A stretch of DNA of 32,000 nucleotides from Candidatus Velamenicoccus archaeovorus (GTDB taxonomy: Bacteria; Omnitrophota; Gorgyraeia; Velamenicoccales; Velamenicoccaceae). Below the pieces are notes generated by a model. That model saw only the letters and a list, made by a program, of their open reading frames with translations. It searched no databases and had not been told where the DNA came from. The translations under genes and the position numbers were made by a program. Numbering within the stretch: the first letter of the stretch is position 1; the number at the start of each line of letters is the position of its first letter. Location of the stretch: the NCBI RefSeq assembly GCF_004102945.1, contig NZ_CP019384.1, positions 930,001 to 962,000 on the forward strand, read 5' to 3'. Below are positions 1 to 32,000 of this stretch, one piece after another.

Positions 1-259
1 GATTGGAACCGGCAAAGAAATCCACGATCGCCTCGCGCAAACGCGCCAGCTCTTTGAGGCGGGCCTTGCCGGAGACATTGTCCAGAGTCAAGTCGATCAG
101 CTCAAGAGACCGTTCGAATGCCATTTGGCTGTAGGCCGGATTTTGTTTTTTTTTCCAGCTCAAGGCCCTCTCCACCTCGCTTCCGATATGGGCCATTTGT
201 TCCAAAAACGGCAGGCGGCCCCATCGCCCCTGCGCAAGTTCTTTGTGATGCAGGTTCAT
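1..259 (-). CDS. hypothetical protein; C-terminus lies beyond the window edge (86 codons visible)
   Basis: Absent from the ORF track because no stop lies inside the window. My minus-strand translation from ATG 259..257 reads MNLHHKELAQGRWGRLPFLEQMAHIGSEVERALSWKKKQNPAYSQMAFERSLELIDLTLDNVSGKARLKELARLREAIVDFFAGSN and stays open to nt 2. The ATG overlaps the TGA (258..256) of the upstream gene as ATGA. Family not recognised with certainty. Confidence 0.5.
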   Translation of the reverse strand, partial: MNLHHKELAQGRWGRLPFLEQMAHIGSEVERALSWKKKQNPAYSQMAFERSLELIDLTLDNVSGKARLKELARLREAIVDFFAGSN

Positions 260-597
260 TGTTGGACCCTTTTTCTGACGACGGCGATGATTTTTTTGCG
301 CATGCCTTCATCCTCAACCCCGAGGCTTCTATTGTTTTGAGAAGGACGCATGTTGATCATGGAATCAAATTCTATATGGTCGTCTCCTGGAATGTCGGGA
401 TAAAGATTGATTCCCCAGAGGCTATTCTGTTTTGACCCCGCATCCAAAAGCATCGCTTCCAGGTCGGAATGAAGCTCGGCATCGACGGCAAGAAGTTCCT
501 TGTCGACATCGACGACGGCTTTGACGAGGTTTCCGAACCTGCGGACTGCCATGCCTTTCAATTCATCTAAGGTTAATTTTTCGGAGATGATTTTCAT
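256..597 (-). CDS. DUF5674-like small protein (113 aa)
   Basis: ORF-track ORF 256..672 trimmed to ATG 597 (MKIISEKLTLDELKGMA...). The longer form would overlap the radical SAM gene by 64 nt. The blocks KAVVDVDKELLAVDAELHSDLEAMLLDAGSKQNSLWGINLYP...IEFDSMINMRPSQNNRSLGVED match my recollection of the DUF5674 family. AGGA lies about 9 nt upstream. Confidence 0.6.
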   Translation of the reverse strand: MKIISEKLTLDELKGMAVRRFGNLVKAVVDVDKELLAVDAELHSDLEAMLLDAGSKQNSLWGINLYPDIPGDDHIEFDSMINMRPSQNNRSLGVEDEGMRKKIIAVVRKRVQQ

Positions 598-608
598 TCG
601 AGCTGTTC

Positions 609-1550
609 CTAAACGGGTCGAAATTCCCTGGATCCGAAGAGCCGGGGATATTCGATCCACGGGCCTTCGCATTGATTAAACCAGCGGCACGGCGCGCACG
701 TCGGGAATTTCGTTTTGGCCTGGAATTTACGGACGATATCGAAATTGTCGACCGTTTGGTGGATTTCCTTGCATTGAGCCGGTGGAATAAAAAATTCGGA
801 AGCGCAGCGTTCATAAGGCGCCAGGAGACAAAACGGCACGGCCTCCACCATGACGCGCCGTCCAGCCCGCAGGCCGATCTCAAGTCCCTTCTTGATGAAC
901 GGCGCCGCCGCGCCGGCTTTCGGGACGATTTTTTTGTAGTAAATCATGGCGTTGCCTTGGATATGGACAAAAGCGAACTGGAACTGGATGACGCCTAGCT
1001 TGACCAGCAGTTCTGCCAGTTCGGGCAAAAAACGGTAATTCTGTTTTGTCACGACCGTGTTGGTGAGCGTTTTGATCCCCAGGCGGCACATGTTGTGGAT
1101 CCCCAGAACGGTCTGACGCCAGCTTCCCGGAGAACGCGTGAGGCCGTCGTGGATGGCCGCCGTCGGGCCGTGGAGCGCAGGCGCGAACGTCGTCATCCCC
1201 GCGCGTATCATCTGTTTGCAGAAATTCTCGTCCGCGAATTTCCGGCCGTTGGTCTGTATCTGGATTTCGGTGAAACCTGTCGCTTTGGCAAAGGCGACAA
1301 TTTCTTCGATGTCCGGCCTTATGCTGACTTCTCCTCCTGTCAGGACCACATCGGTTTTTCCTTCGCGGAAGGATTCGACGAGCTCGCGCTTGATCTGGCC
1401 GGTTGTCTTCTCGCCGAAAGGCCTCTTGTCCGCAACGACACAGAACAGGCAGTCGTTGGAACATTTGTACCCTACCTTGAGGTCGACCCGGCGGATCACA
1501 GGAACTTCATCTACGAAGTCTTGTTGAGGTAAAACAGGTAGTTTGCCCAT
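609..1550 (-). CDS. radical SAM enzyme with Cys-rich C-terminal (SPASM/twitch-like) extension
   Basis: 313 aa. CxxxCxxC motif CSNDCLFC (C30/C34/C37, nt 1440..1463). GGE-type motif VVLTGGEVS, and IQTNG. Six more Cys in the last 75 aa (C241, C249, C260, C285, C288, C294), including C-x2-C-x5-C (PTCAPCRWFNQCEG). ATG 1550 overlaps the upstream ORF by 40 nt; GTG at 1499 (V18) is an alternative start. Confidence 0.85.
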   Translation of the reverse strand: MGKLPVLPQQDFVDEVPVIRRVDLKVGYKCSNDCLFCVVADKRPFGEKTTGQIKRELVESFREGKTDVVLTGGEVSIRPDIEEIVAFAKATGFTEIQIQTNGRKFADENFCKQMIRAGMTTFAPALHGPTAAIHDGLTRSPGSWRQTVLGIHNMCRLGIKTLTNTVVTKQNYRFLPELAELLVKLGVIQFQFAFVHIQGNAMIYYKKIVPKAGAAAPFIKKGLEIGLRAGRRVMVEAVPFCLLAPYERCASEFFIPPAQCKEIHQTVDNFDIVRKFQAKTKFPTCAPCRWFNQCEGPWIEYPRLFGSREFRPV

Positions 1551-1735
1551 TCAAGGACGTCTTTCAACTGAGCGTTTTTCAATTCGCAGTGACGATAGCT
1601 TTTATCTTTGGTTTTCAACTCTTTGACCCATCCCTTGTCCTCTTTGAGGAGGCGGTCAAGGGGTTCTTGTTTGTAAAGGTCTTTATGGAACTTGAGAACG
1701 AAACTATTTTTTCCCTTTTTTTGCAACGGAAACAT
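1511..1735 (-). CDS. small HxsD-like protein (74 aa), short paralog of the 136-aa protein upstream
   Basis: ATG 1735 overlaps the upstream stop by 32 nt. It aligns by eye with the N-terminal two thirds of the 1704..2114 product (FVLKFHKDLY... / ...VLEWANYLFYLNK versus IILNAKIYAK... / ...MEFYNELLNYAHY). Coding status is supported mainly by this paralogy and by its position in the coupled operon. Confidence 0.45.
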   Translation of the reverse strand: MFPLQKKGKNSFVLKFHKDLYKQEPLDRLLKEDKGWVKELKTKDKSYRHCELKNAQLKDVLEWANYLFYLNKTS

Positions 1736-2114
1736 TCTTTTCTTCCTCCTCGAGCTCTTTGATCAGGTCTTCGATTTCTTTTTCCTCGGCCTCCTGGACG
1801 AGCGATGGGGCTGTTGAGAACAGGGCCCTCTGCATGAGCGATTTGATGGCATCGGCGTTGGCCTTGACGCGCGTGAAGTAATGCGCGTAATTCAACAGCT
1901 CATTATAAAATTCCATGGCCAGTTTTTTCAGATCGGCCGACTCATTCTGGGGGTACAGATAGACGAAGAATTTGTCCGCTGACTGGTCCAGCAGGATATA
2001 AGCCTTGTCCAGGAAGACATACCCGGCCGCAAAGATCGTTTCTTTGGCATATATCTTGGCATTCAGGATGATCTCGGCGTGGTCAGCCGCGATCTTGATG
2101 TGTTTTTCTGGCAT
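1704..2114 (-). CDS. HxsD-like small protein (136 aa) with acidic/lysine-rich tail
   Basis: ATG 2114 has AGGAG (2120..2124) upstream. AEIILNAKIYAKETIFAAGYVFLDKAYILL...FVYLYP...LAMEFYNELLNYAHYFTR resembles the HxsD accessory protein of His-Xaa-Ser radical-SAM systems, whose signature I recall as LLNDYxLRE. The family call is from memory only. Confidence 0.55.
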   Translation of the reverse strand: MPEKHIKIAADHAEIILNAKIYAKETIFAAGYVFLDKAYILLDQSADKFFVYLYPQNESADLKKLAMEFYNELLNYAHYFTRVKANADAIKSLMQRALFSTAPSLVQEAEEKEIEDLIKELEEEEKNVSVAKKGKK

Positions 2115-2180
2115 TTCTTCTCCTTTGATGGTTGGGTGTTGTCGAGGGGAACGAAAGAGTTTTGCGGGACATGAAATATT

Positions 2181-2621
2181 TTATGTGCAAAGATAAATGT
2201 CCTTGACAGCGATATCCGCATAATTGTTTGGGTTGTTTGTGTTGCGGATCTCGACGCGGTCGCGGACGTATATTCCCAGGACGTTATCGCTGGCGAGCAT
2301 GATGCGCGAGTCGTAATCGCCGGAATCGTTGTGGAAATCGATGTAAGGCGTATAACCGCTGCTGCTGCCTCCCAGCTCGATCGAAGCCCCTTGGTCGCTG
2401 GTGAGGGCGCCGTATGAAGTGCTCCCTCCCCATGTCAGTTCCCCGGCGTTGCCGAAGGCCCTGGAATTGCCAACGGCCATCCTGCTGGCGCGCAGGTCCG
2501 AATAGACACCGAAGGGTGAAGGATAATATGTCGTGATCCTGACCTGTTCCTGGGCCAGCGCTGCCTGGGAGAGGGTGAATAAAACCAAGACCGAGCCTAT
2601 CGCGAGGAATATCGTCTTCAT
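2181..2621 (-). CDS. secreted protein of unknown function (146 aa), paralog of 2650..3132
   Basis: ORF 2181..2780 trimmed to ATG 2621. The product starts with a Sec signal peptide MKTIFLAIGSVLVLFTLSQAALA|QEQ. GGAGG lies at 2633..2637. It shares QVxITTYxPSPxGVxS, WGG, DQGxSIExG and PYxxF blocks with the neighbouring gene. Confidence 0.7.
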   Translation of the reverse strand: MKTIFLAIGSVLVLFTLSQAALAQEQVRITTYYPSPFGVYSDLRASRMAVGNSRAFGNAGELTWGGSTSYGALTSDQGASIELGGSSSGYTPYIDFHNDSGDYDSRIMLASDNVLGIYVRDRVEIRNTNNPNNYADIAVKDIYLCT

Positions 2622-2649
2622 ATATTTATCAACCTCCGGTTGCCACGAA

Positions 2650-3132
2650 CTACAGGTATTGAAGGTTTGCTTTTTCAATGGTTCCGTTCTGCCAGCCCCA
2701 GAAATAATAGATTTTCTGCAAGTGGATATCTTTCCATAAACTCCTGTCCAGATTAAAAATGGAAAAGTTGTTCCAGACATAAATATAAAGCCTGTTGTCG
2801 TTATAGAGTTGGACCCTTGTGGTCACGGCGCCTTTGTTAAAGCGGACATAAGGCTGTGCAGCACTGCTTCTGCCGATTTCGATCGACGAACCCTGGTCGC
2901 CTTGCAGCCGCCCCATGGAGTTGGCGCCTCCCCACGCGAACGAACCGTCGCCGCCGGCATATCCAAGCGTCGAGCTGGCGACGCCACGGCTCATGCGTAT
3001 GTAGGAGAAAACACCGTTTGGCGATGGAAAATATGTCGTGATTGTCACCTGGTCCTGTTGCGCCTGGGCCAGGATATTCCATGCGGCCAAAAAGGCCGCC
3101 ACCACGATGAAAAACAATTTCTTTTTGCTCAT
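2650..3132 (-). CDS. secreted protein of unknown function (160 aa), paralog of 2181..2621
   Basis: ATG 3132. Signal peptide MSKKKLFFIVVAAFLAAWNILAQA|QQDQ. Mature region aligns with the downstream paralog. There is no SD; a near-consensus promoter abuts the ATG. Confidence 0.7.
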   Translation of the reverse strand: MSKKKLFFIVVAAFLAAWNILAQAQQDQVTITTYFPSPNGVFSYIRMSRGVASSTLGYAGGDGSFAWGGANSMGRLQGDQGSSIEIGRSSAAQPYVRFNKGAVTTRVQLYNDNRLYIYVWNNFSIFNLDRSLWKDIHLQKIYYFWGWQNGTIEKANLQYL

Positions 3133-3138
3133 ACTAAA

Positions 3139-3167
3139 ATTATATAATCAAAAAAGACAAAATGCAA
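3139..3167 (-). promoter_or_regulatory. sigma70-type promoter TTGCAT-N17-TATAAT, 6 nt upstream of the ATG (candidate leaderless transcript)
   Basis: Minus strand reads taaTTGCATtttgtcttttttgattaTATAATtttagtATG. The -35 is at 3167..3162, the -10 at 3144..3139 and the ATG at 3132..3130. Confidence 0.4.
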
Positions 3168-3254
3168 TTATTTGTTTGTTTCTAACCTATTTTTTCCGAA
3201 AAGTTTACGAGAAAGCCGTTCGATAGAAGTTCTGCGTTTAAGATATCTGCGATT

Positions 3255-5084
3255 TTATCTGCGGCCGCACGCTTCGTTGATGGATTTGAGCACGGAATTG
3301 ATGGGTAAAGCCAGGATGTCATCCAGGGAAAGAGGCAAAACCAGGGTCCAGTTTTTTTCAGAGAGCGTCCCTGGGAAATTGATGCGGTTCTCCCAAGGAT
3401 CGACTTCATAGAGCTGGTCGAGATCCAGGTAGTCCTGGATCAATTGGATGCCGAAGATACAGGCGCTTTCCTGGATTTTTGTCAGGGCATTTTTGATGAA
3501 GGTCGTGGAACAGCTGTCCGGGTTTTCTTTTTCCAGGTCCAGGAATTGAAGGAACTGCCGTTTTTCCTTGAATGATCCCCGGTACATATCCAGGAGGGCC
3601 CATGCTTCGGAGGGTGTCGTTTCAAGGACGCCGAGAAGTTTTTCCTCGGTATCGATCTCTTGTTTCCATCGCAGGCGTCCATGGCGCGACGCCGCCGTGT
3701 CGAAAAGTGTTTCTTTGATGCGGTCGAAAGCGATATTCTTTTTTTCGCAATTTCTGCGGAATAACGCTTCGTCGACCGTCCCGCATTCAAAATCCCACCA
3801 GGCGCAAAGGTTGCTCATGTCGTGCGTCGCGATCGTCGCCAGGGCGCATTTGCGGTAGTCTTCGGGGGATTTGAACGCATAGCTCTTGCCCCACTCGCGC
3901 ATCCAGCGCTGCACGTCGATGCCGGGAATGCCCATCTCGTTGAGGACCTTGAAACAACAATTCGGCACAGTCCCCAGGTCTTCGGCGCAGGCCAGCATGC
4001 TGGAGTGCTTGACCATCAGGGTCAGGAGGTCTTTGCCGTGTTTTTCCCATGTGTTCTCGTCGGCAGGATCGAAGGCGCCGTTGAGGCCGCCGTTTTCCGG
4101 AGGTTCCGACAAGGGAATGGTCCACACACGGAAGATCCCCACGACGTGGTCGATCCGGTAGAGGTCGTAAAAGTTCTGGGCATATTTCAGTTTTTCGATG
4201 ACGTAATCGTAACGATGATGCGCGATGCGGTCCCAGTTGAACGGCGGCATACCCCAACGCTGCCCTTTGGAATACAGGAGATCCGGTGGCGCTCCCGACG
4301 AAAGGTCCAGTTTGAAACAGTCTTGGTGCGACCAGACATCGGCTGAGTCTCTTGATACGAGAAAAGGAATGTCTCCCATGAGGAGCACATTGTTTTTTTG
4401 GGCGTAACTCCTGGCGTCCCTGAATTGCTCGAAGAGCTGCCATTGCAGCCATTGATGGAACAGGATGTTTTGCCTGTAGGCCTCGCGGAATGCCTGCAGG
4501 GCCGTTTTCCCGCGGTTCTTTAAATCCTCCGGCCATCCTTCCCAACCCATGCCCCCGTTCCTTTCTTTAATGACCTTGAAGAGCGCGTAATCCTCGATCC
4601 AGAAGGCGTTGTCCTTCAAGAAGGAGCCGAAGCCGTCCGCCCCCTCAGGAGATATAGATGAGAAGATATCCCAGAGGAGATCGAGCTTGGCTTTTTTAAT
4701 CTGGTAGTCGACCCTCGGACGGCCGGCAGGGAATTTATCCTTGATTTCGAGAAGACGCGGCAGGAAAGGCTTGATATCGGCGCCTTTGAGTTTTTCCAGA
4801 CGCAGATAAAGCGGGTCGAGCGCGAACATGCTCTGGGCATCGTAGGGCCTGAAGTCGAAACCTGTGTCGTTCATGGGCAAAAGCTGGATGATGCTCATGC
4901 CGCAGGCCTTGCACCAGTCAACGAGGAGATGGATGTCGGGAAGCTCGCCTATCCCTGTGCTTTTGGCGCTATAAACAGAGAATAACGGAACGACAACGCC
5001 TGCCCGCCGGTGGATACCGATGCGTTTCCATTGGTCGGCGGTGATCGTTGACAACAGATATGTGTAGTTAGGAAACGACGTCAT
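3255..5084 (-). CDS. malQ: 4-alpha-glucanotransferase (amylomaltase, GH77)
   Basis: 609 aa. The N-terminal block GVVVPLFSVYSAKSTGIGELPDIHLLVDWCKACGMSIIQLLPMND, plus IDHVVGIFRVW and CAEDLGTVP, are typical MalQ/GH77 blocks. Confidence 0.9.
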   Translation of the reverse strand: MTSFPNYTYLLSTITADQWKRIGIHRRAGVVVPLFSVYSAKSTGIGELPDIHLLVDWCKACGMSIIQLLPMNDTGFDFRPYDAQSMFALDPLYLRLEKLKGADIKPFLPRLLEIKDKFPAGRPRVDYQIKKAKLDLLWDIFSSISPEGADGFGSFLKDNAFWIEDYALFKVIKERNGGMGWEGWPEDLKNRGKTALQAFREAYRQNILFHQWLQWQLFEQFRDARSYAQKNNVLLMGDIPFLVSRDSADVWSHQDCFKLDLSSGAPPDLLYSKGQRWGMPPFNWDRIAHHRYDYVIEKLKYAQNFYDLYRIDHVVGIFRVWTIPLSEPPENGGLNGAFDPADENTWEKHGKDLLTLMVKHSSMLACAEDLGTVPNCCFKVLNEMGIPGIDVQRWMREWGKSYAFKSPEDYRKCALATIATHDMSNLCAWWDFECGTVDEALFRRNCEKKNIAFDRIKETLFDTAASRHGRLRWKQEIDTEEKLLGVLETTPSEAWALLDMYRGSFKEKRQFLQFLDLEKENPDSCSTTFIKNALTKIQESACIFGIQLIQDYLDLDQLYEVDPWENRINFPGTLSEKNWTLVLPLSLDDILALPINSVLKSINEACGRR

Positions 5085-5110
5085 TGGTTGGGACGGTCTA
5101 TCCTGTTTTC

Positions 5111-5155
5111 AATAAAGAGGGACGCTTGTGGCAACCACAAGCGTCCCTCTTTATT
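5111..5155 (-). terminator. rho-independent terminator downstream of gap (perfect 21-bp inverted repeat, structurally bidirectional)
   Basis: aataaagagggacgcttgtgg (5111..5131), loop caa, ccacaagcgtccctctttatt (5135..5155). A GC-rich core stem is followed by UUUAUU on either strand. It sits 35 nt after the gap stop. Confidence 0.65.
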
Positions 5156-5189
5156 TCCATCATCGGCAACAGACGGTGATTCTTGGAGT

Positions 5190-6325
<1,136 letters not shown>

Positions 6326-6348
6326 TGGATTTTAGAATTAGGAATTGT

Positions 6349-7350
6349 TTATATCCTTACGTCCCTCAGGTATTTAATCGCGACTTCCGGCGGCGTGGAG
6401 ACCGCATAAAACCCTGTTCCCCATTCGAAGCCTGCGATGCGGCTCAGGCGCGGCATGATCTCCATATGCCAGTGATACCCCTGCCGTTCTTCCCCGTCGA
6501 TAGGCGAGGTATGGATGATAAAATTATACGGCGGATCGTTCAGGACCGCCTTCATTCTTATGAGCACTTCTTTTAATATCCCGGCCATGCTGGCAATGCT
6601 CTCGTCGGAGATGTTATGGAAAAACAACTGGTGTTCTTTCGGCATTACCCACATCTCGAAAGGGAAGCGTGAGGCAAAAGGGCAAAACGCGATAAACTGG
6701 TCGTTTTGCGTGATGATCCGTTCTTTTTCATCCAATTCCTGGCGGATCATATCGCAGAAGATGCAGCGTTCCCGGAACTCAAAATAGGCCCCGGATCCTT
6801 TCAGCTCCTCGATCACGTTTTTGGGGATCATGGGCAGGGCGATGAGCTGGCTGTGGTTGTGATCGAGTGTCGCGCCGGCGCCGCTGCCGTAATTCTTGAA
6901 AATCATGAGGTATTTGAAGCGTTTGTCTTTTTGGAGGTCCAGGGAACGCAGGCAATACATCTTGAGGACGTTCCCGATTTCTCCTAGCTCCAGGTCGGAC
7001 AGGTCTTTCTCGTGGTAAGGGGTTTCAATGATGATCTCGTGAGCGCCGATGCCGTTGGACATATCGAAGATCCCCAACCCTCTTCTGTCGAGATTACCTT
7101 CGATCTGGAGCGCCGGGAATTTATTGGGCACCACCCTCACCTGCCATCCGGCCGCGTTCTTCTCGGTTTTTGGGTTGCGAAAGGCCTGGATTTCCGGCGG
7201 CGTCATATATTCGTTGCCGTAACAAAACGGGCAATTGGCCGCATCCTCGTAATGATGCGGCGTCATGTGCAGGTCTTTGGGTATCATGGGCTGGTCCATT
7301 TCCATGATGACCCAGCGTCCGACAATGGGGTCTCGCCTGAGCTCTGTCAC
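6349..7350 (-). CDS. galT: galactose-1-phosphate uridylyltransferase family protein (HIT-type, catalytic HxH intact)
   Basis: 333 aa, with a GTG start in a GTGA overlap with the upstream gene. RRDPIVGRWVIM N-terminus; CPFCYGNE zinc CxxC; GIGAHEIIIETP; H164-N-H166-SQ (nt 6853..6861); YHWHMEIMPR. Confidence 0.8.
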   Translation of the reverse strand: MTELRRDPIVGRWVIMEMDQPMIPKDLHMTPHHYEDAANCPFCYGNEYMTPPEIQAFRNPKTEKNAAGWQVRVVPNKFPALQIEGNLDRRGLGIFDMSNGIGAHEIIIETPYHEKDLSDLELGEIGNVLKMYCLRSLDLQKDKRFKYLMIFKNYGSGAGATLDHNHSQLIALPMIPKNVIEELKGSGAYFEFRERCIFCDMIRQELDEKERIITQNDQFIAFCPFASRFPFEMWVMPKEHQLFFHNISDESIASMAGILKEVLIRMKAVLNDPPYNFIIHTSPIDGEERQGYHWHMEIMPRLSRIAGFEWGTGFYAVSTPPEVAIKYLRDVRI

Positions 7351-8375
7351 TCCTCAACCTCCCTGAGGTATTGCGCCGCGTCTTCCGGGGTGATGGGGCA
7401 GATATAAAACCCTGTTCCCCATTCGAAGCCTGCTGTGCTGCCTAATCTGGGAATGATCTCTATGTGCCAGTGATAATCGTCTTCGATGGTTGTCCAGTAC
7501 CCCGTTTTTGCTTTTTTCCTGCGGAAAGGGGCCGTATGAAGGACGATGTTGTATGCCGGGTCGTCTAGGGCCACTTTTAACTTTGTTAAGACTTTTTTTA
7601 AGACTTTACCCAAGTAGAGGCGCTTTTCGACGCCCATGCTGGAAAAATCGCAATTGTGCTCTTTGGGGAGGATCCAGACCTCGAAAGGAAAACGCGAAGC
7701 GAACGCCGTGACGGCGATAAATCCGTCGAAGTCAAGGACGATCCTGTCTTTCGACTCGATCTCCTGATGGACCAGGTCGCAAAAAACACAACGCTCATGA
7801 TATTCATAGTATTTTTTGGACCCGATCAGCTCCTCTTTGACGCGTTTGGGTGTTACGGGCGTGGCGATCAGTTGGCTGCGGGAATGTTTGACATGCCCTG
7901 CGCCGGCGGCGACCCCGTAGTTTTTAAAGACCAGGACGTATTTGAAGCGTTCGTCTCTCCCTAAATCAACGAAACGGTCGATCCAGCACGTGACGGTTTT
8001 GGCGATCTGCGTCTCTTCCAGATCGGCGATGTTTCCGATGTGTTTGGGCGTTTCGATGATGACTTCATGGGCGCCTATGCCGCTCATGACGTCATAGAGC
8101 CCCCGCCCGTGCCTGTTGATGCTGCCTTCGACCCGCAAAAAAGGTCGCTTGCTGGGGACGACGCGGGTGTCCCAACCGGGCTTGTCCGGCGTGCTTCCCT
8201 CTTTGCGGATGGCAAAGATCTCGTGGGGCGTTTGGTCTTCCTTGCCTTCGCAAAAGGGGCAATCTTCCTCTGTGTCCTTGTGCGAAGGGGCCTTAAAACC
8301 TTTCGGCCTGCGGGAGCGTTCGACCGCGATGATGACCCATCTTCCAATGACGGGATCTTTTCTTAATTCGGGCAT
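7347..8375 (-). CDS. GalT-family paralog with the nucleophile His replaced (H164-S-R166)
   Basis: 342 aa, ATG 8375. It has the same architecture as the downstream paralog: CPFCEGKE, GIGAHEVIIETP and YHWHIEIIPR. The HxHxQ motif, however, reads KHSRSQ (nt 7878..7886). Confidence 0.75.
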   Translation of the reverse strand: MPELRKDPVIGRWVIIAVERSRRPKGFKAPSHKDTEEDCPFCEGKEDQTPHEIFAIRKEGSTPDKPGWDTRVVPSKRPFLRVEGSINRHGRGLYDVMSGIGAHEVIIETPKHIGNIADLEETQIAKTVTCWIDRFVDLGRDERFKYVLVFKNYGVAAGAGHVKHSRSQLIATPVTPKRVKEELIGSKKYYEYHERCVFCDLVHQEIESKDRIVLDFDGFIAVTAFASRFPFEVWILPKEHNCDFSSMGVEKRLYLGKVLKKVLTKLKVALDDPAYNIVLHTAPFRRKKAKTGYWTTIEDDYHWHIEIIPRLGSTAGFEWGTGFYICPITPEDAAQYLREVEE

Positions 8376-8442
8376 TGTCTTTTCCTGGGTACGGTTCTAA
8401 AATGAGACCGTTTAGTCGTTGGGCCCTTAACGTAACTCAGAA

Positions 8443-8470
8443 ATTTTAACACATCACCGCATTCTTGCAA
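8443..8470 (-). promoter_or_regulatory. sigma70-type promoter TTGCAA-N16-(TGt)TAAAAT for the GalT pair
   Basis: Minus strand reads TTGCAAgaatgcggtgatgTGtTAAAAT. The -35 is at 8470..8465 and the extended -10 at 8451..8443. This leaves a 5' UTR of about 60 nt before ATG 8375. Confidence 0.35.
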
Positions 8471-8546
8471 GTATTTTTAAGCGTTTGGACGGGGGTCCGA
8501 TAACCTCCGAAAGCGAGCTCTGTCCGTACAAAACCTGCCTGGATTT

Positions 8547-9482
8547 TTAAGCCCCCAGGATATTTCCGATTTTGACGTCATGTCCGGCCAGGAAGCTGGA
8601 TACAGGCATCTTCCGGTGGGATTCAGGCAGGACTTCGGTAATGATGACCGTACCCCGCTTGCAAGCAATAACCAGGGCATTATCTGCGGCCTTAACGATC
8701 GTCCCCGGCCTTGCTCCACGGACAGGTCGGCCGGGTTTCAGTTCAAGGATTTTAAGGATCTTTCCCCGAAAGTACGTAAAAGTGCCCGGCCATCCGTAAC
8801 ATCCCCGAAAGCGATTATAAATCTGCGCGGGAGTCTCTTGCCAACGGATCAATCCATCTTGCTTGTGCATAAGAGCGGCGTAAGAGACAGCCTTTTCGTG
8901 TTGTTTCTTGAGGCGGCAGCGGCCTTGCTCGATCATGGCGAGGAGCTTATTGATATATTTCGACGCCAAAACAGCCAATTTTTCATCCAGGAGGGGTGCC
9001 GTGTCATCCCGGCCGATCTTTAAGGTTTTTTGCAGAAGGATGTCGCCGCAATCCATGCCTGCGTTCATTTTGATAAATGTAACTCCCGTTGTTTTTTCGC
9101 CGTGGATGAGCGCGCGGTTCACCGGCGCCGCCCCCCTGTATTTCGGCAGGAGCGACGAATGGATATTGATACCCATGATGCGCGGCACATCCAAAAGTCC
9201 GGCCGAAAGGATCCTGCCGTAAGAAACGACGAGAAAAACGTCCGCATTTTCTTTCTTCATTCTTTCCAGCGATTCGGCGTTATTAATATCCTCCGGCTGG
9301 AAGACGTTCAGGCCATGATTGAGGGCAAAGGTCTTGACCGGTGTTGCGCCTAAATGCAGATGGCGCCCTTGTTTCCTGTCAGGCTGCGTCACGACAAGGC
9401 TCACGGGAAACGCGCGCCTGTCGATGTTTTCCAGGATTTTAACGGCAAAGTTTCCGCTGCCGAAAAAGACGATGTTCATCAT
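8547..9482 (-). CDS. fmt: methionyl-tRNA formyltransferase
   Basis: 311 aa. MMNIVFFGSGNFAVKILE; VVTQPDRKQGR; NIHSSLLPKYRGAAPVNRALIHGEKTTGVTFIKM (formyltransferase SLLP/HxSLLPxxRG block); C-terminal Fmt domain. Confidence 0.9.
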   Translation of the reverse strand: MMNIVFFGSGNFAVKILENIDRRAFPVSLVVTQPDRKQGRHLHLGATPVKTFALNHGLNVFQPEDINNAESLERMKKENADVFLVVSYGRILSAGLLDVPRIMGINIHSSLLPKYRGAAPVNRALIHGEKTTGVTFIKMNAGMDCGDILLQKTLKIGRDDTAPLLDEKLAVLASKYINKLLAMIEQGRCRLKKQHEKAVSYAALMHKQDGLIRWQETPAQIYNRFRGCYGWPGTFTYFRGKILKILELKPGRPVRGARPGTIVKAADNALVIACKRGTVIITEVLPESHRKMPVSSFLAGHDVKIGNILGA

Positions 9483-9485
9483 GTG

Positions 9486-11399
9486 TTATTCCCGGGCCGG
9501 GTCAAATGTTGCGATGACGCCGCTGCGGCGGCCGCAGACAATGCGACGCAGGGCCTTCTCTGTTTCCCCGAGTTCCTTGTATTTGATAAGCATTTGATAG
9601 CGGAAACTCCCGCGCAACTTAAACGGCCTGGCGGGTTGCGGCTCAAAAATTTCTGCGGCCGTCGCGTGTCGTTTAAGGGATGTCTTGAGGATCCGAAAAG
9701 CTCTTTTCGCCGCGCTCAGGGCAACGGGTTCTGCGGCCGCCCTTATTGTCAGGATCCCCAACCTGACAACAGGCGGCAAGTTGAGTTCGCGCCGTTCTTC
9801 AAGCTCTTTTTCGAGAAAACCCGCAGTATCCCGTGTTTTAAGAAATCCCCAGACATAATGTTCGGGCATTTTTGTCTGGATGATGAGTTCGCCTGTGGTG
9901 ATGCGCGACAATGTCAGGAAACGGCGAAAGGCATCTTCCGTTGCGCGAAAATCAGGCCGCCCAAGCATGAGGTCCGCCGAAACCACGACGATCCGGTCGA
10001 AACAATGCCTGAAGACATTCGGGTCTTCCAGGATTTCCTGCGTCGCCAGCATTATATCATAAGATTCCGACGGCTCGGCAGTCTTTGAGAATTGCACGAC
10101 CCTGACGGACGGGAAAAGCCTGTGCAGCTCGCTCTCGACTTTTTCAATCCCGAAACCCGAATAGCGCACGTAAGCCGCTGAACATGTGGGGCAGATGTCC
10201 CTGGCCTCTTGCTCCAGATGGCATGCCGGGCAGATCAAACGCTTGATGGTGCGGTAATACGCCACAGGAGAGCTACAGCGTTCGCATTCGACGGCTTTTT
10301 TGCATCTTGGGCAATAAAGAAATGTCGAGAATCCCTTCTGGGGCACGAAGAAAAGCATTTTTTCTTTCTTTTCAAGCAGCTCCGCCACGCGGAATTCCAG
10401 CACTTTGGAGACCATTTTTGTATGGCCCTTGGGAACGAATTCCTGCTGCATATCGACGACGGTGGTCCGCGGCGCCGTTCGCGGCTCACCGCAGCTCAAC
10501 AAAGAGGCTTCCTGGCGTTCCACCAATGCAAAGGCCTCCAGAGAAGGAACGACAGCCCCAAAGACAAGCTTTGTCCCTTCAGCTTGCGCAATTTTGAGCG
10601 CGATATCCCGGATGTGATAATTGGGAACCTGCTGTTGACGATAGGCGAAGTGTCCTTCCTGGTCGACAATGATAAGACCCGGCCGGCGGACCGGAGAAAA
10701 AATCGCGCTGCGTGTTCCTATGACCAGGACCCCTGTTTTCTGCTGCGCTCTTGTCCAGGAATTTCGTACAACAGCCGGTTTCTCGTGGGAAGAGATGACG
10801 CAGGCCGTGATACCTGTTTTTAATTGTTCGCGGGCGTGGGCGATCATCGCATAATCCGGGACAAGCACAAGGGCGTCCTTGCCTTGGGCAAGCGTAGATT
10901 TGACGAGGGCGAGATAGGCCTTCCAGCGCGCATTGCCGGACACATCCTCAAGCACATAGATATTCTTGCGCGGATCCAAGCGATCCAGGAATGCTGTCTC
11001 TTCTTGTGTCAGAGGATCGAGCGAAGAAGGCGTATCGTCGGACACGGTCGTTGCGATATGGCCCATTGAGATTCTTAGGGGGCGGGGCAGGACAGTTTCA
11101 AACCCTTGGGCCAGGGAACAAAAATATTCACGGCTCAGGAAGTGCGCCAACGATATCAGGCGGTCGTTCAGCAACGGCCCATGAGGATCGAGGCATTCCG
11201 ACAAGGGCTTGAGTTTTTTTTCATAGGGAGATGTGCGCTTAAAAGCTGTCACATAACCTATGAGTTGTCTGCGGCCGAAAGGGACCCGGACGCGGCATCC
11301 GACGGCCAGGCTGCTGCGGCAGCGGGCCGGAATACGATAATCGAATGTTTCGTCCAGGGCCAAAGAGACGGGGATTGCTATCTCGGCGATTTTTTTCAT
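9486..11399 (-). CDS. priA: primosomal protein N' (PriA) homolog with degenerate helicase/ATPase motifs
   Basis: 637 aa, collinear with E. coli PriA as I recall it. The N-terminal DNA-binding region, LAQGKDALVLVP, VIGTRSAIF, the four-CxxC zinc region (CPRC..CERC..CPAC..CPTC) and the C-terminal domain are all present. Walker A reads DVSGNARWKAY, DEEH reads DQEGH, GSATP reads GAVVP, and no GRAGR is present. Confidence 0.8.
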   Translation of the reverse strand: MKKIAEIAIPVSLALDETFDYRIPARCRSSLAVGCRVRVPFGRRQLIGYVTAFKRTSPYEKKLKPLSECLDPHGPLLNDRLISLAHFLSREYFCSLAQGFETVLPRPLRISMGHIATTVSDDTPSSLDPLTQEETAFLDRLDPRKNIYVLEDVSGNARWKAYLALVKSTLAQGKDALVLVPDYAMIAHAREQLKTGITACVISSHEKPAVVRNSWTRAQQKTGVLVIGTRSAIFSPVRRPGLIIVDQEGHFAYRQQQVPNYHIRDIALKIAQAEGTKLVFGAVVPSLEAFALVERQEASLLSCGEPRTAPRTTVVDMQQEFVPKGHTKMVSKVLEFRVAELLEKKEKMLFFVPQKGFSTFLYCPRCKKAVECERCSSPVAYYRTIKRLICPACHLEQEARDICPTCSAAYVRYSGFGIEKVESELHRLFPSVRVVQFSKTAEPSESYDIMLATQEILEDPNVFRHCFDRIVVVSADLMLGRPDFRATEDAFRRFLTLSRITTGELIIQTKMPEHYVWGFLKTRDTAGFLEKELEERRELNLPPVVRLGILTIRAAAEPVALSAAKRAFRILKTSLKRHATAAEIFEPQPARPFKLRGSFRYQMLIKYKELGETEKALRRIVCGRRSGVIATFDPARE

Positions 11400-11411
11400 G
11401 CTGTTCTTTTA

Positions 11412-12524
11412 TCAGAGTTGGGCTTCGATAAGATTGACGATATCGACCGTGGAAGCCGGCCGGGCCAAGGCGCGGCAATTAGCGCGGAAGGCATAGAGCT
11501 TTTGTTCGTTCTTTTTAAAATCGAGCACTTCTTTTTCTATGGCCTCCAGGCCGGAAACAATCCTGCCTGCGCCCAGGGCCTGCATCGTATTGGCATTGAT
11601 GGTTTCCTGGCCGGGCAAAAGACAAAAGAGGATCATGGGCAGTTCCATGTTCAAGGCTTCTGTGACGCTCAATCCTCCTGCTTTCGTAACCATGACATCG
11701 GAAACGCGCATCAGTTCCTGCATATTGTCCACGAAACCGAAGGCTTTGATATGAGGATGCCTCATATCGGTAAGGGCCTGATGAAGTTTTTTGTTGTGGC
11801 CGCACACCACCAGGAGCTGCGCATCGTTCTTGAGCCTGTCGGCTATTTCCGCGATAGGGCCTATGCCGATGCCGCCGGTGGCGACCAGAACGGTGAATAC
11901 CCCCTCTTTGACTTCAAGCTTTTTACGGACAGCCGCGGCCTCGTCGACATGGAGGAATTTTTCATCCAGGGGGATGCCCGTCACGACGATTTGCGATTCG
12001 CTGATGCCTTTTTTCATCAGGATATCTTTGGTCGAAGGGGCAGCCGCGCAATAGAGGTCGGTACCGGGGTTGACCCAAAAGTTATGGACGCCGTAATCTG
12101 TGACGACGGTGATGATGCGGGCCTTCAGTCTTTTCTTTATTTTGGCATAGGCGGCGATCTCGGAAGCCAAAAATTGCGTGGAGATGATGATGTCCGGGTC
12201 CTCATCAAGCAAAAAACGCACAAAGGACCTGCAGGCCATGACGTCCATGAAACGCCGCAGGCCCACATTGATCCAGGACAGCCGGGGGCTGTCGCTTAAA
12301 CGATACATCACGGCCCAGAGCCACGGCAGATGGCTGATGACGAACGTATATCCGTCCGAGTAAAGTTTTCTGACAAGAAACGGCATGTATTTGACGACGT
12401 CCGCCGTATGGACATTGCGGTATGCGGATTTTGCCTTATGGAAAATGGCTTCGGCCGCTTTTTTGTGGCCGGAGCCCGCCGTGGCATAAAGGATCAGTAT
12501 TTTCTTGGAATCTTCGACTGTCAT
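11412..12524 (-). CDS. MGDG-synthase-like / processive diacylglycerol glycosyltransferase (GT28, UgtP-like)
   Basis: 370 aa. KILILYATAGSGHKKAAEAI N-terminus; VTDYGVHNFWVNPGTDLY; C-terminal GT28 block VVCGHNKKL...MVTKAGGLSVTEALNMELPMI. Confidence 0.75.
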   Translation of the reverse strand: MTVEDSKKILILYATAGSGHKKAAEAIFHKAKSAYRNVHTADVVKYMPFLVRKLYSDGYTFVISHLPWLWAVMYRLSDSPRLSWINVGLRRFMDVMACRSFVRFLLDEDPDIIISTQFLASEIAAYAKIKKRLKARIITVVTDYGVHNFWVNPGTDLYCAAAPSTKDILMKKGISESQIVVTGIPLDEKFLHVDEAAAVRKKLEVKEGVFTVLVATGGIGIGPIAEIADRLKNDAQLLVVCGHNKKLHQALTDMRHPHIKAFGFVDNMQELMRVSDVMVTKAGGLSVTEALNMELPMILFCLLPGQETINANTMQALGAGRIVSGLEAIEKEVLDFKKNEQKLYAFRANCRALARPASTVDIVNLIEAQL

Positions 12525-13225
12525 GTGGCCAAAAACTCCCGGATTATTTTAAGCCGTTCCTGCGTTCCCATATCGTAAAAAGGACCTTGGGCGACGTACG
12601 CCGCCAGATCGTGATTCCGGATAAGGATGTCATAGACGTCTTCTTCCAGAGAGCAAGGGCGTCCTGCAGGGATTGTCTGCAACAGGTCGTGCTTAAAGAC
12701 TCCGACCCCGCCGGATGCGTAGCTGGCCCCGGAGGATGGAAGTTTTTTGTGATATGCTTTCACGAGTCCATCCTCATTTGTGGTGATATTGAAGGCAGGC
12801 CGGCAGGACGGGTCTTTTGAGACGGCGATCGCACCCATCCTGTCTTGTCGATAAAAAAAGTCGACTAATTCATGAAGTTCAAGCGGAAAGAGCGTATCGC
12901 CGTTCATCAAAATGAAATTGCCGGATATTTTATTCTCGGCCAGCTTGAGGGCGCCGCCTGTTCCCAGCGGCGTCTCTTCGTGAGAATAGGCGATATGCAG
13001 GTCCAGCCCGACGCCGTCCTTGAAATATTCCTCGATCCGCTTGCCCAGATAACCTGTAAGGATCAGGATATCGCGATATCCTTGCGCCTTAAGCATCTGG
13101 AGATCATAATACAGGAAGGGCTTCCCGTGGATGGGCACCATAGGTTTCGGGATGTCGTCCGTCAGGCGGCCCAGGCGCGTCCCCCTGCCGCCGGCTAAAA
13201 TGACAACCTGCATATTTTTGCTCAT
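12521..13225 (-). CDS. sugar-1-phosphate nucleotidyltransferase (HddC-like, possibly heptose-1-P guanylyltransferase)
   Basis: 234 aa. VVILAGGRGTRLGRLTDDIPKPMVPIHGKPFL NTP_transferase signature. It lies immediately downstream of gmhB. Its stop forms an ATGA overlap (12521..12524) with the start of the next gene (11412..12524). Substrate is inferred from context only. Confidence 0.75.
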   Translation of the reverse strand: MSKNMQVVILAGGRGTRLGRLTDDIPKPMVPIHGKPFLYYDLQMLKAQGYRDILILTGYLGKRIEEYFKDGVGLDLHIAYSHEETPLGTGGALKLAENKISGNFILMNGDTLFPLELHELVDFFYRQDRMGAIAVSKDPSCRPAFNITTNEDGLVKAYHKKLPSSGASYASGGVGVFKHDLLQTIPAGRPCSLEEDVYDILIRNHDLAAYVAQGPFYDMGTQERLKIIREFLAT

Positions 13226-13237
13226 CCATCCAGCTTT

Positions 13238-13276
13238 TTAATGAGACTTTAAGGTCTGGCCTAAAAGTCTCATTAA
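13238..13276. repeat. 13-bp perfect inverted repeat with 13-nt loop spanning the gmhB stop codon
   Basis: ttaatgagacttt (13238..13250) and aaagtctcattaa (13264..13276). It is followed on the minus strand by AAAAAGC rather than a U-tract, and lies 12 nt upstream of ATG 13225. Confidence 0.5.
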
Positions 13277-13830
13277 GCGCGTTCGTATCTATTGCCGACG
13301 ATGTGTCTGGCGGCGTCCAGAAGGTTCTTGGCGATGAAATCCGGCAGGACATCCCAGCCGCCGGCGTTTTCGAGCTTCTCGCGGCCGGAAAGCACAAGGA
13401 TCGTCTTGCAACCGAAAAGCTTTCCTGCCTTGACATCTCTTAGGCTGTCGCCGATAAAATATGAATTATCTTTATCCGCTTTTTGGCCCGCCGTCGCCTG
13501 TTTTAAGAGGCCGTCTTTGGGTTTTCTGCAGGCGCAGTTCATCGCGTCGGTATGCAGGCAATAGAGGGCTTTTTCGATCCTGCCTCCCTGCCGCTTTGCC
13601 TGGGTCAGCATACGGTCTGTCATCTTGTCCAGCGTTTCTTTGGAATAAAGCCCTTTGGTGACACCAGCCTGATTGGATATCACAAAGATGCGATAGCCTG
13701 CCTGTGTCAGAAGTCTTACGGCCCGTAAAGACCCGGGCAGAAAACGGAAATCACGCAAACGGGTCACGTATTTGCCGTCGCCGGGGTATTTGTTGATAAC
13801 GCCGTCCCTGTCAAGAAATATGAATTTCAT
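13273..13830 (-). CDS. gmhB: D-glycero-D-manno-heptose 1,7-bisphosphate phosphatase (HAD-IIIA)
   Basis: 185 aa. FLDRDGVIN HAD motif I; ISNQAG motif II; the GmhB zinc motif C-x-H-x5-C-x-C-RKP (CLHTDAMNCACRKPKDGLL); YFIGDSLRD motif. Confidence 0.85.
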   Translation of the reverse strand: MKFIFLDRDGVINKYPGDGKYVTRLRDFRFLPGSLRAVRLLTQAGYRIFVISNQAGVTKGLYSKETLDKMTDRMLTQAKRQGGRIEKALYCLHTDAMNCACRKPKDGLLKQATAGQKADKDNSYFIGDSLRDVKAGKLFGCKTILVLSGREKLENAGGWDVLPDFIAKNLLDAARHIVGNRYERA

Positions 13831-13872
13831 GCCGGTGGGGTTTTGACTTCAGAACACAATTTTAATAACTGG

Positions 13873-13901
13873 TTGACATCGCAGGTAATAATGATAAAAA
13901 T
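13873..13901 (+). promoter_or_regulatory. candidate promoter TTGACA-N17-AAAAAT, 6 nt upstream of the ATG (possible leaderless transcript)
   Basis: ggTTGACAtcgcaggtaataatgatAAAAATaatagcATG. The -35 is at 13873..13878. The -10 is weak (4/6). The geometry matches the 3139..3167 promoter, and there is no SD before ATG 13908. Confidence 0.3.
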
Positions 13902-13907
13902 AATAGC

Positions 13908-15011
13908 ATGGAAAATCAAGCGCGTAAAGAACGCATTCTTGTTGTTCAGCCTTACGGCATCGGCGATACGCTTTTTATCTTTCCTCTTCTCAAAGCCCTC
14001 AAGCTCCAAAGAGATGCAGAACGCCTCGATGTCATCATCGGCCCCAGGACCCGCCAGCTAATGCAGCTCTGTCCCTATGTCGATGAAATCCACGTCATCG
14101 ACAAGGACCTATGGAAACGCATATCCAAGATCGCCGTTTTGCGTGAAAAAATAAAACTTCTTTTCCATTGCGCCTCGAGACATTATGACCTGGCTTTCGA
14201 TTTTTCCATGCAGCCCGAATATTCTTTTTGGGCCAAATTCTTCCTGCGTATTCCCATCATAGCGGGTTTCAATTATAAGAAGAGGAATATCTTTCTTAAC
14301 AAACCTCTGAACCTTCCTGAGCAGGGCTACAGCGGTAAAAGCGTCATTGAATACGTATGCGATTTGGCCGGCTTGATCGGACTGGACATTGCCGACAAAA
14401 AGCCGGAGTTAAGGCTTTCTTCGAATGTCGAAGCAGCGGCGGAGAAACTTCTAAAAGATGGCGGCTGGAGCGGCGGACGCTATATTGTCGTTTCAGCCGG
14501 CGGAGGCGCAACGTGGGGCATGGATGCCTATTACAAACAATGGCCGCCGGAATATTTTGTGCAGTTTTTGAAGCTGTTGGGGGTCTTTTTCGATCCCGGC
14601 GCTATCGTGCTTCTAGGGACAGACGACGAGCGGCGTTTCGAAAAGCTTTTTTCCGGTTTATCGGCGCCCATCATCCCTCTTTTCGGAGAAACGGACATCG
14701 CCGAAGCCGCAGCTATTATCAAACATGCCGCTTTATTCATCGGAAATGACGGAGGCCTGGCCCATATCGCTTCCTGCCAGGATATTCCGATGGCCGTTTT
14801 TTATGGGCCTGCCGACCCGAAAGTTTACGGTCCTTATCCTTCAAGAGAAAATGCCGTCGTCTTATCCAGGCGGCTCCCTTGTCAGCCTTGTTATCAGTAT
14901 TTCCGCTATAATAAATCCTGCCAGGACATCGCCTGCCTTAGAGGGCTTCTGCCTGAAGATGCCTTGGCGCAGCTTAATGAAAGACGTTTTTTTGAATTTT
15001 TTAAGAAGTGA
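13908..15011 (+). CDS. glycosyltransferase family 9 (LPS heptosyltransferase-like)
   Basis: 367 aa; the only plus-strand gene. ILVVQPYGIGDTLFIFPLLKALK N-terminus; LLGTDDER; LFIGNDGGLAHIAS; typical GT9 layout. Confidence 0.8.
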   Translation: MENQARKERILVVQPYGIGDTLFIFPLLKALKLQRDAERLDVIIGPRTRQLMQLCPYVDEIHVIDKDLWKRISKIAVLREKIKLLFHCASRHYDLAFDFSMQPEYSFWAKFFLRIPIIAGFNYKKRNIFLNKPLNLPEQGYSGKSVIEYVCDLAGLIGLDIADKKPELRLSSNVEAAAEKLLKDGGWSGGRYIVVSAGGGATWGMDAYYKQWPPEYFVQFLKLLGVFFDPGAIVLLGTDDERRFEKLFSGLSAPIIPLFGETDIAEAAAIIKHAALFIGNDGGLAHIASCQDIPMAVFYGPADPKVYGPYPSRENAVVLSRRLPCQPCYQYFRYNKSCQDIACLRGLLPEDALAQLNERRFFEFFKK

Positions 15012-15023
15012 TCCTGAAGGCGT

Positions 15024-16730
15024 TTAATTCTTCCTTGCCAGATAATCCCCTATCGCCAGATACTCCAGGCCCGATTCCCGGAACATGAGGATGGCATCTT
15101 GCGGCGAGCAGATCATGGGTTCTCCGCGCCTGTTCAAGGATGTATTGATGACGACCGGGACTCTTGTCTTTTTGTGGAAGAGACTGATCAGGCGGTGGAA
15201 TTTTGGGTTGTGGCGTTCATCGACCACTTGCGGTCTGCAGGTGCCGTCCACGTGGACGGCCTCGGGGATCCGTTCTTTCCAGTGGGGCGCCACGTCAAAG
15301 GCGAACGTCATGAAAGGCGCGGGGTGATCGGATCCCAGGATGTCGGAGGCATATTCCTTAAGCATGGACGGGCAGAACGGTCGCCAGCTCTCGCGGAACT
15401 TGATGATGGCGTTGATGCGGTCGTTGGTCCCGCGGATGGTCGGGTTCCCCAGAATGGATCTGTTGCCCAGGGCCCTGGGGCCCCACTCCATTCTTCCCTG
15501 GAACCAGCCGACGATCTTGCCGTCTTTCAGCAGCGAAGATGCCGTCTCGCAGATGTCGGCGCACTTCTCAAACCGAAAACCCGAGGCCTTGAGCACAGGC
15601 TCTATCTGGGCGTTGGTGAATTCAGGGCCGAGATAGACGTGTTCCATGGGGGCGATCTTGTCTCCAAGCTGGGCGGCGACGTAGGCGGCGGCACCCAGCG
15701 AAGTCCCGGAATCGTGCGACGACGGCTGGACCCATAGCTGTTTGACCAGAGGATGCTGGATTAGTTTTCTGTTGATTGAAACATTTAAGGCGCACCCTCC
15801 TGCGAAACAAAGACGGCCTGAGCGTTTCAGGGATTTTTGCAGGCGGTTTTCCAAGAGATGCAGCACAATATCCTCAAAAGTCTTCTGGGTGGCCGCGGCA
15901 ATGTGGATATAGGGTTCAGCCAGGCTGTCTCCTGTGCGCGGCAGCCCCCAATCTTCCACCATTTTTTTAGGGATCAAAACATCAGGATGATAGCGTTGTG
16001 TCCGGATGGGCCAGACATAGTCGTCCGCCACTCGAAAATCCCTACCTTTCGGCCAGATGATATGGGACATGGGGATCTTGCCGGCATCTCCGTAGGGCGC
16101 CATGCCCATAACTTTATACTCGCCGTCACCGATCTCAAAGCCGAGATACGCCGTAACCGTAGAATAAAAATACCCCAGGGAATCCGAAAAGACGATCTCG
16201 TGTAACTTTTCAATTTTTCCATTTCTCGATTCGGCAAAAAGACACGTGGTAAGTTCTCCGGCGCCGTCCAAAGAGAGGATGGCGCTATCTTCGTAACCGG
16301 AAAAATAATAGGCGCTGGCCGCATGGGCCATATGATGCTCTACCAGGTGTATCTTGATGCGCGAACGGTCGATATGGGCTTGCGCAAGCGTGTCGTAGAG
16401 CTTCTTAAGCGCCGCCTCATTTTTCTTTTTTTCCTGTGCGATCACCTTAAAAGCGCGGGAAGTCCTCTTGAATAAAATCCTTCTGGCTACCCTCCATTTC
16501 AGCTGATGATAGATGCTCGTCGACCATGGATAGGCGACATGGTCGATATCCTCGGGTGTCAGGCCGGCGGTCTCAAGGCAAAAGCGTATGGCGTTGACCG
16601 GCAATTGGCCCTCCGCGTGTTTTTTTCTCGTGAAACGTTCTTCGTCGGCCGCAGCAACGACCTTTCCGTCAACGATCAGGGCCGCCGATGGGTCGTGTGT
16701 CAGCGCGCCGCAAATACCGAGGATGACCAT
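15024..16730 (-). CDS. carbamoyltransferase (NodU/CmcH/TobZ family), copy 1
   Basis: 568 aa. Kae1-like N-domain blocks ILGI...HD(P/A)SAAL..DGKVVAA.EEERF and HHMAHAASAYY..; GEYKVMGMAPYG; C-terminal Carbam_trans_C/YrdC-like part NTSLNRRGEPMICSPQDA. Confidence 0.9.
   Translation of the reverse strand: MVILGICGALTHDPSAALIVDGKVVAAADEERFTRKKHAEGQLPVNAIRFCLETAGLTPEDIDHVAYPWSTSIYHQLKWRVARRILFKRTSRAFKVIAQEKKKNEAALKKLYDTLAQAHIDRSRIKIHLVEHHMAHAASAYYFSGYEDSAILSLDGAGELTTCLFAESRNGKIEKLHEIVFSDSLGYFYSTVTAYLGFEIGDGEYKVMGMAPYGDAGKIPMSHIIWPKGRDFRVADDYVWPIRTQRYHPDVLIPKKMVEDWGLPRTGDSLAEPYIHIAAATQKTFEDIVLHLLENRLQKSLKRSGRLCFAGGCALNVSINRKLIQHPLVKQLWVQPSSHDSGTSLGAAAYVAAQLGDKIAPMEHVYLGPEFTNAQIEPVLKASGFRFEKCADICETASSLLKDGKIVGWFQGRMEWGPRALGNRSILGNPTIRGTNDRINAIIKFRESWRPFCPSMLKEYASDILGSDHPAPFMTFAFDVAPHWKERIPEAVHVDGTCRPQVVDERHNPKFHRLISLFHKKTRVPVVINTSLNRRGEPMICSPQDAILMFRESGLEYLAIGDYLARKN
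15038..15678. repeat. 641-bp direct repeat, copy A (100% identical to 17707..18347)
   Basis: I compared every 60-nt line by eye at an offset of 2669 nt and saw no mismatch from 15038 to 15678. The first mismatches are at 15679 and 15681, and identity then decays to ordinary paralog level. The repeat covers the last ~213 codons of the carbamoyltransferase gene. Confidence 0.95.
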
Positions 16731-16733
16731 GAA

Positions 16734-17696
16734 TCAACTCCGCATGTTTGGTTTTTTCATGAAAAGACTGCCCAGAAAAAAACTGTCCGGGCAGTTGTCG
16801 AAAAGGATTTGATTGCCGACGATCTCCACGCCTGCCGGCTCGACGACATCGCGTAAAAGTCTGTCTTTCAGGCCGTAACGCAACCCCTTGTCCAGCCGCG
16901 GGTCATTGCGTCCCGCATCATAATCGAATGTCACGGCAACCATCCCACCGGGTTTTAAAACTCTGTTGATTTCCTGCATTGTCTTGCGCCGGACCTCTGG
17001 AGGCAGGTGCTCCAGGACACAGATACAATAGATTTTGTCGAAGCTTTCGTTTCGGAACGGCAACGGCCGGGCAAGGTCGCGGTTGTAAAGACGCATGTTC
17101 CATCCCATGCGGCGCGCCGCATATCTGGCATTGTAGATTAAACCGTGCTGCCCCCAGTCATAATCAAGGACGTGCGTCGAACAGCCCAGCGACGCCACAT
17201 AGAAAGAGAATACCGTAGAAGCGCCCCCCAAATCCAGCACGATGTCGGTGGCCTGCGGCATTGCATGGGTCAAGATCCAGGCGTTTTCCCAGAGTTTGTT
17301 ACGTTCCTTCTCCGATATAAAATCTTTAGCCTTAAAGCTGCCAGCGGCAGAGGTGCATCTTAATCCTGAAGTCTGGAGTCTTGTGCGGAGGTCTTCTAAA
17401 GCAAGGGCTAAGGCATGGGTGCGGGTTTCGGCAAGATCGGTCTCGCGCTCCATAAACGTTTTATTGATGACAGGGATCTTGGCAGGACCAAGACAGGCTT
17501 CCTGCATAAATGTCTCTTCTTGCGTTTTTGTTATCGCGCCGGATTTTTTTCTGGGTATCCGTTTGGCCAGGGATCTTGTCCATTTGACAGCCAACAGATA
17601 AAGACGATAGGTCAATGGAACGCAACGCGGCACGATATCGTCGCAAAATAATATCCTGAATGTCGTGCTGTGCCTGCGTTTTTTAGGTTCCGTCAT
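16734..17696 (-). CDS. class I SAM-dependent methyltransferase
   Basis: 320 aa. VLDLGGASTVFSFYVASLG (motif I variant); FDKIYCICVLEHLP; INRVLKPGGMVAVTFDYD. The start forms an ATGA overlap (17693..17696) with the upstream carbamoyltransferase. The N-terminal ~130 aa has no recognisable motif, so a later start (M64 or M82) is possible. Confidence 0.7.
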   Translation of the reverse strand: MTEPKKRRHSTTFRILFCDDIVPRCVPLTYRLYLLAVKWTRSLAKRIPRKKSGAITKTQEETFMQEACLGPAKIPVINKTFMERETDLAETRTHALALALEDLRTRLQTSGLRCTSAAGSFKAKDFISEKERNKLWENAWILTHAMPQATDIVLDLGGASTVFSFYVASLGCSTHVLDYDWGQHGLIYNARYAARRMGWNMRLYNRDLARPLPFRNESFDKIYCICVLEHLPPEVRRKTMQEINRVLKPGGMVAVTFDYDAGRNDPRLDKGLRYGLKDRLLRDVVEPAGVEIVGNQILFDNCPDSFFLGSLFMKKPNMRS

Positions 17697-19405
17697 GATT
17701 TTTTGACCAGATAATCCCCTATCGCCAGATACTCCAGGCCCGATTCCCGGAACATGAGGATGGCATCTTGCGGCGAGCAGATCATGGGTTCTCCGCGCCT
17801 GTTCAAGGATGTATTGATGACGACCGGGACTCTTGTCTTTTTGTGGAAGAGACTGATCAGGCGGTGGAATTTTGGGTTGTGGCGTTCATCGACCACTTGC
17901 GGTCTGCAGGTGCCGTCCACGTGGACGGCCTCGGGGATCCGTTCTTTCCAGTGGGGCGCCACGTCAAAGGCGAACGTCATGAAAGGCGCGGGGTGATCGG
18001 ATCCCAGGATGTCGGAGGCATATTCCTTAAGCATGGACGGGCAGAACGGTCGCCAGCTCTCGCGGAACTTGATGATGGCGTTGATGCGGTCGTTGGTCCC
18101 GCGGATGGTCGGGTTCCCCAGAATGGATCTGTTGCCCAGGGCCCTGGGGCCCCACTCCATTCTTCCCTGGAACCAGCCGACGATCTTGCCGTCTTTCAGC
18201 AGCGAAGATGCCGTCTCGCAGATGTCGGCGCACTTCTCAAACCGAAAACCCGAGGCCTTGAGCACAGGCTCTATCTGGGCGTTGGTGAATTCAGGGCCGA
18301 GATAGACGTGTTCCATGGGGGCGATCTTGTCTCCAAGCTGGGCGGCGGCATAGGCGGCGGCACCAATAGAGCCGCCCGCATCATGGGAAGACGGCTGCAC
18401 CCACAAATTTTTGACGAGTGGATGTTTCAACAAAATGCGATTTAATGAAACGTTAAGAGCGCAACCGCCGGCAAAACACAGATTTCCATGGCTTTTCAGC
18501 TCCTGGGCCAAATACGTTTCAAGAAGCCTAATGGTTGTGTCTTCAAGTTTTCTCTGGGTTGCAGCTGCAATGTGGATATAAGGCACATTAAGCTCGTCGC
18601 CTTCGCGCTCGGGCCCAAATTCCTTGATCATCTTCCTGGAATAGACCTTGTCCGGCCTGGCCCGTTTGCTCCTGGGGACCCAGACATAATCGTCGTTGCA
18701 CCTGTAAGTCCTGCGCCGAGGGTTCCACCAGAGGATATGGTCCAGATTAACCTTCCAGGCATCTCCGTAGGGCGCCATGCCCATGACTTTGTATTCGCCA
18801 TCCTCACGCTCGAAGCCGAGATATTCGGTCATCGTCGAATAAAAATTCCCGAGGGAATCCGGCGCTACGATCTCCTTGATTTTACTGATGGCTGCGCCCT
18901 CGGCGCGGCCGATCAGCGTTGAGGTGATTTCGCCGCCCCCATCGATGGACAATACAGCAGCCGTCTTAAAGCCGGAAAGAAAATAGCTCGATGCCGCATG
19001 GGCGATGTGATGTTCGATCCAGTGGATTTGAGGCTGATGCTTGTCGAATCCGCTTTCACGCAAGGTCCGGGCAATAAAAGCAGCCTGGCCCCTGTACTCC
19101 TTCATGTTGCGGAAGAATTTCTTATAGGCCCGCGAAGGATTTGAGACAAAAGTACGAAAAAAATATTCCCAGCGCCTTTGGCGTAACGCCGATAGCGCCC
19201 ACGGAAAAGCCACCGCATCGATGTCCTGCGGCTTCAAACCCGCTGTTTCTAAACAGAATTTAACGGATTGGCGGGGACATTCGTCTTTAGCGTGTTTCCT
19301 GCGCGAAAAGCGTTCTTCCTCAACAGCCGCCACAACTTTGCCGTCTACCAAAAGCGCAGCCGAAGCATCGTGTCCAAAAGGTGCGGCAATCCCTAAAATT
19401 TTCAT
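17693..19405 (-). CDS. carbamoyltransferase (NodU/CmcH/TobZ family), copy 2
   Basis: 570 aa with the same family blocks as copy 1. The N-terminal ~355 aa is roughly 55-60% identical to copy 1 (hand alignment). The following ~213 aa are identical, and the last 3 residues differ. Confidence 0.9.
   Translation of the reverse strand: MKILGIAAPFGHDASAALLVDGKVVAAVEEERFSRRKHAKDECPRQSVKFCLETAGLKPQDIDAVAFPWALSALRQRRWEYFFRTFVSNPSRAYKKFFRNMKEYRGQAAFIARTLRESGFDKHQPQIHWIEHHIAHAASSYFLSGFKTAAVLSIDGGGEITSTLIGRAEGAAISKIKEIVAPDSLGNFYSTMTEYLGFEREDGEYKVMGMAPYGDAWKVNLDHILWWNPRRRTYRCNDDYVWVPRSKRARPDKVYSRKMIKEFGPEREGDELNVPYIHIAAATQRKLEDTTIRLLETYLAQELKSHGNLCFAGGCALNVSLNRILLKHPLVKNLWVQPSSHDAGGSIGAAAYAAAQLGDKIAPMEHVYLGPEFTNAQIEPVLKASGFRFEKCADICETASSLLKDGKIVGWFQGRMEWGPRALGNRSILGNPTIRGTNDRINAIIKFRESWRPFCPSMLKEYASDILGSDHPAPFMTFAFDVAPHWKERIPEAVHVDGTCRPQVVDERHNPKFHRLISLFHKKTRVPVVINTSLNRRGEPMICSPQDAILMFRESGLEYLAIGDYLVKKS
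17707..18347. repeat. 641-bp direct repeat, copy B (100% identical to 15038..15678)
   Basis: See copy A. ORF-track translations in three frames (for example 15085..15327 versus 17754..17996, and 15340..15636 versus 18009..18305) are also identical. Confidence 0.95.
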
Positions 19406-20208
19406 AAGTCTTTTCTGTGCTCTGTAATCTGTTCTCTGCTCTCTGTTTTTTGTTCTTTTTCATCAAGCATCTGGCGGAATTTTGCATAGCTGATCAACTG
19501 ATACATTGTATCGTAAAAAGCTACCATGAAACCGATATAGCCGTCTTTCCAGCCTTTCTTTCCGATGTAACGTCTGAAGAAGCGGTCAATAGCCCTCCAG
19601 GCGATCCGGCCGCGACCCATTTTTCTGTTTGTCGTGATCCATTTCTGAGCTTCCAGCGTCGTCTGACGATTGAGGCTGGCTAAAAAGTGGCCGAAATCCG
19701 GATATCCTTTGTGGACGATGTCGCATTTCAGATGGCCGCAGGTGCCGTCGACAAAAGCCCTTGGATGGACGACGACATCTTCATATTTGAATTTATTCTT
19801 GTCGAAAAGCCTTACCTTGGCCGCCGGATACCAGCCGCCGTAACGCACCCAGTGGTTCCCTATATAGTTACGCAAAGGCACGGAAAAACAGGCATGCTCC
19901 GTTGAAGCGATGGCGGCAGTTATCTCCGATTGAAGCTCCGGTGTCACGGTCTCATCTGCATCAAGGCTCAAGACCCAGGCATTACGGGCCTGCGCATAGG
20001 CCCAATTGCGATGGGTGCCCTCCACGTCCATTTTTTTAATGAGGACCTTATCCGCCAGCTCCTGGGCGATAGGTACCGTTTTATCGGAGCTCATATCGTC
20101 TACGACGATGATTTCGTCCGCCCAGCCTTTAAGAGATTTGATACAAGCGGCGATATTTTCTTCTTCATTTTTTGTCAGTATCACAACGCTCAACCCTGTC
20201 TTAGACAT
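19402..20208 (-). CDS. glycosyltransferase family 2
   Basis: 268 aa. LSVVILTKNEEENIAACIKSL, IIVVDDMSSDKT and LSLDADE (DxD) are typical GT-A/GT2 blocks. Confidence 0.85.
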   Translation of the reverse strand: MSKTGLSVVILTKNEEENIAACIKSLKGWADEIIVVDDMSSDKTVPIAQELADKVLIKKMDVEGTHRNWAYAQARNAWVLSLDADETVTPELQSEITAAIASTEHACFSVPLRNYIGNHWVRYGGWYPAAKVRLFDKNKFKYEDVVVHPRAFVDGTCGHLKCDIVHKGYPDFGHFLASLNRQTTLEAQKWITTNRKMGRGRIAWRAIDRFFRRYIGKKGWKDGYIGFMVAFYDTMYQLISYAKFRQMLDEKEQKTESREQITEHRKDL

Positions 20209-21310
20209 GTTTAACCAGCCTTTTTAGTGTTTGTGCCACGTATATAATCTGTTTTTTCGTTATATGGGGATGGATCGGCAAACAAAGCACGTCGCGGCAT
20301 ACCCTCTCTGCGACCGGGAAATCTCCGCGGCGATAACCCAGGTGCCTGTAAACAGGCTGCAGATGCAAAGGCACCGGATAATGCACGGCCGCGCTGATCC
20401 CGGCTGAAATAAGACCCTCTAAAACTTTGTCGCGGTTTTTCACTCGAATAGCATAAATATGATATACGTGTTTTCCGTAACCGGCCACCCTGGGCAGCCG
20501 GATGCCTGGAATATCGCCGAGATATTTGTCGTACATTTCGGCCACGCCGATCCTTTTTTGATTCCAAACATCGAGGTGCCGCAGTTTGGCATTTAAAAAT
20601 ACCGCCTGCACCGAATCCAGGCGTGAATTGAACCCTATGGACCCGTGCACATATTTTGATATGCGGCCATAATCACGAAGTTTCTTCAGTTTCTGGTACA
20701 GCTGCTTGCTGTTTGTCGCTATCAGGCCTGCATCCCCGAATGCGCCGAGATTCTTGGTAGGATAAAAACTGAAGGCGCCGATATCGCCGATGGAGCCGGC
20801 CTTGCGACCACGGTATTGCGCCCCATGCGCCTGGGCTGTGTCTTCGATGATGCGAAGTCCGTGTTTTCGCGCTATCTTGCGGATGGGGTCCATATCCGCC
20901 GCCTGGCCGTAGAGATGCACCGGCATAATGGCTTTGGTTCGTTTCGTGATGACGCGTTCGATTGTTTGAGGATCGATATTAAACGTGGCTTCGTCAATAT
21001 CGGCAAAAACGGGCCTCGCGCCTGTATACGTCACGGCAAAAGCCGAAGCAATGTATGTATATGCGGGCACGATAACTTCATCCCCCCGGCCGACCCCAAG
21101 GCTCAAAAGCCCAAGGAACAACGCATCCGTTCCCGAATTGACGCCGATAGCATACCGACAGCCGATATACGAGGCGAAGGATTCTTCGAAATACCGGACA
21201 TCTTGGCCGAGGATATAATCGCTGCGTTGTATCAGAGCGTCGTTCAATCTTGAGATTTCTTTTTCTGTTTCGCGGTATTGCGCCGCAAGATCTACAAAAC
21301 GCACCTTCAT
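20201..21310 (-). CDS. DegT/DnrJ/EryC1/StrS-family PLP-dependent sugar aminotransferase
   Basis: ORF 20201..21430 trimmed to ATG 21310, because MKVRFVDLAAQY is the canonical family N-terminus. GVNSGTDAL; the PLP-lysine block SFYPTKNLGAFGDAG; VHYPVPLHLQP. Confidence 0.85.
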   Translation of the reverse strand: MKVRFVDLAAQYRETEKEISRLNDALIQRSDYILGQDVRYFEESFASYIGCRYAIGVNSGTDALFLGLLSLGVGRGDEVIVPAYTYIASAFAVTYTGARPVFADIDEATFNIDPQTIERVITKRTKAIMPVHLYGQAADMDPIRKIARKHGLRIIEDTAQAHGAQYRGRKAGSIGDIGAFSFYPTKNLGAFGDAGLIATNSKQLYQKLKKLRDYGRISKYVHGSIGFNSRLDSVQAVFLNAKLRHLDVWNQKRIGVAEMYDKYLGDIPGIRLPRVAGYGKHVYHIYAIRVKNRDKVLEGLISAGISAAVHYPVPLHLQPVYRHLGYRRGDFPVAERVCRDVLCLPIHPHITKKQIIYVAQTLKRLVKHV

Positions 21311-21426
21311 AAGAAGAGTCCTTTCACTGTTTAAAACTGAAGCCCCATGGGCCTGCCCTTGGCCTTGAGGCCAGGGCGAGCCCGTGGGTCCTTTTTGATT
21401 CGCCCGTGGGGCGACGTCCCGATCCA

Positions 21427-22689
21427 TCATTCATCCACGGGCTTAGCCTCGCCCGCCAAAGCGGGCAGGGAATTCTGGCAAACGGGATTAACGCGTTGGC
21501 CCCTCACAAGGATTTCCGCGCTTCTAAGGGTGCCAAGAAGCAACCAGAACAATGCCGAGAGCTGAACCGAATAGAAATCATTGTCGAAAAAGGCGCGCAC
21601 CAGCCAACCCAAGATGCCGCAAAATAAAGCCAAGAGATAGGCATCGCAATATTTCCATAATGTCCTGATACTTTTAGCTAAATTCCAAAGTAGGAAGACT
21701 ACCAGCGAAAGTATCGACACGAAGCCGGCCTCCGTCCATATCTGCAAAAAAGAATTATGGGCGTACATCTTCCCATAGATGGGGGTCTCGGCAAAAAAAC
21801 GCGGGCCGAAGGTCCCTAGGCCGTTTCCCAAAATAGGATGTTGCTGAACGAGGTGCCAGGCGATTTTCCAATAGGCATACCGTCCCTGGTCGCCGCCTGT
21901 TTGAAAGATAAACAGAAAACGCTCCCAGCCGCGAGGCGAAAGAAATAAACATCCCACAAAGGCCGCTAAGACAAAAAAAGCAATGTGGAAGCGCTTTGAT
22001 AGAAAAACCATGGCCAGCATTCCAAGGATAACAGCCACCCAGCTTCCTCTCGAATACGTCCAGTAAAGGCCATAAACAAACAGAACGATCAACGGAAGCA
22101 TGACAGCGCGCGGCCAATCCCACGACCTTTTTGGGATCAACAAAGATATCGCAAAGAGCAGAAGCACGGCCAGGACAATGCCGAGACTGTTATAATTTCC
22201 GAAGGTCGCGCTGATGCCGGATAACCCCCTGCCGACATCGACCAGAGGTTGATGCGCGAAAACATCATACCCCCAATATTTCTGGAAAAAACCATCAAGA
22301 CTTAATATGACGCCTGTGCCTAAAGAACACCAGACGATTTTTTTAACCCTGGAATATTTAATTAAAATATCCTGTACCATAAGAAAAATCAATGCATTTT
22401 TTAACCAGCGACCGAAGAAAAACGAGAGGGTTTTGGTTGTATAAGGACCGCTGTTGACTACAGACAGAAGCGAAAAAGCCAAAAAGGCATAAAAAACCAA
22501 CAGATCGGGCGCCTTGAATGCTGCAAAATCCGGCTTCAGGGATTTCTTAATAATGACGACAAGTACCATGATGGCGGGCAGGATGCTTGTAGCGGCTATC
22601 GAAAATGGCGTCAGAATGACCAGCAAATACAGGAGCCCGGCCAAAGCCGTATCGCAATATATGATCATCCGCTCGCGGGTAAAATTCAT
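21427..22689 (-). CDS. O-antigen ligase/polymerase family (Wzy_C) membrane protein
   Basis: 420 aa, polytopic. WTYSRGSWVAVILGML and AHNSFLQIWTEAGFVSIL match the Wzy_C/WaaL signature. Confidence 0.75.
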   Translation of the reverse strand: MNFTRERMIIYCDTALAGLLYLLVILTPFSIAATSILPAIMVLVVIIKKSLKPDFAAFKAPDLLVFYAFLAFSLLSVVNSGPYTTKTLSFFFGRWLKNALIFLMVQDILIKYSRVKKIVWCSLGTGVILSLDGFFQKYWGYDVFAHQPLVDVGRGLSGISATFGNYNSLGIVLAVLLLFAISLLIPKRSWDWPRAVMLPLIVLFVYGLYWTYSRGSWVAVILGMLAMVFLSKRFHIAFFVLAAFVGCLFLSPRGWERFLFIFQTGGDQGRYAYWKIAWHLVQQHPILGNGLGTFGPRFFAETPIYGKMYAHNSFLQIWTEAGFVSILSLVVFLLWNLAKSIRTLWKYCDAYLLALFCGILGWLVRAFFDNDFYSVQLSALFWLLLGTLRSAEILVRGQRVNPVCQNSLPALAGEAKPVDE

Positions 22690-24107
22690 TTGCTTGCCTT
22701 TTTGTTTCCGAATCGCATGAGCGAAATGAAGGCCTTTGCATAAGCCCGAACATCATACCAACTGCGGATCTTGGCCAGCCGCCCTAACATGTAACGGGGT
22801 CGTTTATAAAACGTTTTCCAGGCATGAGCCGTCGCCGCTTCAATGGTTTCCGGTGAAGCCGTCGGAAGGCGCATAAGGCATTTGGAGGCCGTAAATAATG
22901 ACAAATCTTCGGATAATAGGTAATCATTCTGTTTGGCCCATTGATACATCGGCGTCCCTGGATAAGGTGTCGTGATGTTGAACAGCGCGAAATCAGGATC
23001 CGTTTTTAGGGCGAAATCCAGGGTCCGTCGCATGCTTTCTTCTGTCTCGCCTGGGTTGCCATACATAAAAGACGCTCTGCAGGCGATGCCGGCCTTTTTG
23101 GTCAATTTGATCGCCCTTTCGGCGTCCGCAAGACCTATGTTCTTGTTGATGTTTTTCAGGATTTGAACGTCGGCAGACTCGATGCCGTAACATATATGAT
23201 GGCACCCCGCTTTTTTCATAAGTCCCAGTACTTCCTCGTCGATAAACTTGACGATCGCATTACAGCTCCAGGTGATGTCGATCTTGTTTTTAAGAATATC
23301 TTCACACAACTGAACAATACGGGGCCTGATGGTCACGAGAGTATCGTCGGAGAATGAGATTTCCCGTATTCCGTGACGCTGTGTCAGTATTTTGAGCTCA
23401 TCGATAACGTTTTCGATGGATCTTAGGCGCAGCTTCCCCGGCCAGATAGTCTGTGTCGCGCAATAGGTACACCGGAATGGACAGCCCCTCGACGTGATCA
23501 GATTGATAGCCGGCAGGCGGCGAAAAAGGGCCTCGGGGGGATGGTATTTGCGTATAGAAAAAAGATGGTAGGCGGGGAAGGCGATCATATCAAGATTTTC
23601 AATCGGCGGACGATCGGGGTTGTGCACGATGCGCCCTCCCTGCCTGAAAGAAAGGCCGAGGGTTTTTTCAGAAGGATTCCCCTTGGCCAGCTCCGCCATG
23701 GCCTCCTCGCCTTCACCTCGAACGACATAATCGACATCTTCGCAGGCCAAAACCAGATCCGGCGTCACAGTCGGCTGTACGCCTCCGAGGACTGTCCTGG
23801 CTTCCGGGAATGCTTTTTTACATATCCCCGCAATATCAAGGGCGGCATAAAGCGTTGTGGCGGCAGATGTGATCCCACACCACCGGGGATGAGGGTCCAT
23901 TTTTTCCAAATAAACCGCAAGCTCCCTGCGGGTCATGCGGTCAATATTAAGATCAAGAATCCGCACCTGCAGGCCTGCCTTTTCCAACGACGCCGCGACA
24001 TATCCTAATCCTAAAGACGGCAGACAGCTAACGACCTTGAAACGCGCCCTGTTGTCGTCGCTCGGCTTTTCCCACGGCGGATTAATCAACAAAACAAACA
24101 TAGGCAT
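22686..24107 (-). CDS. B12-binding-domain radical SAM protein (class B)
   Basis: 473 aa. N-terminal Rossmann-like B12-binding layout (VLLINPP...LGLGYVAASLEKAGLQVRILDL...CGITSAATTLYAALDIA); radical-SAM motif SRGCPFRCTYC (CxxxCxxC). Confidence 0.85.
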   Translation of the reverse strand: MPMFVLLINPPWEKPSDDNRARFKVVSCLPSLGLGYVAASLEKAGLQVRILDLNIDRMTRRELAVYLEKMDPHPRWCGITSAATTLYAALDIAGICKKAFPEARTVLGGVQPTVTPDLVLACEDVDYVVRGEGEEAMAELAKGNPSEKTLGLSFRQGGRIVHNPDRPPIENLDMIAFPAYHLFSIRKYHPPEALFRRLPAINLITSRGCPFRCTYCATQTIWPGKLRLRSIENVIDELKILTQRHGIREISFSDDTLVTIRPRIVQLCEDILKNKIDITWSCNAIVKFIDEEVLGLMKKAGCHHICYGIESADVQILKNINKNIGLADAERAIKLTKKAGIACRASFMYGNPGETEESMRRTLDFALKTDPDFALFNITTPYPGTPMYQWAKQNDYLLSEDLSLFTASKCLMRLPTASPETIEAATAHAWKTFYKRPRYMLGRLAKIRSWYDVRAYAKAFISLMRFGNKKASK

Positions 24108-24132
24108 CTTTCATATGTTAAGCGACGATGTA

Positions 24133-26076
24133 TCATCGCATGTGATCTTCTTTAAGCCGCTCCATAACACTAATCAAACCAATGCTGAATCCTGCAGTAA
24201 TGCTTGAAAAAAAATGCGGTGTCGCAGTAAAACCGGCCAACAGAATGACAAAAACAGACAAAAAGAATATCTCGGTGATGATGGCATCGTCTTCTTCACT
24301 TCTAAACCACGGCATCCACTTGATGAATTTGATGATGATCATGGCACAAAAAACAAGAAAAAACAATACGCCTATGACACCCTGACGAGACAGCAGGGCT
24401 AACGGAAGGAAATGGATCGCATGAACTGCATGAATCATCCCTTTATAGAAGACCCGCATCGTGATATCGGGCGTACGAGAAAGATCGACTGTAGCACCAT
24501 TACCGAAGCCAAAAAGAAAAGTCCAAAAGTTTTGATTTTTGAACTTGTCGAGAACCGCTTTTGATTCAAAATATCTCTCATTCAAAGAGACATCCTTCAT
24601 GACATCAGTCTGGAATCTCTCAAGCAGATCAGAATCGGCGTTAAGAACAGAAAGCATCTCATTGACCGTTGGCTGACCATCAAAAACAATCGCCCCATCG
24701 AATAAAGCAATGCTCCCTGCTTGAGTGAACAATTGCAGATTGACAGTCTCAGTATTACTGCGTATAACTTTAGAAACCGTTAAAAATTCCCATCGTCCGG
24801 AACCGGAATGGTAAGAGGAATAATTAAACTCGTGCCCATTAACATTGTCCACAATGCCGATATAAACTTTTCTTGAATCAGTAGCATAAACCCAACAGCC
24901 AAAAGTCAAGGTGTGACCGGAGAGCGCAAATCTTTCAAATTCATCGGAAATACGCAACTGTGCATAATAAGGGCCTGCATCGTTGCGCTGGTTTTTGAGC
25001 GATAGACCAATGCTGCCTATTCTTGATTTTGTTGATTCCTTACCAAAAGCCCCCGTTTCATAAACAGTCCATCTTGGATGCTCTATTTTGATTGGGAGTG
25101 TCGTCGGCGCAACCGTCAAAAATTGCTTATTTTCACTAATACTTGGGCCCTTTGATTTTTTACTGCAGCGGCTGTTGTCAGTAGACCGTTTAGTTAAAAT
25201 TTCCTTTGCCAACAAATACATCTGCCCAGCTTTCATGGATACATGATGCGTTTGGAAAAAATATACTTTTTTGAAAAGATCGGACGAGCGCATAGTGATA
25301 AAGATACCCAAGGAAATGATGCAGAAGCCTACGACAGCTCTTTTGATAAATAACTTGTTTTTATGAACAAAAAACAGCAGGACAAAAGATAAGAATATCT
25401 GAATCATGAAAATCGTTCTGGTCCTGCTCAGTGAAACAAGCAAGGCGATCACGAACAACCCCAGGAATAAAAATCTGTTTTTTGACGGTTTGCCCAAAAG
25501 CCCGAGAGTCATCAAGGATGTCGTTACAACTGCCTCTGTGCTGTGATAGCCATACAGGCCTATGCGGAAGGGTACGGATTCGTAAGGTTGAATAATTCCC
25601 CAGTCAACGGGAAAAATAATAATGATAAACTGAACGACCAGCATAAAATAGAAGAAGCTTTTGACTTGAGCGTAATCCTTGATTTGGTTTTTAACAAGAA
25701 AATAAGCTAATGGGATGACGGCAAAAACAAACGTATCGCTCAGGAGATAGCGCAGGCTGTTCCCTCGTAGAACACCGACGGATAAGGCGATAATGTCTAC
25801 AACAAGCCAAGCCATAAAGATCCAGTCGCTTGTTTTGAAATCTCTTTTGGACATCAAAGCACGTCCAAGGGCATACAGAGAGAACAGCATAAAAGCAGGA
25901 CCGAAAAGCAATCCCCAGTATAGTTTGACCTGTCCGTCTACTAGGAACTGATTTGCATTTTTGGTCATCAAGGCGATATCGGGCAGCGAAAAAATAAAAA
26001 CCACCGCCAAAACGGCATAAAGCAGGGCGCCGTACAAATACAGCAATTTCATCTTAAAGGCTATGATTTGTTTCAT
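24133..26076 (-). CDS. large polytopic membrane protein, Wzy_C-like, with an inserted ~230-aa soluble beta-rich domain
   Basis: 647 aa. About 9 N-terminal TM helices ending in LVSLSRTRTIF. A hydrophilic insert (about aa 290-520) contains GHTLTFGCWVYATDSRKVYIGIVDNVNGHEFNYSSYHSGSGRWEFLTVSKV...VNLQLFTQAGSIALFDGAIVFDG, a CBM/jelly-roll-like pattern. This is followed by HAVHAIHFLPLALLSRQGVIG and further TM helices. Confidence 0.6.
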   Translation of the reverse strand: MKQIIAFKMKLLYLYGALLYAVLAVVFIFSLPDIALMTKNANQFLVDGQVKLYWGLLFGPAFMLFSLYALGRALMSKRDFKTSDWIFMAWLVVDIIALSVGVLRGNSLRYLLSDTFVFAVIPLAYFLVKNQIKDYAQVKSFFYFMLVVQFIIIIFPVDWGIIQPYESVPFRIGLYGYHSTEAVVTTSLMTLGLLGKPSKNRFLFLGLFVIALLVSLSRTRTIFMIQIFLSFVLLFFVHKNKLFIKRAVVGFCIISLGIFITMRSSDLFKKVYFFQTHHVSMKAGQMYLLAKEILTKRSTDNSRCSKKSKGPSISENKQFLTVAPTTLPIKIEHPRWTVYETGAFGKESTKSRIGSIGLSLKNQRNDAGPYYAQLRISDEFERFALSGHTLTFGCWVYATDSRKVYIGIVDNVNGHEFNYSSYHSGSGRWEFLTVSKVIRSNTETVNLQLFTQAGSIALFDGAIVFDGQPTVNEMLSVLNADSDLLERFQTDVMKDVSLNERYFESKAVLDKFKNQNFWTFLFGFGNGATVDLSRTPDITMRVFYKGMIHAVHAIHFLPLALLSRQGVIGVLFFLVFCAMIIIKFIKWMPWFRSEEDDAIITEIFFLSVFVILLAGFTATPHFFSSITAGFSIGLISVMERLKEDHMR

Positions 26077-26085
26077 CGTGATAGG

Positions 26086-26814
26086 TTATAGATGAACGAA
26101 ATAAGACGAAGCCGCTTTTAACTCTTCGGCTGAGTTGACATTGACATAATGGTCGCATAACACAAAAGATTCAACAATCCGGCCGTCATCAACCGCGCAC
26201 TGAATCAAATCGGGCAATTCGCGCTCTCCGCGCTGCTGATTGATGGGTGTCTTTTGGATATAATCAAATATCCCAGCCCTCATGAGGATATTTCCTGTGC
26301 CCATCCAATCATTGGGCGGATGCTGCGGCTTTTCAATCAGGCGGACGATCCTTTTGTCGGATCCGGAGATCACGGCATATGTTTTGCGGATCAGCTCTCG
26401 GTCTCCGACCTTAACGGAACCGCACAGACCAAAAAGGTCCTTGCGGGGAAAAAAATATTTTACCATCTTTTGATGAGCAGGATTAATGAGCAGCTCATCT
26501 CCTAGCATCAGCATAAAGTCTTCCCCATCCAGTACTTCTCTGGCGCACTCGATGGCGTGGACGACCCCCCTTTGCTCTTCCTGTTCGATGTATCGGATAG
26601 GAATAGAACGAAAAGACGAGCCATACGTCGTCCTGATCTCTTCAGCCTTGTAGCCGACCAAAATATCGATTTCGCGAAAACCTGCCTGATAGGCACATTC
26701 CAGGCTGTATTCGATTAAGGGTTTACCTGCGACTTTCAGCATGCATTTATTGATTGCTTGCGACATGTCGCCCAGGCGTTTGCCGCGGCCACCCGCTAAA
26801 ATCAAAACTTTCAT
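26086..26814 (-). CDS. sugar-1-phosphate nucleotidyltransferase
   Basis: ORF 26086..26910 trimmed to ATG 26814, which forms a TAATG overlap with the upstream stop. MKVLILAGGRGKRLG...GKPLIEYSLE is the NTP_transferase signature. Confidence 0.8.
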   Translation of the reverse strand: MKVLILAGGRGKRLGDMSQAINKCMLKVAGKPLIEYSLECAYQAGFREIDILVGYKAEEIRTTYGSSFRSIPIRYIEQEEQRGVVHAIECAREVLDGEDFMLMLGDELLINPAHQKMVKYFFPRKDLFGLCGSVKVGDRELIRKTYAVISGSDKRIVRLIEKPQHPPNDWMGTGNILMRAGIFDYIQKTPINQQRGERELPDLIQCAVDDGRIVESFVLCDHYVNVNSAEELKAASSYFVHL

Positions 26815-27854
26815 TAACGACGCCCTTCTTTTTGAAATATCTTTTTGTTTTCCTTGATCCAATCCAGGAGCTTCTTGATTCCGTCCCGCGGCATCACTTT
26901 TGGCTCCCAACGAAGGTTTTCCTGTGCCTTTGTGATGTTACAGACAAAATATTGCAAGTCTCCGTGCCGACCGGGTTCAAAACGCACCGAGGGCTTTTGT
27001 TTATTGATCTCCGCGATAATGTCGATGCATTCCAAAAGTGAAATGGCTGTTTTTTCACCGCCACCGATATTATAAATCCCAGGTTTTCTTGTTCGATAAA
27101 ATGCGTCGAATGCCTCGCAGACATCTGTCGCATATATGATGTCGCGAACCTGTTTGCCGGTGCCAAAAATCGTCAGGGGCCATTCCAGGACGCTGCGAAT
27201 GGAAAAATTAGCCACCCATCCGTGGTCTTCGCCTCCAAATTGGCGTGTGCCGTAAATGCCTGTGAGACGAAAACTTGCAGCCTCCAGATGGTAGGTATCG
27301 ATATATGTCTTGATATAAATGTCTCCCGCGCCCTTGGAGGCGTGCAAAGGAGTCAGAACGCCTTCCAGGGTCGGATGGTTCTCGTCGATCCCTGCCGGGA
27401 TTCTTGTATATTTATGCGCATCTTCCTTCAGGGTATCGTTGATCTTATTACCGTAAACATGGACGGTGGCGCAACAGGCAACGGGGATCTTCAGGGCCCT
27501 CGCCGCCTCAAGGACGTTAAACGTCCCTAAGACATTTGTCGTGATATCGAGGCGCGGATCTTCCCAGCTGATCGTCATCGCCGGCTGTGCAGCCGTATGA
27601 ATGATGTAATCACAATCCTTGGACCATTTAAGAAGTACGTTACAATCCCTGATATCGGCTTTCACCATCTTGACGCCGAGCTTTTTTAAGTGGTCCCAGT
27701 TGTAGCTTCGTGCCGCATCTTGCGCAAATCCCGTCCGGGCCAATTCATGCTTGGTCATATTATCGTACGAGATAACCCTGTCTCCTCTACGGGTATAAAA
27801 TTCACAGACATGCGACCCCAGGAAACCGCAACCCCCAGTCACCAAAACCTTCAT
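26814..27854 (-). CDS. extended-SDR NAD-dependent epimerase/dehydratase, CDP-tyvelose/paratose 2-epimerase-like
   Basis: ORF trimmed to ATG 27854 (ATGA overlap with the upstream gene). MKVLVTGGCGFLGSH Rossmann motif; YDNMTK...NW; GTRQFGGEDHGWVANF; GTGKQVRDIIYATD. The expected YxxxK reads L170-H-A-S-K174 (nt 27333..27347). Confidence 0.8.
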   Translation of the reverse strand: MKVLVTGGCGFLGSHVCEFYTRRGDRVISYDNMTKHELARTGFAQDAARSYNWDHLKKLGVKMVKADIRDCNVLLKWSKDCDYIIHTAAQPAMTISWEDPRLDITTNVLGTFNVLEAARALKIPVACCATVHVYGNKINDTLKEDAHKYTRIPAGIDENHPTLEGVLTPLHASKGAGDIYIKTYIDTYHLEAASFRLTGIYGTRQFGGEDHGWVANFSIRSVLEWPLTIFGTGKQVRDIIYATDVCEAFDAFYRTRKPGIYNIGGGEKTAISLLECIDIIAEINKQKPSVRFEPGRHGDLQYFVCNITKAQENLRWEPKVMPRDGIKKLLDWIKENKKIFQKEGRR

Positions 27855-29026
27855 ACAACCCCCTTCTTGTCTCGGTATACTTCCGTAAATATCCTTAGAT
27901 TTTCTTTTGCGAAATTCTCCCATGTCAGGTTCTTTTCGACCCATTCGCGGGAAATCCTGGCCTTCTCTGCATAACTCTTTCTGTTTTGATAAATTTCCAT
28001 GACAGCCTCGGCATAATCATTGGTGACTATTCCGAGATCATGGGTTTTAATAAGATCCGACGCACCCATAGTCTCTGAAACGATGACTGGAGTACCAGCG
28101 CAAAGTGCTTCAAACGGAGCAAGCCATCCTCCCTGCGTTTTAACAGGAAAAAGCGCAAGGTCGCTGACGTGGTAGAGCTCGACAATATCTTTCCTTGCCA
28201 GAGGTCCCAAAAAGAAGACGCTGTCTTTTAAGCCGTGTGCGTCGATAAAAGAATCAAGTTCCCGTCTATAATCCTGGTTTTCCGGGCCGGCCAGAACCAG
28301 ACAGGTCTGCGCAAACACCTTTTTGACAGAAAATAAGGCCTTAATGCTCTCTAATTGGTTCTTTTGTACAGTAACTGTACCGACCTGAGTTATAACGAAG
28401 TGGCCTGAAAGCCCGTATTTATGCAAAATGCTTTGTCTGTCAACAGGAGGCCTGGAAAAAAAATCAAAATCAATGCCGTAGGGAACGATGTCCACCCGAT
28501 GCCGGTATCTTTTCTTGATACGGTCGGCATTGATGCGATCTGCGCCGCATATCCTTTTTGCCGTTCTGCGGACAAGGTAACCGTCGATATGCGCCCCGAC
28601 AGAATTTAAAAGCGCATGCAACGGTGAACGGGATAATGTATTCCATGAGTCGGGAGGCTCGTTACACATCCAGACGGCATCGCGCACCCCGGCCAAGGCG
28701 CAGGCCCACGTCGCGGGAAAATTATGAATATGGACAACATCGGCTTTGCTCAGATGTATTTTGATCAAGTCCCTTAAGAGAAAAATCTGTTTCATAAAGT
28801 CGGCGATGCCATCTGCGAGATTCTTGTGATGAAGGGCCGGCATCACGGGCTCCGGCGGCAGATAGAAAGGAATGTCCGCACACGCACGCCTGACTTCATC
28901 GCAGACAGACAAAGTCAAGATACTCACGTTTTGCCCCGAGTTTCTTAGTTCATTCGCCAGGTGAATGACGACGGTTTCGGCACCGCCGTAAAATGACATC
29001 TGTGGATGAACTAACAAAATTTTCAT
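27851..29026 (-). CDS. glycosyltransferase family 4 (GT-B)
   Basis: 391 aa. MKILLVHPQMSFYGGAETVVIHLANEL; C-terminal GGWLAPFEALCAGTPVIVSE (EX7E-type region). Confidence 0.85.
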   Translation of the reverse strand: MKILLVHPQMSFYGGAETVVIHLANELRNSGQNVSILTLSVCDEVRRACADIPFYLPPEPVMPALHHKNLADGIADFMKQIFLLRDLIKIHLSKADVVHIHNFPATWACALAGVRDAVWMCNEPPDSWNTLSRSPLHALLNSVGAHIDGYLVRRTAKRICGADRINADRIKKRYRHRVDIVPYGIDFDFFSRPPVDRQSILHKYGLSGHFVITQVGTVTVQKNQLESIKALFSVKKVFAQTCLVLAGPENQDYRRELDSFIDAHGLKDSVFFLGPLARKDIVELYHVSDLALFPVKTQGGWLAPFEALCAGTPVIVSETMGASDLIKTHDLGIVTNDYAEAVMEIYQNRKSYAEKARISREWVEKNLTWENFAKENLRIFTEVYRDKKGVV

Positions 29027-29045
29027 AGATCCAGTGCACCCAAAA

Positions 29046-30029
29046 CTAAGAGCGTATTTTTTCGATGAGTCGATAGATACCGATTTTTCTTAAAAAAGCT
29101 TTTATATTTTTCAACCCTTTTTGCCCAACAAGTTTTAAAATTAAACTTTGGAGAATGATCAGGCGCTCGGTTGTTAAAATTCTTTGTCGCCAACTAAAAT
29201 GAGCCCGATAATTAAAAACGTGACAGACGATATCCTCATAGCGATCTTGCAGTAAAGGCGTTTGCCTCTGAGTTGATTCCTCCCGGTTGAATTCAAACCA
29301 GATATGCCTCGGTGTTAGTCGCTTGATAGGTCGTGAATTAAATCCAGTAAGGGAAGCTAAAAAACCAAGAGAATTTTCAGAAAAAGTAAAAGTATGATCC
29401 TTCCGAAATAGATAATCTCTTCCTGTGTGAGGATCACCGTAAAGATGCCAGACGTCAGGAGTTTCAATCACAACCCTTCCTTTGTCATCTAAAAGAGAGT
29501 TAATTTTTTTCATGAAGGTCACTGCTGAAGAAGTATGCTCTATAACATGAAAAGCTAAAACAAGATCAAAACGATGGCGTGAGACAAAATCTTCTAAAAA
29601 GCAATTATAAACTTTTAATCCTTTGTCACAGGAAGACTTGCATAATGAGATAGAAGGTTCTATTCCTTCTACACAATAGCCGTCTTTCTCCAAAAGCTTC
29701 ATTAATCCACCATGGCCACATCCGATTTCTAAAATTTTCATCCTTCTAGGATCGTACTCTGAAAAATTTTCTTTAATATAGTTACGGATATAATTAAAAC
29801 GGTGTCCGTCTATGACGGACATTAAATCGGCGCCTATTAAGCCATAAAGATCTTCTGAAAAATGATTAGCATAAAATGAGTTTAACTCCCCATTCTCTAA
29901 ACGCGGATTCTGAAAAACAAGTCCGCATTGGCAACAGACGACATTTGTCACAGGGTGTCTGAATCGTCCCATTGCTTCAATAGTAATATAGCGATCGCTC
30001 TGACAAAGATCGCATCGGATATAAACCAT
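29046..30029 (-). CDS. class I SAM-dependent methyltransferase with N-terminal Cys4 zinc-ribbon-like motif
   Basis: 327 aa. CDLC...CCQCGLVF; ILEIGCGHGGLMKLLEKDGYCVEGIEPS (motif I); FDLVLAFHVIEH. Confidence 0.8.
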   Translation of the reverse strand: MVYIRCDLCQSDRYITIEAMGRFRHPVTNVVCCQCGLVFQNPRLENGELNSFYANHFSEDLYGLIGADLMSVIDGHRFNYIRNYIKENFSEYDPRRMKILEIGCGHGGLMKLLEKDGYCVEGIEPSISLCKSSCDKGLKVYNCFLEDFVSRHRFDLVLAFHVIEHTSSAVTFMKKINSLLDDKGRVVIETPDVWHLYGDPHTGRDYLFRKDHTFTFSENSLGFLASLTGFNSRPIKRLTPRHIWFEFNREESTQRQTPLLQDRYEDIVCHVFNYRAHFSWRQRILTTERLIILQSLILKLVGQKGLKNIKAFLRKIGIYRLIEKIRS

Positions 30030-30041
30030 AGAAACGCTCCT

Positions 30042-31085
30042 TTATAAAGCGAGTCGGGCCATTAGACAGCGCCCTTTCTTTTTTAAATCCTTGGCACCAT
30101 AAAAAAGATAAACCTGTCCACTATCCATAAAAACATGCGGCGAGTTAACAACCTTTGAGTCATACCCCTCTTCAGATCCTTTGGTTAGAATGGGATTATC
30201 AATGTATTTTTCCCATTTTATGAGATCTTGGGAAAAAGCTAAGCCGATTCCATATTCATTAAAACGATTTTGACCTTCATAGAACGCGACATAGCTATCC
30301 TCTAAGGGGAGGATGCTAACAATTAAAGCACTACTTTCATCCCATCCACCCTGACAACCGGGTTGAAGAATGGGCTCGCTATTTCTACGCCAGGAAAAAA
30401 GATCTCTTGAAACGGCAAGCCCCGTTCTCACTTTTTTCCCATCAGAACCTCCGTAAAACAGAAAAAACTGTTCACCAAATTTTAGCACACAGGGTGAGAA
30501 GACTCCGCAAGAATCCCAGGAGTGCTTATGACCAACCGCAAAAACAGGATTGCTGGTTTCAAATTGCCAATGAATCTTGTTCCTGGAGATAGCAATGCCT
30601 ATAGCCCTTCCCTTTGCATGTTGAATGACCTGAGAGGAGGTCTTAGATAGCGATCTATACAATTTTCTATAAACACTCCCAGCTATTCTTTGTAAAGAAT
30701 ATGGACAACAATTTACCCAATGCTTCATCAACCCATTCACATGTTTCTCGACAGCTTCAAAAAAAAGATAATCATTGTTATGATAAGACAGCCACGCAAC
30801 AGCATCGATATTATGGTTCAAAACCCCCTGATGTTTTGAGGATATGACAGGGTTTCCTGGATATTTCATCCAATGTATCAAATCTCTAGAATACGCCAAT
30901 CCAATTCCCCAGAGATTGGACTTCGTGCTACGCCCAGTGTAGAATAAAAAGGCATCTTTTCCTGGGGGGCGAAAAACAAAAGGACAATCCACCATCAAAT
31001 CATCCCAAGCACCCTTTCCTCCTACGTCTAGCACAGGAGTAGGGTGTCTGTTCCATTGGCCTCCTAGAAACGATGCTAACTTCAA
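30042..31085 (-). CDS. five-bladed beta-propeller glycoside-hydrolase-like protein (GH43/32/130-type fold; family uncertain)
   Basis: 347 aa, TTG start. Four repeats of the blade pattern W(D/E)...v..P.v......y.(F/L)FY.g.....x(I/T)GLA.S.DL..W. Examples: WDDLMVDCPFVF..FLFYTG..WGIGLAYSRDLIHW; WDSCGVFSPCVL..FLFYGG..TGLAVSRDLFSW; WDESSALIVSIL..VAFYEG..YGIGLAFSQDLIKW. Confidence 0.55.
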   Translation of the reverse strand: MKLASFLGGQWNRHPTPVLDVGGKGAWDDLMVDCPFVFRPPGKDAFLFYTGRSTKSNLWGIGLAYSRDLIHWMKYPGNPVISSKHQGVLNHNIDAVAWLSYHNNDYLFFEAVEKHVNGLMKHWVNCCPYSLQRIAGSVYRKLYRSLSKTSSQVIQHAKGRAIGIAISRNKIHWQFETSNPVFAVGHKHSWDSCGVFSPCVLKFGEQFFLFYGGSDGKKVRTGLAVSRDLFSWRRNSEPILQPGCQGGWDESSALIVSILPLEDSYVAFYEGQNRFNEYGIGLAFSQDLIKWEKYIDNPILTKGSEEGYDSKVVNSPHVFMDSGQVYLFYGAKDLKKKGRCLMARLAL

Positions 31086-31094
31086 GTTAAATCC

Positions 31095-32000
31095 TCAAAA
31101 ATCCCCTAGAAGATATTTTTTAAAAACTATTCCATGCAAACAAAGGATGATAATTGAATACAAAAGTAGCCCCGTCACCACTAAAGAATAACAATGCCAT
31201 TTCCATGGAAAAAATAATAAAAACAGCATCCCCAATACAAAAAACCCCAAAGTCTTCAGCACTTTTTGAAGCCGAAATGGAAAAAAGTTTTTAGTGGAAT
31301 AAAAATAAAAAAAGAAAGTCAAAATATCTGCAGCAACTTTTGCAAAAGCAGCTCCCTTGATCGACAAAAATGGCACCAAAATCAAGTTTAAAACGACATT
31401 CGCCAGCGCAGTCATCACAGCAATTTTTCCGATCAGACCTTGTTGATCATAACACAAAAGACAACGGGAATACACTAGAGCCAATAACATCAACAGAGGC
31501 CACCAAATAAGAACTGCAAAAACAGGACCGCTCAAAGTGAATGCTTGGCCATAAATTAAAATCATCAAAGGAGTCGCCCAATAAGTTCCTAAAACAGCGA
31601 TTGGAAAAAACAAAAAAAACCCCGTGAGAATTGTCCAATAGATCACCGCTTTCATCGCGTGAGATGATTCATGCGCAGCTTTTGACATGATCGGGAGTAA
31701 CGCGTTAAAGTAAACCGTCAATGCAGTTATCATCAAAATGATCGGTCGGTAAGCAGCGTTATACAAACCGGCTGCACTCCCCCCTTTCCATAAAAATAAC
31801 AACATTGAATCAAAATAATGGATAACCCAAGCCATCAGGAGACTTAAACCCAGAGGAGCTGTGTCTCGAAGAGTCTTGCGAAAAAATTTCTTATCCCATA
31901 CAATAGCGAGGGAGCCAAATCTATTTCTGTAGAGTATAAACAAGGAAAATGTTGAACAAAGCCACGAAATATTAAATATTAAAGTGAAGATAAGTAGCTG
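31095..32000 (-). CDS. Wzx-type polysaccharide flippase (MOP superfamily); N-terminus lies beyond the window edge
   Basis: The ORF track starts it at TTG 31943, but my translation of 31944..32000 (QLLIFTLIFNISWLCSTFS) has no stop, so the frame stays open to the window end. Polytopic; SAAGLYNAAYRPIILMITALTVYFNALLPIMSKA is typical of the C-terminal half of Wzx. Confidence 0.7.
   Translation of the reverse strand, partial: QLLIFTLIFNISWLCSTFSLFILYRNRFGSLAIVWDKKFFRKTLRDTAPLGLSLLMAWVIHYFDSMLLFLWKGGSAAGLYNAAYRPIILMITALTVYFNALLPIMSKAAHESSHAMKAVIYWTILTGFFLFFPIAVLGTYWATPLMILIYGQAFTLSGPVFAVLIWWPLLMLLALVYSRCLLCYDQQGLIGKIAVMTALANVVLNLILVPFLSIKGAAFAKVAADILTFFFYFYSTKNFFPFRLQKVLKTLGFFVLGMLFLLFFPWKWHCYSLVVTGLLLYSIIILCLHGIVFKKYLLGDF

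Follow-up and report, generated by a model that had tools for sequence, protein, structure and literature searches.

A probable, strongly diverged HXS-type maturation cassette with an inserted DUF5674 gene pair in Candidatus Velamenicoccus archaeovorus (Omnitrophota)

The protein families of the His-Xaa-Ser (HXS) system, HxsABCD, correspond to TIGR03976-03979 (Haft & Basu 2011), and the canonical system blocks the entry of phage DNA (Li et al., Nat Commun 2026, PMC13128918). In the HXS system of E. coli, HxsC and HxsD were recovered together in a pull-down, the last HxS repeat was found to carry a modification of +8 Da, a cleavage was dependent on HxsBCD, and the peptidoglycan-binding domain of HxsA was essential (PMC13128918). 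According to the same study, the gene order is D-B-C-A in 99.6% of the described systems, and 99.7% of the reported systems reside in Pseudomonadota (PMC13128918). For the variant families NF038332, NF038309, NF038313 and NF038315, we did not find a description in the literature.

Here, we analysed a stretch of 32,000 nucleotides from the genome of Candidatus Velamenicoccus archaeovorus, hereafter referred to as the window. The following genes, given in the order of transcription, are located at its beginning:

2650..3132, minus strand: secreted paralog 2, of the same family as paralog 1 (160 aa)
2181..2621, minus strand: secreted paralog 1, immediately upstream of hxsD (146 aa)
1704..2114, minus strand: HxsD-like gene, A136 (136 aa)
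1511..1735, minus strand: short second HxsD-like gene, B74 ('HxsD-prime', HxsD_rel type; 74 aa)
609..1550, minus strand: HxsC-like radical SAM (rSAM) gene (313 aa)
256..597, minus strand: DUF5674 gene, opening an inserted module of two genes (113 aa)
1..259, minus strand: 5' part of the DUF5674 partner gene, cut at the window edge (86 of 110 codons)

The five minus-strand reading frames between positions 2114 and 1, their junctions and their cysteine motifs are as first described, and coordinates and translations agree. Coordinate arithmetic gives overlaps of 32 nt between A136 and B74 and of 40 nt between B74 and the rSAM gene, a gap of 11 nt between the rSAM and DUF5674 genes, and an ATGA overlap between the latter and its 110-aa partner. 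Both HxsD-like genes have strong Shine-Dalgarno sequences (GAGGAGG for B74, AAAGGAG for A136). The start of the DUF5674 gene at position 597 is supported by Pfam and by all 113-aa homologs; the list of open reading frames contains an upstream ATG at position 672. An Rfam scan of window positions 1-3400 gave no match, and a scan for promoters and terminators yielded counts as expected from shuffling and no terminator between genes. Because the window ends within the 110-aa gene, hxsB and hxsA lie outside of it, and the complete cassette reads hxsD (136 aa) - short hxsD-like (74 aa) - hxsC-like rSAM (313 aa) - (DUF5674 - 110-aa gene) - hxsB - hxsA. The cassette order is kept down to 55% HxsC identity (L010, L011, the P0017 contig and L020), and in Woesearchaeota genes for the HxsD-like, second HxsD-like, HxsB and HxsC-like proteins are all together in the order D-D'-B-C. 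The identities of these genes, their order, their conservation and the insertion of the DUF5674 pair are established here. Taken as a whole, including the mechanism proposed below, positions 1-2114 are probably best explained as the promoter-proximal part of an HXS-type maturation cassette with an inserted DUF5674 pair.

The assignment of both small proteins as HxsD-like, made in the original prediction, was supported. A136 matched the NCBIfam model TIGR03976 (HxsD) with 33.5 bits (E 4e-8; cut-off 50), and a 100% identical database protein (P0263) has a precomputed match to Pfam PF27806 (HxsD) and carries the UniRef name 'His-Xaa-Ser system protein HxsD'. The precomputed PF27806 match is present in all A136 homologs among the matches listed (120). 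The homologs of B74 form 22 representative clusters, and NF038315 (HxsD_rel) is matched by 13 of these 22 family members with a best E of 2e-5, the B74 of the window itself giving no match; aligned with hhalign, the B74 and HxsD families matched over 73 columns (E 6e-4). In the AF2 models, A136 (mean pLDDT 83.9) is predicted to have an HxsD core of the order beta-beta-alpha-beta-beta-alpha and, behind it, a long acidic helix at the C-terminus, and the predicted order in B74 (pLDDT 86.4) is identical. The proposed paralogy of the two proteins is thus backed by the profile comparison and the predicted topology but not by pairwise BLASTP (E 0.93), at which level it is undetectable. In six relatives (L002, L003, L010, L011, L020 and L023), B74 keeps its position between hxsD and the hxsC-like gene. 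A Foldseek search of the PDB with both models returned nothing below E 0.04, the top weak matches being type III secretion chaperones, Pcc1, Rpo11 and eIF1. A PqqD/RRE-like fold of HxsD is at most a lead, as no PqqD/RRE structure was among the matches listed in this search. A detached N-terminal domain of canonical HxsC as the origin of B74 found no support, as the B74 and HxsD HMMs were silent on residues 1-100 of Mesorhizobium HxsC. On viral contigs, no HxsD was found.

The 313-aa enzyme matched Pfam Radical_SAM with 71.7 bits. Its best NCBIfam model was HxsC4 (NF038332; 151.7 bits, E 3e-44, cut-off 500), followed by HxsC (TIGR03977; 92.9 bits, E ~2e-26, cut-off 267.9). The SAM-cluster motif is C30-x3-C34-x2-C37 (CSNDCLFC), and the C-terminus contains six cysteines including C285-x2-C288-x5-C294. 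Among 120 homologs, only C241, C285, C288 and C294 of these six are invariant, while C249 and C260 vary. The Pfam SPASM domain (PF13186), which has 7-8 cysteines for two auxiliary clusters, was not matched, and four conserved cysteines fit one auxiliary cluster better than a full SPASM domain. Judged from these residues, the C-terminus could be a twitch-like domain with a single cluster. A database look-up found no record of the exact 313-aa sequence, and PADLOC (2023 release, which predates HXS) and PHROGs gave generic viperin-type rSAM matches only, with none for the small proteins.

The second rSAM gene of the cassette, hxsB, starts 114 nt past window position 1, which is evident from contigs of 98-99% identity and from the genome of V. 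archaeovorus. The alignment identity of the window to L001, L016 and L017 is 98.5-99.3%, and hxsB and hxsA come next, within 2 kb, both in the source genome and in all near-identical contigs. Four of the encoded proteins match V. archaeovorus proteins with 100% identity. HxsB is an rSAM/SPASM protein of 467-478 aa; the protein encoded at L001:5624-7057 (98.6% identical contig) exceeded the TIGR03978 cut-off of 370 bits with a score of 385.9 bits, and its counterparts in relatives reached 390.6 bits (L002) and about 415 bits (L005 and L007). In the V. archaeovorus genome, NCBI names QAT16988.1 HxsB, and the consecutive accessions QAT16987-16993 agree with the gene order of the cassette. The cassette can therefore not be called undescribed, HxsB being already annotated by NCBI in this organism and HxsD named by UniRef. 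Directly after hxsB, L001 and L002 encode HxsA, an HxS-repeat protein of 90 aa, and HxS repeats are found nearby in L007. The N-terminus of HxsA is basic, conserved and leader-like; the protein has a single hydrophobic segment, and its His-Xaa-Ser tail closes with SHxSY. Its C-terminus reads ...HTNHSSH...HVSHYSHSSHGSY in L001, L002 and L016, and the identical protein is BU251_04190. HxsA of L001 scored 39.1 bits against HxsA3 (NF038309; cut-off 65), and that of L007 scored 57.6 bits against HxsA4 (NF038313), above the cut-off of 55. HxsA had no Pfam domain at E <= 0.1, and with 90 aa it is too short for a peptidoglycan-binding domain. The Cys-rich proteins encoded after hxsA in L016 and L019 showed no significant similarity to each other.

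The locus shares four roles with the canonical HXS system: HxsB is of the SPASM type and exceeds its curated cut-off; the HxsC-type rSAM has, like Mesorhizobium HxsC, a second cluster of the form CxxCx5C at its C-terminus; a putative HxsD-family small protein has an LLN(D)Y-type motif; and a small protein combines HxS repeats at its C-terminus with an export or hydrophobic segment at its N-terminus. The second Fe-S cluster of E. coli HxsC (C342/C345) has its likeness in C285-x2-C288-x5-C294 plus C241 of the window enzyme. The gene order differs, being D-D'-C-(insert)-B-A instead of D-B-C-A, and the 74-aa HxsD-like gene is extra. With 313 instead of about 387 aa, the HxsC-like enzyme lacks an N-terminal region of about 85 aa and is 27% identical to canonical Mesorhizobium HxsC over 208 aa; HxsB is 30-33% identical to canonical HxsB. 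Whereas canonical HxsA has 214 aa and carries a signal peptide as well as a peptidoglycan-binding domain, the 90-aa protein has no such domain detectable with Pfam and displays a conserved basic leader motif and the SHxSY C-terminus. Finally, the host belongs to Omnitrophota rather than Pseudomonadota, the locus is part of the syntenic core genome whereas canonical loci are mobile, and secreted proteins of one family are linked to the cassette. Since the rSAM enzyme, A136 and HxsA remain below the NCBIfam cut-offs, we regard them as relatives rather than equivalogs of the canonical proteins. The best-scoring models for the rSAM, HxsA and the B74 family are the variants HxsC4, HxsA3 and HxsD_rel, and HxsA of a Woesearchaeota relative exceeds the cut-off of HxsA4; as the window proteins are well under the cut-offs of HxsC4, HxsA3 and HxsD_rel (500, 65 and 41 bits), they belong to a further, uncurated subgroup. 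PqqE+PqqD and the RRE-domain SPASM RiPP maturases resemble the cassette, by analogy and not by membership, in combining an rSAM with an auxiliary Fe-S cluster, a partner of about 90 aa and a ribosomal peptide with a leader-like N-terminus. The predicted beta-beta-alpha-beta-beta-alpha fold of HxsD had no significant match in the PDB, with PqqD/RRE structures missing from the matches listed.

By analogy to the HXS system of E. coli, the HxsC-like enzyme, with one or both HxsD-like proteins bound, would act in the cytoplasm alongside HxsB and, by radical SAM chemistry, covalently modify the HxS repeats at the C-terminus of HxsA. The HxsC-like, HxsD-like and HxsB proteins would also trigger N-terminal processing of HxsA, which would then insert into or cross the cytoplasmic membrane with its modified, His-rich tail toward the envelope, where this tail may hinder the entry of foreign DNA. 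Given the scores below cut-off, an HxsA without a domain, the core synteny and the archaeal relatives, the antiphage role may not transfer. The cassette could instead be a true HXS homolog that is not antiphage in Omnitrophota as well as in CPR bacteria and DPANN archaea, and that makes a constitutive, modified, His-rich and membrane-anchored envelope peptide that might bind metals, control DNA uptake or mediate surface attachment to hosts or prey; we consider this a possibility, yet a less than even one. In its favour, the cassette remains syntenic with the housekeeping genes fmt, galT, gap and malQ at identities ranging from 99% to 55%. The cassette adjoins envelope-glycan (polysaccharide) genes and is not set in a variable defence island. 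The missing Pfam domain and short length of HxsA point in the same direction, as do relatives in archaea without a periplasm, where a periplasmic mechanism anchored to peptidoglycan cannot operate in the way described for the canonical system. Against a non-antiphage role, the block of phage DNA entry is the only experimentally known function of HXS (PMC13128918), and location in the core genome does not exclude defence.

The secreted proteins encoded upstream of the cassette bear on the same question. The two paralogs matched each other in phmmer with E ~1e-24 and belong to a family with the N-terminal motif 'QVTITTYYPSPYGVY' ('TTYYPSPYGVY' proteins), for which metagenomes were searched with a four-sequence alignment as query. 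Secreted paralog 1 keeps its place in L002, L003, L010, L011, L016 and L020, and members of the family directly precede even the differently ordered Hxs cassettes of L037, L038 and L058, which argues for an envelope role. As the cassette is a fixed part of the Omnitrophota core genome and linked to these proteins, it may make a constitutive modified envelope peptide, possibly in cooperation with them. We regard secreted paralog 1 as a linked neighbour rather than an established component of the cassette. The suggestion that the paralogs are the substrate is unnecessary in view of HxsA, but their genomic linkage is genuine and the family does accompany Hxs cassettes.

The DUF5674 protein matched Pfam PF18924 over residues 3-109 with 121.4 bits (gathering score 27 bits) and has at least 8000 homologs at E <= 1e-5, with 69-94% identity among the best 120 of these at least 8000. 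Its partner, encoded in full at L001:5252-5584, had no match in Pfam, NCBIfam, PADLOC, PHROGs or PDB; sequence and profile searches of the PDB with both proteins found nothing, and we found no mention of DUF5674 in the literature. According to junction alignments, the two genes are located exactly between the stop codon of hxsC and the ATG of hxsB. In relatives of 55-83% identity (L002, L003, L010, L011 and L020), the pair is absent from this position and hxsB directly follows the hxsC-like gene. Conversely, DUF5674 and the 110-aa gene are also paired in unrelated Omnitrophota contexts (L012-L015), the partners in L012, L013 and L015 being 61-65% identical to the partner encoded in L001 and having the same 4-nt overlap with DUF5674. 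The pair is a self-contained, independent module that was inserted into the 8-nt hxsC-hxsB spacer in this lineage only, and the original prediction that it is coupled to the cassette does not hold. The expected recurrence of the neighbourhood was accordingly seen in relatives for the two HxsD-like genes, the rSAM gene and the secreted paralog, but not for DUF5674. It is conceivable, though rather improbable, that the pair acts as an addiction module within the operon, toxin-antitoxin-like or selfish in another way. The architecture of two genes with a 4-nt overlap, the RelE/MqsA-like, HEPN/AbiEii and Mrr genes neighbouring the pair in other genomes, and the clean insertion into an intergenic spacer with flanks differing between strains would fit such a module. 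However, the unusually high conservation of DUF5674 suits a housekeeping pair better, PADLOC, the toxin-antitoxin families of Pfam and the PDB were all without a match, and DUF5674 occurs at only one locus among 2.9 million viral contigs.

The original prediction had proposed a cassette of a single rSAM, two HxsD-like proteins, DUF5674 and a further partner, with the substrate encoded elsewhere or represented by the secreted paralogs. The run of genes in the window does hold only one rSAM gene, closely spaced with the DUF5674 pair, all frames of the 32-kb window are free of His-Xaa-Ser repeat ORFs, and the linkage of the secreted family described above would suit this view. Yet the impression of one rSAM and no substrate arose because the window truncates the cassette: HxsB begins just beyond the edge and the 90-aa HxsA directly after it, so that two of the four claimed differences from Hxs are artefacts of the window edge. 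With relatives retaining the cassette but not the DUF5674 pair, which stands alone elsewhere, the proposal is very improbable. Equally remote is a cofactor-type enzyme (MoaA/NirJ/AhbD-like) merely adjoining Hxs genes, for which speak the JGI label 'cyclic pyranopterin phosphate synthase' on some homologs, weak NCBIfam matches to AhbD (third-ranked, 73 bits), NirJ and MoaA (53.8-73.1 bits) and an HxsC-like homolog that stands by itself next to rpsO and pnp (L004), since these scores are far under the cut-offs of 325-515 bits and under the HxsC4 and HxsC matches, the gene translationally overlaps an HxsD-like gene, and at least 20 homologs on contigs of at least 10 kb probably share their contig with an HxsD homolog.

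As these results on the HXS-type cassette show, Omnitrophota commonly carry HXS cassettes that are recognisable but strongly diverged, and such cassettes extend to CPR bacteria and DPANN archaea, in versions with a stripped-down 90-aa substrate and a split HxsD pair. We did not find a description of an HXS-like clade of these lineages in the literature. Tentatively, the window may be a sample of a large HXS-like clade with an architecture of its own, i.e. paired HxsD paralogs, an N-terminally short HxsC, a miniature HxsA with leader, hydrophobic segment and SHxSY end and, in CPR/DPANN, an expansion to four to seven rSAM genes; the hosts of this clade would be ultra-small, host-associated Omnitrophota, Patescibacteria, Woesearchaeota and Diapherotrites, and its Omnitrophota form may make a constitutive envelope peptide with a role beyond phage exclusion. 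The locus raises the question of whether the ancestral role of HXS was defence or not.

Positions 1-2114 of the window carry five minus-strand open reading frames with the following coordinates.

1704-2114, minus strand, hxsD-like gene (136 aa; product A136)
1511-1735, minus strand, second hxsD-like gene (74 aa; product B74)
609-1550, minus strand, gene of the HxsC-like radical SAM (rSAM) enzyme (313 aa)
256-597, minus strand, DUF5674 gene (113 aa; DUF5674 in Pfam, 121.4 bits)
1-259, minus strand, partner gene of DUF5674, running off the window (86 codons)

The originally described layout, with overlaps of 32 nt and 40 nt, an 11-nt gap and an ATGA overlap, was correct throughout, and the A136 and B74 genes both have strong Shine-Dalgarno sequences. 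The start codon of the rSAM gene is ambiguous within 1499-1550: the ATG at 1550 gives the 40-nt overlap with the B74 gene and has no obvious Shine-Dalgarno sequence, the alignment with distant homologs begins only at about residue 19, and a GTG at 1499 in that region would give an 11-nt gap. It is within the stretch overlapping the rSAM gene that B74 is most strongly conserved (NYLFYLNKTS). The truncated ORF at 1-259 gave no family match and, as originally noted, no His-Xaa-Ser repeat ORF was found in any frame within the 32-kb window.

The contigs L001, L016 and L017, which align to the window with 98.5-99.3% identity, extend past its edge. In these contigs, the truncated partner gene has a full length of 110 aa, and a 478-aa protein encoded 114 nt past window position 1 is HxsB (385.9 bits against a curated threshold of 370). 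The 90-aa protein encoded after HxsB, MGPKKKRKIEKTLHEFIKDESGFVSKEKILKIGLGTISALGILSAFSANLIAGHTNHSSHANNLGITPYSTRCVKIDHVSHYSHSSHGSY, is a substrate of the HxsA type and scores 39.1 bits with the HxsA3 model. Thus, the original impressions of a single rSAM gene and of a missing substrate gene were artefacts of the window edge, and the secreted paralogs upstream of hxsD are not needed as substrate. Four cassette proteins (A136, B74, DUF5674 and HxsA) have exact counterparts (100% identity) in V. archaeovorus, a member of a limonene-degrading enrichment for which a metatranscriptome and a metaproteome exist (PMC12583861). In the annotation of that genome, the region has the locus tags BU251_04190-04220 and the consecutive accessions QAT16987-16993. 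Public databases thus already annotate the locus in part, QAT16988.1 of this genome being named 'His-Xaa-Ser system radical SAM maturase HxsB'.

The presence of two HxsD-like paralogs stands on profile and predicted-fold evidence, not on pairwise similarity, as BLASTP of B74 against A136 was not significant. A136 matched the NCBIfam model HxsD (TIGR03976) with an E-value of 4e-8, its 33.5 bits falling short of the cut-off of 50. The Candidatus Velamenicoccus archaeovorus protein BU251_04220, 100% identical to A136, has a precomputed match to Pfam PF27806 (HxsD) and the UniRef name HxsD. B74 alone gave no family match. An exhaustive search for its homologs yielded 22 representative clusters, whose lengths range from 62 to 101 aa and, with two exceptions, lie within 71-80 aa, and 13 of the 22 family members matched NF038315 ('HxsD-like protein'). 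The profile-profile alignment of the B74 and HxsD families was full-length (73 columns, E 6e-4), with an hhalign probability of only 28%. For both A136 and B74, the AlphaFold2 model has its elements in the order beta-beta-alpha-beta-beta-alpha, spaced almost alike, at high mean confidence (pLDDT 83.9 and 86.4, respectively). Woesearchaeota relatives also have two HxsD-like proteins, the long one of 181-184 aa and the short one of 84-94 aa. The acidic tail of A136 has a net charge of -8, that of an archaeal homolog -20, and the basic N-terminus of HxsA one of +3 to +9.

The rSAM enzyme carries C30-x3-C34-x2-C37 and six C-terminal cysteines. Since only C241, C285, C288 and C294 of the latter are invariant in an alignment of 120 homologs, the sequence suggests a single auxiliary cluster instead of a complete SPASM domain. 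Pfam recognized Radical_SAM only, and the top two NCBIfam families were HxsC4 (151.7 bits) and HxsC (92.9 bits), both under their cut-offs, yet far above AhbD, NirJ and MoaA. An orphan HxsC-like gene, 54% identical at the protein level, adjoins rpsO and pnp at L004:7959-8927, with no HxsB, HxsD or HxsA found within 8 kb. This copy stands alone, so members of the HxsC-like family can also occur outside Hxs cassettes.

The DUF5674 gene and its unknown partner, originally taken as coupled to the cassette, are by sequence comparison an independent inserted module. In relatives whose rSAM enzymes are 83, 77, 65, 60 and 55% identical (L002/L003, L010, L011, the P0017 contig and L020, respectively), DUF5674 is missing and the next gene after the hxsC-like one is hxsB. 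In junction alignments, the pair lies precisely between the stop codon of hxsC and the ATG of hxsB, and the spacers vary by strain. Compared with window 598-608, the spacers at L016:9507-9589 and 10261-10380 show indels of about 72 and 80 nt flanking the insert, in strains 98-99% identical to the window. Elsewhere in Omnitrophota, in three unrelated contexts, DUF5674 again overlaps by 4 nt with a following 110-aa gene, whose product shares 61-65% identity with the partner.

L012, L013, L014 and L015 at 4001-4671, DUF5674 plus 110-aa partner unit with 4-nt overlap, in unrelated contexts

The neighbours there are HEPN/AbiEii, RelE/MqsA-like and Mrr genes. DUF5674 has at least 8000 homologs at E <= 1e-5, the best 120 of these being 69-94% identical to the query. 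No known function, PDB relative or literature was found for the pair. It may be addiction-like, a reading to be taken with caution because conservation is high.

Comparison across contigs established the parts list of the cassette and its conservation. In Omnitrophota, the order malQ - secreted protein(s) - hxsD - short hxsD-like - hxsC-like - hxsB - hxsA is kept down to 55% identity, embedded in fmt-galT-gap-malQ synteny. At least 20 HxsC-like homologs on contigs of at least 10 kb match an HxsD homolog in the length of their longest contig, and homologs reach Woesearchaeota, Diapherotrites and Patescibacteria. In these three lineages, the cassette is expanded with more HxsC-like rSAM genes, for example in L005, L008 and L019.

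L005:11765-15519, L008:5-3172 and L019:223-11758, rSAM clusters of Woesearchaeota and Patescibacteria, with the HxsC-like gene among four to seven rSAM genes
L016:13016-15919 (also in L010, L011 and L020), opposite strand, conserved block downstream of hxsA

Several of the clustered rSAMs are HxsC-like and one is a double rSAM of 626-657 aa; the clusters adjoin HxsB and an HxS-repeat peptide. The block 3' of the Omnitrophota cassette holds genes for a DUF2334/polysaccharide-deacetylase-like protein, a 424-444-aa radical SAM protein and a prepilin peptidase (Peptidase_A24). HxsA across these lineages combines a basic N-terminus and the motif F(I/L)xDE(E/S)Gx(I/V)SK with one hydrophobic segment and HxS repeats, often with an SHxSY end.

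The surroundings of the cassette in the window include the following features.

2181-2621 and 2650-3132, minus strand, secreted paralogs of a large Omnitrophota family (loci L021-L060)
15027-16730 and 17696-19405, tandem carbamoyltransferase paralogs, envelope-glycan region
22689-24107, B12-binding radical SAM gene, envelope-glycan region
24136-26076, 647-aa ORF without Pfam match, envelope-glycan region

Members of the secreted family (140-630 aa) have nothing in common but a signal peptide and, in the N-terminal part, the motif Q(E/D)Q(V/L)TITTYYPSP(Y/F)GVY; their C-terminal parts are variable. Tandem arrays occur in L041 and L046, and several small members have an aromatic-x-Cys end. At 7 of the 40 metagenomic loci, an Hxs cassette lies immediately downstream of a motif family member, three of these cassettes (L037, L038, L058) being distant and differently ordered. 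By rough reckoning, such adjacency is more frequent than expected by chance, and the linkage is real. The envelope-glycan region (11415-31085) also encodes an MGDG-synthase-like glycosyltransferase, a heptosyltransferase, a DegT aminotransferase, an O-antigen ligase-like protein and GT4 glycosyltransferases.

The HXS system was reportedly defined bioinformatically by Haft and Basu. Our cassette differs from canonical HXS in its order (D-D'-C-B-A instead of D-B-C-A), in the second HxsD-like gene (D') and in its non-mobile, envelope-related genomic setting. Compared with a canonical HxsC, to which it has 27% identity, the HxsC-like enzyme is shorter by about 85 residues at the N-terminus, and HxsB shares 30-33% identity with its canonical counterpart. 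Whereas canonical HxsA is peptidoglycan-anchored, the 90-aa HxsA has no Pfam domain match, and thus no peptidoglycan-binding domain was detected. The window proteins missed the cut-offs of all NCBIfam variant models (HxsC4, HxsA3, HxsA4 and HxsD_rel). Overall, the observation behind the original prediction was confirmed, and its interpretation as a variant maturase cassette was supported in part.

In 2026, experiments showed that HXS is an antiphage system, in which HxsA needs HxsB, HxsC and HxsD for its N-terminal cleavage and a +8 Da change on its last HxS repeat, HxsC binds HxsD, and mature HxsA is periplasmic, peptidoglycan-anchored and blocks phage DNA entry (PMC13128918). Of the known systems, 99.7% are in Pseudomonadota and 99.6% are ordered D-B-C-A (PMC13128918). 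Homology suggests that HxsB and the HxsC-like enzyme, the latter together with HxsD and/or HxsD', would modify and process HxsA in the cytoplasm, and that HxsA would then carry its His-rich tail, once modified, to the outside of the membrane; speculatively, the acidic A136 tail might dock the basic HxsA leader. That the cassette here excludes phage, like the E. coli system, is uncertain. The four to seven rSAM genes per cluster in Woesearchaeota and Patescibacteria are a large outlay on such enzymes for genomes so small. To judge by its core-genome fixation and its archaeal relatives, the role of the cassette may be broader than phage exclusion.

Follow-up and report, generated by a model that had tools for sequence, protein, structure and literature searches.

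A 641-bp repeat shared by two carbamoyltransferase paralogues of Candidatus Velamenicoccus archaeovorus and its probable maintenance by recurrent gene conversion

Two neighbouring genes of Candidatus Velamenicoccus archaeovorus, CT-A and CT-B, share a block of 641 bp without a single difference, and we put at roughly 85% the probability that this repeat is real and that the block is kept identical by recurrent intrachromosomal gene conversion between the two genes. The repeat is most likely a genuine feature of the genome of this organism, of which, to our knowledge, there is no pure culture. Within the window, by which we mean the whole 32-kb stretch of DNA analysed, direct sequence comparison finds positions 15038..15678 equal to 17707..18347 in 641 of 641 bases (offset 2669), an exactness that rests on the window's own assembly sequence and that agrees with the preliminary description of this DNA, in which the match was said to be without mismatch. 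When the window was compared with itself this pair was the sole long repeat. The features concerned are the following.

13908..15011, plus strand: GT9 heptosyltransferase-family gene (Pfam PF01075), convergent with CT-A.
15024..16730, minus strand: CT-A, 568 aa, predicted class III (TobZ/NodU-type) carbamoyltransferase with an 'A'-type N-terminal Kae1-like half.
15038..15678, minus strand: repeat copy 1, CT-A codons 351-565, comprising the linker and nearly all of the YrdC-like domain (Carbam_trans_C).
15679..15810, minus strand: transition zone 5' of copy 1, counterpart 18348-18480, identity falling from about 94% to about 60%.
15679..17706, minus strand: 'loop' between the repeat copies, 2,028 bp, with the CT-B tail, the methyltransferase gene and the CT-A N-terminal half.
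16048..16199, minus strand: second homology patch, 76% identical to 18723-18874 (repeat family D2), around the GEYKVMGMAPYGD motif.
16734..17696, minus strand: class I SAM-dependent methyltransferase, 320 aa, between the repeat copies (Pfam Methyltransf_25/11/31).
17693..19405, minus strand: CT-B, 570 aa, predicted paralogous carbamoyltransferase with a 'B'-type N-terminal half.
17707..18347, minus strand: repeat copy 2, CT-B codons 353-567, the same linker and YrdC-like segment.
19402..20208, minus strand: GT2 glycosyltransferase, directly upstream of CT-B with a 4-nt overlap, in the same operon-like run.

The operon-like run has the order DegT aminotransferase, GT2, CT-B, methyltransferase, CT-A. 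The CT-B stop overlaps the methyltransferase start (ATGA) and the methyltransferase is translationally coupled to CT-B. Genes for GT9, a GmhB-like phosphatase and a sugar-1-phosphate nucleotidyltransferase lie near the carbamoyltransferase genes, and the locus appears to be of the LPS-core or O-antigen type with LPS as its putative target. GT9 matches NCBIfam models for heptosyltransferases II/III under the curated cut-off and forms the conserved edge of a variable polysaccharide locus; the segment from window position 15033 to 5155, which starts with GT9, is 98.4% identical overall to a related locus with a single carbamoyltransferase gene (L001), against which GT9 alone has a dS of 0.19. An exact-protein look-up of CT-A, CT-B and a homologue from a close strain (P0223) returned no identical record, which is why relatives are used for the comparisons, and carbamoyltransferases go unmentioned in the supplements of a later study of this genome (PMC12583861).

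Upstream of the block CT-A and CT-B are about 54-55% identical in protein (54% by BLASTP, with windows ranging from 23 to 83%), near the 55-60% first estimated, and synonymous sites of the N-terminal halves are saturated (pS 0.79, dN 0.45), against a synonymous divergence of 0 in the block. Third-codon-position identity is likewise 1.00 across the block and about 0.3 upstream. An exact run of 641 bp cannot have arisen by chance against this upstream divergence, and purifying selection is ruled out as the cause of the identity since the identity extends to synonymous sites. A coding domain, with strong matches in Pfam and PDB, fully accounts for the block. The preliminary description had identity stopping abruptly at about codon 355; the position holds, with the block starting at codon 351 in CT-A and 353 in CT-B, but the 5' edge decays gradually. 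Of the 22 positions that follow 15678, 17 are still the same in the two paralogues, and in successive windows of 30 codons upstream of the block identity falls from 0.94 to 0.79 and then to about 0.6. This transition zone, at the end of the Kae1-like domain, is the conversion frontier. Past the other end of the block the final residues differ, ..GDYLARKN in CT-A and ..GDYLVKKS in CT-B, as had been noted at the outset.

To judge from homology, CT-A and CT-B are ancient paralogues within the TobZ/NodU class of two-domain O-carbamoyltransferases. Both exceed the gathering score of PF02543 (Carbam_trans_N; E 2e-53 for CT-A and 6e-56 for CT-B) and both match PF16861 (Carbam_trans_C; E 6.5e-68 and 1.8e-68 respectively), the latter on residues 399-567 of CT-A. 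They align over their full length with the structures of TobZ, GdmN and NovN, the TobZ structures 3ven/3ver giving E about 1e-105 and those of TobZ and GdmN together spanning E 1e-105 to 1e-87, and this homology to solved structures is decisive for the predicted assignment to class III. The NCBIfam equivalog for NodU proper (NF041651) has a cut-off of 1000 bits and the two proteins score 178 and 169, which makes them related to NodU but not NodU. In enzymes of this kind carbamoyl phosphate is adenylated by the YrdC-like domain and the carbamoyl group is transferred by the Kae1-like domain, which in GdmN occupy G368-A571 and M1-L351 respectively; the iron ligands of the GdmN Kae1-like domain are H133, H137, D156 and D333, and the elements that contact the acceptor all lie within residues 8-246 (PMC9633730). 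The division of labour on which the preliminary description had relied, donor activation by the C-terminal and transfer by the N-terminal domain, is the one given in this literature. The start of the block at residue 351/353 coincides with the end of the Kae1-like domain, and the region that matches the acceptor contacts of GdmN is unconverted. Metal ligands can be predicted in both proteins in the motifs EHHxAH (H132, H136), LSxDG (D155) and SSHD (D340/D342), a match of motif and position only. Because these predicted ligands are intact in both proteins and dN/dS among orthologues is about 0.03-0.05 for both N-terminal types, CT-A and CT-B both look functional.

The same pattern is found in related genomes. 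The two-gene loci L007 (GCA_028712495.1) and L089/L090 (JGI 3300033889 and GCA_030154505.1) have the gene order of the window (GT2-CT_B-MT-CT_A-[GT9]) and carry internally identical blocks of their own, 661 bp long in L007 and 659 bp in L090. These start at CT-A nucleotide 1036 in both genomes (1053 in the window) and end at 1696 in L007 and 1694 in L090 (1693 in the window), each end lying 17 nt or less from that of the window. Between genomes the blocks are 88-91% identical with a dS of 0.48-0.65, while within the window, L007 and L090 dS is 0, a figure of 100% identity that in the corroborating assemblies, which are probably short-read MAGs where a loop-walking assembler emits both copies from one graph edge, means too similar to separate, perhaps about 98-99% or more. 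On two further contigs (20745 and 7167), compared at the protein level, the pair P0223/P0229 from a close strain has 3 changes relative to the block of the window and the pair P0226/P0240 has 12, all of them common to both paralogues; the latter pair is about 99% identical to L090 and is not a separate lineage. The N-terminal halves cluster according to type, with nucleotide identities of 79-85% for A with A, 80-89% for B with B and about 56% for A with B; A-type orthologues are found in L007, L090 and L006 and B-type orthologues in L001, L003, L007, L090 and L091. In the distance matrices the C-terminal blocks group by genome, discordant with the N-terminal halves. Greater similarity within than between genomes, synonymous identity and discordant grouping of segments are the marks of concerted evolution, and since other lineages show it too, with a version of the block particular to each, the pattern points to an ongoing process rather than to one recent event. 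This recurrence also supports the original suggestion that gene conversion had acted on the donor-activating domain and left the acceptor domains different. Among more distant tandem pairs in Omnitrophota, L095 has a 1064-bp exact block that starts at the GEYKVMGMAPYGD motif, and L096 is a mosaic with patches that are 97-100% identical. A search of genome contigs with the shared C-terminal domain gave at least 80 loci of 70% identity or less, mostly from Proteobacteria, among the matches listed, and an internal direct repeat of at least 300 bp was present in 0 of the 80 loci listed.

We envisage that the linker and YrdC-like segment, which would make carbamoyl-AMP from carbamoyl phosphate and ATP, is homogenised between direct copies 2.7 kb apart, presumably by RecA-type recombination, and that the N-terminal Kae1-like halves, which would contain the acceptor pocket and catalyse the transfer, stay unconverted, each type with its own orthologues under strong purifying selection. 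Conversion tracts would halt where sequence identity ends, giving a fixed frontier, and selection would probably act against any tract that replaced the specificity half. Two distinct positions or sugars probably serve as carbamoyl acceptors in the cell, supplied by one shared activation module. Unequal recombination at the same repeat would remove (or add) the methyltransferase gene together with the front of CT-A and so yield a single gene with a CT-B front and a CT-A tail.

Single-gene haplotypes of this form exist. In L001/L002 and L091-L094 a B-type front and the block are followed by an A-type tail and A-type downstream sequence, with the loop absent, and the single-gene protein is found on 14 contigs, including Logan contigs that read straight across the junction. 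The suggestion that the repeats could delete the methyltransferase gene and fuse its neighbours is thus matched by fused haplotypes from other samples, which loss (or, in reverse, gain) of the loop would presumably relate to the window. The loop is also recovered on contigs of its own. L008 (Logan, 2069 bp) corresponds to window 17735..15667 and ends 29 and 12 nt inside the repeat copies, and L099 (JGI, 2261 bp) corresponds to 17830..15569 and ends 124 and 110 nt inside them; ends just inside the copies are expected of a graph-based assembler meeting a true repeat. L008 (sample ERR14064714) and the single-gene contig L002 (SRR29307520) come from different samples. A metagenome search with the methyltransferase gave 8 loci, mostly on short contigs, two of them repeat-bounded. 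L003, from a more distant lineage, has CT-B and the methyltransferase without CT-A, and a hybrid protein (P0003) joins the two types with an apparent crossover at the second homology patch. Between the window and L001 dS is about 0.00-0.01 in the flanks and climbs to 1.5 within GT2; whole-cassette exchange between strains is evidently frequent at the locus and complicates the counting of independent conversion events.

The single-gene haplotypes, including their tail, are also what would be expected if the fused gene were ancestral and the methyltransferase gene and CT-A front had been inserted by homologous recombination, with the C-terminal domain as homology arm and the duplicate block as a by-product that conversion does not maintain. 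Such a model would suit a recombination hotspot of the kind indicated by these dS values, and the gene content of L003 also favours it. However, the N-terminal divergence of A and B is similar across the three two-gene lineages (A 79-84% in nucleotides, B 80-84%), which suggests long co-residence, and insertion would need repeating in each lineage, every time from a donor that already matched the recipient exactly in the block. The single-gene lineages moreover pair with two-gene lineages by their B-type front, L091 with the window and L001 with L007, and we consider insertion into an ancestral fused gene very improbable. One event and many are indistinguishable from the window alone, but in two or more further lineages the same position is occupied by a block that is identical between the two copies of that lineage and has a dS of about 0.5 from that of the window, and the 3 amino-acid changes of the close strain are present in both of its copies. 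A single ancestral event is disfavoured because the copies would then have been free to diverge, yet stayed alike, and separate events, one for each lineage, would themselves make the process recurrent; that one recent domain swap or conversion took place in this genome only, with no continuing process, is therefore very improbable. Less plausible still is the assembly chimera contemplated in the preliminary description, with one copy of the block pasted or collapsed and a true genome with a single carbamoyltransferase, or with two whose C-terminal domains differ: the exact repeat does exceed short-read length, single-gene versions of the locus are present in related assemblies and several related proteins end early at 340-527 aa, some labelled partial by their source, showing that assemblers have difficulty here, but the architecture and shared block are found in independently produced assemblies with a different block sequence in each (L007, L089/L090, contigs 20745 and 7167), the loop contigs L008 and L099 from two further samples end just inside both copies, the close homologues retrieved include no lineage-matched alternative C-terminal domain for either gene, and later PacBio HiFi re-sequencing of the likely source culture is reported to agree with the closed genome CP019384, a confirmation given in general terms and not for this locus (PMC12583861).

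Recurrent gene conversion at this locus adds a further case of segment-limited concerted evolution, a clean but ordinary evolutionary process in which one catalytic module of a two-step enzyme stays identical in paralogues while the specificity module diverges. The unshared part, which would carry specificity, comprises residues 1 to about 350 in this clade and 1 to about 202 in a related pair, and the split may serve as a guide for domain-swap engineering of TobZ/GdmN-type carbamoyltransferases. Conversion, deletion or fusion, and hybrid genes would appear to be the routes by which surface-polysaccharide loci diversify in Omnitrophota, a poorly known phylum. A practical point for curators is that short-read MAGs break or are mis-joined at the repeat, whose site is predictable, and that single-gene versions in MAGs need checking before interpretation. 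It is a speculative and rather unlikely idea that the YrdC-like module is kept identical as a recombination switch, with unequal exchange dropping the second acceptor domain along with the methyltransferase, and exchange with a two-gene donor bringing both back. If so, populations of this predatory epibiont would vary the decoration of their LPS (one or two carbamoyls, with or without methyl) at appreciable frequency, and the conversion frontier would mark the specificity-determining part of class III carbamoyltransferases.

The two-domain architecture (PF02543 + PF16861) is common to CT-A, CT-B and the class III O-carbamoyltransferases TobZ, GdmN, NovN, NodU and CmcH. Characterised members of the class modify antibiotics or Nod factors, whereas CT-A and CT-B sit in an LPS/polysaccharide locus, and both lack the C-terminal dimerisation domain of GdmN (568-570 aa against 682-702 aa in GdmN chains). 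Tandem paralogues with an identical YrdC-like domain do not figure in the literature consulted here. WapO (PA5005) of Pseudomonas, whose gene belongs to a core-oligosaccharide cluster, is a putative LPS inner-core heptose 7-O-carbamoyltransferase (PMC8005017). The likeness of the window to it is one of context and precedent, with GT9, GmhB-like and nucleotidyltransferase genes around the carbamoyltransferases; WapO is a single gene, whereas here there are two paralogues and a methyltransferase. Identity to the C-terminal domains of the window is 52-54% for the proteins of Pseudomonas and Stutzerimonas loci, which are compared here as family members and not as WapO.

Conversion between paralogues is known from tufA/tufB and from the babA/babB-type outer-membrane paralogues of Helicobacter pylori. 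Long-lasting conversion limited to a segment is reported for duplicated mtrA in methanogen operons (PMC4632066), bacterial RF1/RF2 (PMC4530459) and mammalian TLR1/TLR6 (PMC2077338). As is reported of those cases, the paralogues are closer within a genome than orthologues are between genomes, and one part is homogenised and another diverged across lineages. What would set the present case apart is that the tract in CT-A and CT-B amounts to one catalytic domain of a two-step enzyme, with copies 2.7 kb apart in one operon, and that the repeat is also tied to natural variation in whether the intervening gene is present. Surface-polysaccharide loci are known to undergo repeat-mediated deletion and to form hybrid genes. 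The present locus resembles these in that a modification gene lies between direct repeats, some haplotypes have the segment and others lack it, and one gene (encoding P0003) is a hybrid; it differs in having no invertase or slipped-strand mechanism, and the exchange would be plain homologous recombination.

Self-comparison of the window showed that positions 15038-15678 are the same, base for base, as positions 17707-18347 (641 bp, offset 2669), and no further long repeat was found in the 32 kb. The two copies of this block lie in two carbamoyltransferase genes, here called CT-A and CT-B, on either side of a methyltransferase gene:

15024-16730, minus strand: CT-A, ORF of 568 aa with Pfam domains Carbam_trans_N and Carbam_trans_C
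16734-17696, minus strand: class I SAM methyltransferase (Pfam), ORF of 320 aa, between CT-B and CT-A
17693-19405, minus strand: CT-B, ORF of 570 aa with Pfam domains Carbam_trans_N and Carbam_trans_C

A preliminary description of this DNA had reported both the exact identity and the unlike C-terminal tails. All bases of the block do match, an exactness that rests on the window's own assembled record, and the terminal residues are ARKN in CT-A and VKKS in CT-B. The block covers codons 351-565 of CT-A and 353-567 of CT-B. The same description placed a clean step at the 5' limit; here the edge proved to be a short gradient, with identity dropping across about 25 codons from 0.94 through 0.79 to about 0.6, and then levelling off at a protein identity of about 54-55%, where third-position identity is near 0.3. 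The proposed comparison of synonymous divergence on either side of this boundary gave identical synonymous sites in the block and saturated synonymous differences between the N-terminal halves (pS 0.79, dN 0.45). Selection on the protein is rejected as the cause of the block identity since the synonymous sites are identical too.

The alignment of CT-A to the known structures of TobZ (E about 1e-105), GdmN and NovN extends along the length of the protein, and sequence similarity assigns both genes to the TobZ/NodU class. NodU itself was rejected as their identity, the scores being 169-178 bits against an equivalog cut-off of 1000 bits. In the class III mechanism the YrdC-like domain adenylates carbamoyl phosphate, and acceptor binding and carbamoyl transfer fall to the Kae1-like domain (PMC9633730). 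In GdmN these domains span G368-A571 and M1-L351, respectively, with the acceptor-contacting elements between residues 8 and 246 (PMC9633730). On these domain limits the block starts at the end of the Kae1-like domain and takes in the linker and practically all of the YrdC-like domain. The His/His/Asp/Asp metal-ligand motifs are kept in the N-terminal halves of both CT-A and CT-B.

The two genes belong to a tightly packed, same-strand run in the order DegT-type aminotransferase, GT2, CT-B, methyltransferase, CT-A, with ATGA-type overlaps at GT2/CT-B and CT-B/methyltransferase and a 3-nt gap before CT-A. Convergent with this run is a GT9 heptosyltransferase-family gene, adjoined by genes for a GmhB-like heptose bisphosphate phosphatase and a sugar-1-phosphate nucleotidyltransferase, and on the opposite side of the run lie Wzy_C-type, B12-radical-SAM and further genes. 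The locus is of the LPS-core/O-antigen type. A precedent comes from Pseudomonas, in which LPS core heptose is carbamoylated by WapO, a putative carbamoyltransferase (PMC8005017); CT-A and CT-B are likened to this enzyme by their LPS-type locus. CT-A and CT-B may carbamoylate different acceptors of an LPS-type glycan. Elsewhere in the window, tandem overlapping GalT/HIT-like paralogues (galactose-1-phosphate uridylyltransferase family; 6349-7350 and 7347-8375) have stretches in common with 76-79% nucleotide identity. Within the polysaccharide cluster, an ORF of 647 aa (24133-26076) is without a Pfam or NCBIfam match and lies in a low-GC stretch (40-43%), and a second such stretch (37-41%) occupies 29-32 kb.

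Comparison with orthologous loci showed that the arrangement recurs. The order GT2, CT-B, methyltransferase, CT-A, [GT9] is found in L007 (GCA_028712495.1) and in L089/L090, a single sample of which JGI and NCBI submitters each made an assembly. Within each, the C-terminal blocks of the paralogues are identical over runs of 661 bp (L007) and 659 bp (L089/L090), where identity means copies too similar to separate, not proven exactness, as the assemblers concerned may pop small bubbles. The block starts at CT-A nucleotide 1036 in L007 and L090 and 1053 in the window, and ends at 1696, 1694 and 1693 in L007, L090 and the window, respectively. Between genomes, the blocks are merely 88-91% identical (dS 0.48-0.65). 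The N-terminal halves behave as ordinary orthologues under purifying selection in both types (dN/dS about 0.03-0.05), with nucleotide identities of 79-85% among A-type halves, 80-89% among B-type halves and about 56% between A and B. In a close strain (contig 20745), the A and B fronts have 97% and 99% protein identity to the window, and all three amino-acid changes in the block are present in both paralogues. In contig 7167 the same is true of 12 out of 12 changes; this pair is about 99% identical to L090 and thus represents the same lineage.

These comparisons indicate that the C-terminal segment of CT-A and CT-B undergoes concerted evolution by gene conversion, because paralogues are identical within genomes, orthologues have diverged between genomes and adjacent segments group discordantly. 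A single ancestral event was rejected, as it cannot give within-genome identity together with between-genome divergence and discordant grouping. The preliminary observation is thus confirmed, and its interpretation as gene conversion is supported and extended by the separate identical blocks of the window, L007 and L090.

The corroborating assemblies are probably short-read MAGs, and a simple loop, once resolved by an assembler, yields both copies from a single edge of the graph. Support independent of such loop traversal comes from two short contigs. L008, a 2069-bp Logan contig (ERR14064714) with about 84% identity to the window, is the counterpart of window 17735..15667 and ends 29 nt inside one repeat copy and 12 nt inside the other. 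L099 (JGI Ga0265297, 2261 bp) corresponds to window 17830..15569 and reaches 124 and 110 nt into the copies. Such ends are expected when a de Bruijn graph assembler outputs the unique stretch that separates two copies of a true repeat. Several related proteins are truncated at 340-527 aa, some being labelled partial by the source, which is consistent with contig breaks at or inside the repeat. A later PacBio HiFi study reports, in general terms, confirmation of CP019384, the closed genome of Candidatus Velamenicoccus archaeovorus, phylum Omnitrophota (PMC12583861). The CT-A orthologue of L008 (1005-2069) has an in-frame TAG at codon 325 that may reflect a sequencing error or mark a pseudogene in that population.

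It had also been predicted that recombination between the repeats could remove the methyltransferase gene and fuse the two carbamoyltransferases, and this product was found in L001/L002, which belong to the window's species (98.4% identity between L001 and window 15033..5155), and in L091-L094, which represent one protein found on 14 contigs from several samples. Here a single carbamoyltransferase lies between GT2 and GT9. Its N-terminal half is B-type and is followed by the block, beyond which both the tail and the sequence downstream are A-type; these loci lack the methyltransferase and the A-type half. Three of the contigs, from Logan, pass unbroken through both junctions and, on the assumption that Logan assembly does little repeat resolution, the single-gene state is read as the dominant haplotype in those samples, not an assembler shortcut. 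The single-gene lineages pair by their B-type fronts with different two-gene lineages (L091 with the window, 89%; L001 with L007, 89%), so repeated deletion is the favoured origin, with insertion of the cassette by homologous recombination as a possible alternative. Directly after the carbamoyltransferase stop, L001 carries a 131-bp hairpin-rich insertion (11714-11845), perhaps a small mobile or repeat element, without counterpart in the window, where the CT-A stop is 12 bp from the GT9 end.

Two further proteins, both from JGI contigs, have a mixed make-up. P0230 (contig of 9878 bp) departs from the B-type P0229 in the final residue alone, where it agrees with the A-type tail (VKKA) of P0223, the protein encoded with P0229 on contig 20745; it is a candidate for a third fusion haplotype, independent of the others and closely related to the window strain. 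P0003 (contig of 2336 bp) is a hybrid, B-type from residue 1 to about 210 and A-type over 211-568, joined in a conserved GEYKVMGMAPYGD patch (window 16048-16199 and 18723-18874, 76% identical); either genuine recombination or chimerism of the short contig may account for it.

Synonymous divergence between the window (5155-21226) and L001 climbs steadily toward the variable locus, from dS 0.00-0.01 in glycolytic and GalT-like genes, among them Gap, and in PriA through 0.05-0.19 in the MGDG-synthase-like, nucleotidyltransferase, GmhB-like and GT9 genes and about 0.45 in the block (pS 0.34; estimated from third-position identity, not computed directly) to 1.5 in GT2. Farther left of the compared stretch gene content is wholly different. 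The gradient marks a hypervariable surface-polysaccharide locus that strains exchange with one another. Against L007 (window 13908-15678), dS is about 0.5 in the block and GT9, about 1.0 in the housekeeping flanks and 1.2-1.7 in the N-terminal halves; one possibility is a more recent inter-lineage exchange of the conserved segments.

Partial homogenisation of tandem carbamoyltransferases seems, on sequence comparison, to be widespread in Omnitrophota. In a more distant member (L095, 874-4277), a block of 1064 bp is repeated exactly in two carbamoyltransferase genes that adjoin each other directly; it begins at the GEYKVMGMAPYGD motif (codon 203) and extends nearly to the stop, the first 200 codons being diverged. 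The tandem pair of L096/L097 (L096:8001-11458) is made up of patches with 97-100% identity set in a background of 70-87%, a mosaic suggestive of conversion tracts that are older or shorter. In every case homogenisation spares the N-terminal 200 or so residues, where most acceptor contacts of GdmN lie. CT-A is missing from the more distant lineage L003-L005, in which CT-B and the methyltransferase are present. No internal direct repeat of at least 300 bp was found in any of 80 loci of other phyla among the matches listed for the C-terminal domain query.

Conversion would take place by ordinary homologous recombination, the two direct copies being 2.7 kb apart. The 5' frontier would maintain itself, as tracts stop where identity ends, and would be reinforced by selection against overwriting the specificity half. 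The 3' frontier would be set by the unlike downstream contexts: the start region of the methyltransferase lies within the CT-B tail, and the CT-A tail abuts the GT9 end. The boldest reading, which is rather unlikely, is that the common module persists because it serves as a recombination switch by which the surface is varied.

In kind, this evolutionary behaviour is already known and belongs with long-lasting, segment-limited gene conversion between paralogues. Cases include tufA/B and Helicobacter outer-membrane protein pairs. Others, as reported, are the duplicated mtrA of methanogens (PMC4632066), RF1/RF2 (PMC4530459) and TLR1/TLR6 (PMC2077338). CT-A and CT-B stand apart in that the homogenised tract corresponds to one catalytic module of a two-step enzyme, that the pattern occurs in several lineages of an uncultivated phylum, and that the repeat is tied to presence/absence variation of an intervening modification gene.
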